DNA of 32,000 bases from Ralstonia sp. UBA689 (GTDB lineage: Bacteria; Pseudomonadota; Gammaproteobacteria; Burkholderiales; Burkholderiaceae), in NCBI RefSeq assembly GCF_002298975.1, contig NZ_DBMV01000024.1:133777-165776 (forward strand), written 5' to 3'. The notes below the pieces were generated by a model that had not been told where the DNA came from, searched no databases, and saw only the letters and a program-made list of their open reading frames with translations. Shown one piece after another: positions 1-32,000 of this stretch (positions are counted from its first letter, which is position 1; each line of letters starts with the position of its first letter). Both the position numbers and the translations under genes were made by a program.

Positions 1-2
1 GA

Positions 3-1151
3 ACACGCGAGTTCTACCAGACGCGGGCCGACATCACCCGGCAACTGATCGAGCGCTGCGGTTTTGATGCGGTAGCCATCGAGGGCGACTGGCCCGACGT
101 ATGGCGAATCAACCGCTACGTTCAGGCAGAGAGCAACGATACGGCGGCCGAGTCCTTGAGCGATTTCCGGCGTTTTCCGGAATGGATGTGGCGCAACCAG
201 GAAACGCTGGACTTCATCACATGGCTGCGTGAGTACAACACGCCGTTGCCCGCGTCCGAGCGCGTTGGTGTCTATGGGCTCGATCTGTATAGCCTGTATC
301 GATCTGCCGAGGCCGTGGTCGAGTACCTGGAGAAGAACGACCCGGACCAGGCGGCCGTGGCGCGCCTGCACTATGCGGCGCTCGACCACGTGCGCGAGCC
401 GATGACGTATGGCTACGAGGCGGCTTCGGGGCTCAGATTGCCCGCCCAGCGTGAGGTGATCGAGCAACTGCGCAGGCTCAGGGCGAGCGAGACGAAGTTG
501 ATCGAGCAGGATGGCGTCGCGGCAGTGGATTCGCACTTCTTTGCCGAGCAGAACGCGATCGTCGTGGTCAATGCCGAGGCGTATTACCGTGAATCGTTCG
601 GCCGGCGCGTCAACACCTGGAACCTGCGCGACGCGCACATGGCGCAGACTTTGTTTGCCCTGGCGGCCTATCGCCGCCGGCGCGGCGGTACGGGGCGCGT
701 GGTGGTATGGGCGCACAACTCGCACCTGGGCGACGCTCGCGCAACGGAATCTGCGGGTCGGCGCGAGTGGAACCTTGGGCAACTCGTGCGGGAACAGGTG
801 CACAGCGCCGCGCTGCTCGTCGGGTTCACCACCTATACGGGCCATGTCTGCGCGGCATCGGAGTGGGGCGGCGAGCCCGAAACGAAATGGGTCAGGCCCG
901 CCCGTCCGGATAGCTGGGAACATTTGTTCCATAGCACCGGTCTGGATCGATTCTTCCTGCCACTTGGCGATGCAGCACCTGCGGTGTTTCGCGAGCCGCT
1001 GCTGGAGCGGGCGATCGGTGTTCTCTACCTGCCGAAGACCGAGTACGCCTCGCATTACTTTGAAGCCACCATCGGTGACCAGTTCGATGCGCTGTTCCAC
1101 CTGGACGAAACCTCCGCCATCGAGCCGCTGAGCGCCGCATTGCTTTCCTGA
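3..1151 (+). CDS. erythromycin esterase-family protein, 5' end outside window
   Basis: Frame 3 is open from base 3 (TREFYQTRADITRQLIERCGFDAVAIEGDWPDVWRINRYV...) and runs into track ORF 156..1151, so the TTG at 156 is internal. The sequence pattern recalls erythromycin-esterase-like proteins. Stop is TGA at 1149-1151. Confidence 0.7.
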   Translation, partial: TREFYQTRADITRQLIERCGFDAVAIEGDWPDVWRINRYVQAESNDTAAESLSDFRRFPEWMWRNQETLDFITWLREYNTPLPASERVGVYGLDLYSLYRSAEAVVEYLEKNDPDQAAVARLHYAALDHVREPMTYGYEAASGLRLPAQREVIEQLRRLRASETKLIEQDGVAAVDSHFFAEQNAIVVVNAEAYYRESFGRRVNTWNLRDAHMAQTLFALAAYRRRRGGTGRVVVWAHNSHLGDARATESAGRREWNLGQLVREQVHSAALLVGFTTYTGHVCAASEWGGEPETKWVRPARPDSWEHLFHSTGLDRFFLPLGDAAPAVFREPLLERAIGVLYLPKTEYASHYFEATIGDQFDALFHLDETSAIEPLSAALLS

Positions 1152-1167
1152 TCGTCGACGTGCAAGG

Positions 1168-1181
1168 TTGCTCCACATCAA
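1168..1181. promoter_or_regulatory. FNR/Anr-like box TTGCT-ccac-ATCAA (9/10 to TTGAT-N4-ATCAA)
   Basis: Read directly. It lies in the 94-bp gap between the stop at 1151 and the ATG at 1246, with its centre about 72 bp upstream of the ATG. Confidence 0.5.
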
Positions 1182-1245
1182 CGCCCTCCAGCACAGATGG
1201 GCCATTGTGGATAAAGGAATGCGTTGAATTCTTGAGGAGTCGATT

Positions 1246-1911
1246 ATGCCGCGCATAGGCCACCTTCTGTCCGCCGCGCTGTTCGCTACATGTCTGGCAT
1301 CCGTGGGCGTGGCGTCCGCCCAAGCGCCCGCACCGTCGCCAACGCCAGAAGCGCAACGCCAGGCGTACTCCGACTTCTGCACGCAATTGCGCAATGCGCG
1401 AACGCCGGCGGAGCGCCGTGCCCTGATGCACCGCATGCGCGACATCCGGGGCCCGAATGAAGCTGGCGGCATGCGCCGGCATATGCAAAACGGTCGACCC
1501 GGCGCAATGATGGATCGGCCGTCGTGGCGGGCCATGCGCGAGATGGGGTGCCTGGACGAGCCGGCCGGCGCTGGCGTGGTGACGCCGAAAATACAAGGCG
1601 GCGTTACCTACGTCTCGGGCGGGGTTGGGCAAGACGAGGTTGAAGCCATGCACCGCATAGCACGCGACTACAGCGTGCGTCTGACGTTCGTGGGCAAGGG
1701 TGGTGAGTATCTTTCCGACATTGACACACACATCCGCACCGCGCGCGGGGCCGCTGTGCTTGCTGTCGTGTCCGAAGGGCCGTTGCTGTATGTCCGCCTT
1801 CCGAGCGGCAGCTATCGAGTCAGCGCGTCTTACAACGGCGAGGAAAAGCAGACGACGATCACGGTGCCGGCACATGGCGCGGTGGTGCATACCATGGCTT
1901 GGCCGCACTGA
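1246..1911 (+). CDS. secreted hypothetical protein (signal peptide; C-terminal beta-rich domain)
   Basis: The ATG is preceded by GAGGAG. The N-terminus MPRIGHLLSAALFATCLASVGVASAQA looks like a Sec signal peptide. The composition is coding-like and no family is firmly recognised. Confidence 0.7.
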   Translation: MPRIGHLLSAALFATCLASVGVASAQAPAPSPTPEAQRQAYSDFCTQLRNARTPAERRALMHRMRDIRGPNEAGGMRRHMQNGRPGAMMDRPSWRAMREMGCLDEPAGAGVVTPKIQGGVTYVSGGVGQDEVEAMHRIARDYSVRLTFVGKGGEYLSDIDTHIRTARGAAVLAVVSEGPLLYVRLPSGSYRVSASYNGEEKQTTITVPAHGAVVHTMAWPH

Positions 1912-1974
1912 GTAGCCTAGTGGGCGGATGCGATGGAACACTCGCGACCGCCACGATCCCGCCAACGTGCCGCG

Positions 1975-3612
1975 CTAGGCGTAGCCGGTATCGAACATTG
2001 TTGCGTTCGTGGCGTCACCCGCCCCGTCAGCCTGCTCCTGGCGCACGTTGGCGATCATGCAATCCGTGGTCAACAACAGAGCAGCGATTGAGACGGCGTT
2101 CTGCAAGGCGGTGCGTACCACCTTGACGGGGTCGACTACGCCCAATTCGAGCATGTCGCCATAGCGGTCGGAGGCGGCGTCATAGCCATGCGACCCCGCA
2201 CCGGCCAGCACCTGATGGACGACAGCCTGTGCGTCGGCTCCCGCATTGGCAGCGATCTGCAGCATGGGGGCAGCCAGTGCGGTATGGACGATGCGGGCAC
2301 CTGCGTGCTGTTCGACGTTGGGCGCTTCCCAGGCATCGATTGCAGCCCGGGCGCGGAGTAGCGCCACCCCGCCGCCGGGCACAATGCCTTCCTCAACGGC
2401 CGCGCGCGTTGCGTGCAATGCATCCTGGAAACGGTTCTTGCGTTCGTGCAGCGCCGTCTCCGTGGCCGCGCCCACCTTGATGACGGCAACCCCGCCACTC
2501 AAGCGGGCAAGCCGGTGTTGAAGCTGCTCGCGGTCATAGTCTGTCTTGGCCTCGGCAGCCTGCCCGCGCAGCAGCGCAATACGGCGCTCGACCTCGGCTT
2601 TGGCCGTATCGCCGGCAATGAGGGTCGTCGCGTCCTTGGTGATTTCAATGCGGTGTGCCTGGCCAAGGTGTTCGAGCGTGGCGTGCTCGAGCCAAACCCC
2701 CGTTTGTGACGAGATGATGGTGCCGCCGGTCAGCGCTGCCAGATCCGCCAGTTGCTCGGTGCGGGACTCACCGAAGCCCGGCGAGCGGATGGCGCAGTTC
2801 TTGAGCGTGCCGCGCAGGTTGTTGACAACGAGCGTGGCCAGCGCTTCGCCTTCCACGTCATTGGCAATGACAAGCAACGGTTTGCCCGTGCTGGATACGG
2901 CTTCGAGCACGGGCAGCAATTGGGCAACCGAGGCAATGGTGGCGTCGCACAGCAGCACCCAAGGCGCTTCCAGGATGACAGCGCGGCTTTCGGTCGTCGC
3001 AAAAAAAGGGGAGAGATAGCCGCGATCCACGCGCGCACCCTTTGCAATCTCCAACTGGTCATCCAGCTTGGAGCCATCTTCCACGCTGATGGCGCCATCC
3101 TTGCCCACCTGTTCAACCGCTCGCGCAACCAGCGAACCGACGGTCTGGTCTCCGCTGGCTGAGATCGTGGCGATCTGCCGCATTTCGTCGACCGTGGTGC
3201 AGGGCTGCGCCATATTGCGCAACTGCTGCGCGACCACTGCCCCGGCTGCTTCGATGCCGCGTTTGAGCTGCATCGGATCATGCCCCGCTTCCACGTACTT
3301 GACGCCTTCGGACACGATGGCATGCGCCAATGTAGTGGCCGTGGTCGTGCCGTCTCCGGCTACCTCGCTGGTGCGCACGGCGGCTTCGCACAGCAGACGC
3401 GCGCCCATATCGGCAAACGGCTCGCGCAATGAGATTGCACGCGCCACTACCACCCCCGAATTGGCAATCATGGGCCCGGTGCCGGGCTGTTCGATGATCA
3501 CGTTGCGCCCGCCCGGCCCCAGTGTCACCTTGACGGCGCGGGCCAGCAGGTCGATGCCGTTGAGCATCATCCTGCGGGCGGCTTGATGAAAGACCAGGGT
3601 CTTGGCTGTCAT
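1975..3612 (-). CDS. groEL: chaperonin GroEL (Cpn60) paralog
   Basis: The translation MTAKTLVFHQAARRMMLNGIDLLARAVKVTLGPGGRNVIIEQ...EVAGDGTTTATTLAHAIV... carries the canonical GroEL N-terminus and the GDGTTTAT ATP-binding motif. The start is taken at the ATG at 3612 (MTAKTL) rather than the track start at 3651. The C-terminus lacks the GGM repeat tail. Confidence 0.9.
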   Translation of the reverse strand: MTAKTLVFHQAARRMMLNGIDLLARAVKVTLGPGGRNVIIEQPGTGPMIANSGVVVARAISLREPFADMGARLLCEAAVRTSEVAGDGTTTATTLAHAIVSEGVKYVEAGHDPMQLKRGIEAAGAVVAQQLRNMAQPCTTVDEMRQIATISASGDQTVGSLVARAVEQVGKDGAISVEDGSKLDDQLEIAKGARVDRGYLSPFFATTESRAVILEAPWVLLCDATIASVAQLLPVLEAVSSTGKPLLVIANDVEGEALATLVVNNLRGTLKNCAIRSPGFGESRTEQLADLAALTGGTIISSQTGVWLEHATLEHLGQAHRIEITKDATTLIAGDTAKAEVERRIALLRGQAAEAKTDYDREQLQHRLARLSGGVAVIKVGAATETALHERKNRFQDALHATRAAVEEGIVPGGGVALLRARAAIDAWEAPNVEQHAGARIVHTALAAPMLQIAANAGADAQAVVHQVLAGAGSHGYDAASDRYGDMLELGVVDPVKVVRTALQNAVSIAALLLTTDCMIANVRQEQADGAGDATNATMFDTGYA

Positions 3613-3703
3613 GGTTGCCTTGTCATCGGTAAGAAGCGCCGCCGCGCGCACCCAAGCACGAAACGGAAGACGGGTTGCGGGCCACTAGTTGCAGAGCGCA
3701 ACG

Positions 3704-4204
3704 CTATCGGGTCCATTGCACGTGCAGTTCGGTTTCGGCGTTGCCATAGTCGAACGTCAGATGCCCATGGAAAGCGTGATGGATTGCGTGGCCGATATCG
3801 CGGGCCAGGTGGAACCCTGTCGTCATGATTTCCGTGCCATCGGCCGTGCTCTCGACGGCCATGATGCGCTCCATCGGGTGATCTGCGCGCAACGCGGCTT
3901 CACGATGGCGGGCGAGCGTGAGTATTTCTTCTCGATGGGCCGTTTCGAAGTCGCCCGAGAGGCGGATTCGTGCCGCCGGCACGCGGTCCGCCGAGCGATG
4001 ACATGCCGAGCAAACCACCGTGTTTGCGCCGGGTGGCGGATTTCGCCACTGCCATCGGCCCTTCAGAAAAACTGCTCCGCACACCGGGCAGCAGCTTGCC
4101 GCTGGTGTCTTGTCGGGTTGCCTGTAATGCTCATGGATCGGTTCAACGACAAACGGGCTCCAGCGTGCCGGTCGAATCCGTTCGGATTGGGAACGCAATT
4201 TCAT
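3704..4204 (-). CDS. BCAM0308-family zinc-ribbon protein
   Basis: The ATG at 4204 is preceded by AGGAG. Two CxxC pairs are present (CCPVCGAVF... and VCSACHRS). The sequence MKLRSQSERIRPARWSPFVVEPIHEHYRQPDK... resembles the conserved BCAM0308 family. It lies 91 bp upstream of groEL and is co-oriented with it. Confidence 0.7.
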   Translation of the reverse strand: MKLRSQSERIRPARWSPFVVEPIHEHYRQPDKTPAASCCPVCGAVFLKGRWQWRNPPPGANTVVCSACHRSADRVPAARIRLSGDFETAHREEILTLARHREAALRADHPMERIMAVESTADGTEIMTTGFHLARDIGHAIHHAFHGHLTFDYGNAETELHVQWTR

Positions 4205-4309
4205 GTTGACTCCTGTTGATCGCAGATCTGCCGATGCGCAGCGCACGCCGGTCTGACGTGTGCGTGCGGTTGGACACTTCTTAGATTAACCAGCCCGATG
4301 CGCTACGGG

Positions 4310-4323
4310 TTGGGCTGGATCAA
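4310..4323. promoter_or_regulatory. FNR/Anr-like box TTGGG-ctgg-ATCAA (8/10)
   Basis: Read directly. It is intergenic, with its centre about 112 bp upstream of the 4204 start on the minus strand. Confidence 0.35.
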
Positions 4324-4529
4324 GCGAACCGTCGACACTCGAAAAGACGCGCTTGCGACGGCACAGCAGGCATACGTTGGCGCGGCAGGATGACGGTCAT
4401 ATCGCTTTGGCAACATCGAACCCGGCAACCTCGGCAGGGCCCAAACGGATGCCCAGCAAGGTCGCCAGAATTTTGATGGCGGTGCAGCGGGCCATGATGG
4501 GTTGGGTGTGCCGGTGTTCGGCTGTTACC

Positions 4530-5444
4530 TCATGGCACCGCGGGCTTCCAACTCTCGTCCGGGTCGTACGCCCGCAAGTGGCGTGCGATTTCGGCGGTGC
4601 GCGGGCCGAGATTCTTTTGGTAGACGACGCCGTTCTGATTGACGATGAAGGTCATCACGCCAGACGAGCCGAATTCCGCCGGAAAGGCGACCAGCGCGAA
4701 TCCACCCGTCATCCGCCCGCCCACGACATAGTCGTGTGCACCACCGGGCGCGTGCTTTCCTTGCTGGGTCAAGATATGGAAGAGATAGCCATGGAACGGA
4801 GCGCTCGTCGCCTTGCCTGCGGAGCCGTGGCTTCGGGCATTGGCTGCATCGGCAGCGGCGACGAGGGGCCCCAGAGGGCTGTCTTCTGTGCCGCCCGAGG
4901 CCTTCCAATACAGGCCATCGCGCTTGCCTTGTGAACTGGCAATGCGTTGTGCGAATTCGGGCTGTCCATCGGCGGTGCGGTGCGATGTGCCGTAGCTCAG
5001 TTGGGCTTCAACATACGCACGGCAAACGTGGATGGCATGGGCTTCGTGATGGCCGATGCGCCGATCGAGGATCTGCTTTGCGCCGGCTTTCGTATCAAAG
5101 CGCCAACGCGTTCCCTGCATTTCCAGCGGGATCGGGTAGGGCCAATCGTCTTTGCCCAGGATGATGACGGCGTGGCCGGCACCATCGTTTTCGATGCGAT
5201 GCGCCTCGTCGTACGCGGCTGCAAGTCTGCTTCGGGCGATCTGTTCTCCGATCGGGTCGCCAGAGCGGACCAGCTTTGTCCCATCGGGGCCGAACAAAGC
5301 GAGCAGGGCTTCCGTGCTGCCGCTATGCCATGCCGATGCCAATGCCTCCGCAGCCTCCTCGGGCGAGGAAAACGCTTGCTGGGTGGGCCGGTCGGCCCAC
5401 GTCGGAAGACACGTCATCAAGGCGGCCAGCGCAGCCAGACGCAT
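4530..5444 (-). CDS. DUF2950 family secreted protein
   Basis: MRLAALAALMTCLPTWA looks like a signal peptide. The C-terminal FHGYLFHILTQQGKHAPGGAHDYVVGGRMTGGFALVAFPAEFGSSGVMTFIVNQNGVVYQKNLG is the hallmark DUF2950 block. The start is taken at the ATG at 5444. Confidence 0.8.
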   Translation of the reverse strand: MRLAALAALMTCLPTWADRPTQQAFSSPEEAAEALASAWHSGSTEALLALFGPDGTKLVRSGDPIGEQIARSRLAAAYDEAHRIENDGAGHAVIILGKDDWPYPIPLEMQGTRWRFDTKAGAKQILDRRIGHHEAHAIHVCRAYVEAQLSYGTSHRTADGQPEFAQRIASSQGKRDGLYWKASGGTEDSPLGPLVAAADAANARSHGSAGKATSAPFHGYLFHILTQQGKHAPGGAHDYVVGGRMTGGFALVAFPAEFGSSGVMTFIVNQNGVVYQKNLGPRTAEIARHLRAYDPDESWKPAVP

Positions 5445-5485
5445 GACAAGACGGCGCCAGTGAAACACTTCGCAGATCTCTCGCA

Positions 5486-6706
5486 TCATCGTCTCCGATT
5501 GCCCCCAGCAGGTGCGGCGTGCGGTGCGGAAGAACCTCTGAACGCTGGCCCGCGCGGTTGCGGCGACGGGGCCGACATGCGGCTCGACTGCCCACGTTGC
5601 GCCTGGTTGCGCACGTCTGCACCGCGTCCGAACGACTCAAATGTGGGCGGGTAGCCGGGCGACTGCGCGCGTCGTGGAGGCGGGCGGACCGCAGGCGCCT
5701 GCCCCGGCGGACGTTGGGGCGGGCCTTGCGGTGCTCGGAATACCGGGCGCGCAGGTGCAACGGGGGAAGGCCGAATCACGGAGCCCGTCGGCGTGGCCGG
5801 TGACGTCGGATAACCGCGAAAGCCGCGCCGCACGTCCGGCGAGACAGCGGCGCCACCAAAGCGCCCCGCCTGCACCGGGCCGGGATACGGAACGCCATGA
5901 CGATGCCCTGGGTCATGTGCCCAGGTCCCGCTCGGGGGCGTACGGTGGTGGTCGATGTTGCCGAAGCGTCCCCGGTCAATATCGATGTGGTGGCCGCGCC
6001 AGTTGAAGTGGCTCCAGCCCCACAGCGGGATGACCGCCGAGAACCCGACCCAGCCAAAGCCGATGCCGCCGACAACCACGCCGCCCCAGATGTCGGGAAA
6101 GAAGTAGGGCGGGTAAGCCGGATACGGCCATGGCGCGTAGACGACATACGGATCGTAGACCGGAACGTAGACGAGGTCTGGGTTGGTTGGCTCGATGATG
6201 ATGGCACCGTCCTGCGTCGACACCATCGCCTCGGTTGTTGAAGCCAGTGTGCCGGCGGCTTGGGCACGGCTGCGCAGACGTTGTATCGAATCCATCACAG
6301 CGGCTTCGTCTGCGAGGAACGCGTTGCCGACGCGCTCCGTCCAGTCGAGGTTGTCGTCCATCATGTGCAGGAGCCCGGGAAACGGCACCAGCGATTTCAC
6401 GCTCGGATCCCATGGCAGCGGCGCGAGTGCATCGGCCAGTCCATTGCCGCTGAGCCCCGCGTGGCCTGGATCCTGCAACCAGCGATCAGCCTGGACCACT
6501 TCGAGCGGATACGTGGCAGCCATGAGGATCTGGGAAACAAGCGCATCCGGATACAGGGCGATGGGAGCCAGCATCTGGTCGAGCTGCTCAGCCGTCGCTT
6601 GCGGCGGATCGTTTTCAGGAAGGTCTTGCTGAGAGAACGCCGTGTTGAACATCAGCAACAAGAAAGCCAGGGCCACTGCCAGCGGCTTCATCGATCTCGC
6701 TTTCAT
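5486..6706 (-). CDS. DUF3300 domain protein (secreted, Pro-rich C-terminus)
   Basis: GGAGG lies 8 nt upstream of the ATG at 6706. MKPLAVALAFLLLMFNTAFS looks like a signal peptide. LDQMLAPIALYPDALVSQILMAATYPLEVVQADRWL is the DUF3300 signature. Confidence 0.8.
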   Translation of the reverse strand: MKARSMKPLAVALAFLLLMFNTAFSQQDLPENDPPQATAEQLDQMLAPIALYPDALVSQILMAATYPLEVVQADRWLQDPGHAGLSGNGLADALAPLPWDPSVKSLVPFPGLLHMMDDNLDWTERVGNAFLADEAAVMDSIQRLRSRAQAAGTLASTTEAMVSTQDGAIIIEPTNPDLVYVPVYDPYVVYAPWPYPAYPPYFFPDIWGGVVVGGIGFGWVGFSAVIPLWGWSHFNWRGHHIDIDRGRFGNIDHHRTPPSGTWAHDPGHRHGVPYPGPVQAGRFGGAAVSPDVRRGFRGYPTSPATPTGSVIRPSPVAPARPVFRAPQGPPQRPPGQAPAVRPPPRRAQSPGYPPTFESFGRGADVRNQAQRGQSSRMSAPSPQPRGPAFRGSSAPHAAPAGGNRRR

Positions 6707-6796
6707 TGACTGCCTCCGCAGGAAACCGGAACGGCCAGCCGTCGAACGGACGGGTTCCTCTTGCGTTCAATATTGGGGCAGCCGCTCCGACTGCGC

Positions 6797-6810
6797 TTGA
6801 TGCGCATCAA
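6797..6810. promoter_or_regulatory. perfect FNR/Anr box TTGAT-gcgc-ATCAA
   Basis: Read directly. It lies between the ftsH stop (6844) and the DUF3300 start (6706), with its centre about 98 bp upstream of that start. Confidence 0.65.
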
Positions 6811-6843
6811 CGCTGGCCAGCATCTGCCCCCGGGCCGCCGGAC

Positions 6844-8784
6844 TCAGGGGTCTCTCCGGTCACGCCCGGAGATTTCCGTGGACGATGCATTGCTGGGCCC
6901 ACCACCCGGCTTGGGGAGCGGCATGGTTGTGACCTTGTCCGACAGGATCATGTCCAGGTCTTGTCGATCGACCACCTCCTTGTCGAGGAGCAACCGAGCC
7001 AGCGCTTCGAGCTTCGCGCGCTGGCTTTCCAGCGTGGCCGTCACACGCGTGGTTGCATCGGTCAGGACGTTGCGTACCTCGGTGTCGATCAACTGGGCCG
7101 TGTGTTCGCTGTACTCCTTACGCTCTCGCTGCGGCCATCCCGTGCCGGAAAGGAGTGGGTTCGGCACGTCTTCGTACGTCGCCAGCCCGAGTTTTTCGCT
7201 CATGCCGAATTGGGTGACCATCTGGCGGGCCATGTCGGTGGCTCGTTGTAGGTCGTTCTGCGCGCCAGTCGACACGTCGCGATAGACGATCTGCTCGGCA
7301 ACGTAGCCGCCCAACAGCACGTCGAGCCGGTCGAGCAGCTCGCTGTGCTTGAGCAGGTAGCGGTCTTCCGTGGGTGTTTGCTGTGTGTAGCCGAGCGCGG
7401 CGACACCTCTGGGGATGATGGAAACCTTGGAGACGCGATCCGCCAGCGGTCGATGTTCCGCAACGATGGCATGACCCGCTTCGTGGTAGGCGATGGTCTC
7501 CTTTTCCTTGGGATTCATCACGCGGTTCTTTTTTTCGAGCCCGCCAACGATACGGTCCAGCGCTTCGTCAAAATCTGCCGTCTCGACGGCTGCTTTGCCT
7601 TTGCGGGCCGCCAGGAGCGCGGCTTCGTTGACGAGGTTGGCGAGGTCTGCCCCGGCAAAGCCTGGGGTTCGGGCGGCGATCTTGTTCAACTCCACGTCGC
7701 TTCCGAGCGTGACGTTCTTGACGTGAACCTGAAGAATCTGCTCGCGCCCCTTGAGATCCGGCCGGTCCAGCGCGATATGGCGGTCAAACCGGCCCGGGCG
7801 CAATAGCGCGGGATCCAGTGTCTCGGGGCGGTTGGTGGCCGCCATGATGATGACGCCCTTGTTGCTGTCAAAACCGTCCATCTCAACCAGAAGCTGGTTC
7901 AGGGTCTGCTCGCGCTCTTCGTTACCGCCGATCATGCTCAGCGCGCGGGTTTTGCCCAAGGCGTCGAGCTCATCGATGAAGATGATGCACGGCGCCATGG
8001 TTTCGGCCTGGCTGAACAGATCGCGCACGCGCGCGGCGCCGACGCCCACGAACATCTCGACAAAATCGGAGCCGCTCATGCTGAAGAACGGGACAGCGGC
8101 CTCACCCGCGACTGCCTTGGCCAACAGCGTCTTGCCCGTGCCGGGAGCGCCGACAATCAGCACCCCTTTGGGAATCCTGCCGCCCAGGCGCTGGTATCGC
8201 TGCGGATCCTTCAGGAAGTTGACGATTTCCGACAACTCTTCCTTGGCTTCATCGATACCGGCAACATCGGCAAAGGTCACACCGGTCTCTTTCTGCATGT
8301 AGACCTTTGCCTTGCTCTTGCCGATCCCCATCAAACCGTTGGCGGCGCCCCCCATACGCCGCATGAGGAAACTCCAGACGGCAAAGAACAGGAGCGCAGG
8401 CACCACCCACGAGAGGATGGAACTTAACCACTTGTTGTCGGGGCGACCAACGAAACGCACCTTGGCGGCTTCCAGCTCCGGGATCAGTGCCGGATCGTTC
8501 ACACGAAGTGTGGTGAAGGCACGATCAGCCTTACCTGTGCGGCGTATCTCATCGACCTGCTGCTTCGTGAGGAGCGTCTCGATGCCCTCAGTGGAAAACG
8601 TACCGGTGATGTCCTGTTCACCAATGGATACATCCTTGAGCTTGCCCGATTTCAGCAGGAGCTTGAAATCGCTGTAGGGAAGCGTCTCGAACTGGTCGGA
8701 CACGAACAGCGTCTGGACCGCGAGCATCATCAATATGACCGCGATGGCGTACCAGAGAGAAAACCTTTGCTGCTGCGGTTCCAT
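6844..8784 (-). CDS. ftsH: ATP-dependent zinc metalloprotease FtsH (paralog)
   Basis: Walker [19 protein letters not shown], the AAA second region of homology, the zinc motif HEAGHAIV, and an N-terminal TM ([20 protein letters not shown]) are present. The start is preferred at the ATG at 8784 (MEPQQQ) because the FNR box at 8880 would place a transcription start near 8845, downstream of the track start at 8850. Confidence 0.9.
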
Positions 8785-8879
8785 GCCGTCTTGTCCTCTG
8801 TCGGCGTCGCTCAATGTCGAACTGTCGTGATGAACATACAAGGCCGGCATTCATCTTCGCGCCTTCACCCGGCGGGCAG

Positions 8880-8893
8880 TTGATGCGGATCAA
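8880..8893. promoter_or_regulatory. perfect FNR/Anr box TTGAT-gcgg-ATCAA
   Basis: Read directly. It is intergenic, between the stop at 8989 and ftsH, with its centre about 102 bp upstream of the ATG at 8784. Confidence 0.65.
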
Positions 8894-8988
8894 CGGATCG
8901 GGCGGGCACCGAAGATTCAAACGATCTGACCAAGTCAATGTTGCCGCGCGGCACAAGTGCTTGATGAGAGACCCACACGCTCCATCAT

Positions 8989-9234
8989 CTATCGGCAGTG
9001 CGCGCGTGCCGGCGGAAACAGGCGCCAACAACCCGCCTGATGGCGAAAGAAGACGATGGCGAGCGGCCGCGTTGAAGTGGCCAGCTCGGCCCGCACGCAA
9101 CCACACTCGAACCCCGGACAGTGCAGGCGCGTGATCCGCAAATGCGGCGTATCGCTTGGGCCAAACCATTTGGCGATCAGCTCGCGCAGTGAAGTGCTGT
9201 CGTGGACCATCCCGGCCTCCATCGCCTTTTTCAT
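8989..9234 (-). CDS. small hypothetical protein (partner of the LRAT-like gene)
   Basis: The ATG at 9234 lies 4 nt after the LRAT-like stop (9239-9241), which suggests co-transcription. The block PLAIVFFRHQAGCWRLFPP recalls small conserved Burkholderiales proteins. The start is uncertain because of internal Met codons. Confidence 0.45.
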   Translation of the reverse strand: MKKAMEAGMVHDSTSLRELIAKWFGPSDTPHLRITRLHCPGFECGCVRAELATSTRPLAIVFFRHQAGCWRLFPPARAHCR

Positions 9235-9238
9235 GCCT

Positions 9239-9730
9239 TCATGCAGTCAGCGGCTGCGGCTGCGCAACCCTCGACAGCACGAACAGCATCAGCCTGAAAA
9301 GCGTGCGTGCAGCCTGCAACGGGCTTTTCATACAGACTTCAACCTGCGGGCTGCGGCACTCACCGAACAGACACCACGAGCAGAAGTGCTCGCAGTTGTT
9401 GCTCAGCAACCGGTAGTCGTTTTCGCCCAGGCGCGACTTGGCGCGGCGAGCAACCTCTTCGCCGTCGTACGCGGGGCAAACGTCGAGCTGGACGTACACC
9501 GAAAAACCACAGGAAAAACCGGCGATCGAGGTTCTCTGCACCGGCCCCCTGCGCTGACAACGCGAGAAACCTGCGTAGTGAATCACCTGACCGTCGCCAA
9601 CATAGATGCCGTGATGGGCATACCCTTTTCGCTCCGTCACGAGGTGTGCGCCCAGGGGCAGCGTCGAGCCGGGCGCGGCAAAACCATCCTGTCCGTGCCG
9701 TGCGGCGAGGGCCTCGATGTTTCGGCTCAT
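9239..9730 (-). CDS. LRAT / NlpC-P60 superfamily (H-box, NC-motif) protein
   Basis: AGGAG lies 7 nt upstream of the ATG at 9730. The catalytic-type motifs HHGIYVGDGQVIHY and LLSNNCEHFCSWC are typical of lecithin-retinol-acyltransferase-like papain-fold enzymes. Confidence 0.7.
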   Translation of the reverse strand: MSRNIEALAARHGQDGFAAPGSTLPLGAHLVTERKGYAHHGIYVGDGQVIHYAGFSRCQRRGPVQRTSIAGFSCGFSVYVQLDVCPAYDGEEVARRAKSRLGENDYRLLSNNCEHFCSWCLFGECRSPQVEVCMKSPLQAARTLFRLMLFVLSRVAQPQPLTA

Positions 9731-10006
9731 GGCGTGCTCCTCTCATGCTGGCCGGCCGGTGTTGTGGCGTTCCGACGGCGATGCGACCAATGCCGGCGCG
9801 GTGTGTTTGCATGCCCCCAGTATTGGCGGAGCGGGCAGGGGCGTCATGCAGGCAGCGCTGAGAATCCTGTCGGAGCCGCGGGTTTCCATGTCAGGGAAGC
9901 CTGACAGACGTTGTCGAAACCGCCGAAGGCTTCCAGGCAGTCGGGTTCCGGGGGCATTCCACGTGAGCCGCATGACACACGCGCCCAGGGTGCCGCCGTC
10001 CCCTCG

Positions 10007-10020
10007 TTGATCTGCCGCAA
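10007..10020. promoter_or_regulatory. FNR/Anr-like box TTGAT-ctgc-CGCAA (8/10)
   Basis: Read directly, with its centre about 82 bp upstream of the hsp20 ATG at 10096. Confidence 0.4.
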
Positions 10021-10095
10021 AGCGTGCCCGAGCCGCCGTGCCACGATGAATGTGTGAGCCACTCGGCCATCACGACCATTCATCAGGAGGCAGCC

Positions 10096-10518
10096 ATGAG
10101 CCAACTCAGGCGTTACGACCCGTTTGCCATTGAACCGGTGGGGGATATCTTCCAGGGACTTTTGCGCTCGTTCCGCGGCGGCATGGAGGGGGCGTTGCCG
10201 TTCAAGGTGGACGTGACGGAATCCGACTCTGCGTACAACGTCGTCGCGGAAATCCCCGGTGCAAAGAAGGAAGACATCGATGTCACCGTCGATCGCGGTA
10301 CGGTGATGATCTCGGCCAAGGTGGAGCGCCTGACCGAGAAGAAGGAAGGCGAGCGCATCATCCGCAGTGAGCGCTACAGCGGAGCGATGCAGCGCATGTT
10401 CACGCTGGATGCGGCCATCGACGAGAGCAAGGTCGATGCCTCATACAAGGACGGGCTGCTGCACGTGACGTTGCCCAAGAAAGAGGCTTCGCCGCAACAG
10501 CGCATTACCATCCGTTGA
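10096..10518 (+). CDS. Hsp20/alpha-crystallin small heat-shock protein
   Basis: AGGAGG lies upstream of the ATG at 10096. The alpha-crystallin core is present (VDVTESDSAYNVVAEIPGAKKEDIDVTVDRGTVMISAK...SYKDGLLHVTLPKK). Confidence 0.9.
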   Translation: MSQLRRYDPFAIEPVGDIFQGLLRSFRGGMEGALPFKVDVTESDSAYNVVAEIPGAKKEDIDVTVDRGTVMISAKVERLTEKKEGERIIRSERYSGAMQRMFTLDAAIDESKVDASYKDGLLHVTLPKKEASPQQRITIR

Positions 10519-10532
10519 TTGGTGGCCCACGC

Positions 10533-11891
10533 ATGCAACTCCAATTTCTCGGGGCAACCGATACGGTGACCGGGTCGAAGTATGTGCTGCAGACCCAGAA
10601 GCATCGCGTCATGGTCGATTGCGGGCTGTTTCAGGGCTACAAGTCCTTGCGGCTGCGCAACTGGGACAAGCTCGCGGTCAACCCGCACCACATTGACGCC
10701 GTGGTTCTCACCCACGCGCATATCGACCACAGCGGCTATCTGCCGCTGCTGGTCCGCAACGGGTTTCGCGGCCCCGTCTATTGCACGAAAGGCACCGCCG
10801 AGCTATGCCGCATCCTGTTGCCCGACAGCGCGCGCCTGGCCGTGGAAGATGCGCAGTACGCCAACGCGCAGGGCTTTTCTCGGCATCACCCGGCACTGCC
10901 GCTCTATGACGAGGAGGATGCCGCCAAGGCGTTGCGCAGATTGCACCCGGTGGCCTACGGGGAGCGCTTCTCCGTGGTTGACGGTGTGGAGGCGGAGTTC
11001 CACCGCGCCGGGCATATCATCGGCGCGGCCACGGCAACCTTGCTTGCGGACGGCCGGCGGATTGTCTTCTCCGGCGATCTGGGCAGGCAGGCGGACCTGG
11101 TCATGCGGCCGCCGGAACCTGTGGCGGAGGCCGATACCCTGCTGGTCGAATCTACCTATGGTGACCGGCTGCATCCGGCAGGCGATCCGCTCGACACGCT
11201 CGAACAGATCGTCCAGCGAACCATCGGTCAAGGCGGCACCTTGTTGATTCCGGCATTCGCGGTCGGGCGCACGCAGGCGCTGCTGTATTGCCTTTACAGG
11301 CTGATTCGGGAGCGCCGCATCCCGCATGTGCCAATCTATCTCGACAGTCCGATGGCCGAGCAAGCGACCGAAGTGTTTGCCCGCCATGTCGACGACCTGC
11401 ATATCGATGCGGCGGATTGCCAGGCGGCATGCGCGCTGGCGGTACCGGTGCAGAGTCCGCAGCAGTCAATGCATCTGGGCAACGACCGCACCCCCAAGAT
11501 CATCCTCGCGGCCAGCGGCATGGCCACGGGTGGCCGTGTCTTGCATCACCTCAAGAGCTTCGGCGGGGGCAAGCGCAACACCATCCTGATGTCCGGATTC
11601 CAGGCCGCAGGCACGCGCGGCGCGGCGTTGTTGGCCGGCCAGCGAGGTCTGCGCGTACATGGCCGCGACATTACCATTCGTGCCACGGTCGAGCAGATCC
11701 AGAATCTCTCCGCCCATGCAGACGCCAGCGAGCTGATGACCTGGTTGCGTGGCTTTATCCATGCCCCGCAGCAGACCTTCATCGTGCACGGCGAGCCAGC
11801 CGCCAGCGACGCGCTGCGCCAACGCATCGAGCATGAACTCCGCTGGCCGGTGCTCATGCCCGAGTATCGACAGTCCTACGCAGTGAGTTGA
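10533..11891 (+). CDS. MBL-fold metallo-hydrolase of the beta-CASP (RNA-metabolising) type
   Basis: MQLQFLGATDTVTGSKY followed by VLTHAHIDHSGYLP gives the HxHxDH motif. The length and C-terminal pattern (SAHADASELMTWL) are typical of beta-CASP. The ATG at 10533 lies 15 nt after the hsp20 stop. Confidence 0.8.
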   Translation: MQLQFLGATDTVTGSKYVLQTQKHRVMVDCGLFQGYKSLRLRNWDKLAVNPHHIDAVVLTHAHIDHSGYLPLLVRNGFRGPVYCTKGTAELCRILLPDSARLAVEDAQYANAQGFSRHHPALPLYDEEDAAKALRRLHPVAYGERFSVVDGVEAEFHRAGHIIGAATATLLADGRRIVFSGDLGRQADLVMRPPEPVAEADTLLVESTYGDRLHPAGDPLDTLEQIVQRTIGQGGTLLIPAFAVGRTQALLYCLYRLIRERRIPHVPIYLDSPMAEQATEVFARHVDDLHIDAADCQAACALAVPVQSPQQSMHLGNDRTPKIILAASGMATGGRVLHHLKSFGGGKRNTILMSGFQAAGTRGAALLAGQRGLRVHGRDITIRATVEQIQNLSAHADASELMTWLRGFIHAPQQTFIVHGEPAASDALRQRIEHELRWPVLMPEYRQSYAVS

Positions 11892-11893
11892 CC

Positions 11894-12856
11894 ATGACAC
11901 CGCAAACCGCCGTTCATGCATCACCCGACAAGGCACAAAAACGCGTGGTACTTGCCTTGCCGGGCAACCAGGCCGCAGCAGCCAGATTGGCGGTGCCGTT
12001 ATGCGCGGAGATCGGCCAAGCCGACGTGCGACGCTTTCCCGATGGCGAATCCTATGTGCGCCTGCAAACACCGGTGCGCGATGCGGAAGTCGCCATTGTC
12101 TGCACGTTGGACCGGCCGGATGAGAAGATTCTGCCGCTACTGTGGCTCGCGATTGCCGCCAGAGAGGGCGGGGCGCGTCGCGTTGGGCTGGTGGCGCCTT
12201 ACCTGGGTTACATGCGGCAGGACGGCGTCTTCCAGCCGGGAGAAATTCTCGCAGCGCAGCACTTTGCCGAACTACTGACCCGCTACTTCGACTGGCTGGT
12301 AGCCGTGGATCCGCACCTGCACCGCATTCCGGCCTTGTCGGATATCTTCGGCATTCCGGCTATCGCGGTGCTGGCGGCTCCAGCCGTGGCGGCCTGGGTA
12401 CAGGGCCATGTTGCCGATCCGCTGCTGGTAGGTCCCGACGACGAAAGCCGCCACCAGGTCGAGCACGTCGCCCGCCTGTGTGGTGCACCTTGGACTGTCC
12501 TGCATAAGACGCGCCACAACGCGTGGAACGTAGAGGTGACGGCCACCGGAACCGATCTGAGTTCCGGGCGCACGCCTGTGCTGGTGGACGACATCATCTC
12601 AACCGGCCGCACCATGATTGCGGCGGCCGAACTATTGCGCCGGGCCGGGTTGCCGCGTCCACAGTGCGTTGCGGTCCACGCCGTGTTCACGGCCGACGCG
12701 TACAGCGAGTTGACGGCAGTGGCTGCCGACGTGCTGACCTGCGACACCATCGCTCACCCATCCAACCGCATCGAGCTAACAGAACCGGTCGCTGAGGCGA
12801 TTTCCACCATGTTTGATCTACCTCTGCCCGCCATCACGCAGAACCTTGTCCGGTGA
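11894..12856 (+). CDS. ribose-phosphate diphosphokinase (Prs)-like phosphoribosyltransferase
   Basis: The PRPP-binding loop PVLVDDIISTGRTM and the N-terminal Prs-like block RFPDGESYVRL are present. The ATG at 11894 lies 3 nt after the MBL stop (11889-11891). Confidence 0.75.
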   Translation: MTPQTAVHASPDKAQKRVVLALPGNQAAAARLAVPLCAEIGQADVRRFPDGESYVRLQTPVRDAEVAIVCTLDRPDEKILPLLWLAIAAREGGARRVGLVAPYLGYMRQDGVFQPGEILAAQHFAELLTRYFDWLVAVDPHLHRIPALSDIFGIPAIAVLAAPAVAAWVQGHVADPLLVGPDDESRHQVEHVARLCGAPWTVLHKTRHNAWNVEVTATGTDLSSGRTPVLVDDIISTGRTMIAAAELLRRAGLPRPQCVAVHAVFTADAYSELTAVAADVLTCDTIAHPSNRIELTEPVAEAISTMFDLPLPAITQNLVR

Positions 12857-12872
12857 GGGCGGGGCTTCTACG

Positions 12873-12886
12873 CTGACAGGCATCAA
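12873..12886. promoter_or_regulatory. FNR/Anr-like box CTGAC-aggc-ATCAA (8/10)
   Basis: Read directly, with its centre about 66 bp upstream of the ATG at 12946. Confidence 0.3.
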
Positions 12887-12945
12887 GGCCAGGCATGAGC
12901 GTCTGGCCCCGAAGGTGGCAAGGCCCCAACTCCACGGGATGCATC

Positions 12946-13245
12946 ATGAAAGAGATCGTGTTTACGGCCGACGAGCCCATCTACTGTGCAAGTGGCCCGG
13001 TCCTGCAGTGTGGCGCCTCGGTGGACGGCAGCAGTGCCAGCTATGCCGTCACCGCGGAAGCACTTGAAGACCACTTCGGCGCCATCTCATGCCGCGCTGA
13101 AGACCTGATGGCGGCCTTTTCCAGCCATCGGAGCGACATCGAGGCCGTCGCCCGGGCCATGTTCGAGATGACAGGATCGAAACAGATCACGCTGCACAGC
13201 GGCCACTTCCGCTTCCCCCTGGACTCGCTCGTGACTCGCCCGTAA
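12946..13245 (+). CDS. DUF1488 family protein
   Basis: [46 protein letters not shown] matches the DUF1488 pattern (...VDG..V.C.I..EAL.DHFGA). The start is taken at the ATG at 12946. Confidence 0.65.
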
Positions 13246-13267
13246 TCGATATTCTGGAGTGCACGCC

Positions 13268-14842
13268 ATGCTCGTGCCGCCCGACATGACGGCAGTGCCC
13301 GATCGGCTCACATTCAAACCACTGGGCATCGACACCTGGCAGGAGCATGTCATCTACATGCATCCGGATTGCACGATCTGCCGCGCAGAAGGGTTTTCCG
13401 CACAAGCGCGGGTGGAAGTGCGCATCGGCCAGCGTGCCCTGATCGCCACCCTCAATCTCGTGGGTTCAGGCTTGCTCGACACGCATGAGATCAGCTTGTC
13501 CGCCAGCGCAGAAGAGTCGCTGATGGCGCGGCCCGGCGATATCGTGAGTGTCAACCATGCGCCGTCGCTGGAATCGCTGCGTGCCGTGCGCGCCAAAATC
13601 TACGGAGCGCACCTGGATACGCATCAACTGGCTAGCATCGTGAGCGACATTTCCGGCGAACGGTACGCTGATGTCCACATCGCGGCGTTCCTGAGTGCTT
13701 GCGCGGGCGGACGGATGAGCGTGAAGGAGACGACCGACCTCACGCAGGCCATGGTGGACTCCGGTGAGCGCCTGAAATGGGATCGGGCCGTCGTTGCCGA
13801 CAAGCACTGCGTGGGCGGACTGCCCGGCAACCGCACCAGCCCCATCGTCGTGGCCATCGCGGCTGCGGCCGGTCTGCTGCTGCCCAAGACATCGTCCCGC
13901 GCCATCACGTCACCCGCGGGCACGGCCGACACAATGGAAACGCTCACGCGCGTTGCGTTGAGCGCCAAGGAACTGCGGCACGTTGTCGATCGTGTCGGGG
14001 CTTCGCTGGCGTGGGGCGGTGCGTTGAGTCTCAGCCCGGCCGATGATGTTCTGATTCGCGTGGAACGGGCGCTGGATGTGGATAGCGACGCCCAACTGGT
14101 GGCCTCCATCCTCTCGAAGAAGATTGCTGCCGGGTCCACTCACGTCTTGATCGACGTGCCCGTTGGGCCTACAGCCAAGGTGCGTCGCCTGCAGGACTTG
14201 GAGCGCCTGCGCATGCTGCTTGAGCGCGTGGCGAAATCCTTTGGCATTCACGTCATGATCGTGCGCACCGATGGCTCTCAACCGGTGGGCCGTGGCATTG
14301 GCCCGGCGCTTGAAGCACGAGACGTCCTGGCTGTCCTGCAACGCTCGCCCACGGCACCGTTCGATTTGCGGGAGCGGTCGTTGTTGCTGGCTGGCGCGTT
14401 GCTGGAGTTTTGTGAGGCCGTGCCGCAAGGGGGTGGGCTCGATCTGGCCACCAGCGTGCTGGACAGCGGCGCTGCCTGGCGGAAGTTTCAGGAAATCTGC
14501 GAGGCGCAGGGGGGCTTGCGCGTACCTGGTGAAGCCATCTTCCGTCGCGATGTCGTGGCCGGGCAGGATGGCGTCGTCAGCGATATCGACAACCGGCATC
14601 TCGCCCGCATCGCAAAGCTGGCTGGAGCGCCGATGCGTCAAGTTGCCGGTGTGGAGATGCATGCGCGCCTGCATGACCGGGTCAGAGCAGGGCAACCGCT
14701 GTTCACGATCCATGCCCAGGCTTCGGGCGAGCTGGAGTACTCCTTTGCCTTTGCGCGGATGCATCCGGCCGTTTGCCTGGCCCCGATCGAGCGCATCGAC
14801 CCACTCGCGCCCCCGGCCTCAGTGGAGCAACCCGCACAGTGA
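13268..14842 (+). CDS. thymidine phosphorylase family protein (long, AMP-phosphorylase-like form)
   Basis: The glycosyltransferase family-3 core is present ([47 protein letters not shown]). There is an extra N-terminal region of about 90 aa before the helical domain. GGAG lies 9 nt upstream of the ATG at 13268; the track start is a GTG at 13259. Confidence 0.85.
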
Positions 14843-14870
14843 GCGATGTGCTGGCGGGCTCAACGCATTT

Positions 14871-14898
14871 CTCTCGCATAATGTATCTTATGTTAAAT
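14871..14898 (+). other. dif: dif site (XerC/XerD recombination site), acting as attL of the prophage
   Basis: CTCTCGCATAA-TGTATC-TTATGTTAAAT compared with E. coli dif GGTGCGCATAA-TGTATA-TTATGTTAAAT gives XerC arm 7/11, central region 5/6 and XerD arm 11/11. It is intergenic, 28 bp after the stop at 14842. Confidence 0.85.
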
Positions 14899-14921
14899 CA
14901 CGCAGACGCCTGTGGGCGCGT

Positions 14922-15167
14922 CTACAACAGGCGCTGCGTGCAATCCAGGCACGCACGGAACCTACACCCGCGTGACCGGCAACACATCAGTAAGTCAAGC
15001 ACCTCCCTCTTTGAAACGCCTGCCTCGAGCAGGCGTTTTTTCTTCTTCTCGATCTTCCTGTAGTAACGCCTGCGCGGCGCGTCTTGAATACCTCGGCGCA
15101 GATACCGGATGTGCCAATACAGATTCCGAATCTCCCGCGCCAACAACCTCTTGTCATCGTCGGTCAC
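14922..15167 (-). CDS. questionable small basic ORF (81 aa)
   Basis: GTG start with no clear RBS. The ORF contains the strong hairpin at 15014-15044 (translated as KKKKRLLEAGV). The N-terminal two thirds look protein-like, while the Cys/Arg-rich tail looks like read-through. Confidence 0.25.
   Translation of the reverse strand: MTDDDKRLLAREIRNLYWHIRYLRRGIQDAPRRRYYRKIEKKKKRLLEAGVSKREVLDLLMCCRSRGCRFRACLDCTQRLL
15014..15044 (+). terminator. rho-independent terminator (phage-side; follows the circular-form repressor ORF)
   Basis: AAACGCCTGC-ctcga-GCAGGCGTTT followed by TTTTCTTCTTC gives a 10-bp perfect stem and a T-run. Confidence 0.7.
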
Positions 15168-15217
15168 TCAATCCCTGCGTGCTATCGTTGCGTCGATCTA
15201 ACAGCCTAGGCTACGAA

Positions 15218-15652
15218 ATGCGCACAATCGTACCGCTCATGCTGCTGCTCGCCATCCCCACAGCAGAAGCACAAAGCATCAATCGCTGCAAAATCGGTGG
15301 AAAGGTGGTCTACACAGACCAGGCCTGCGGAACATCGCTCCAGCGACAAATCGACCCAGCCGAACCGGCACCACAACAAGTGCCGCGTCGCATGTCAGAC
15401 GCAGAACACAACAACCTTGAGATGGCCCAAGAATGGGACAGGCGGATGGCGCAGAGAGATAGAGACCTAGCAACCGAACAGGCTTCGACCAGCGCGAAAC
15501 AAAACGCAGCCGCAGCCAACTGTGCAACGCTAAGGCAGGAAAAAGAGGCAGTCCTATCGAACCTGCGACATGGCGGAACAGCTCAATGGATGAACTACTG
15601 GAACGAACGCTTTCACACGGTATCAGACGCGCTGTACCGCAACCGCTGCTGA
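15218..15652 (+). CDS. DUF4124-like secreted protein (prophage cargo)
   Basis: MRTIVPLMLLLAIPTAEAQS looks like a signal peptide, followed by CKIGGKVVYTDQAC, which is a DUF4124-type motif. The remainder is charged and coiled. The RBS is weak. Orientation is opposite to the phage structural genes. Confidence 0.6.
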   Translation: MRTIVPLMLLLAIPTAEAQSINRCKIGGKVVYTDQACGTSLQRQIDPAEPAPQQVPRRMSDAEHNNLEMAQEWDRRMAQRDRDLATEQASTSAKQNAAAANCATLRQEKEAVLSNLRHGGTAQWMNYWNERFHTVSDALYRNRC

Positions 15653-15835
15653 AAAGCGGGCTTGCAAGAGAGGGGGTGTTTGCCTGTGGCGCAGGATGGA
15701 CAACTTGGTGGTCATACCCGCTGCTCGGTCCCGCGGGGCGCCCTCCGGGCGTCAACCGTCCTGCACCTGGTCAACTCTCCATGTCCCCAAAGGGGCCCCC
15801 TTGCGGCTCCGATCAGAGCGCGGACACTCCCTACG

Positions 15836-16036
15836 CTAGTCGTCGCACGCCTTCACAACAAATGCGCACACGTTAGCAATGACTAAACCACCGACAAAAA
15901 CCCACCAGTTCTCAATTCGAAGATTCGTGCCATAAAACACAGCCCAAACAAGCGCCGCTTGACCAACCAAAATCGCAACCACAGCAAGCAAATATTTCAC
16001 AGCACCCTCACTAGTCACAAAAGCGCGGACACTCAC
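15836..16036 (-). CDS. small two-TM membrane protein downstream of zot
   Basis: GTG start 21 nt after the zot stop. There are two clear hydrophobic spans (YLLAVVAILVGQAALVWAVFYG and WWVFVGGLVIANVCAFVV). The composition is unlike the Arg/Pro-rich spurious ORFs of this window. Confidence 0.45.
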   Translation of the reverse strand: MSVRAFVTSEGAVKYLLAVVAILVGQAALVWAVFYGTNLRIENWWVFVGGLVIANVCAFVVKACDD

Positions 16037-16057
16037 ACTTTTCTCAGTAACGAAAAT

Positions 16058-17209
16058 TCAGCCTTCAGGAAAGGCCTCCAGCTCATCAACGCGCCGTGCC
16101 CTGCCCGAACCTATGACCGTCCGTTTGCGAGGCTCCTGGGCGCGTTCCCGCTGCGGCGAGGCCTCCACGACCAGCTTCAGCTCCTGCGGTTGCGCTACTG
16201 CAGTAGAAACAGGCGCCGGAGACGGCTGCACAGCGGCCTGCACCTTCTGAGCCCGACCATCAGCCTCGAAGGCCTCGAAGAAACCGCGCTTGACCAGGTC
16301 AGCACAGATCTGCGGCGTTGTCTCCAGATGCGTACCCTGCTGGGTCCAGCACTCGCAACCGCCACGAATCTGCACACACGCGGCCGGCACCGGCACCCGC
16401 GACGGCTTCGTGAGCTCATCATAGGCCGGGGCCGTGTACTGCAGACCAGGAACACGCGGCGTATAGCTCGCCACGTATTCCGACGCCGTCATCGGCGCAG
16501 CCTTTTGAGGCTGGCCGACCATCGCACCCGGTGCGCCAGGCAGACCAGGCACGGCACCAGGCGAAGCAGTTGCAAGCTTCACCTGGTCAGGATGCGAGAT
16601 CTTCCAAAGCTTCCAGCCGCCAAACACCGCCGCAGCCAGGGCCACCACCGGCAGCGCGTACATCATGTAGTACTTGAGCGGGATCGCCTTCTTGTGCGTG
16701 TGAGCATCGGCGGACTTGTACCACTCGAAGACCTGCTTGGGATACGGGAAGCTGCTGTGCAACGCACGCTTGAGATTCGCGTTCGTTGGGTCCTGCACCT
16801 TCTGCATCTTGAACAGATCCGCCTTCTGCCGACCCCACTGGCGGATCAGGTGGATATGCTCACCGGCGAGCTTCTTCAAGTGGTTGTCGACCAGGCTCGG
16901 GTCCTGCGTCATGAAGAACAGGTCGAAGCCTTTGTGACGATGCGTCTCCAGCTCGGACACATGCTGCGGCGGCTTCGAGCTCGAAGGCCTCGGCGGCATG
17001 ACCTTCTGCACCTCGTCGATCACGATGATCGACTTCTCCGGGCACTCATGCCACTTCGTCGCATCCTCCAGCATGGTCCACGGCAGCGTGAGCTCCGGAA
17101 TACCGAAATAGAAAACAGGCCGGTTCTCAGCCTTCCGCTTCGCCTCCACAAACGCGATCGTGTAGAGGCTCTTACCATTACCAGGTTGACCTGTGATGAG
17201 CGTCAGCAT
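16058..17209 (-). CDS. zot: Zot-family assembly ATPase (inovirus pI)
   Basis: MLTLITGQPGNGKSLYTI carries a Walker A motif, IIVIDEVQ is a Walker B-like motif, and there is a central TM (YALPVVALAAAVFGGWKLW). The start is taken at the ATG at 17209, 7 nt after the pVI-like stop. Confidence 0.85.
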   Translation of the reverse strand: MLTLITGQPGNGKSLYTIAFVEAKRKAENRPVFYFGIPELTLPWTMLEDATKWHECPEKSIIVIDEVQKVMPPRPSSSKPPQHVSELETHRHKGFDLFFMTQDPSLVDNHLKKLAGEHIHLIRQWGRQKADLFKMQKVQDPTNANLKRALHSSFPYPKQVFEWYKSADAHTHKKAIPLKYYMMYALPVVALAAAVFGGWKLWKISHPDQVKLATASPGAVPGLPGAPGAMVGQPQKAAPMTASEYVASYTPRVPGLQYTAPAYDELTKPSRVPVPAACVQIRGGCECWTQQGTHLETTPQICADLVKRGFFEAFEADGRAQKVQAAVQPSPAPVSTAVAQPQELKLVVEASPQRERAQEPRKRTVIGSGRARRVDELEAFPEG

Positions 17210-17216
17210 GTCGGCC

Positions 17217-17537
17217 TCACTTCTGAACCATCTTGCGAATCGAGCCACCGCTCAAACCGGACAACGATGCGCGAATGCCCAACGTCGTGAGAATCATGTT
17301 CATCGAGGTGCCCACCTTCAGCACGCCGAGGATGCCCACCACACTCACAGACGAGATCGAGCCAACACCGTTCACGTACTGCATGAAGAGCGTCTTCATG
17401 CCACTCATCATTGCATCGACCCCCGTGAACATCACGAAGCCGATACCGAGCGCAACCAGGACACGCCCGACCAACGACACGCAGGCCTGCGCCAACAAAC
17501 CAACAATGGCCGAAGCCAACAGAGCAGCGAAAGGCAT
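17217..17537 (-). CDS. pVI-like minor coat/membrane protein (DUF2523-like)
   Basis: MPFAALLASAIVGLLAQACVSLVGRVLVALGIGFVMFTGV is strongly hydrophobic. The ATG overlaps the pIII-like stop (TGATG at 17535-17539). The position between g3 and zot is typical. Confidence 0.65.
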   Translation of the reverse strand: MPFAALLASAIVGLLAQACVSLVGRVLVALGIGFVMFTGVDAMMSGMKTLFMQYVNGVGSISSVSVVGILGVLKVGTSMNMILTTLGIRASLSGLSGGSIRKMVQK

Positions 17538-18949
17538 CAGAAACTCCCCTTGAGCATGTAGGCGCAGAGCATCATCGTGCCCAGCATGTTGAGATAACCG
17601 AGCAGCTTGCCGATGTCGCACAACGGCGTCGTGTCCATGTGCAAACTCCAAACACGATCAGGCAACTGCAACGGAACATCGATGTTCCCGAGACACTGAG
17701 CAGCGATACCCATGTCATCAACGTTAGAAAACTTGGAGCTCATGTCCACCTTGTCGGCACCATCGGGCGTGGGCAACTTACCGGCCAACGGATCCTGACC
17801 GCTCCCGAGCTTCGCGCCGAGATCCGTCGAATCATCGTGCTTCTGCAACTCACAACGGGTGTTCCACTGCTGAGCCAGAATCGCGCAACTAATCGCATCA
17901 CCATCACAGGTCGGCGGCGCACTGCAATCGACACCACCACTCGCGGAATCCTTCTTGCATTGAGCTGCTGTCGGATTCTGCTTGCAATAGTCTTCCTGCG
18001 GCTGCGAAGTCGTCGTCGTGCAAGTCCCGGCACCACCATTAACCGTGCCACCTGTGCTGACCTGCGTCGCCTGACAAGGCCCCGCAGCCGTACCACTCGC
18101 AGCACCACCCGAACCACTCCCACCTGTACCGCTGCCAGTCGTCGTTGTCGTCGTCGTGCAAGTCGCGCCATCACACGTTGTGCTCGTGCTCGTGCTGCTG
18201 GAATTCGACGCGGGAACACCGCTGGCAGGCGTATCCGTTGTCGTTGAGTTCGTCGTGCCGCCAGTTGTCTGCGTCGGATACGGAACGCAGACGTTCTGCC
18301 CATTCACCGTGCCGGAATACGTTTTGTCCGGACACGAACTCGTCGGCTTCGTATCCACAGCATTAGGCATCCCCGACCCGCTACAAGACGCGTAATTCGA
18401 AGTCAGCCCGTACCACTCTGCAGAGTAGCCGCCAGACTGCCCTGCCTGCGCACCAGTCCAATAACTGCTGTACCCATACGAACAGCTATTGACGCAAACA
18501 GCCGAGTTAGTCACCGTCTGCGTCGCACTCGTGCCATACGCAGTATTCCCACCCGGAGCGGACTGACCAGCCGCAGGACAATTTGGAGCAGGCGTCGCAC
18601 ACACATACTTCCCAGTCGAATCCGTCTGCAACACCTGCGGTGTCGTGCACGTCAACGGTGGAACAGACTCACTCTTACCAACAACCAAATAGCCGCTGTT
18701 GTACCCCTGCCTATCCCAACACGTTCCACTCGGAGGCGCAAACGTCGCTGACACAGAAGCACACGCATCCGCACCCGTATCGTAATAACCAAGCAACGCA
18801 TTCGTGCTTTGCTTACGCAGCTCAAAATAACCCGCCCAAACGCTAGAACCCCACATCAGGCCAAAGGCAAGCACTAACACCTGTAGCGCACGAGCCCGGC
18901 GGAGCGGAATCCAGATGCGTACAGGAAGCAAGAAAAATGACCAGGGCAT
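17537..18949 (-). CDS. pIII-like adsorption / minor coat protein
   Basis: 470 aa with an N-terminal signal/TM, a Cys-rich N-terminal half and Thr/Ser/Gly linkers (TTCDGATCTTTTTTTGSGTGGSGSGGAASGTAAG). The C-terminal hydrophobic anchor is LLGYLNMLGTMMLCAYML. The position between the coat gene and the pVI-like gene is typical. Confidence 0.7.
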   Translation of the reverse strand: MPWSFFLLPVRIWIPLRRARALQVLVLAFGLMWGSSVWAGYFELRKQSTNALLGYYDTGADACASVSATFAPPSGTCWDRQGYNSGYLVVGKSESVPPLTCTTPQVLQTDSTGKYVCATPAPNCPAAGQSAPGGNTAYGTSATQTVTNSAVCVNSCSYGYSSYWTGAQAGQSGGYSAEWYGLTSNYASCSGSGMPNAVDTKPTSSCPDKTYSGTVNGQNVCVPYPTQTTGGTTNSTTTDTPASGVPASNSSSTSTSTTCDGATCTTTTTTTGSGTGGSGSGGAASGTAAGPCQATQVSTGGTVNGGAGTCTTTTSQPQEDYCKQNPTAAQCKKDSASGGVDCSAPPTCDGDAISCAILAQQWNTRCELQKHDDSTDLGAKLGSGQDPLAGKLPTPDGADKVDMSSKFSNVDDMGIAAQCLGNIDVPLQLPDRVWSLHMDTTPLCDIGKLLGYLNMLGTMMLCAYMLKGSF

Positions 18950-18961
18950 AGCTCACCACCC

Positions 18962-19021
18962 TCACGAAAAAAGAATCCATCCAGCACCCGCTATCGCAAT
19001 GAGAACGAAGTAGCCTTCCAT
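18962..19021 (-). CDS. tiny hydrophobic ORF (19 aa, MEGYFVLIAIAGAGWILFS), possible minor virion/assembly peptide
   Basis: This ORF is not in the track and was read by hand. GGAG lies 8 nt upstream of the ATG at 19021. The stop TGA at 18962-18964 lies 12 nt before the g3 ATG. Confidence 0.3.
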   Translation of the reverse strand: MEGYFVLIAIAGAGWILFS

Positions 19022-19031
19022 GACGAGCTCC

Positions 19032-19057
19032 AATAAAAACGGGGACCGAAGTCCCCG
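19032..19057 (-). terminator. rho-independent terminator/attenuator after the major coat gene
   Basis: The minus strand reads CGGGGAC-TTCG-GTCCCCG followed by TTTTTATTG. It is preceded by a second hairpin, GGCACG-N5-CGTGCC, at 19068-19084. Confidence 0.75.
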
Positions 19058-19092
19058 CGTCTTGCCAGGCACGGGGAGCGTGCCCCGCAGCA

Positions 19093-19299
19093 TCACTTGA
19101 TCGGCTTGCGAACCCAGTTGTAGATCGCCACGACAGCAGCGAGCCCCAGGATGGCCACTCCGATCAGACCGATCGCAGCGACACCCGTACCCAGCGTGGT
19201 CACCACTGCCGACACATCCACGCCATCGGCAGCCATCGCCGAACCAGCGACACCGACAGTACCAACGGCAAAACCCACTTTCTTGAAAATCGACTTCAT
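19093..19299 (-). CDS. major coat protein (pVIII-like)
   Basis: The 68-aa product MKSIFKKVGFAVGTVGVAGSAMA|ADGVDVSAVVTTLGTGVAAIGLIGVAILGLAAVVAIYNWVRKPIK has a signal peptide, an acidic N-terminus, a TM and a basic C-terminus. AGGAG lies upstream of the ATG at 19299. Confidence 0.8.
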   Translation of the reverse strand: MKSIFKKVGFAVGTVGVAGSAMAADGVDVSAVVTTLGTGVAAIGLIGVAILGLAAVVAIYNWVRKPIK

Positions 19300-19303
19300 C
19301 GCC

Positions 19304-19537
19304 CTACTCCTCTTCACGTTGATAAATGGCCCGCGCTGCGGACCGAAAGACGAAAGCGAGAGCCCATAGACCGAGCATCGCGCTCCCAATTAGGGCACCG
19401 TCACTCACCGAGAGCGGCGGCACCGCATGCAACAGCGTGACCTCATCAGCAGTCAGCAGCAGATACCCCGTGCACGACGAAGCTGAAGTGCTATCGAACT
19501 GCAGCTGCCCACTGACGATTTGCACGCACTGAGCCAT
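19304..19537 (-). CDS. small membrane protein (phage morphogenesis/minor coat candidate)
   Basis: The ATG at 19537 overlaps the upstream stop (TGATG). The C-terminal TM is GALIGSAMLGLWALAFVF. It lies immediately upstream of the coat gene. Confidence 0.5.
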   Translation of the reverse strand: MAQCVQIVSGQLQFDSTSASSCTGYLLLTADEVTLLHAVPPLSVSDGALIGSAMLGLWALAFVFRSAARAIYQREEE

Positions 19538-19845
19538 CACCAAGCCCCAGCCAAACCACCGAGCTGATGCAAGTCCTCACGCAAGAACTCGTCAGCAAGG
19601 TCAAGCTTCGAACCATCCAACTCGCAATACGCCTCCTCACGCATCCGCAAGTCATCCAGGAAATCACTACGCGCCCAACGGCAGTGCTGACGCCACACGG
19701 AAACACGACGAGCAGCTGCATCGGCCCGAGCCTCAATCCACGCAACAGCGCTCGCACCGGCAAAGAACGCGACGAACAAGCTCACGCTCATCAACAGAAA
19801 GCCAACGGCCGCGTGAAGCGGATCAAAACCGCCAAAGGGACCCAT
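19537..19845 (-). CDS. phage membrane protein (102 aa)
   Basis: A strong RBS (TAGGAGGAGGTG) precedes the ATG at 19845. The N-terminal TM is AAVGFLLMSVSLFVAFFAGASAVAWI. Confidence 0.55.
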   Translation of the reverse strand: MGPFGGFDPLHAAVGFLLMSVSLFVAFFAGASAVAWIEARADAAARRVSVWRQHCRWARSDFLDDLRMREEAYCELDGSKLDLADEFLREDLHQLGGLAGAW

Positions 19846-19854
19846 CACCTCCTC

Positions 19855-20055
19855 CTAGTGATCAAGCTTGACAATGGCAACCACATCGAACGCCTCATCG
19901 CAGTGATCCACCGCCGTAACCACCGCGTCTTCACGCGAATCGAACGTACCCGCCTCACGCAGCCGATGCGTGAACCCAACGTCGCCCCCGCACGGACACA
20001 GGAACAGACCCGAGTTCACCTCCTGCACGACGAAGCCGACGCCCGCCACGATCAA
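19855..20055 (-). CDS. small phage protein (66 aa)
   Basis: The TTG start overlaps the ssDNA-binding gene stop (TTGA). It fills the gap in the operon. No family is recognised. Confidence 0.4.
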   Translation of the reverse strand: MIVAGVGFVVQEVNSGLFLCPCGGDVGFTHRLREAGTFDSREDAVVTAVDHCDEAFDVVAIVKLDH

Positions 20056-20351
20056 GCCGCCTTGGCAGCGGCAATCGGCACCAGCGAATGCACGATGGTC
20101 TTCATCGTCTTGCCGTTGGTCGTGATTTCCATGTCAGCCTTGGCCTTAAAAGGCAGATCGACCTTGCTGTACTTCTCGAACTCGTCGGACTTGCCGATGG
20201 TGTACTCCGCCGTTGCAGCACCACGAGCAGTGCCCTTGGAATCATCGAACGGCGTCAGCACGTAGGCCTTGCACGAGTCGAAGGCCACACCATCCATGTC
20301 ACCCTTGGATGCCTTGAGGCCGTACACAACCACTTCGCTAGTGAATCGCAT
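20052..20351 (-). CDS. putative ssDNA-binding protein (pV-like)
   Basis: 100 aa, beta-rich (MRFTSEVVVYGLKASKGDMDGVAFDSCKAYVLTPF...). The RBS GGAAGGAAAC lies upstream of the ATG at 20351. The start overlaps the rep 3' end by 14 nt. The call rests on position and size only. Confidence 0.5.
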   Translation of the reverse strand: MRFTSEVVVYGLKASKGDMDGVAFDSCKAYVLTPFDDSKGTARGAATAEYTIGKSDEFEKYSKVDLPFKAKADMEITTNGKTMKTIVHSLVPIAAAKAA

Positions 20352-21594
20352 GATTTGTTTCCTTCCAGGCTGGTGATATGACCGGTTCCCCCGTCCAGCC
20401 ATCGTCGGAGGGGTCAAGATCGTTGAAACGCGGCGTACGAGCACGCTCATGCATGGGTCGCTCGCAAAGCTCGTGATCGGGCACCCTCAGGCGCTCCGGC
20501 CAAGCCTCGGATTTGGACGTGACACGCTTGACAAAGGCCTCAGGCCCCATCAAGCCAACAAGCACGCGCACGTACTTGCCATAGCTCGCACAGATGTTGT
20601 CCAGCGATGCTTCAACGTTGATTTGCGCGGTCTTGCGCTTGATTTCCATGCGCTCCGGCTGACGGCCCGGATCGATGAAACGAAGACAGGGATACGAGGC
20701 AACGAAGAAGGCAGACGGATCGAGCAGCACATCAAACGGAATGACGCGCTTGACATTGCGATACTCAACCTCAATGCGCACCCACTCTGATGACGCATCG
20801 CCCTGCTCTTTGCCCTTCTCGTAAATGCGGCACAACTTGCCGTTACGACGCAAGCCGATATAGAGCGAACGCCCTTTGCCATTAGGCTTCTTCCAATTGC
20901 CCTTGTACTCGTGATGCGGCTCATTGACCGATGCCGTGAAGAGCCCATCATCAAACCACTGATCGGCCTGATCGACGGTGACTTCACCGTCAAAACAATC
21001 GTGCGCAAGATCGACCCGCGTAATGCTCGGACGCCGGGCCTTAGTCTTAAGGAAATCGAACAGCCGCTGTTCCCACCCTTCACGCGCAGCCAGACAACCG
21101 GCACCGCTGATACTCACCATGATGGTCGAACGTTGGTTCTGACCACCAATCGCCACGTGACCATAATTGTCGCCAAGCTCCCAGGCATTCAGGTAGAAAT
21201 CCCGCGACCGCTCCAAGTCCCGCGTGACACCGTAGCCAAGAATCTCGGTGAGCTTTTCCGACAGGGCCATGACGTACGCCACGTCATCAACCCCAACCGC
21301 CTCACTGCGGAAGGTCTCCTCACCGATGGTGAAGCGCAGCGTGTCGATCATCGCCACCTGACCGGATACCGGGACACGCACCATCACCGTCTTAACTTCG
21401 CCCGTGTCGGTCATCACCACATCAACCAACTCGGTTGCCGCCAGAATCGGCCGAGGCGCTCCTGCATCCGTTCCCCCCGTGTTACTAGAGGGGGGGCTAG
21501 CGCTCGCGCGCCCGCTGTCCGTCGCTGCCGCTCCGTCCATCAGCGCACGTGCGCCGCGTGTCCCTACCGTCAACGTCGCCTTCAACCTGCCCAT
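20338..21594 (-). CDS. rolling-circle replication initiation protein (pII / RstA-like, Rep_trans type)
   Basis: ITRVDLAHDCFDGEVTVDQ and LYIGLRRNGKLCRIYEKGKEQGD are typical of the replication-initiation-factor family used by CTX/RSS-type phages. The N-terminal 60 aa are low complexity, so the true start could be a downstream Met (for example 21414). Confidence 0.8.
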   Translation of the reverse strand: MGRLKATLTVGTRGARALMDGAAATDSGRASASPPSSNTGGTDAGAPRPILAATELVDVVMTDTGEVKTVMVRVPVSGQVAMIDTLRFTIGEETFRSEAVGVDDVAYVMALSEKLTEILGYGVTRDLERSRDFYLNAWELGDNYGHVAIGGQNQRSTIMVSISGAGCLAAREGWEQRLFDFLKTKARRPSITRVDLAHDCFDGEVTVDQADQWFDDGLFTASVNEPHHEYKGNWKKPNGKGRSLYIGLRRNGKLCRIYEKGKEQGDASSEWVRIEVEYRNVKRVIPFDVLLDPSAFFVASYPCLRFIDPGRQPERMEIKRKTAQINVEASLDNICASYGKYVRVLVGLMGPEAFVKRVTSKSEAWPERLRVPDHELCERPMHERARTPRFNDLDPSDDGWTGEPVISPAWKETNHAIH

Positions 21595-21612
21595 CGGATC
21601 GTTTACCCCTGC

Positions 21613-21694
21613 CCGGTTAACCGGTTATATTTCGGTTAAATCCACGTTCCGTGAATCCACGGACCGTAGATTAATCCACGAACCGTGGATTCAC
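21613..21694. promoter_or_regulatory. operator/iteron array between rep and repressor
   Basis: A 12-bp palindrome CCGGTTAACCGG lies at 21613-21624, and CGGTTA occurs 3 times. The unit AATCCACG-NNC-CGTR occurs 3 times in direct orientation (21639, 21654, 21673). A perfect 12-bp inverted repeat GTGAATCCACGG/CCGTGGATTCAC lies at 21651-21662 and 21683-21694. Confidence 0.7.
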
Positions 21695-21696
21695 AA
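21668..21696 (-). promoter_or_regulatory. candidate sigma70 promoter for rep (TTGTGA-N17-TAATCT)
   Basis: On the minus strand the -35 TTGTGA lies at 21696-21691 and the -10 TAATCT at 21673-21668. The 17-nt spacer contains the CCACG-AAC-CGTGG operator palindrome. Confidence 0.35.
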
Positions 21697-21709
21697 GGGG
21701 GTGTCGACC

Positions 21710-22150
21710 ATGAAAAGCGTGAAATACCTGGATGCCGTGATCGAGCGACACGGCCTGAAGACCGACAAAGCACTGTGCGAGCACATGGGCTGGTCGCACA
21801 GCGCAGTCAACAACTACCGGAAAGGCTTACGAATCATGGACAACGAGCAGTGCCTGCGCGTTGCCATCGAGCTGGGAATGGAGAACCCGCTACCAATCAT
21901 CATGGCAGCAGACGCGGACCGCGCAGAACGAGCTGGACAGCGGTCGCTGTGGGAAGTTTTTTCACCGAGGATGGCGCATAGCGGCCTGGTCGCCCTCCTC
22001 ATTTCGCTCGGCCTTGGTGTCACAAATTTTGTGACACCAACTCCCGCCAAAGCCGCGCCGTTAAGCCATTTTCAGGCCCCGAACACTGTATCTTATGTTA
22101 AATACAAAGGAACAACGGATCGAGTTTTCTTCGTGCTGGCCCACAACTGA
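21710..22150 (+). CDS. phage repressor-like protein; the prophage form has a host-encoded C-terminal tail
   Basis: AAGGGGG lies upstream of the ATG at 21710. The N-terminal part (KALCEHMGWSHSAVNNYRKGLRIMDNEQCLRVA) resembles an HTH. The gene is divergent from rep across the operator array. The ORF runs through the attR core (codons NTVSYVK); the last 15 codons lie outside the phage. Confidence 0.7.
   Translation: MKSVKYLDAVIERHGLKTDKALCEHMGWSHSAVNNYRKGLRIMDNEQCLRVAIELGMENPLPIIMAADADRAERAGQRSLWEVFSPRMAHSGLVALLISLGLGVTNFVTPTPAKAAPLSHFQAPNTVSYVKYKGTTDRVFFVLAHN
22076..22103 (+). other. attR: dif-like hybrid site with a degenerate XerC arm
   Basis: GCCCCGAACAC-TGTATC-TTATGTTAAAT has a central region and XerD arm identical to 14882-14898. 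The XerC arm matches attL at only 5/11. Confidence 0.8.
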
Positions 22151-22341
22151 CTAGCGTTCCTTCTCGTCTGAGATAGACCCAGTTCCCGTCAAGCTGCACG
22201 CCTTGCACGCCTGTCATCGCAGTTCACCTATCCGGCGCAGCTTCCCCAAACGCGATGGCGACGGCACTACTTGGCATCCCTGTCAGCGCCCTCCCTTGAA
22301 AGCGGCGGGCTGTGCAGATACATATTTCAGTCTTTTCTGTC

Positions 22342-22370
22342 TTGACTGAAATAACTGAAGAACCTATGCT
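22342..22370 (+). promoter_or_regulatory. sigma70 promoter TTGACT-N17-TATGCT of the GbsR-type regulator (predicts a leaderless mRNA)
   Basis: The -35 lies at 22342-22347 and the -10 at 22365-22370. The ATG at 22377 begins 7 nt after the -10, and there is no SD sequence. Confidence 0.55.
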
Positions 22371-22376
22371 CCTGAC

Positions 22377-22907
22377 ATGAAACTCACACCTATCTCCGAA
22401 CGCTTCATCCTCCATTGGGGCGAAATGGGTTCTCGCTGGGGCGTCAATCGCACCGTAGCCCAAATCCACGCGCTGCTATTCCTGGCCGGCCGTCCGTTGT
22501 CCGCGGAGGATATCGCCGAGACGCTCAGCGTCGCGCGCTCGAACGTGAGCACCAGCCTCAAGGAACTGCAATCGTGGCGCCTGACTCGAGTGGTCCATGT
22601 CATGGGGGACCGGCGAGACCATTTTGAAACCTCCACGGATGTCTGGGAGTTATTCAAGCTGATCGTAGAAGGCCGACGACAGCGTGAAATTGATCCGACG
22701 CTGACCGTGCTGCGCGACTGCCTCGTCAGTCCTGAACTGCAGCAAGAGCCCAAAGAGAGCGCCCAACGCATCCAAGAAACACTGGCCTTCATGGAAACAC
22801 TCACTACGTGGACTGAAGAGATGCTGCGGCTCAAGCCCGAGACGTTGATGAAGACACTAGGTATGGGCGCAAAGATCAGCCGGACAGTGCGTCGCACAAA
22901 GGCGTAG
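22377..22907 (+). CDS. GbsR/MarR-family transcriptional regulator
   Basis: MKLTPISERFILHWGEMGSRWGVNRTVAQIHALLFLAGRPLSAEDIAETLSVARSNVSTSLKELQSWRL is the characteristic GbsR-type winged-helix N-terminus. Confidence 0.8.
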   Translation: MKLTPISERFILHWGEMGSRWGVNRTVAQIHALLFLAGRPLSAEDIAETLSVARSNVSTSLKELQSWRLTRVVHVMGDRRDHFETSTDVWELFKLIVEGRRQREIDPTLTVLRDCLVSPELQQEPKESAQRIQETLAFMETLTTWTEEMLRLKPETLMKTLGMGAKISRTVRRTKA

Positions 22908-22923
22908 GGATCGCGCCATGAAA

Positions 22924-22947
22924 GCGGGCATCGTGCCCGCATTTTTT
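22924..22947 (+). terminator. rho-independent terminator
   Basis: GCGGGCA-tcg-TGCCCGC followed by ATTTTTT, 17 nt after the regulator stop. Confidence 0.75.
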
Positions 22948-23002
22948 GGCGTTTGAATTTCTTTTTTTACAGAAATAACTGCAACAAAAGAAGGAGGAAA
23001 TC

Positions 23003-23383
23003 ATGATGTCCTTAGTACTGTCTGCGGTGCAAATCGCCGTTCCGATCCTCTTGGGCCTGATCGTGGCCTCTTACCTGCGTGGCGTGACGTTACGCCTGCT
23101 CGTCGACCTGTGTGGAACAGAAGATCGCGCCCAATTCTGGATGCGGGCCGCCGCCGTGGTCTTTGTTTCGGCACCGCTGATGTTCGTGCTTGTTGGCGCG
23201 CGCAATCCGCTGGAATGTACCGTGCTGAACGCAGCCTGCGCTTTGCAGGTGTTGCGCCAAACAGTGATGTGGAGCCTCGCAGGCGTGCTGCTGGCAGTCG
23301 CAGCCGTAACGCGAGGTGTCGGTCGTCGAATTCCGCGCCAGGCAGCAGCCATGCCCGCGCAAGCCGCGGAGAGCACGTCATGA
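23003..23383 (+). CDS. small integral membrane protein, hypothetical
   Basis: AAGGAGG lies 7 nt upstream of the ATG at 23003. Three or four hydrophobic spans are present. The stop overlaps the next start (ATGA). Confidence 0.65.
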   Translation: MMSLVLSAVQIAVPILLGLIVASYLRGVTLRLLVDLCGTEDRAQFWMRAAAVVFVSAPLMFVLVGARNPLECTVLNAACALQVLRQTVMWSLAGVLLAVAAVTRGVGRRIPRQAAAMPAQAAESTS

Positions 23384-24639
23384 GAATTCTGGTCTGCGGT
23401 GCAAACGGGTTCATCGGCGCAGCACTTTGCGAGCGGCTGGTGCGGGATTGGCATCTGGTCCTGCGTGGGGTGCGACAACCACGCGGGCCGATGGACGTGG
23501 CCATCGACTACACGACAGACCTGACGCCCGGACAATGGCTGCCGCGATTGCGTGACGTCGATGTCGTGATCAATGCCGTCGGCATCATCGTAGAGCGCGG
23601 GGCGCAGACTTTCGAGAAGTTGCACTATCAGGCACCAGCCGCGCTGTTTCGTGCTTGCCAGGAAGCTGGTGTGCAGCATGTCGTACAAATCTCAGCGCTT
23701 GGCGCGGACTCCGGTGACACCGCCTACTTCCAAAGCAAATATCGTGCGGACTTGGCATTACTGGCGCAGCCGATGCGTGTTCACGTCGTGCGGCCTGCTC
23801 TGGTGTATGGCCCGGCGGGTACGTCGGCACGTATGTTCCGGGCGTTGGCCAGCATTCCGATGCATGGCTTGCCGTCAGGTGGTCAGCAACGCCTGCGCCC
23901 CGTACATATCGACGATCTCGTGGATATGGTGGCGGGCCTGTTGTCCCCCGGGATGGAGTTGCCCGGTCCGTGCATCAACGCCGTCGGTGCGACAGAAACC
24001 ACGTACCGCGAGATGTTGAGCCACTATCGTGCTGCGATGCAGCTGCCGCCCGCATTGGCCATCAGCATCCCAAGCGCCTTGATGCGGATGGCTGTGGCAG
24101 TCGGGGATCGAATTCCCGGCTCTCCATTGACACGCGACACGTGGCGCATGCTGCAGGACGGTAGCACCGGCTCAGACACGTCCACCCGCAGTAGATTGAG
24201 GCGTCACCCGCTTGGCGTGGAAGCGTTCATTTCAAAGGAGGAAGCGAGCGCGCTCCGCCACGAAGCACTGTCCACGTGGCAACTCCCGCTGCTACGTCTC
24301 GCCCTGGCGATTGTGTGGATCTGCACCGCATGGGTAAGTGTCTTTGGGTATCCACGTGCTGATAGCCTTGCGCTGCTGAGCCGCCTGGGCTTGCATGGGT
24401 TGACTGCAGACGCGGCACTCATCGGCGCCAGCGCCCTCGACCTGATGTTCGGTATGGCGACACTCCTCTGGCCCAGTCGACGCTTATGGCTTGCGCAACT
24501 GGTGCTGGTGCTGACCTACAGCCTCCTCATCTGCGTGGCATTGCCGGAGTTTCTCATTCACCCGTTTGGACCGGTGCTCAAGAACATCCCCTTTCTCGCC
24601 GTCCTGATTACGCTGTTCAGCAGCGAGGTGAAATCATGA
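23380..24639 (+). CDS. NAD(P)-binding SDR/epimerase-family domain fused to a C-terminal DoxX-like membrane domain
   Basis: MRILVCGANGFIGAALCERL carries a GxxGxxG Rossmann motif. The C-terminal ~130 aa have four hydrophobic spans (LRLALAIVWICTAWVSVF... FLAVLITLF). The ATGA overlap at 23380-23383 suggests translational coupling. Confidence 0.75.
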   Translation: MRILVCGANGFIGAALCERLVRDWHLVLRGVRQPRGPMDVAIDYTTDLTPGQWLPRLRDVDVVINAVGIIVERGAQTFEKLHYQAPAALFRACQEAGVQHVVQISALGADSGDTAYFQSKYRADLALLAQPMRVHVVRPALVYGPAGTSARMFRALASIPMHGLPSGGQQRLRPVHIDDLVDMVAGLLSPGMELPGPCINAVGATETTYREMLSHYRAAMQLPPALAISIPSALMRMAVAVGDRIPGSPLTRDTWRMLQDGSTGSDTSTRSRLRRHPLGVEAFISKEEASALRHEALSTWQLPLLRLALAIVWICTAWVSVFGYPRADSLALLSRLGLHGLTADAALIGASALDLMFGMATLLWPSRRLWLAQLVLVLTYSLLICVALPEFLIHPFGPVLKNIPFLAVLITLFSSEVKS

Positions 24640-25112
24640 ACGTCTATCTGATGGTGAAAGCCCTGCACGTCCTGTCGTCGGTACTCTTGGTCGGCACCGG
24701 CTTTGGGAGTGCCTTCTATCTGTTCTTCTCCAACCGCACGCGATCGGTGCGCACGATTGCTGAAGTTTCGCGCTTGGTTGTGCGTGCCGACTGGTGGTTC
24801 ACAACGCCGACTGTCCTCTTTCAGCCGCTGTCGGGTCTGTGGCTGGCGCACCACGCAGGCTGGCCGTGGCAAACGCCGTGGATCATGGCATCAGTGGTGC
24901 TGTATGTGCTGGCAGGGGCGTGCTGGTTGCCTGTGGTGTGGCTTCAGATTCGAATGCACCGGACGGCCGTGACGTGCGCGGCACAGGGACATACCGAGTT
25001 GCCCCCAACCTACTGGCGCGATGCGCGTTTTTGGGAGTGGCTGGGCTATCCGGCCTTCGTTGCGATGGTGATCGTCTATTTTCTGATGGTAACGAAGCCA
25101 GCGTTATTCTGA
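24636..25112 (+). CDS. DUF2269 family membrane protein
   Basis: MNVYLMVKALHVLSSVLLVGTGFGSAFYLFF is a typical DUF2269 N-terminus. Four TMs are present. There is an ATGA overlap with the upstream gene. Confidence 0.7.
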   Translation: MNVYLMVKALHVLSSVLLVGTGFGSAFYLFFSNRTRSVRTIAEVSRLVVRADWWFTTPTVLFQPLSGLWLAHHAGWPWQTPWIMASVVLYVLAGACWLPVVWLQIRMHRTAVTCAAQGHTELPPTYWRDARFWEWLGYPAFVAMVIVYFLMVTKPALF

Positions 25113-25213
25113 GACAGAATGCCACCAACCACTTGAGTGGGAAGCGTCATTACCCAGCTCGACGCTTGGCATCCCATGCGCCCAGACATCACGAAACCGA
25201 CCCGGAAGCCGAC

Positions 25214-26053
25214 ATGAGGCTCCTCCCCCAATACGCCACCTGCGTCGCCCTGCTAGCCGGTGCAGCCTCAGCGCACGCGATCGACTGCAAGAGGGCCAGC
25301 AACCGCGTTGAGCACACCATCTGTGCCGACGAAAAACTCAAAACTGCCGATGCGGAGATGGGCAAAGCCTATACGGCTGTCATGCAGCAAGCCGGCAACG
25401 ATAGCGAGTTGCGCGCGATGCTGATACGCAGCCAGAAGCGCTGGATCGAAGCTCGGGACAAACGGTTCGCAGACCCAGTCGATTTTCCGGGCGCACCGAA
25501 TACCAAGGCACTACGCACAAGCCTGCTCCAAGCGATCCGCCAGCGCGCCGAGACACTGAGCGAACGCGGGAAGGTTGCGCCCCGCCTGCTGGAGGCAGCC
25601 CTTGCGCAGCGTAAATTCCTGGCGCAATTCACGGGAGGGGCATTCGCCGGCTTCGAAACCGGATGCGACTTCCTTCCTCACGGTCAACAGCTGAGCTACG
25701 GATGCTTCAGCGAACGCCGCTATCAGAATCTGGATAGGGTATGCACCCTGAAAGACGATTGGGCGAGCGGCGGCTACTACCAGACACGCCTGGTCGGCAA
25801 CGTTGTCGGGGGCCGGCTGGAAACCGTGGCCGCATGCGGCGATGAATCCGAAGGGGGTGCCCCGTGTCCGGACGCAGATGAGCCGCACAAGTCGGCCGCT
25901 GGCTGGAATCTCCATCCCGGCCGTCCGGCCGTGGCGCCAACGGCGCTGCCCAAGCTGGATGCCGAAGCCGAGCTTGGCGCAGAAGACACCGGTTGGCTGC
26001 GCGGCTGCTTGACCGACAGCCGCTACCTGCAGAACGCGGGCGCGGCGCGTTGA
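25214..26053 (+). CDS. secreted protein with an LprI/DUF1311-type N-terminal domain
   Basis: ATCVALLAGAASAHA looks like a signal peptide. IDCKRASNRVEHTICADEKLKTADAEMGKAY...RSQKRWIEARDK matches the DUF1311 pattern. The C-terminal half is Cys-containing and not recognised. Confidence 0.65.
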   Translation: MRLLPQYATCVALLAGAASAHAIDCKRASNRVEHTICADEKLKTADAEMGKAYTAVMQQAGNDSELRAMLIRSQKRWIEARDKRFADPVDFPGAPNTKALRTSLLQAIRQRAETLSERGKVAPRLLEAALAQRKFLAQFTGGAFAGFETGCDFLPHGQQLSYGCFSERRYQNLDRVCTLKDDWASGGYYQTRLVGNVVGGRLETVAACGDESEGGAPCPDADEPHKSAAGWNLHPGRPAVAPTALPKLDAEAELGAEDTGWLRGCLTDSRYLQNAGAAR

Positions 26054-26392
26054 GACGCATGCACCAGGCAATCGACCGTAGTTTCCAGCCCATTGTCGAT
26101 AAGCACGCTTTCTTTCGGTGCACACCTTTATTCTCAGAATGCCTTCGAGGTTGGCCGGCGGCAGCTTCCGTTCAGTAGAAAAGATCGGTGCATTTGGTCC
26201 TGGATGGCTTTGCGCCGCCGGTTTCGTGAAGCCGTTTGCACACGCAATTGGTTTTGCGCACTGTCGAGAAACCGCCGCCAGTTCGGCGGCGTACAAGAAC
26301 TCGCTAGCAAGCTGTGGCCGTCATACATCGACGGTTTTGGTGCTAGGCAATCACGGCAGACGCAAAGCAGCTGAACCGGTATGCACGACCCA

Positions 26393-26584
26393 CTACCGAC
26401 CAAGATCCCGCGCCGACACACCTGCGATACCCCAGTTCTCCTTGGGAACGTCGTGGATCCAAACGCGGACGTTCTCTTTTGGAGCGCCGGTTGCCTCGAC
26501 GAGGGCTGCGGTCACTTTCTCGATCACCGCACGCTTTTGTTCGGTGGTCCGGCCTTCGATCATGTAGATCTGCGCAAACGGCAT
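26393..26584 (-). CDS. dmpI: 4-oxalocrotonate tautomerase
   Basis: 63 aa, MPFAQIYMIEGRTTEQKRAVIEKVTAALVEATGAPKENVRVWIHDVPKENWGIAG, with the catalytic Pro1 after Met removal. This is the classic 4-OT sequence. Confidence 0.9.
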   Translation of the reverse strand: MPFAQIYMIEGRTTEQKRAVIEKVTAALVEATGAPKENVRVWIHDVPKENWGIAGVSARDLGR

Positions 26585-26628
26585 GGTTTTCTCCTTGATG
26601 CCCGCAATACAGTGGAAAGTACCGACGC

Positions 26629-27675
26629 TCAGGCCGCCCGCGCGGGCAACAAGCCGCGCTGGCGAGCCATGGTGAGCGCCGTGTCCTCGATCATGTCTTC
26701 CTGACCGCCCACCATGCCACGTCGGCCGAGCTCGACCAGCAGGTCGCGTGCAGGCACGCCGTACTTCTTTTCCGCACGCTTGGCGAACAGCAGGAAGCTG
26801 CCATACACGCCGGCGTAGCCGAGCGTGAGCGCGTCGCGGTCGATCCGGATGGGGAAATCCATGATGGGCACCACCAGGTCTTCAGCCACATCCTGGATCT
26901 TCCACACGTCCACCCCGGTACGGATGCCCATGCGGTCGCACACCGCCACCAGCACCTCCATCGGCGTATTGCCCGCGCCCGCCCCTAGCCCCGCCGCAGC
27001 CGCGTCGATGCGCGTGGCACCGCACTGGATGGCGGCAATCGAATTGGCGATGCCCATGGCAAGGTTGTGGTGACCGTGAAAGCCCAGCTCGGTTTCCGGC
27101 TTGAGCGCATCGCGCACGGCGGTAAGGCGGGCCTTCACATCGTCGGGCAGCATATAGCCCGCTGAATCGGTGATGTAGATGCAGTTGGCACCGTAGCTCT
27201 CCATCAGCTTGGCCTGCTTGACCAAGCCTTCGGGGCTGTTCATGTGCGCCATCATCAGAAAGCCGACGGTGTCCATGTCGAGCTTGCGCGCGTAGCTGAT
27301 GTGCTGTTCCGAGACATCGGCCTCGGTGCAGTGCGTCGCCACACGGATCGTGTGCACGCCGAGTTCACGCGCCATCTTGAGATGATCGACCGTGCCAATA
27401 CCCGGCAGGAGCAACGCCGAGACCTTGGCTTGCTTCATGAGCGGGATGACGGCGCCCAGGTATTCCTCGTCGCTGTGCGCGGGAAAACCGTAATTGAGCG
27501 ACGAGCCACCCAGACCGTCGCCGTGGGTAACTTCGATCAGGGGTACACCAGCGGCGTCCAGCCCCTGCGCAATGGAGCGCATCTGCTCAAGCGTCATCAG
27601 GTGGCGCTTGGGGTGCATGCCGTCGCGCAGCGTCATGTCGTGAACGGTAATGCTCTTGCCTTGCAGCGTAGTCAT
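26629..27675 (-). CDS. dmpG: 4-hydroxy-2-oxovalerate aldolase
   Basis: [25 protein letters not shown]... gives the DmpG/BphI N-terminus and HMGL-like fold pattern. Confidence 0.9.
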
Positions 27676-27688
27676 GTGGGGTTCCTCG

Positions 27689-28624
27689 TCAGGCGGTTTC
27701 GATGGCGGGGGCGGCCGAAGTGGCGCGCAGGGTCAGTTCACCCTTGAGAATCTCCTCGGCAAACATCTCGGCGGTGCGCGCAGCGGCGGCGGTCATGATG
27801 TCGAGGTTGCCAGCGTACTTGGGCAGGTAATCGCCCAGGCCCTCGACCTCCAGGAACACGCTCACGCGGTTGCCGTCGAACACCGGGCCGTTGACGAGCT
27901 TGTAGCCCGGCACGTACTTCTGCACCTCTTTGATCATGGCGTGGATCGACGCGGTGATGGCCGCCTGGTCCGGCTCGGTTTCCGTCAGGCAATGCACGGT
28001 ATCGCGCATGATCAACGGCGGCTCGGCGGGGTTGATGACGATGATGGCCTTGCCCTTCTTTGCACCGCCCACGCGCTCGACCGCACCGGCCGTGGTGCGC
28101 GTGAATTCGTCGATGTTCTTGCGCGTGCCCGGCCCCACCGACCGGCTCGACACCGTCGCAACGATCTCGCCATACGCCACCGGTTGCACGCGGCTGACTG
28201 CCGCCACCATCGGGATGGTGGCTTGCCCGCCGCACGTGACCATGTTGACGTTCATCTCGGCGCGGCCGAGGTGCTCTTTCAGGTTGACCGGCGGCACGCA
28301 ATACGGGCCGATGGCAGCGGGTGTGAGGTCAATCATCAATACGCCCAACGCATTGAGCTTGCGGGAGTTCTCCGCATGCACATAGGCGCTGGTGGCATCG
28401 AAGGCAATCTGCACGCCGTCGGCCAGCACGTGCGGAAGCAGCCCATCCACGCCTTCGGCGGTGGTCTTGATGCCCATCTCGCGGGCACGCTTGAGCCCGT
28501 CGGATTCTGGGTCGATACCCACCATCCACACCGGTTCGAGCACGGGGCTGCGCTTGAGTTTGGCCAGCAGATCGGTGCCGATGTTGCCGGGGCCGATCAG
28601 GGCGCATTTGATCTTTTGGGTCAT
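27689..28624 (-). CDS. dmpF: acetaldehyde dehydrogenase (acetylating)
   Basis: [20 protein letters not shown]... is DmpF-like. The start is taken at the ATG at 28624. Confidence 0.9.
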
Positions 28625-28661
28625 GGTTGCGGTCTCCAATACGCAATGTTCAATTTGGCAT

Positions 28662-29453
28662 TCAATTCACGAAGCGCATCGACACGTTGCCCAGATCCTG
28701 GAAACGCACGGATACGCTGTCGCCCGCTGCCACCGCAATGGCTTCGGTCACGCCGCCGGTCATGATGAAGGTGCCGGCCGGGATTTCCTGGCCACGCGCG
28801 CCCAAATGGTTTGCCATCATGGCCACGGCAGCCGCTGGATGGCCCAGCACCGCAGCACCTGCAGCCATGGCGACGGCGCGGCCGTTCTTCTCCAGCACCA
28901 CGCCCAACGTACGCAGGTCCAGTTCTTCCAGGTTACGGGACCGTCCGCCCACCACGAAGCGCGCGGCCGACGTGTTGTCGGCAATCACGCTCTTGAGGTC
29001 GAACTTGAAATCACGGTACCGGCTGTCAATGATTTCCACTGCGGGAATCACGAAGTCGATCGCTGCCAGAACGCTGCCGACATGGCAGCCCGGGCCACGC
29101 AGCGGCGCCTTGGTGACGATGCAGATCTCCGCCTCCACCTTGGGGTGGATCAGCTCCGACATGCGGATCTCGCTGCCGTCCGCCCGGGCCATGTCTTCAC
29201 TGACAAAGCCGAACACGGGCGTTTCGACCCCCATCTGCTTCATCTTTGCGAAGGAGGTGAGCCCCGCTTTCAGGCCAACGATCTTGAGCCCGCGTGCCTC
29301 CTTGCGGCGACGAATCTCATCCTGGATGTCATAGGCATCGGCCCAATCCATGTCCGGGTATTCGTCGGTGATCTTGGTGATGTCGCGCACTTCCAGTTGC
29401 GCGGATTCCACGTGCGCGGCAAGCGCTTCGATGGTTTGACGATTCAGTGCCAT
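28662..29453 (-). CDS. dmpH: 4-oxalocrotonate (2-oxo-3-hexenedioate) decarboxylase
   Basis: [38 protein letters not shown] and [19 protein letters not shown] match my recollection of DmpH closely. The start is taken at the ATG at 29453. Confidence 0.85.
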
Positions 29454-29482
29454 ATGGGTGTCTCCTCGATGTTGGCGTCGCG

Positions 29483-30265
29483 TCAGATGAAGCGCACCGA
29501 GGTGCCACCGAGGCCGCCTACGCTGCAGTAAAGACTGTCGCCCGGCTTGACCGGCACGAGCGGCGATTGCGAGCCGGACAGAATGACATCCCCTGCCTTG
29601 AGCGCGATGCCAAGCCGCCCCAGCGTATTGGCCAGCCACGCCACCGCGTTGACGGGCGAGCCTTGCACCGAGGCGCCACAGGAGGTGCTCACGATCTCAC
29701 CGTTCTTCTCCAGCACCATGCCGGCCAGCGCCAGATCGAGATCGCGCGGGCTCCGGCACGTGCCGCCCAGCGTGAAGACACCGCACGAGGCGTTGTCGGC
29801 CACGGTGTCCTGAATCTTGATCTTCCAGTCGCGGATGCGCGAATCGACGATCTCGAAGCACGGCATCACGTAGTCCGTCGCACGCAGCACATCAGCTGCC
29901 GTCACCCCTGGGCCGCACAGATCGCGCGCAAGCACGAAAGCCACTTCCGCTTCGGCCTTGGGCGCGATCATCTTGCTGGTGTCGACCGGCTCGCCTTCGT
30001 TGAACACCATGCCCGAAAGCAGATGGCCGAAGTCGGGTTGGTTCACACCCAGCATGTCCATCACAACCTGGCTGGTCACGCCGATCTTCTTGCCGATCAC
30101 GGTTTCGCCCGCCTCAATGCGGCGGCCGATCATGCGCAATTGGATCTGATAGGCGTCGTCGATGGTGATACCGGGCTCACGGTCGGTCAGCGGCTCCACC
30201 GGTGTGCGTGAGAGCAACGATTCGTAAAGCGCATCGCCGTAGTGTTGGATCTTGAGAGCGTCCAT
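29483..30265 (-). CDS. dmpE: 2-oxopent-4-enoate hydratase
   Basis: VIGKKIGVTSQVVMDMLGVNQPDFGHL and VDSRIRDWKIKIQDTVADNASCGVF match my recollection of DmpE. The start is taken at the ATG at 30265. Confidence 0.85.
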   Translation of the reverse strand: MDALKIQHYGDALYESLLSRTPVEPLTDREPGITIDDAYQIQLRMIGRRIEAGETVIGKKIGVTSQVVMDMLGVNQPDFGHLLSGMVFNEGEPVDTSKMIAPKAEAEVAFVLARDLCGPGVTAADVLRATDYVMPCFEIVDSRIRDWKIKIQDTVADNASCGVFTLGGTCRSPRDLDLALAGMVLEKNGEIVSTSCGASVQGSPVNAVAWLANTLGRLGIALKAGDVILSGSQSPLVPVKPGDSLYCSVGGLGGTSVRFI

Positions 30266-30290
30266 ATGAAGGTCTGCGTAAAAGGTGGGT

Positions 30291-31142
30291 TCAGGCGACT
30301 GCGCCGGCATCGGCTTCGGCCAGGAAGTTGTTCACCAATTGGGCAAAGCGCGCGCTGTGCTCAATCTGTGTCCAGTGCCCGCAATGGCCGAAAACGTGCA
30401 GTTGGCTGTTAGGAATCCAGTCGGCCAGCGTGAGCGAGTTGGATACCGGGATCACCTGATCTTCGCGCCCATGCAACACCAGTGTTTCGTGCGGCAGCGC
30501 GCGGATGTCGGCTTCGGCGCTCGCCATGGCGTCTACCCAGCGCTGCCGCGGGGCGGGGAACATGGCGGCGTACGATTCCTGCACGCCAGGCACGATGGTG
30601 GCTTCGTAGCGCAATTTCGCGAGTTCGTCGGTCATGCGGCTGCGGTCGTAGGCGAACAGGTCCAGCAGGCCGCGCATGGCCGCCAGCGACGGCGTATAGC
30701 CCCACACGGCATCCAGCGCCGGCGTGATCGCAAACGGCACACCCACCGCGCCCATCAGCACCAGCCGCCGCACACGCTCGGGCGCGCGAATGGCGAGCGC
30801 CAGTGCCAGCCCGCCGCCAAAGGAGTTGCCGACCAGATCGACCTGCGGCAAGCCCAGTGCATCCAGCAGGTCGATGGCCTGCTGCACCCACACATCCATG
30901 TTGTAGACCTGACCGGCGGGCCGGTCGCTCTGTCCGAAGCCAAGCATGTCGGGGGCGATCACGCGGCGCTCGCGCGCCAGCGCAGGCATCACCAGCCGCC
31001 AGTTGGCCCACGCGCTCACGCCCGGGCCGGACCCGTGTATCAGCAGCACCGGTGCGCCCTGCCCGATATCGTGAACATGGGTTTGCACCGCGCCCGTGCG
31101 GACGTAACGGGCATCCGCCCCTTCAAGGTTGATCGTGCTCAT
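30291..31142 (-). CDS. dmpD: 2-hydroxymuconate semialdehyde hydrolase (alpha/beta hydrolase)
   Basis: LLIHGSGPGVSAWANWR and the nucleophile elbow LVGNSFGG are present. The ATG at 31142 overlaps the dmpC stop (ATGA). Confidence 0.85.
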   Translation of the reverse strand: MSTINLEGADARYVRTGAVQTHVHDIGQGAPVLLIHGSGPGVSAWANWRLVMPALARERRVIAPDMLGFGQSDRPAGQVYNMDVWVQQAIDLLDALGLPQVDLVGNSFGGGLALALAIRAPERVRRLVLMGAVGVPFAITPALDAVWGYTPSLAAMRGLLDLFAYDRSRMTDELAKLRYEATIVPGVQESYAAMFPAPRQRWVDAMASAEADIRALPHETLVLHGREDQVIPVSNSLTLADWIPNSQLHVFGHCGHWTQIEHSARFAQLVNNFLAEADAGAVA

Positions 31143-32000
31143 AGCTTCACCATCACGTTGCGCAGCTCGGTATAGAACTCCAGCGAATGCACGCCGCCCT
31201 CGCGGCCAATGCCAGAAGCCTTGGCGCCGCCGAATGCCGTGCGCAGGTCGCGCAGGAACCAACTGTTGATCCAGCACAGCCCCACCTCAACGGCGCGCGC
31301 CATGCGGTGCGCCGTGCCCAGGTTTTGCGTCCACACCGTGGTCGCCAGGCCGTAATCCGTGGCGTTGGCCAGCGCGATGGCCTCCTCCTCGGTGTCGAAC
31401 GGGGCAATGTGGCAGCAGGGGCCGAAGATCTCTTCGCGAATCACGCGAGCGCTCTCAGGCAGGCCTGTCCAGATGGTGGGCTGCACCCAGTGGCCTTCGG
31501 CCAGCGCAGCGGGCATGTCCGGCGCACCGCCACCGGTGACCACCGTGGCACCCTCTGCCCGGGCCAGTTCGTAATAGGACATGACCTTGGCTTTGTGCTC
31601 GGCAGAAATCAGCGGCCCCAGGCCCACGCCCGGCTCGCCGGAGGGTCCGATCTTGAGCGCCTCGGCCTTCTCTTTGAGCGCCTGAACAAACTTGTCGAAG
31701 ATCGGCCGCTGTACGTAGACACGCTCGGTGCCCAGGCAGACCTGCCCGCAGTTCTCGAATGCGCTGCGTGTGATGCCGGCCACCGCCTTGTCGAAGTCGG
31801 CATCGGCAAAGACGATGCCCGCGTTCTTGCCGCCCAGCTCGAAGCTCACCGGCCGCACACCCTTGGCGGCCGCGGCCATGATGGCCTCGCCCGTACGCGT
31901 CTCGCCCGTGAAGGTGATGCCATTGACGCCGGGGTGCCGCGTCAGGAACTCGCCAGCAGAGCCCGGCCCGAAGCCGTGCAGCACGTTGTAGACACCCTTC
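31139..32000 (-). CDS. dmpC: 2-hydroxymuconic semialdehyde dehydrogenase, N-terminus outside window
   Basis: This is the C-terminal half of an aldehyde dehydrogenase (ITFTGETRTGEAIM, FELGGKNAGIVF, FENCGQVCLGTERVYV). The frame stays open to the window edge. Confidence 0.85.
   Translation of the reverse strand, partial: KGVYNVLHGFGPGSAGEFLTRHPGVNGITFTGETRTGEAIMAAAAKGVRPVSFELGGKNAGIVFADADFDKAVAGITRSAFENCGQVCLGTERVYVQRPIFDKFVQALKEKAEALKIGPSGEPGVGLGPLISAEHKAKVMSYYELARAEGATVVTGGGAPDMPAALAEGHWVQPTIWTGLPESARVIREEIFGPCCHIAPFDTEEEAIALANATDYGLATTVWTQNLGTAHRMARAVEVGLCWINSWFLRDLRTAFGGAKASGIGREGGVHSLEFYTELRNVMVKL

Follow-up and report, generated by a model that had tools for sequence, protein, structure and literature searches.

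Candidate FNR/Anr-type promoters in an lxa-like gene block of Ralstonia sp. UBA689

Genes and transcription units of the left block

The window, a stretch of 32,000 nt from Ralstonia sp. UBA689 that was analysed as a whole, carries the following genes in its left 14.8 kb. The identities that had been assigned to the genes of the boxed operons agree with Pfam and NCBIfam.

1246-1911, plus strand: gene for a signal-peptide (secreted) protein, box at 1168
4204-3704, minus strand: lxa_BCAM0308-family gene (NCBIfam NF040826, 160.9 bits, cutoff 100)
3651-1975, minus strand: groEL paralogue, groES-less, in one unit with the lxa_BCAM0308-family gene
6706-5486, minus strand: DUF3300 gene, box at 6797
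5489-4530, minus strand: DUF2950 gene, same unit as DUF3300
8784-6844, minus strand: FtsH-paralogue gene, 646 aa in an independent gene call
9239-9730, minus strand: LRAT-family gene (Pfam PF04970, independent gene calls agree), with a small ORF behind it that ends at 8989
10096-10518, plus strand: hsp20, box at 10007
10515-11891, plus strand: beta-CASP MBL RNase gene, hsp20 unit
11888-12856, plus strand: prs, hsp20 unit

The unit formed by hsp20, the beta-CASP RNase gene and prs probably reaches through the DUF1488 and phosphorylase genes to 14842. An Hsp20 protein of identical sequence is encoded in the Logan assembly of SRR5320852. The FtsH_fam paralogue lies 2.6 kb from the lxa_BCAM0308 gene, and the two constitute the marker pair of an lxa locus. 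An ORF of 282 aa on the plus strand (9056-9904) was rejected as a shadow ORF opposite the LRAT gene of the minus strand. An Rfam scan and a tRNA scan revealed no RNA family and no tRNA.

Boxes, spacing and predicted starts

A search with the 14-bp consensus TTGAT-N4-ATCAA (10 scored positions) recovers all six sites described in the initial annotation, with the same coordinates and mismatch counts.

6797-6810, minus strand: FNR/Anr-type box TTGATGCGCATCAA, perfect (0 mismatches), putative DUF3300-DUF2950 promoter
8880-8893, minus strand: FNR/Anr-type box TTGATGCGGATCAA (minus-strand reading TTGATCCGCATCAA), perfect (0 mismatches), putative FtsH-paralogue promoter
1168-1181, plus strand: FNR/Anr-type box TTGCTCCACATCAA, 9/10 (1 mismatch), putative promoter of the signal-peptide protein gene
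4310-4323, minus strand: FNR/Anr-type box (minus-strand reading TTGATCCAGCCCAA), 8/10 (2 mismatches), putative lxa_BCAM0308-groEL promoter
10007-10020, plus strand: FNR/Anr-type box TTGATCTGCCGCAA, 8/10 (2 mismatches), putative hsp20-MBL-prs promoter
12873-12886, plus strand: match CTGACAGGCATCAA, 8/10 (2 mismatches), judged a chance match outside the regulon signal

All six sites are intergenic, as had been claimed, and the start codons at 1246, 4204, 6706, 8784, 10096 and 12946 follow their centres at distances of 66.5-112.5 nt, against the 66-112 bp given before. The expectation that a perfect palindrome should be rare by chance is borne out by whole-window shuffles, which give 0.03 expected against two observed in the window. 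For sites with at most two mismatches, 15 are found in the whole window where 7.07 are expected. The intergenic DNA within 1-14842, 1,579 nt in all, contains six such sites against 0.36 expected; not one of 3,000 simulations under a first-order Markov model reaches six. Three of the five promoter boxes match the consensus at just 8-9 of the 10 positions. Positions 4-5 of the box are variable, and the conserved core is TTG-N8-CAA, which is kept in the sites at 1168, 4310, 6797, 8880 and 10007. Nowhere in the prophage or the right-hand 10 kb does a site retain TTG together with CAA, in line with the initial view that these regions contain nothing comparable.

A second element accompanies the boxes. 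A -10-like hexamer of the form nAnnnT is located exactly 21 nt on the gene side of the box at five of the six sites in the window and at all 12 sites of this kind in the R. wenshanensis locus; when offsets from 12 to 32 were tested for nAnnnT, none besides 21 scores above 2. The composite pattern TTG-N8-CAA-N21-nAnnnT occurs only at these five places when both strands of the entire 32 kb are searched; the null gives a mean of 0.54 and a maximum of 3. The hexamers and the starts predicted from them are as follows.

1203-1208, plus strand: CATTGT, 21 nt past the 1168 box, predicted start at about 1215
4283-4288, minus strand: TAATCT, 21 nt past the 4310 box, predicted start at about 4276
6770-6775, minus strand: CAATAT, invariant in four loci, predicted start at about 6763
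8853-8858, minus strand: GAAGAT, 21 nt past the 8880 box, predicted start at about 8846
10042-10047, plus strand: CACGAT, invariant in nine loci, predicted start at about 10054

In the orthologues of the TAATCT hexamer (4283-4288), TACTCT, TATTCT or TAAGCT is found instead. A scan of the boxed intergenic regions for a canonical sigma-70 -35/-10 promoter found none. Because the spacer between box and nAnnnT is fixed at 21 nt, the box centre would be placed at -40.5 to -41.5 relative to the predicted starts; the value is -40.5 if transcription begins 7 nt past the hexamer, one base off the textbook -41.5. The positions of the -10 hexamers thus agree with the earlier prediction of a start about 41.5 nt from each box centre. 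The predicted start of the FtsH gene near 8846 also indicates that the ATG at 8850 is not its start codon and that the true start is at 8784.

In class II FNR promoters of E. coli and Anr promoters of P. aeruginosa, TTGAT-N4-ATCAA is centred near -41.5. The elements of the window share with these promoters the palindrome, the missing -35 and the fixed distance from box to hexamer; they differ in that the spacer is strictly 21 nt rather than 22 and in that the -10 hexamers are weak (nAnnnT). By their sequence and spacing, the five sites appear to be genuine promoter elements of class II FNR/Anr geometry that lack a -35. The promoter design is unusually rigid, in that a spacer of exactly 21 nt separates the FNR-type box from C-nAnnnT-G. 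The base immediately upstream of the hexamer is C in 24 of 35 promoters, and the base immediately downstream is G in 22 of 35. More speculatively, the C at -13 and the weak hexamer hint that an FNR-family activator and a stationary-phase (RpoS-type) sigma factor may both be required.

The LRAT unit, described before as boxless, indeed has nothing upstream in the composite scan. That the hsp20 box also serves LRAT, as a bidirectional site, was rejected, because no -10-like hexamer lies 21 nt away on the LRAT side and because more than 280 nt separate the box from the start of LRAT.

Conservation of the boxes and the sites set aside

The window was compared with six loci of GTDB Ralstonia species and with those of R. 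wenshanensis and Ralstonia sp. RRA.1; the nearest loci are from Ralstonia, with an FtsH identity of 85-86%. The five boxes occupy orthologous positions in the syntenic Ralstonia loci, and the DNA that flanks them has diverged. In three alignments of 7-9 sequences, 13-14 of the 14 box columns are invariant, compared with 13-22% of the other intergenic columns; over four alignments of 4-9 sequences the corresponding values are 10-14 of 14 and 13-32%, the pattern expected of purifying selection. The box at 8880 is perfect in 9/9 Ralstonia sequences compared, the box at 10007 is identical in 9/9 (14/14 columns invariant), and the box at 4310 has 13 of 14 columns invariant across seven Ralstonia loci. 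The R. wenshanensis orthologue of the 1168 box, TTGCGCCATATCAA, is found at the identical place with the identical CATTGT hexamer. The 6797 box is perfect in one related locus (L006) and reads TTGACGCTCATCAA in R. wenshanensis (L081) and TTGACGCCCGTCAA in another (L002). The R. wenshanensis island contains 14 intergenic sites, and boxes of the same geometry are seen around loci for FtsH paralogues in Ralstonia, Cupriavidus and Pandoraea.

The site at 12873 behaves differently. It has CTG in place of the TTG core, it has no nAnnnT hexamer at +21, and it falls in an indel of some 36 nt that is specific to the window, next to a hairpin, GGCCAG-N10-CTGGCC (12887-12908); eight relatives (L001-L006, L081 and L084) lack it. 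It was therefore rejected as a functional box, and the DUF1488-phosphorylase genes are probably part of the hsp20 operon without an FNR-type promoter of their own. The claim that six of seven units are boxed is accordingly revised to five of six, and the proposal of a single CRP/FNR-family regulon over the left block is, as far as sequence goes, well supported by five sites and not by the one at 12873. An additional 9/10 site, TGGATACGCATCAA, which the initial annotation had missed, lies at 13614-13627 within the phosphorylase ORF. It lacks the hexamer and drifts at synonymous positions in the orthologues, which marks it as a chance match, and it was rejected as an internal promoter.

Likeness to the lxa locus, the regulator and its signal

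The lxa (low-oxygen-activated) locus is known from B. cenocepacia J2315, where an Anr/Fnr-like lxa motif is present at 17 intergenic points (Sass et al. 2013, ISME J, PMC3721108). Low oxygen induces this locus 2- to 240-fold, with the BCAM0309 protease at 130-fold (PMC3721108); the induction and the contribution of lxa to anoxic survival are reported for B. cenocepacia J2315/K56-2 only (PMC3721108). The window and the lxa locus have in common the lxa_BCAM0308 family, an FtsH paralogue (BCAM0309), LRAT, a beta-CASP/MBL RNase (BCAM0300) and Hsp20. An inverted repeat TGA-N6-TCA of the lxa type precedes most units, five of six in the window, and the island resembles lxa in being placed beside mobile DNA on a secondary replicon. 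The syntenic R. wenshanensis island contributes further lxa-like genes, with HPF, phbB, pfkB and a nitroreductase as companions in addition to a polysaccharide deacetylase. The same boxes are found in the lxa locus of Burkholderia sp. FXe9 (BON-BCAM0308-ftsH, RNR II, pfkB, LRAT, MBL, ADH), where BCAM0308 and ftsH are adjacent.

The genus and the gene order differ from those of lxa. Among the lxa companions, Hsp20, the MBL RNase and LRAT are present in the window, but genes for USP, PHA, class II RNR or a CRP/FNR regulator are not; conversely, the window adds the groES-less groEL paralogue, DUF3300-DUF2950, prs and an AMP/thymidine-phosphorylase-like gene. Judged by its genes and motifs, the left block is the Ralstonia version of B. 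cenocepacia's lxa locus, and it is very probable that the 14.8 kb represent a Ralstonia-type lxa island for stress and persistence, five units of which are transcribed from class II activator-dependent promoters.

The binding protein would be a CRP/FNR-family dimer of the FNR/Anr/FixK type whose gene lies elsewhere in the genome, and it would recognize the TTGAT-N4-ATCAA-like palindrome with its centre some 40.5-41.5 nt upstream of the point where transcription begins; we infer both the identity of the protein and the exact starts. It would stand in for the missing -35 and recruit RNA polymerase to the weak nAnnnT 21 nt downstream, and the active regulator, most likely under oxygen limitation, would switch the whole block on together. 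A regular-expression search for the FNR-type recognition helix (ETxSR) in six-frame translations of the window and related loci (L001-L025 and L081) gave no credible match, which suggests that the regulator is unlinked. The Ralstonia solanacearum complex possesses one FNR and two FNR-like regulators (bioRxiv 10.1101/2022.11.09.515861). In a class II promoter of another member of the Burkholderiales, Herbaspirillum seropedicae, an Fnr site is centred at -42 from a mapped start (Batista et al. 2018, NAR, PMC5934665). This organism likewise has several Fnr paralogues (Fnr1/Fnr3), with ChIP-seq-validated boxes of the same type and stress-protein targets (PMC5934665); Fnr there acts mainly on genes of the respiratory chain and USPs rather than on an lxa-type island of chaperone, protease and RNase genes. 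Oxygen as the signal is suggested by homology only, with oxygen limitation being the most likely condition.

That the boxes are chance AT-rich palindromes of intergenic DNA without a regulatory role has a negligible probability. Sites with two mismatches are common (7 expected per 32 kb), and those at 12873 and 13614 do behave like chance matches, but the intergenic (6 observed against 0.36) and composite (5 against 0.54) counts, the fixed spacing and the near-invariance of the boxes over 4-9 diverged loci refute this explanation for the five sites. It is also highly improbable that a DosR-like two-component system is mainly in control, with the palindromes in a secondary role or serving as sites for a repressor or for CRP (cAMP). 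DosR (DevR) of Mycobacterium tuberculosis is a functional analogue, since its regulon of hypoxia-induced alpha-crystallin, nitroreductase, pfkB and nucleotide-metabolism genes supports non-replicating persistence; the gene content here recalls that regulon, as Sass et al. remark, and a NarL-type response regulator and a MASE4 sensor kinase are encoded inside the syntenic R. wenshanensis island. Such two-component genes are nevertheless absent from the window, the 20-bp palindrome of DosR type was not seen, and DosR is unrelated in both regulator family (NarL-type response regulator) and DNA motif. The FNR-type TTG core of the boxes is not the GTGA of CRP, and a repressor would be expected over the -10 hexamer or the start rather than at the class II activator position that the boxes occupy.

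A possible reading, though not the probable one, keeps the same promoters and replaces the direct oxygen sensor by a FixK-type activator under a FixLJ-like haem kinase, or by an NO-responsive activator of the Dnr/NnrR type, so that the island would answer FixLJ signalling or nitrosative stress instead of an oxygen-labile [4Fe-4S] cluster. In the FixLJ-FixK cascade of Burkholderia dolosa and B. cenocepacia, oxygen is sensed by the haem kinase and not by the DNA-binding protein, and FixK, an Anr homologue with 43% identity, is put forward in a review as the binder of the lxa motif (PMC12071387); in B. cenocepacia, binding of FixK/Anr to this motif is still just proposed (PMC12071387). Boxes of Anr, Dnr and FixK are indistinguishable at this resolution, a TTG-N8-CAA core with variable positions 4-5 fits TTGA-N6-TCAA equally well, and Ralstonia has several FNR-like paralogues. 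The sequence nonetheless gives these activators no edge over FNR/Anr, induction at low oxygen would remain the physiological outcome under FixK, and the block contains neither denitrification nor NO-detoxification genes.

Control of the block by an FNR/Anr-type activator is not a new kind of regulation; the result is solid but largely expected, as the motif has already been reported for lxa (PMC3721108). The analysis provides base-level models (box, -10 hexamer and predicted start) for five operon promoters, which include those of poorly understood genes such as the BCAM0308 family, DUF3300/DUF2950, the groES-less GroEL and the FtsH paralogue, and it corrects the annotation of the FtsH start (8784, not 8850) and of the DUF1488-phosphorylase genes, which probably have no FNR-type promoter. 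If it is true, the joint FNR/RpoS-type dependence would amount to an AND gate for hypoxia and growth arrest, and this gate would control a set for proteostasis and RNA turnover: the GroES-less GroEL, FtsH, Hsp20, the beta-CASP RNase, HPF and PRPP/nucleoside salvage. More speculatively, and with rather little probability, lxa-type islands may be a mobile 'hibernation' module of the Burkholderiaceae, under an FNR plus RpoS-type AND gate, and not a peculiarity of the B. cepacia complex. The result carries the concept of the low-oxygen lxa regulon beyond the Burkholderia cepacia complex into Ralstonia, a genus that comprises opportunistic pathogens and pathogens of plants.

Gene content of the left block and distribution of boxes

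Gene identities were assigned with Pfam and NCBIfam and agree with the gene map; gene calls made independently for an identical contig in public data also match it, including an FtsH of 646 aa. A 282-aa ORF at 9056-9904 (+) was rejected as a shadow of the LRAT gene.

Genes of the left block and prophage (Pfam/NCBIfam unless stated)
156-1151, +, erythromycin-esterase-like, truncated at window edge
1246-1911, +, signal-peptide protein
1975-3651, -, GroEL paralogue without groES (TIGR02348, 664 bits, full-length)
3704-4204, -, lxa_BCAM0308 equivalog (NF040826, 160.9 bits, cutoff 100)
4530-5489, -, DUF2950
5486-6706, -, DUF3300
6844-8784, -, FtsH paralogue
end at 8989, -, small ORF (gene map)
9239-9730, -, LRAT
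10096-10518, +, Hsp20
10515-11891, +, beta-CASP MBL RNase
11888-12856, +, PRPP synthetase (prs)
12946-13245, +, DUF1488
13259-14842, +, AMP/thymidine-phosphorylase-like
20338-21594, -, Rep_trans (prophage)

The six sites resembling the FNR/Anr-type box TTGAT-N4-ATCAA that the initial annotation described (1168, 4310, 6797, 8880, 10007 and 12873) are all present with the mismatch counts claimed, and their centres lie 66.5-112.5 nt 5' of start codons 1246, 4204, 6706, 8784, 10096 and 12946. Two perfect palindromes (6797-6810 and 8880-8893) are found versus 0.03 expected from whole-window dinucleotide shuffles, which bears out the statement that chance would yield far fewer than one, and sites with at most two mismatches number 15 in the window versus 7.07 expected. 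The intergenic DNA of 1-14842 (1,579 nt) contains six sites versus 0.36 expected; a first-order Markov model trained on this DNA did not reach six in any of 3,000 simulations. The prophage and right-hand part hold four sites with at most two mismatches, each lacking one of the TTG/CAA cores, in agreement with the statement that no comparable site was seen there. A 9/10 match missed by the initial annotation, TGGATACGCATCAA at 13614-13627 in the phosphorylase ORF, is the same in Ralstonia sp. RRA.1, shows synonymous-site drift in the orthologues of two Ralstonia loci (L006 and L005) and is flanked on neither side by a -10 hexamer; it was rejected as a chance match.

The filamentous, p12J-like prophage extends from ~14.9 kb to 22 kb. 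This Inoviridae-like element (~14900-22300; ~84% identity to Ralstonia phage p12J over 35% of the query) begins directly 3' of the phosphorylase gene, at the island edge, where GC falls to 55-60%; no tRNA was found at the junction.

Conservation in related loci

The nearest FtsH loci are from Ralstonia species (85-86% amino-acid identity), followed by Cupriavidus and Pandoraea (76-77%), and R. wenshanensis and Ralstonia sp. RRA.1 have megaplasmids that match at ~80% nucleotide identity. The ftsH, LRAT, hsp20, MBL, prs, DUF1488 and phosphorylase genes are syntenic in these two and in six Ralstonia species loci (L001-L006), and the BCAM0308-like gene and DUF3300-DUF2950 in only some of them. The proposed CRP/FNR-type control of the left block is upheld in kind for five sites. 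The boxes 5' of the BCAM0308-like gene, DUF3300, ftsH and hsp20 occupy orthologous positions in every relative having the gene, with 10-14 of 14 columns invariant versus 13-32% of the remaining intergenic columns (alignments of 4-9 sequences), and R. wenshanensis retains the secreted-protein gene's box as TTGCGCCATATCAA.

The proposal fails for the sixth site, 12873, as the match sits in a ~36-nt indel of the window, adjoining a hairpin (GGCCAG-N10-CTGGCC), and the relatives have no box: the prs-DUF1488 gap is only ~30 nt in L001-L005 and R. wenshanensis, and the box is also absent from this region in L006 and RRA.1. The hairpin itself (12887-12908) lies in the window-specific insertion and is missing from the relatives' gaps (30-57 nt); it may represent a short inserted repeat, or an element for RNA processing or attenuation within the operon.

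The R. wenshanensis island (p56D2, CP076412.1, 1-33000) is syntenic with and bigger than that of the window, with two HPF/RaiA genes, a second Hsp20, PolX, phbB, a nitroreductase, pfkB, a polysaccharide deacetylase/glycoside hydrolase, a response regulator with a MASE4 sensor kinase, and 14 intergenic boxes. This gene set is DosR-regulon-like, under FNR-type promoters.

Promoter architecture

All five conserved boxes have an nAnnnT hexamer on the gene side, at a spacing of exactly 21 nt, in which 4-6 of 6 columns are likewise invariant; no other offset from 12 to 32 nt scores above 2.

Hexamers 21 nt after the conserved boxes
1203-1208, +, CATTGT, box 1168, signal-peptide protein gene
4283-4288, -, TAATCT, box 4310, BCAM0308-family gene
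6770-6775, -, CAATAT, box 6797, DUF3300
8853-8858, -, GAAGAT, box 8880, ftsH
10042-10047, +, CACGAT, box 10007, hsp20

On both strands of the whole window, TTG-N8-CAA-N21-nAnnnT occurs at exactly these five places (null mean 0.54, maximum 3 in 200 simulations), and no canonical -35/-10 promoter was found in these box-carrying intergenic regions. The same arrangement is present in all 12 box-carrying promoters of the R. wenshanensis island (HPF/RaiA, polX, a rhomboid gene, two hypothetical genes, groL, the secreted protein, the second Hsp20, BCAM0308-like, DUF3300, ftsH and hsp20). Among 35 such promoters from Ralstonia, Cupriavidus, Pandoraea and Burkholderia loci (including L081, the R. wenshanensis locus, and L082), not all of them independent, 24 have C directly 5' of the hexamer and 22 have G directly 3' of it, giving C-nAnnnT-G (binomial p = 5e-6 and 1e-4, uncorrected, with promoters partly non-independent). 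A C at -13 is a mark of sigma-S preference in E. coli.

A start placed 7 nt beyond the hexamer puts the box centre at -40.5, with starts predicted at ~1215, 4276, 6763, 8846 and 10054. FNR/Anr-dependent promoters of class II have such box-to-start geometry, and the five promoters are predicted to share it; in the mapped Herbaspirillum fnr1 promoter (Burkholderiales), the site is at -42 (PMC5934665). ATG 8850 lies at the predicted transcription start, and ftsH therefore begins at 8784.

The GroEL paralogue, with no groES adjoining, lies 52 nt 3' of the lxa_BCAM0308-family gene and is probably under the same FNR-type promoter; the R. wenshanensis groL has a box of its own (TTGATCCAGCCCAA) and a TAACCT hexamer. 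The BCAM0308-family protein (3704-4204, -) weakly matches Pfam NMD3 (E = 2e-6, 27.9 bits), a family of ribosome-export adaptors, in the zinc-ribbon region, which, with the HPF/RaiA genes of related islands, hints at a ribosome-related role.

Relation to the lxa locus and candidate regulators

The lxa ("low-oxygen-activated") locus of Burkholderia cenocepacia J2315 comprises 50 genes whose expression rises 2- to 240-fold under low oxygen, including the BCAM0309 Zn protease (130-fold), and carries an inverted-repeat "lxa motif" at 17 intergenic points; this motif has TGA-N6-TCA in common with Anr/Fnr boxes (Sass et al. 2013, PMC3721108). The lxa locus of Burkholderia sp. FXe9, with the true layout (BON-BCAM0308-ftsH, RNR II, pfkB, LRAT, MBL, ADH), has the same boxes as the window at mostly identical spacing. 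A search of the available papers found no description of an lxa-type island in Ralstonia.

No CRP/FNR gene was found in the window or in the flanks of related loci, and the regulator is therefore unlinked. Judged from the sequence, it may be of the Fe-S-cluster FNR/Anr type, a FixK controlled by FixLJ, or an NO-sensing protein of the Dnr/NnrR type. Anr-like regulators were proposed for lxa (Sass et al. 2013, PMC3721108), FixK/Anr binding to the lxa motif is still "proposed" in a 2025 review (PMC12071387), and Anr paralogues are essential to anoxic survival in B. cenocepacia H111 (PMC9104464). The R. solanacearum complex has one FNR besides two FNR-like regulators; FNR-site prediction in this complex has been confined to denitrification genes (bioRxiv 10.1101/2022.11.09.515861). 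Homology to B. cenocepacia suggests oxygen as the signal.

The left block can be placed, as a putative new member of Ralstonia type, in the known class of hypoxia islands with lxa/Anr boxes. Its additions to this class are modest, namely the strictly 21-nt spacer and hexamers in the context C-nAnnnT-G.

What the first reader, a model, noticed from the sequence alone, without database searches (positions are those of the whole stretch)
10096..14842. Hsp20 / beta-CASP hydrolase / Prs-like operon next to an AMP-phosphorylase-like enzyme: possible RNA-to-ribose salvage module
The hsp20, MBL and prs-like genes are packed tightly (stop-to-start gaps of 15 nt and 3 nt). DUF1488 and a roughly 524-aa thymidine-phosphorylase-family protein follow. 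That protein carries about 90 extra N-terminal residues, an architecture I associate with archaeal-type AMP phosphorylases rather than the roughly 440-aa DeoA. A beta-CASP nuclease, a nucleotide phosphorylase and a PRPP-synthetase-like enzyme under FNR-like boxes suggest a pathway. In that pathway RNA or nucleotides would be broken down to ribose phosphates (ribose-1,5-bisphosphate or PRPP) for maintenance energy or salvage during oxygen limitation or dormancy. This is inference from gene content only.
Basis: inference. Interest (0 to 1): 0.65.

Follow-up and report, generated by a model that had tools for sequence, protein, structure and literature searches.

The report
Bacterial AMP-phosphorylase-like / Prs-like gene pair
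A Ralstonia stress operon holds an uncharacterised gene pair found in hundreds of bacteria: a relative of archaeal AMP phosphorylase almost always next to its own PRPP-synthase-like enzyme, often with an RNase, which suggests a route for breaking nucleotides down to ribose phosphates when oxygen is scarce.

Summary
Five same-strand genes lie at 10096-14842: hsp20, a beta-CASP MBL hydrolase, a Prs-like gene, DUF1488 and a 524-aa thymidine-phosphorylase-family gene (TPL). Gaps are 14, 2, 38 and 22 nt, and the only strong terminator-like site follows the last gene.

- **TPL** is not DeoA. Its best solved relative is Thermococcus AMP phosphorylase (E 2.6e-97; model TM 0.84, N-domain included). It shares AMPpase-specific active-site motifs. 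It belongs to a separate bacterial sister clade (37% identity) and misses the AMP_phos equivalog cut-off.
- **Prs-like** is not the housekeeping Prs. It belongs to subfamily PRK07199, resembles archaeal class III Prs, and keeps the catalytic residues.
- **Synteny is the new result.** 72 of 78 Prs-like loci have TPL adjacent, and 56 of 65 TPL loci have Prs-like adjacent. The beta-CASP gene joins in about 60%. Hsp20 and DUF1488 are Ralstonia additions. Some lineages add a divergent phosphoketolase-like gene and acetate kinase.
- **Regulation.** The window carries lxa-like low-oxygen genes, two perfect FNR boxes, and a conserved imperfect box before hsp20.

The RNA-to-ribose-phosphate reading is plausible but untested, and the fate of ribose-1,5-bisphosphate is unknown.

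The parts
9889..9906 (.). Perfect palindrome TGTCAG-N6-CTGACA in the LRAT/hsp20 divergent intergenic region. Possible second regulator site.
   Evidence: Both 6-base arms are invariant in four diverged Ralstonia promoters while the flanks vary. Function not tested.
10007..10020 (+). FNR/Anr-like box TTGATCTGCCGCAA (2 mismatches to TTGAT-N4-ATCAA), 76-89 nt upstream of the hsp20 ATG.
   Evidence: Found. All 14 positions are invariant in four promoters whose mean column identity is 69%. A conserved CGTGCCACGAT(G/A)AAT block follows about 20 nt downstream.
10096..10518 (+). Small heat-shock protein (Hsp20/alpha-crystallin), first gene of the operon. A lineage-specific addition.
   Evidence: PF00011, E 3.7e-21. 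Adjacent to the module only in the Ralstonia clade and a few other loci.
10533..11891 (+). Beta-CASP metallo-beta-lactamase-fold ribonuclease homologue (452 aa).
   Evidence: Beta-Casp, RMMBL and Lactamase_B domains. Best solved relative is T. thermophilus RNase TTHA0252, E 4.9e-75. The HxHxDH motif, later His/Asp motifs and beta-CASP motifs A-C are visible in the alignment. Next to TPL in 42 of 65 untruncated TPL loci.
11894..12856 (+). Prs-like ribose-phosphate diphosphokinase homologue (subfamily PRK07199). An alternative TTG start at 11888 overlaps the MBL stop codon.
   Evidence: NF005537 PRK07199 420 bits (cut-off 322). TIGR01251 189 bits (cut-off 113). Class I PRK01259 only 126 bits (cut-off 297). 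Best solved relative is M. jannaschii class III Prs 1U9Y, E 2.4e-40. RFPDGE, PYLxYMRQD, DPH, the K-x-R loop and DDIISTxxT are conserved in 62 family members.
12895..13245 (+). DUF1488 protein (alternative start 12946). A Ralstonia-specific insertion between Prs-like and TPL.
   Evidence: PF07369, E 6.6e-17. Present only in L001-L003 and their duplicates. A weak FNR-like 14-mer, CTGACAGGCATCAA, lies at 12873-12886.
13268..14842 (+). TPL: an AMP-phosphorylase-like member of the thymidine phosphorylase superfamily (524 aa), made of an N-terminal domain plus the TP core.
   Evidence: TIGR02645 719 bits (cut-off 434.6). TIGR03327 AMP_phos 468.5 bits (cut-off 535). DeoA model TIGR02643 136 bits (cut-off 570.7). 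PDB 4GA5, E 2.6e-97. AlphaFold2 model pLDDT 89.4, and Foldseek TM 0.84 to 4GA5 over 501 columns. Sister clade to archaeal/CPR AMPpases. Shares AMPpase-specific motifs.
15013..15039 (+). Terminator-like hairpin (11 pairs) followed by a T-run, about 170 nt after the TPL stop codon. Likely the operon end.
   Evidence: The only other + strand hit in 10096-14842 is a weak 6-pair site inside TPL.
6844..8893 (-). Context: an extra FtsH protease gene with a perfect FNR box (8880-8893) upstream.
   Evidence: Peptidase_M41 and AAA domains. Box TTGATGCGGATCAA. The B. cenocepacia lxa locus also encodes a low-oxygen-induced ATP-dependent Zn protease, BCAM0309 (PMC3721108).
3704..6810 (-). Context: a BCAM0308-family gene (3704-4246) and a DUF2950/DUF3300 pair (4530-6706) with a perfect FNR box at 6797-6810.
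   Evidence: NF040826 lxa_BCAM0308 160.6 bits (cut-off 100). DUF2950 and DUF3300. Box TTGATGCGCATCAA.

Best explanation
The region is one operon of five genes. It probably runs from a CRP/FNR-type promoter near 10007-10060 to a terminator at 15013-15039.

Its conserved core is a two-gene metabolic module. One gene is an AMP-phosphorylase-like enzyme (TPL). The other is a dedicated class-III-like PRPP-synthase homologue (PrsL). A TTHA0252-type beta-CASP ribonuclease is attached in about 60% of genomes.

The most likely mechanism has three steps.
1. In oxygen-limited or otherwise non-growing cells, the beta-CASP nuclease releases 5'-NMPs from RNA. This is inferred from family membership.
2. TPL phosphorolyses nucleoside 5'-monophosphates to a free base plus ribose-1,5-bisphosphate. 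This is inferred from sister-clade position, shared motifs and fold.
3. PrsL works on the ribose-phosphate side of the same pool, interconverting ribose-5-phosphate or ribose-1,5-bisphosphate with PRPP and adenylates. The exact reaction is unknown.

The result would be that pentose phosphate and bases are recovered and AMP is removed. In some lineages the operon also encodes a divergent phosphoketolase-like protein and acetate kinase. That would let the pentose be turned into acetyl-phosphate and ATP without respiration.

Shown here: gene identities, conserved linkage, conserved catalytic motifs, and FNR-type boxes. Inferred: every substrate, the direction of flux, and low-oxygen induction in this organism.
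For: **Identity**
- TPL's best solved relative is Tk-AMPpase (E 2.6e-97), with the alignment covering the N-domain.
- The model has pLDDT 89.4. Foldseek TM is 0.84 to 4GA5, 0.62-0.70 to TP/PyNP and about 0.47 to TrpD.
- In the NJ tree, 74 bacterial TPLs and 41 archaeal/CPR AMPpases are reciprocally monophyletic sisters, outside TP/PyNP.
- TPL shares the AMPpase-specific one-residue insertion PGN(K/R)T and the motifs [16 protein letters not shown], ERAL and GPALEAR. TP/PyNP have GD-T, SGRGLGHTGGT and RD-T instead.
- PrsL keeps all Prs catalytic motifs.
- The MBL keeps all beta-CASP motifs and is closest to an experimentally solved RNase.

**Linkage**
- 72 of 78 PrsL-anchored loci have TPL adjacent, and 3 of the 6 exceptions are truncated contigs.
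- 56 of 65 untruncated TPL-anchored loci have PrsL.
- All 67 pairs are on the same strand, with a median gap of 45 bp.
- MBL is present in 42 of 65 and 46 of 78 loci.
- The pair occurs in alpha-, beta- and gamma-proteobacteria, Bacteroidota, Planctomycetota, Acidobacteriota, Gemmatimonadota, Myxococcota and Verrucomicrobiota.

**Pathway hints**
- In Lentimonas locus L211 the genes ackA, phosphoketolase-like, MBL, TPL and PrsL have overlapping start and stop codons.
- A phosphoketolase-like gene occurs in 14 of 80 TPL loci.
- Acetate kinase, a D-lactate-dehydrogenase-like gene and PPK2 also recur.

**Regulation and context**
- The window has two perfect FNR boxes and a phylogenetically conserved imperfect one.
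- TTGA-N6-TCAA occurs at 0.28 per kb upstream of module operons against 0.064 per kb background.
- The window also encodes an lxa BCAM0308-family protein.
- In B. cenocepacia, the 51-kDa MBL-superfamily 'metal-dependent RNase' BCAM0300 and the Hsp20 BCAM0278 are induced 30-fold and 240-fold by low oxygen (PMC3721108, PMC6127331).
Against: - No enzyme activity, expression data or mutant exists for any member of the TPL or PrsL clades in the literature I could search.
- TPL fails the AMP_phos equivalog cut-off. It differs from AMPpases in the phosphate loop, which reads DKHC-V-GG against DVHS-I-GG. Its substrate could therefore differ.
- No enzyme known to consume ribose-1,5-bisphosphate (isomerase, PhnN) stood out among the recurrent neighbours, so the middle of the pathway is missing.
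- Archaeal and CPR AMPpase loci have no PrsL or MBL neighbours, so the archaeal pathway cannot simply be transferred.
- Only about 8% of module operons have an FNR-type box, so low-oxygen control is not general.
- Two thirds of the closest MBL homologues occur without TPL.
- A PRPP synthase consumes ATP, which sits awkwardly with an energy-saving role.
Confidence: 0.45

Rival explanations
1. Anabolic or salvage direction. PrsL supplies PRPP (or a ribose bisphosphate), and TPL works as a (phospho)ribosyl transferase that joins a base to it. The pair would rebuild nucleotide pools cheaply during or after dormancy, and the RNase would only supply bases.
For: - The tight PrsL-TPL linkage is what one expects when the product of one enzyme is the substrate of the other, and PRPP is the product of a Prs.
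- The TP fold is shared with the PRPP-using TrpD (Foldseek hits).
- The [14 protein letters not shown] segment of TPL and AMPpase resembles my recollection of TrpD's NRA-SS-SGSAD more than it resembles TP's GRGLGHTGGT. The TrpD motif is from memory.
- TPL retains the Lys of DKH that most archaeal AMPpases lack.
Against: - TPL is much closer to AMPpase (37-41% identity, TM 0.84) than to TrpD (about 19% identity, TM 0.47).
- The acidic Mg-PPi site of TrpD was not examined.
- The operon partners seen in some lineages (phosphoketolase-like, acetate kinase, D-lactate-dehydrogenase-like) are catabolic.
Confidence: 0.2
2. Ordinary nucleoside salvage. TPL is just a pyrimidine-nucleoside/thymidine phosphorylase with an extra domain, and PrsL is a spare PRPP synthase isozyme. 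The stress context is incidental.
For: - Databases name the family 'thymidine phosphorylase family protein' or 'putative thymidine phosphorylase'.
- The base-binding SxLSKK segment is shared with TP/PyNP.
Against: - DeoA and PyNP models are all far below cut-off: TIGR02643 136 against 570.7, TIGR02644 186 against 409, NF004490 191 against 269.
- Identity to TP/PyNP is only about 27%.
- The phosphate and ribose loops follow the AMPpase pattern, not the TP pattern.
- Near-obligate pairing with a special Prs class is not a feature of deoA operons. The latter point is from my knowledge of deoCABD.
Confidence: 0.12
3. A canonical archaeal-type AMP pathway. TPL makes ribose-1,5-bisphosphate, which an isomerase and a RuBisCO encoded elsewhere convert to 3-phosphoglycerate.
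For: Sister-clade relation to AMPpases. Some hosts (Cupriavidus, and some Ralstonia relatives) carry RuBisCO; this is from my own knowledge.
Against: - No IF-2B-type isomerase or RuBisCO was among the recurrent neighbour families.
- Many hosts, such as Legionella, Flavobacterium, Achromobacter and Bordetella, are heterotrophs not known to have RuBisCO. This point is from my knowledge and was not tested here.
- AMPpase loci of archaea and CPR bacteria lack PrsL and MBL.
Confidence: 0.05

Closest known systems
Archaeal AMP phosphorylase (T. kodakarensis TK0353; PDB 4GA4-4GA6; NCBIfam TIGR03327) and the archaeal/CPR pentose bisphosphate (AMP) pathway
   Same: - Same domain architecture: an N-terminal domain plus the TP core.
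- Best sequence and fold match.
- Shared AMPpase-specific loops.
- Sister clades in the tree.
   Different: - Only about 37% identity, and below the equivalog cut-off.
- The phosphate loop reads DKHC(V)GG instead of DVHS(I)GG.
- Four to five clade-specific conserved cysteines, including a C/SxxC motif in the N-domain.
- Partners are a Prs-like enzyme and often a beta-CASP RNase. They are not the ribose-1,5-bisphosphate isomerase and type III RuBisCO of the published archaeal pathway.
- Hosts are mostly aerobic Pseudomonadota and Bacteroidota.
Class III (archaeal-type) PRPP synthase, M. jannaschii Prs (PDB 1U9Y). Non-canonical bacterial PRPS classes are surveyed in bioRxiv 10.64898/2026.06.01.728777.
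   Same: Best solved relative (E 2.4e-40). All catalytic motifs are kept. The preprint reports that non-class-I bacterial PRPS classes retain the catalytic residues.
   Different: - A separate NCBIfam subfamily (PRK07199).
- Family-specific signatures: DPHLHR with a 3-residue insertion, GPDxESEQW, and K-x-R-GDRDV.
- Almost always encoded next to TPL.
- The preprint does not mention this linkage. I could not assign the protein to one of its classes.
Low-oxygen-activated (lxa) locus of Burkholderia cenocepacia (Sass et al. 2013, PMC3721108)
   Same: - Shared gene kinds: Hsp20, an MBL-superfamily 'metal-dependent RNase' of 51 kDa (BCAM0300), an extra FtsH-type protease (BCAM0309) and a BCAM0308-family protein.
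- An Anr/FNR-like TGA-N6-TCA motif.
- Acetate kinase is also in lxa.
   Different: - No thymidine-phosphorylase-family or Prs-like gene is listed for lxa in the papers read.
- The window lacks the USP genes that dominate lxa.
- Orthology of the MBL to BCAM0300 was not checked by sequence.
T. thermophilus TTHA0252 beta-CASP ribonuclease (PDB 2DKF/3IEK)
   Same: Same length class (431 against 452 aa), same domain set, all motifs present, E 4.9e-75.
   Different: The activity of the Ralstonia protein is untested. RNase J and Cas14 models score far below cut-off.
Functional analogues (from my own knowledge): E. coli AMP nucleosidase Amn (removes AMP to protect energy charge), and PhnP/PhnN of the C-P lyase pathway (an MBL-fold phosphodiesterase makes ribose-1,5-bisphosphate, and a kinase converts it to PRPP)
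   Same: They deal with the same metabolites (AMP, ribose-1,5-bisphosphate, PRPP). They show that bacteria can link these metabolites.
   Different: Unrelated protein families. No homology to Amn or PhnN was seen here. This is a resemblance by logic only and was not tested.

Membership tests
AMP phosphorylase (EC 2.4.2.57; NCBIfam TIGR03327 equivalog) | Score at or above the curated equivalog cut-off | tested here: not met
   468.5 bits against a cut-off of 535.
AMP phosphorylase (EC 2.4.2.57; NCBIfam TIGR03327 equivalog) | Extra N-terminal domain in front of the thymidine-phosphorylase core | tested here: met
   Residues 52-105 align with the Tk-AMPpase N-domain. Foldseek aligns 501 columns to full-length 4GA5, TM 0.84.
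AMP phosphorylase (EC 2.4.2.57; NCBIfam TIGR03327 equivalog) | Active-site loops of AMPpase type rather than TP type | tested here: inconclusive
   PGN(K/R)T, [16 protein letters not shown], ERAL and GPALEAR are shared. However, the phosphate-loop Ser is Cys in 66 of 74 TPLs, and Lys is retained. The residues that bind the 5'-phosphate in 4GA6 could not be looked up, because the papers are not held.
AMP phosphorylase (EC 2.4.2.57; NCBIfam TIGR03327 equivalog) | Nested within the clade of characterised AMPpases | tested here: not met
   The NJ tree gives reciprocally monophyletic sister clades. Mean identity between them is 37%.
AMP phosphorylase (EC 2.4.2.57; NCBIfam TIGR03327 equivalog) | Occurs with ribose-1,5-bisphosphate isomerase and type III RuBisCO | tested here: inconclusive
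   Neither was among the recurrent neighbour families. Whole genomes could not be searched.
AMP phosphorylase (EC 2.4.2.57; NCBIfam TIGR03327 equivalog) | Phosphorolysis of AMP/CMP/UMP to base plus ribose-1,5-bisphosphate | not testable with these tools
   Needs an enzyme assay.
'Putative thymidine phosphorylase' family (NCBIfam TIGR02645 / PRK04350) | Score above the curated cut-off | tested here: met
   TIGR02645 719.1 bits (cut-off 434.6). NF003338 684.9 bits (cut-off 434).
Thymidine / pyrimidine-nucleoside phosphorylase (DeoA, PyNP) | Score above the curated cut-offs, and TP-type loops (KHSTGGVGD, SGRGLGHTGGT) | tested here: not met
   TIGR02643 136.4 against 570.7. TIGR02644 186.3 against 409. 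NF004490 191 against 269. The loops differ.
Ribose-phosphate diphosphokinase (PRPP synthase) superfamily | Family model above cut-off, and catalytic motifs present (RFxDGE, PYxxYxRQD, D-x-H, flexible-loop K-x-R, DDxxxTxxT) | tested here: met
   TIGR01251 189.2 bits (cut-off 113). PRK07199 420.1 bits (cut-off 322). Motifs are conserved in 62 members.
Housekeeping class I Prs | Score above the class I model cut-offs | tested here: not met
   PRK01259 126.4 against 297. Other class I equivalogs score 72-108 bits against cut-offs of 438-536.
Beta-CASP ribonucleases | MBL, Beta-Casp and RMMBL domains with the metal-binding and A/B/C motifs | tested here: met
   Pfam hits. The alignment to TTHA0252 shows HAHIDH, the later His and Asp, and E206, H395 and H419. 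RNase activity was not tested.
FNR/Anr-type low-oxygen regulon (lxa-like) | Consensus TTGAT-N4-ATCAA box at promoter distance | tested here: inconclusive
   The hsp20 promoter box has 2 mismatches but is invariant in 4 species. Perfect boxes lie before ftsH and DUF3300. No regulator gene is in the window. Induction by low oxygen was not tested.

The most novel reading that the evidence does not exclude
TPL and PrsL may together form an energy-conserving nucleotide phosphorolysis system.

- TPL would capture the N-glycosidic bond of RNA-derived NMPs as the 1-phosphate of ribose-1,5-bisphosphate.
- PrsL, a Prs scaffold with its own HLHR, ESEQW and GDRDV signatures, would use ribose-1,5-bisphosphate rather than ribose-5-phosphate.
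- Possible PrsL reactions are ribose-1,5-bisphosphate + AMP/ADP giving ribose-5-phosphate + ADP/ATP, or ribose-1,5-bisphosphate + ATP giving PRPP + ADP.
- RNA would then serve as a fermentable reserve for aerobes caught without oxygen.
- The route would be extended to acetate plus ATP where the phosphoketolase-like and acetate kinase genes are in the operon.
- The clade-specific cysteines (C/SxxC, and the active-site Cys) would act as a thiol switch that restricts activity to reducing conditions.
Probability: 0.1. Interest if true: 0.85.

Novelty: new variant of a known kind. Interest (0 to 1): 0.6.

Why it matters
AMP phosphorylase and the pentose bisphosphate pathway are described for archaea and CPR bacteria only. 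This work finds a large sister family in ordinary aerobic bacteria, with at least 8000 clusters at 90% identity. The hosts include Legionella, Bordetella, Achromobacter and Ralstonia. The family is wired to a different partner, a dedicated PRPP-synthase-like enzyme, and often to an RNase.

If the enzymes do what their relatives do, this would be an unrecognised route of nucleotide and RNA turnover in non-growing or oxygen-starved bacteria. That bears on how obligate aerobes persist in hypoxic niches such as the cystic fibrosis lung, plant xylem and biofilms.

It would also show that the name 'thymidine phosphorylase family protein', carried by thousands of database entries, is misleading. Finally, it gives two clean, assayable targets.

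Tried and rejected
- **Anti-phage defence system.** PADLOC gave nothing except two marginal MBL-domain hits. Rejected.
- **TPL-PrsL gene fusions.** None found. The 670-800-aa 'TPL' ORFs are upstream ORF extensions in GC-rich DNA.
- **PrsL or MBL next to archaeal/CPR AMPpase genes.** Absent, apart from one 33%-identical MBL in a Saccharibacteria locus.
- **Obtaining a ribose-1,5-bisphosphate isomerase query from archaeal/CPR AMPpase neighbourhoods.** The neighbours were unrelated genes. As a result, no isomerase or RuBisCO search of the bacterial loci was possible beyond family clustering.
- **Literature.** Seven of the eight full-text searches found no paper on the bacterial TPL family, on its pairing with a Prs, or on its expression. 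The remaining search found the lxa papers. The AMPpase papers (J Bacteriol 2012; the structure paper) are not held, so the exact 5'-phosphate-binding residues could not be checked.
- **lxa supplementary tables.** Not held.
- **tRNA and Rfam scans of the window.** Nothing found.
- **Plasmid annotation for the best DNA match** (Ralstonia sp. RRA.1 megaplasmid, 80.5% identity). No features were listed.
- **Not used.** The representative-library search and further whole-database protein searches would not have separated the rival explanations.

Full report
**Observation.** The window is Ralstonia DNA. Positions 10000-15000 are 80.5% identical to a Ralstonia sp. RRA.1 megaplasmid. Positions 15.7-23 kb are an inovirus prophage about 84% identical to R. 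pickettii phage p12J.

Five + strand genes sit at the reported place:
- hsp20, 10096-10518
- a beta-CASP MBL-fold gene, 10533-11891
- a Prs-like gene, 11894 (or TTG 11888)-12856
- DUF1488, 12895 or 12946-13245
- a 524-aa thymidine-phosphorylase-family gene, here called TPL, 13268-14842

Gaps read from the sequence are 14, 2 (or a 4-nt overlap), 38 and 22 nt. The only strong terminator-like hairpin on the + strand lies at 15013-15039, after TPL.

**What the proteins are: TPL.**
- It scores 719 bits on TIGR02645 ('putative thymidine phosphorylase'). It scores 468.5 bits on the AMP phosphorylase equivalog TIGR03327, below the cut-off of 535. It scores 136-191 bits on DeoA and PyNP models, all far below cut-off.
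- Its best solved relative is T. kodakarensis AMP phosphorylase, at E 2.6e-97. That alignment starts inside the N-terminal domain which TP and PyNP lack.
- An AlphaFold2 model (pLDDT 89.4, pTM 0.85) matches 4GA5 with TM 0.84 over 501 columns. It matches TP/PyNP at 0.62-0.70 and TrpD at about 0.47.

**What the proteins are: Prs-like and MBL.**
- The Prs-like protein belongs to NCBIfam subfamily PRK07199 (420 bits). It is far from class I housekeeping Prs models.
- Its best solved relative is the class III Prs of M. jannaschii.
- Across 62 family members the motifs RFPDGE, PYLxYMRQD, DPH, the flexible-loop K-x-R and DDIISTxxT are conserved. The family also has signatures of its own: HLHR with a 3-residue insertion, GPDxESEQW, and GDRDV.
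- The MBL protein has Beta-Casp and RMMBL domains. It is closest to the T. thermophilus ribonuclease TTHA0252 (E 4.9e-75), with all motifs present.

**Conservation.**
- I fetched 80 genome loci around TPL relatives, 78 new ones around MBL relatives and 78 new ones around Prs-like relatives. I mapped the window's proteins onto them.
- From the Prs-like side, 72 of 78 loci have TPL next door. Three of the six exceptions are contigs that end at the gene.
- From the TPL side, 56 of 65 loci with at least 1.5 kb on both sides have the Prs-like gene. All 67 pairs are on the same strand, with a median gap of 45 bp.
- MBL accompanies the pair in 42 of 65 and 46 of 78 loci. The usual order is MBL-TPL-PrsL. 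Only 26 of 78 of the closest MBL homologues have TPL nearby.
- The conserved unit is therefore the TPL/Prs-like pair, and the RNase homologue is a frequent optional partner.
- Hsp20 (about 5 of 80 loci) and DUF1488 (Ralstonia clade only) are local additions.
- Hosts span alpha-, beta- and gamma-proteobacteria, Bacteroidota, Planctomycetota, Acidobacteriota, Gemmatimonadota, Myxococcota and Verrucomicrobiota.
- Recurrent further neighbours are a copper-type P-type ATPase (26 of 80 loci) and a very divergent phosphoketolase-family protein (14 of 80). The latter scores 144 bits against a cut-off of 777, and its best solved-structure (PDB) match is only E 2e-24. Acetate kinase, a D-lactate-dehydrogenase-like enzyme and PPK2 also recur.
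- In a Lentimonas contig, the genes ackA, phosphoketolase-like, MBL, TPL and PrsL have overlapping start and stop codons.

**Relation to AMP phosphorylase.**
- I collected 40 archaeal and CPR AMPpase genes with the Tk sequence. I added E. coli DeoA, recalled from memory and verified as identical to 1AZY, and two PyNPs.
- In an NJ tree on 493 columns, the 74 bacterial TPLs and the 41 AMPpases are each monophyletic. They are sisters to the exclusion of TP/PyNP.
- Mean identities are 55% within TPL, 37% between TPL and AMPpase, and 27% between TPL and TP/PyNP.
- TPL shares the loops that separate AMPpase from TP: the inserted PGN(K/R)T, [16 protein letters not shown], ERAL and GPALEAR.
- TPL differs in having DKHC(V)GG where AMPpases have DVHS(I)GG.
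- TPL also has clade-specific cysteines: C35 (56 of 74; Ser in the rest), C38 (72 of 74), C145, C181 and C411. C35 and C38 form a C/SxxC motif at the start of a predicted helix.
- Archaeal and CPR AMPpase loci have no Prs-like or MBL neighbours.
- TPL thus works most likely like an AMP phosphorylase. It is not a member of the characterised equivalog, and it sits in a different genetic circuit.

**Regulation and context.**
- The window has 15 matches to TTGAT-N4-ATCAA with at most 2 mismatches, against 7.1 +/- 2.7 expected.
- Two are perfect and lie upstream of an extra ftsH (8880-8893) and of a DUF3300/DUF2950 pair (6797-6810).
- The hsp20 promoter carries TTGATCTGCCGCAA (10007-10020). This is imperfect but invariant in four Ralstonia promoters that are otherwise 69% identical. 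An upstream palindrome, TGTCAG-N6-CTGACA, has both arms invariant in the same set.
- The gene at 3704-4246 belongs to the lxa BCAM0308 family.
- In B. cenocepacia the lxa locus is induced by low oxygen. It contains an Hsp20 (240-fold), an MBL-superfamily 'metal-dependent RNase' of 51 kDa (BCAM0300, 30-fold), a Zn protease (130-fold) and acetate kinase, behind a TGA-N6-TCA motif (PMC3721108, PMC6127331). No TPL or Prs-like gene is listed there.
- Across 139 distinct module operons, TTGA-N6-TCAA occurs at 0.28 per kb upstream against 0.064 per kb overall, but in only 11 operons.
- Low-oxygen control is therefore plausible for this Ralstonia operon and some other lineages. It is not a general property of the module.

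**Mechanism.**
- The best-supported reading starts with the beta-CASP nuclease supplying 5'-NMPs.
- TPL then phosphorolyses NMPs to base plus ribose-1,5-bisphosphate.
- The Prs-like enzyme then handles the ribose phosphate, PRPP and adenylate side.
- Where phosphoketolase-like and acetate kinase genes are in the operon, the pentose could be fermented to acetate with ATP gain.
- Only gene identity, motif conservation and linkage are shown. Substrates and direction are inferred.
- The weak point is the step after ribose-1,5-bisphosphate, because no known consumer is linked.
- That gap, together with the near-obligate pairing, allows a bolder reading in which the Prs-like enzyme itself uses ribose-1,5-bisphosphate. 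I rate this at about 10%.
- The rival explanations are an anabolic salvage pair (20%), ordinary nucleoside salvage (12%) and the canonical RuBisCO-linked AMP pathway (5%).

**Novelty.**
- Searches of the held literature found nothing on this bacterial family, its pairing or its expression.
- A 2026 preprint on PRPS diversity recognises extra bacterial PRPS classes with retained catalytic residues, but does not mention this linkage.
- I file the finding as a new variant of a known kind.

**Limits.**
- The tree is NJ on sequence sets chosen as best hits to two queries, so intermediate sequences may exist.
- Neighbourhoods cover only 6-10 kb on each side.
- Whole genomes could not be searched for ribose-1,5-bisphosphate isomerase, RuBisCO or PhnN.
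- Orthology of the MBL to BCAM0300 was not checked by sequence.

Noticed in passing
window 13268-14842 (TPL residues C35, C38, C145, C181, C411 of the 524-aa protein): The bacterial TPL clade has conserved cysteines that archaeal/CPR AMPpases and TP/PyNP lack. They include a C/SxxC motif at the start of a predicted helix in the N-domain, and a Cys replacing the phosphate-loop Ser (DKHC against DxHS). This could be a thiol redox switch.
   Followed up: partly
L211:748-3129 and 13 other TPL loci (e.g. L065:5583-7952, L200:3614-5995): A very divergent phosphoketolase-family protein of about 790 aa (144 bits against an NCBIfam cut-off of 777; best solved-structure (PDB) match E 2e-24) is encoded in or beside the module operon, sometimes with acetate kinase. 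Its substrate may not be the usual xylulose-5-phosphate or fructose-6-phosphate.
   Followed up: partly
window 9889-9906: Perfect palindrome TGTCAG-N6-CTGACA between the divergent LRAT-like gene and hsp20. Both 6-base arms are invariant in four Ralstonia species. It is a candidate site for a second regulator.
   Followed up: no
window about 15700-23000: Integrated filamentous (inovirus) prophage with Zot-like (16058-17248, -) and Rep_trans (20338-21594, -) genes. It is about 84% identical over 38% of the query to Ralstonia phage p12J. It lies directly downstream of the operon, and no tRNA is nearby.
   Followed up: partly
window 1975-4246 (- strand): A Cpn60/TCP-1-family chaperonin gene (558 aa) lies next to the lxa BCAM0308-family gene, with a weak FNR-like box at 4310-4323. 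In R. thomasii (L003) the erythromycin-esterase-family gene lies right next to ftsH, so the block between those two genes in the window (about 1.2-6.8 kb) looks like a variable insertion.
   Followed up: no
L005, L013, L026, L053, L077, L137-L140 and other loci: A copper-type P-type ATPase (HMA domain; TIGR01511, 610 bits) is the commonest further neighbour of the module (26 of 80 TPL loci). It often comes with a MerR-like gene, a His-rich small protein and an ICMT-like membrane methyltransferase. The reason for the link is unknown.
   Followed up: no
window 26629-31984: Meta-cleavage-type aromatic degradation genes (DmpG-like aldolase, FAA-hydrolase-family protein, aldehyde dehydrogenase). 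They are unrelated to the finding.
   Followed up: no

What the first reader, a model, noticed from the sequence alone, without database searches (positions are those of the whole stretch)
21710..22150. Integration swaps the C-terminus and terminator of the phage repressor gene
The repressor ORF reads through the attR core (…APNTVSYVK). In the prophage it continues into host DNA as YKGTTDRVFFVLAHN*, giving 146 aa, with no obvious terminator nearby. Joining 22102 to 14899, as in the circular phage, makes the same frame continue SRRRLWARLQQALRAIQARTEPTPA*. This gives a 156-aa protein with its stop at 14973-14975, followed 38 nt later by the strong terminator at 15014-15044. The phage thus makes two repressor isoforms depending on physical state. 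They share 131 aa and differ in a 25-aa basic amphipathic tail versus a 15-aa hydrophobic tail. This could couple immunity or lysogeny control to integration. I recall that a dif-integrating Ralstonia RSS-type phage has a regulator ORF spanning attP, so the principle may not be entirely new.
Basis: seen in the sequence. Interest (0 to 1): 0.65.

Follow-up and report, generated by a model that had tools for sequence, protein, structure and literature searches.

The report
Phage repressor gene split by integration
A small filamentous prophage sits at the chromosome's dimer-resolution site (dif), and its attachment site lies inside its own repressor gene, so integration replaces the last 25 codons and the terminator with host DNA; this is real and family-wide, but it was already described for the related Ralstonia phage RSS0.

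Summary
ORF 21710-22150 (+) encodes 146 aa. An identical 17-bp core lies at 14882-14898 and at 22087-22103. Joining 22103 to 14899 gives 156 aa, with the stop at 14973-14975 and a hairpin plus U-run at 15013-15045.

The element is a 7,205-nt inovirus inserted at the host dif site. A circular 7.3-kb metagenome contig carries the predicted junction contiguously at 88% identity.

The split is family-wide. Ten of twelve reconstructed prophages from six Burkholderiales genera give 152-167 aa plus a terminator. Among 119 homologue clusters, all 19 with the phage-type tail come from contigs of 8.9 kb or less. None of the 53 clusters seen on contigs of 20 kb or more has it.

The principle is published. 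Yamada (2013) described attP inside RSS0 ORF13, 156 aa shrinking to 130 aa. Mycobacteriophage BPs shows integration-dependent immunity experimentally.

One finding is new here. The tail overlaps, antisense, a conserved Cys-rich small ORF (14922-15167, minus strand) that also contains the terminator hairpin. That ORF dominates selection in the overlap. Only the first ~9 tail residues (RRRLWARL) show their own coding constraint.

Whether the two isoforms differ in function is untested. Verdict: new member of a known kind.

The parts
14871..14898 (+). attL, a complete host-type dif site: XerC arm 14871-14881, central region 14882-14887, XerD arm 14888-14898.
   Evidence: It matches E. coli dif at 23 of 28 positions. 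It is the only full match in the window. The 17-bp core is identical to attR.
14899..14975 (+). [quoted passage not shown] It is joined to the gene body only in the circular form.
   Evidence: Reconstruction. The contiguous homologue in circular contig L129 is 88% identical over 692 nt. Homologous tails occur in RSS0-type phages.
15013..15045 (+). Intrinsic-terminator hairpin plus U-run for the episomal repressor transcript. On the other strand it encodes KKRLLEAGV of the small ORF.
   Evidence: The hairpin is conserved in all reconstructed relatives, with one compensatory pair in the Glaciimonas phage.
14922..15167 (-). Conserved 81-aa small ORF (phrog_27692) with a C-terminal Cys motif, CCx3-4Cx4-10CxxC. 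It is convergent with the repressor tail and overlaps it by 51 nt.
   Evidence: phrog_27692 match at E = 1.8e-38. The Cys motif is conserved across genera. This frame shows a synonymous excess in the overlap. Forty-three homologues were found, all unnamed.
15218..15652 (+). DUF4124-like secreted-protein gene carried by the phage on the repressor strand.
   Evidence: for the ORF. Pfam DUF4124 at E = 4e-4, just under the curated cut-off. phrog_7936 at E = 3e-21.
16058..17248 (-). Zot/pI-like assembly ATPase, a marker of the inovirus.
   Evidence: Pfam Zot, E = 1.2e-16.
20338..21594 (-). Rolling-circle replication initiator (Rep_trans), divergent from the repressor gene.
   Evidence: Pfam PF02486, E = 2.6e-24.
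21639..21694 (.). Three overlapping palindromic repeats (AATCCACGnnCCGTGGATT-like) between the rep and repressor genes; candidate operators.
   Evidence: A promoter-like site lies at 21602-21631.
21710..22150 (+). Prophage form of the Cro/CI-type regulator gene (146 aa). Residues 1-131 are phage-encoded.
   Evidence: phrog_638 at E = 4e-38. 64% identity to RSS0 ORF13 over aa 1-120. The AF2 HTH domain has pLDDT around 90. XRE/Cro-CI matches.
22076..22103 (+). attR: degenerate phage XerC-side arm, central region and XerD arm. It lies inside the ORF and encodes PNTVSYVK.
22104..22150 (+). Host DNA read as the accidental 15-aa tail YKGTTDRVFFVLAHN*.
   Evidence: Tails of other lysogens are unrelated to it.
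22377..22907 (+). Host MarR-family gene, co-oriented with the repressor gene, with no intervening intrinsic terminator.
   Evidence: Pfam MarR_2. No terminator was found.

Best explanation
Shown. The window holds a 7,205-nt filamentous prophage (14899-22103) inserted at the host dif site. Its attachment site is a dif mimic with a perfect XerD arm, a matching central region and a degenerate XerC-side arm. The site lies inside the 3' part of the phage's Cro/CI-type regulator gene, a homologue of RSS0 ORF13. On the circular genome the gene encodes 156 aa and ends at a hairpin terminator. After recombination with dif, the last 25 codons and the terminator are left at the far (attL) end, and the gene reads into host DNA, giving 146 aa here. 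The arrangement is conserved across this phage family in at least six Burkholderiales genera.

Inferred. The retained 131 aa comprise the HTH domain and a hydrophobic segment, and act as the lysogen's immunity repressor at the palindromes at 21639-21694. Integration removes a short basic motif (RRxLWxRL). It also removes the terminator and the convergent overlap with a small Cys-rich gene. This would change repressor stability, activity or level, and would tie immunity to integration as in mycobacteriophage BPs. Which isoform is the more active one is unknown.
For: Anatomy.

Identity of the element:
- Inovirus genes are present: Rep_trans, Zot, Coat_B and DUF2523.
- The structural module is 84% identical to Ralstonia phage p12J.

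The circular form exists:
- Circular contig L129 (127-nt terminal overlap) carries the contiguous 156-aa gene. The window's reconstructed junction aligns to it at 88% over 692 nt.
- Six RSS-type phage genomes all encode 156 aa with a homologous tail.

The split is family-wide:
- Ten of twelve prophages with both junctions reconstruct to 152-167 aa, with a hairpin and T-run about 25-40 nt after the stop. Their prophage forms are 129-157 aa with unrelated tails.
- All 19 tail-bearing clusters come from contigs of 8.9 kb or less. None of the 53 clusters on contigs of 20 kb or more has the tail.

Selection keeps the ORF open across attP:
- The XerD arm is read in all three frames in different phages (YVK, MLN, LCK).
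- The spacer length (34, 33 or 32 nt) compensates for the frame.
- Phages that read the LC frame carry TTATGTAAAAT instead of TTATGTTAAAT, which removes an in-frame TAA.
- The window and L010 both encode SRRRLWARL but differ by five synonymous changes.

Precedent: RSS0 ORF13, 156 to 130 aa (PMC3816273), and BPs gp33, 136 to 103 aa (PMC4557955).
Against: - In the 17-codon overlap, differences are mostly synonymous for the antisense ORF (194 synonymous, 74 non-synonymous) and mostly non-synonymous for the repressor tail (72 synonymous, 196 non-synonymous). Most of the tail is therefore not constrained as repressor sequence.
- All three plus-strand frames are open for 25-57 codons here, so an open tail alone proves little.
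- Frameshifted or hybrid variants persist in several contigs: P0003 and P0012 (180 aa), and L117.
- Transposon insertions inside the RSCq tail codons gave viable phage (PMC11323561). This says nothing about immunity.
- The C-terminus (…TPA) is not an obvious ssrA-like LAA tag.
- There are no expression or binding data for either isoform.
Confidence: 0.6

Rival explanations
1. Neutral by-product of genome compaction. The dif mimic happens to sit in the dispensable 3' end of the regulator gene. The tail looks conserved only because it is the mirror image of the Cys-rich antisense gene. Both isoforms are equivalent repressors. Frame-keeping only serves to place a stop codon before the terminator hairpin, so that ribosomes do not run into it.
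For: - The minus frame dominates selection in the overlap.
- The last 8 tail residues vary freely: 17 synonymous versus 138 non-synonymous differences.
- Host-derived tails are arbitrary, with prophage forms of 125-236 aa.
- Frameshift variants persist.
- Insertions in the RSCq tail are tolerated.
- In the two other frames the ORF would read through the hairpin.
Against: - The non-overlapped spacer codons keep RRxLWxRL through synonymous change.
- The attP XerD arm deviates from dif specifically to avoid a stop in LC-frame phages.
- Ten of twelve reconstructions are in frame, against one third expected by chance. This is a rough comparison, because the lineages are not independent.
- RSCq kept both coding versions by duplicating 98 nt rather than losing one.
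Confidence: 0.3
2. The regulator is a membrane-anchored or processed protein. The conserved hydrophobic segment (aa 90-108), followed by a Pro-x-Ala-x-Ala motif, acts as a signal-anchor. The part after it, including the dif-encoded residues and the tail, would then be extracytoplasmic. Integration would change an exported peptide rather than a cytoplasmic regulatory tail.
For: - The best 17-aa hydropathy window averages 2.03 at aa 92-108.
- The most hydrophobic window sits at the same position (median 92) in 119 homologues.
- A small-x-small motif follows it in 104 of 114 homologues.
- Met88 is nearly invariant.
- AF2 predicts an isolated helix at 92-104, then a disordered linker.
Against: - No topology predictor or experiment was available.
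- The tail is Arg-rich, which is unusual for a periplasmic segment.
- AF2 confidence is low beyond residue 85.
- A DNA-binding repressor tethered to the membrane would be unusual for phage immunity.
Confidence: 0.07
3. The prophage is a decaying remnant and the ORF is not expressed, so the isoforms have no biological relevance in this strain.
For: There are no expression data. Lysogens of RSS-type phages are reported to release phage rarely (PMC3816273).
Against: All core inovirus genes are intact ORFs. The identical 146-aa gene occurs in contigs assembled from two independent sequencing runs. A promoter-like site and operator repeats are intact.
Confidence: 0.03

Closest known systems
Ralstonia phage RSS0 ORF13 with internal dif-type attP (Yamada 2013, Front Microbiol 4:325; PMC3816273)
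   Same: - The regulator is homologous: 64% identity over aa 1-120, a 156-aa circular form, and a homologous tail...RRLRERLQQALRAVQ.
- attP is a dif mimic in the 3' end of the ORF.
- Integration at host dif truncates or alters the C-terminus.
- The same hypothesis, that free and prophage forms differ in function, has been published.
   Different: - The phage backbone differs. The structural genes are p12J-like, and no megablast-level (about 85% or more) DNA similarity to RSS phages was found outside a 185-nt stretch.
- dif is read in another frame (YVK rather than LC*).
- Here the prophage form gains 15 host-encoded residues (146 aa) instead of stopping inside dif (130 aa).
- The host is not R. 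solanacearum, judging by its dif central region and flanking genes.
Integration-dependent immunity of mycobacteriophages BPs, Brujita and Charlie (Broussard et al. 2013 Mol Cell; Villanueva et al. 2015, PMC4557955)
   Same: attP lies inside the repressor ORF. The viral form is longer (136 aa) than the prophage form (103 aa). The repressor gene is divergent from the early lytic gene, with operators between them.
   Different: - Those phages are tailed and encode their own tyrosine integrase next to the repressor. Here there is no integrase and the host XerCD/dif system is used.
- The viral BPs form is shown to be degraded through an ssrA-like tag. Here no degron is shown and the C-terminus is …TPA.
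- Homology to gp33 was not tested.
dif-integrating filamentous phages that exploit XerCD (CTXphi, VGJphi, TLCphi of Vibrio; XacF1 of Xanthomonas)
   Same: This is also an inovirus without an integrase, inserted at dif, with a functional dif restored on one side (PMC4471427).
   Different: In those systems, as far as I recall (from memory, not checked here), attP is intergenic or in folded single-stranded DNA and does not split a regulator gene. Here the XerC-side arm is degenerate (5 of 11 positions match the host arm) and the XerD arm is perfect. That does not match my recollection of TLCphi, where the XerD arm is the defective one.

Membership tests
RSS0 ORF13-type regulator with internal dif attP | Sequence homology to ORF13 / phrog_638 | tested here: met
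   tblastn gives 64% identity over aa 1-120, E = 1e-41. phrog_638 matches at E = 3.8e-38.
RSS0 ORF13-type regulator with internal dif attP | A dif-like attP lies within the 3' end of the ORF | tested here: met
   The XerD arm and central region at 22087-22103 lie inside the ORF, at codons 126-132.
RSS0 ORF13-type regulator with internal dif attP | Full-length form of about 156 aa on the circular genome, shorter or altered form in the prophage | tested here: met
   The reconstruction gives 156 aa against 146 aa. The contiguous form is seen in circular contig L129. The replicative form of this very phage was not observed.
RSS0 ORF13-type regulator with internal dif attP | Acts as repressor or immunity factor | not testable with these tools
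   There is only indirect support: an HTH fold, operator-like palindromes, and the reported immunity of RSS0 lysogens.
Integration-dependent immunity (mycobacteriophage BPs type) | attP inside the repressor ORF, so that integration shortens the product | tested here: met
   In this host the product changes from 156 to 146 aa. In many hosts it is 128-131 aa.
Integration-dependent immunity (mycobacteriophage BPs type) | Phage-encoded integrase co-transcribed with the repressor | tested here: not met
   No integrase was found among the phage ORFs. Pfam hits are Rep_trans, Zot, Coat_B, DUF2523 and DUF4124 only, and the remaining ORFs are under 135 aa. The flanking dif sites point to host XerCD.
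Integration-dependent immunity (mycobacteriophage BPs type) | The viral form carries a C-terminal degradation tag, and the prophage form is the stable, active repressor | not testable with these tools
   The C-terminus …EPTPA is not an obvious LAA-type tag. The last 8 residues vary freely in the family.
XerCD/dif-integrating inovirus | Prophage bounded by dif-like sites, with one intact dif regenerated | tested here: met
   attL at 14871-14898 is a full dif. attR at 22076-22103 shares the 17-bp core.
XerCD/dif-integrating inovirus | Empty attB in related strains, or an observed attP junction for this phage | tested here: inconclusive
   An exact search for the empty site found nothing in the GTDB representative genomes. 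The host flanks have no close relatives there, at 63-85% aa identity at best. The junction is supported only through relative L129.
Cro/CI (XRE) helix-turn-helix regulators | N-terminal five-helix HTH domain | tested here: met
   AF2 pLDDT is 87-92 for aa 1-70 and 68 for aa 71-80. Foldseek gives probability 0.99-1.0 to C.AhdI, P22 c2 and ImmR. A PDB profile hit to a lambda-repressor-like protein has E = 5e-4. Pfam Phage_CI_repr is only sub-threshold for this sequence, but PF01381 and PF07022 are recorded on homologues.

The most novel reading that the evidence does not exclude
dif-integrating inoviruses of Burkholderiales run a recombinase-free version of integration-dependent immunity. On the episome, the regulator carries a basic tail, and its transcript ends inside a convergent Cys-rich gene to which it is antisense. 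XerCD integration does three things at once. It removes the tail, changing stability, localisation or activity. It removes the terminator, allowing read-through into host genes such as the MarR gene here. It also uncouples the two convergent genes. One host-catalysed DNA exchange would therefore flip a three-part switch. The hydrophobic, signal-anchor-like segment may make the tail an exported or membrane-proximal part of the protein.
Probability: 0.2. Interest if true: 0.6.

Novelty: new member of a known kind. Interest (0 to 1): 0.38.

Why it matters
If the two forms differ in function, a phage with no integrase could sense its own integration through a host recombinase. That would explain why RSS-type lysogens are immune and silent while episomal infections alter host virulence.

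The family-wide data make this testable:
- The ORF is kept open across dif in all three reading frames.
- The XerD arm is edited to remove a stop codon.
- The tail and terminator region codes on both strands.
- RSCq has naturally separated the two genes by duplication.

As it stands, the window adds another example and a wider comparative frame to an idea already in the literature. It does not add a new principle.

Tried and rejected
- **Empty attB.** An exact search of the GTDB representative genomes for CGCATAATGTATCTTATGTTAAATACAAAGG found nothing.
- **Host identification through flanking proteins.** The MarR-like protein reached at most 85% identity, in a Burkholderia sp.. The thymidine-phosphorylase-like protein reached at most 63%. 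Exact-protein look-ups only returned the same lysogen contigs from runs SRR5320852 and DRR012575. Ralstonia or a close relative is likely from the phage's relatives, but this was not shown.
- **Pfam and NCBIfam on the regulator and the small ORF.** Neither gave a hit above threshold.
- **Treating the tail's amino-acid conservation as proof of function.** I rejected this after finding the antisense ORF and running the codon-position test. My first run of that test wrongly included two sequences from another subfamily. I repeated it without them.
- **Open reading frame as evidence of selection.** I rejected this because all three plus-strand frames are open here.
- **phiRs551 orf14 as a precedent.** I rejected this because it is an RSM-type phage with a serine recombinase and an intergenic attP.
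- **Structure of the tail.** AF2 confidence was too low beyond residue 85 to say anything about tail packing.

Full report
**1.

The ORF from ATG 21710 to TGA 22148-22150 encodes 146 aa. TTATGTTAAAT occurs exactly twice in the window, at 14888-14898 and 22093-22103. None of 100 shuffles reached two copies. The identity extends to 17 bp, TGTATCTTATGTTAAAT, at 14882-14898 and 22087-22103.

The left copy belongs to a complete 28-bp dif at 14871-14898. It matches E. coli dif at 23 of 28 positions and is the only full match in the window. The right copy has an unrelated XerC-side arm.

Joining 22103 to 14899 keeps the frame and gives 156 aa. The stop is at 14973-14975, and 131 aa are shared between the two forms.

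An 11-bp hairpin at 15013-15039 followed by U6 begins 37 nt after that stop. Its free energy is -18.1 kcal/mol, with z = -2.4. Downstream of the prophage stop there is no hairpin with a T-run before the next co-oriented gene at 22377.

**2. What the element is**

The interval 14899-22103 (7,205 nt) is an inovirus.
- It carries Rep_trans (20338-21594, minus strand) and Zot (16058-17248, minus strand).
- It carries a DUF2523 pVI-like protein and a Coat_B major coat protein.
- Its structural module is about 84% identical to Ralstonia phage p12J.

It encodes no integrase. It is bounded by dif-type sites, with an intact dif regenerated at attL. This fits integration by the host XerCD system.

The regulator has a confident N-terminal Cro/CI-type HTH domain.
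- AF2 pLDDT is 87-92 for aa 1-70 and 68 for aa 71-80.
- Foldseek gives probability 0.99-1.0 to C.AhdI, P22 c2 and ImmR.
- A PDB profile hit has E = 5e-4.
- phrog_638, annotated 'transcriptional regulator', matches at E = 4e-38.

Three palindromic repeats (AATCCACG..CGTGGATT) lie at 21639-21694, between the regulator gene and the divergent rep gene. This is the classical layout of an immunity region.

**3. The predicted circular junction exists in nature**

A JGI metagenome contig, L129, is 7,346 nt with a 127-nt terminal overlap, so it is circular. It carries a contiguous 156-aa gene that is 90% identical to the reconstruction. The window's joined sequence (gene body, core, tail and terminator) aligns to it without a break at 88% over 692 nt.

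The sequenced RSS-type phages RSS0, RSS30, RSCq, RSS-TH1, RS611 and RSBg all encode 156 aa. Their tail is homologous...LCK IARRLRERLQQALRAVQTSPKTAPC.

**4. The split is family-wide**

I found both junctions in twelve prophages from Ralstonia, Cupriavidus, Herbaspirillum, Glaciimonas, Collimonas, Paraburkholderia and Undibacterium.
- Ten reconstruct to 152-167 aa, with a hairpin and T-run about 25-40 nt after the stop.
- Their integrated forms are 129-157 aa with unrelated tails.
- The two exceptions are L096, which has a stop inside the XerD arm, and L103, which reads through.

Among the 119 best homologue clusters, 19 carry the phage-type tail. All 19 come from contigs of 8,869 nt or less. 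None of the 53 clusters seen on contigs of 20 kb or more has the tail.

**5. Is the tail selected?**

There are three arguments for selection.

(a) The invariant XerD arm is read in all three frames in different phages (YVK, MLN, LC-K/Q). The spacer between the arm and the downstream conserved block is correspondingly 34, 32 or 33 nt, so the tail frame is restored each time.

(b) Phages that read the arm in the LC frame carry TTATGTAAAAT instead of the host's TTATGTTAAAT. This removes an in-frame TAA. After integration the host arm restores the stop, which is exactly the published 156-to-130-aa change of RSS0.

(c) In the eight codons directly after the arm, the repressor frame has the highest share of synonymous differences: 154 synonymous and 187 non-synonymous, against at most 104 and 227 in any other frame. 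The window and the R. mannitolilytica prophage both encode SRRRLWARL but differ by five synonymous changes.

**6. An unexpected complication**

The rest of the tail overlaps, antisense, the 3' end of a conserved 81-aa ORF on the phage's main coding strand. This ORF runs from 15167 to 14922 and matches phrog_27692 at E = 1.8e-38.

That ORF ends in a Cys motif kept across genera despite codon-sized indels:
- window: CCRSRGCRFRACLDC
- Herbaspirillum: CCRSGCRGKKCLKC
- Glaciimonas: CCRSKCGAKKNPVKPCFYC
- Undibacterium: CCRLKCGRLKPCPYC

The frames are codon-aligned: plus-strand position 1 is minus-strand position 3. In ten distinct Ralstonia-group sequences, the 17-codon overlap shows 194 synonymous and 74 non-synonymous differences in the minus frame. 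In the repressor frame it shows 72 synonymous and 196 non-synonymous. The conserved alanines of ...QQALRAIQA are therefore largely the mirror of the conserved cysteines. The last eight tail residues drift freely, with 17 synonymous against 138 non-synonymous differences.

The 'terminator' hairpin itself lies inside this ORF and encodes KKRLLEAGV. It is maintained by a compensatory pair in the Glaciimonas phage (GCCTCC/GGAGGC). The sequence therefore appears constrained both as structure and as coding sequence.

RSCq has resolved the overlap with a 98-nt tandem duplication, which gives each gene its own copy. Published transposon insertions at RSCq positions 553-554 and 561-562 were described as non-coding. 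They actually fall in the last codons of the unannotated regulator ORF, and the resulting phage was viable.

**7. Mechanism**

Shown: XerCD-type insertion at dif separates the regulator's last 25 codons and its terminator from the gene body.

Inferred: the retained HTH-bearing 131 aa provide immunity in the lysogen. Losing the basic RRxLWxRL motif, the terminator, and the convergent antisense overlap would change the repressor's amount or activity. This parallels integration-dependent immunity in mycobacteriophage BPs. There the 136-aa viral repressor is degraded through a C-terminal tag, and the 103-aa prophage form is the stable, active one.

It is not known which direction applies here. The C-terminus is not an obvious ssrA-like tag.

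The main rival, at about 0.3, is that the arrangement is a tolerated by-product of compaction, and that frame-keeping merely places a stop before the hairpin.

**8. Novelty**

Yamada (2013) reported that attP (dif) lies within RSS0 ORF13, and that integration shortens it from 156 to 130 aa. He proposed that free and prophage forms differ in function, citing unpublished work. I found no later paper testing this.

The window is therefore a new member of a known kind. It has a different backbone (p12J-like), a different reading frame through dif, and a host-encoded 15-aa extension instead of a clean truncation.

The parts I did not find in the papers I read are:
- the breadth of the family;
- the three-frame compensation;
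- the edited XerD arm;
- the dual-coding tail and terminator;
- the convergent Cys-rich gene.

**9. Limits**

- No replicative-form reads, expression data or binding data were available.
- The host could not be named, and no empty attB was found.
- The lineages used for the frame-matching count are not independent.
- AF2 confidence is low beyond residue 85.

Noticed in passing
window 14922-15167 (-): A conserved 81-aa small ORF (phrog_27692; 43 unnamed homologues). It has a basic helix and a C-terminal CCx3-4Cx4-10CxxC motif, is convergent with the repressor tail and overlaps it. The terminator hairpin at 15013-15039 lies inside it and encodes KKRLLEAGV. Its function is unknown.
   Followed up: partly
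window 21977-22054 (+), repressor aa 90-115: A conserved hydrophobic segment (GLVALLISLGLGVTNFV, mean hydropathy 2.03) is followed by TPTPAKA|AP. Together they resemble the h- and c-regions of a signal peptide or a signal-anchor, but placed after an 85-aa HTH domain. Arg87 is invariant and Met88 nearly so in the alignment of 17 full-length homologues. The hydrophobic segment is present at the same position across the homologue set.
   Followed up: partly
window 15218-15652 (+): The phage carries a DUF4124-like gene with an N-terminal signal peptide (phrog_7936). It is on the repressor strand, downstream of the terminator, and may be a lysogenic-conversion cargo gene.
   Followed up: partly
window 22076-22086 versus 14871-14881; loci L009-L012, L094-L102: The attP XerC-side arm is degenerate: 5 of 11 positions match the host arm here, and it is unrelated between phages. 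The XerD arm is perfect, and the central region usually copies the local host dif. This does not fit my recollection of the CTX, VGJ or TLC attP classes.
   Followed up: partly
L001, L003, L005, L006, L008 (RSS-type phages); L108, L109: Phages that read dif in the LC frame have TTATGTAAAAT in attP instead of the host's TTATGTTAAAT. This removes an in-frame TAA. The host arm restores the stop after integration.
   Followed up: yes
L004 (RSCq) 522-717: A 98-nt tandem duplication gives the regulator tail and the Cys-rich ORF separate copies. The regulator ORF (116-586) is not annotated in the record. The published transposon insertion sites at 553-554 and 561-562 fall inside it.
   Followed up: yes
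proteins P0003, P0012 (180 aa); locus L117: These variants join a YVK-frame gene body to an MLN-class left end (or an LC-frame body to a host-type arm). The result is a frameshifted tail or a stop. This could come from Xer-mediated exchange between different phages at dif, or from tandem arrays.
   Followed up: no
window 15653-15837: A 185-nt stretch is 85% identical to RSS1/RSS0 positions 6211-6398, close to the region the RSS papers call the intergenic region. It is the only nucleotide-level similarity to RSS phages outside the regulator module, and may be an origin or packaging signal.
   Followed up: no
window 22323-22370 and 22377-22907 (+): A host MarR-family gene has its own promoter-like site (22342-22370) and a 10-bp inverted repeat (22323-22353). 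It lies directly downstream of the unterminated prophage repressor gene, in the same orientation, so read-through is possible.
   Followed up: no
window 13259-14842 and 22377-24639: The host genes flanking dif have no close relatives among the GTDB representative genomes (63% and 85% aa identity at best). This suggests a variable terminus region or an unsampled host species.
   Followed up: partly
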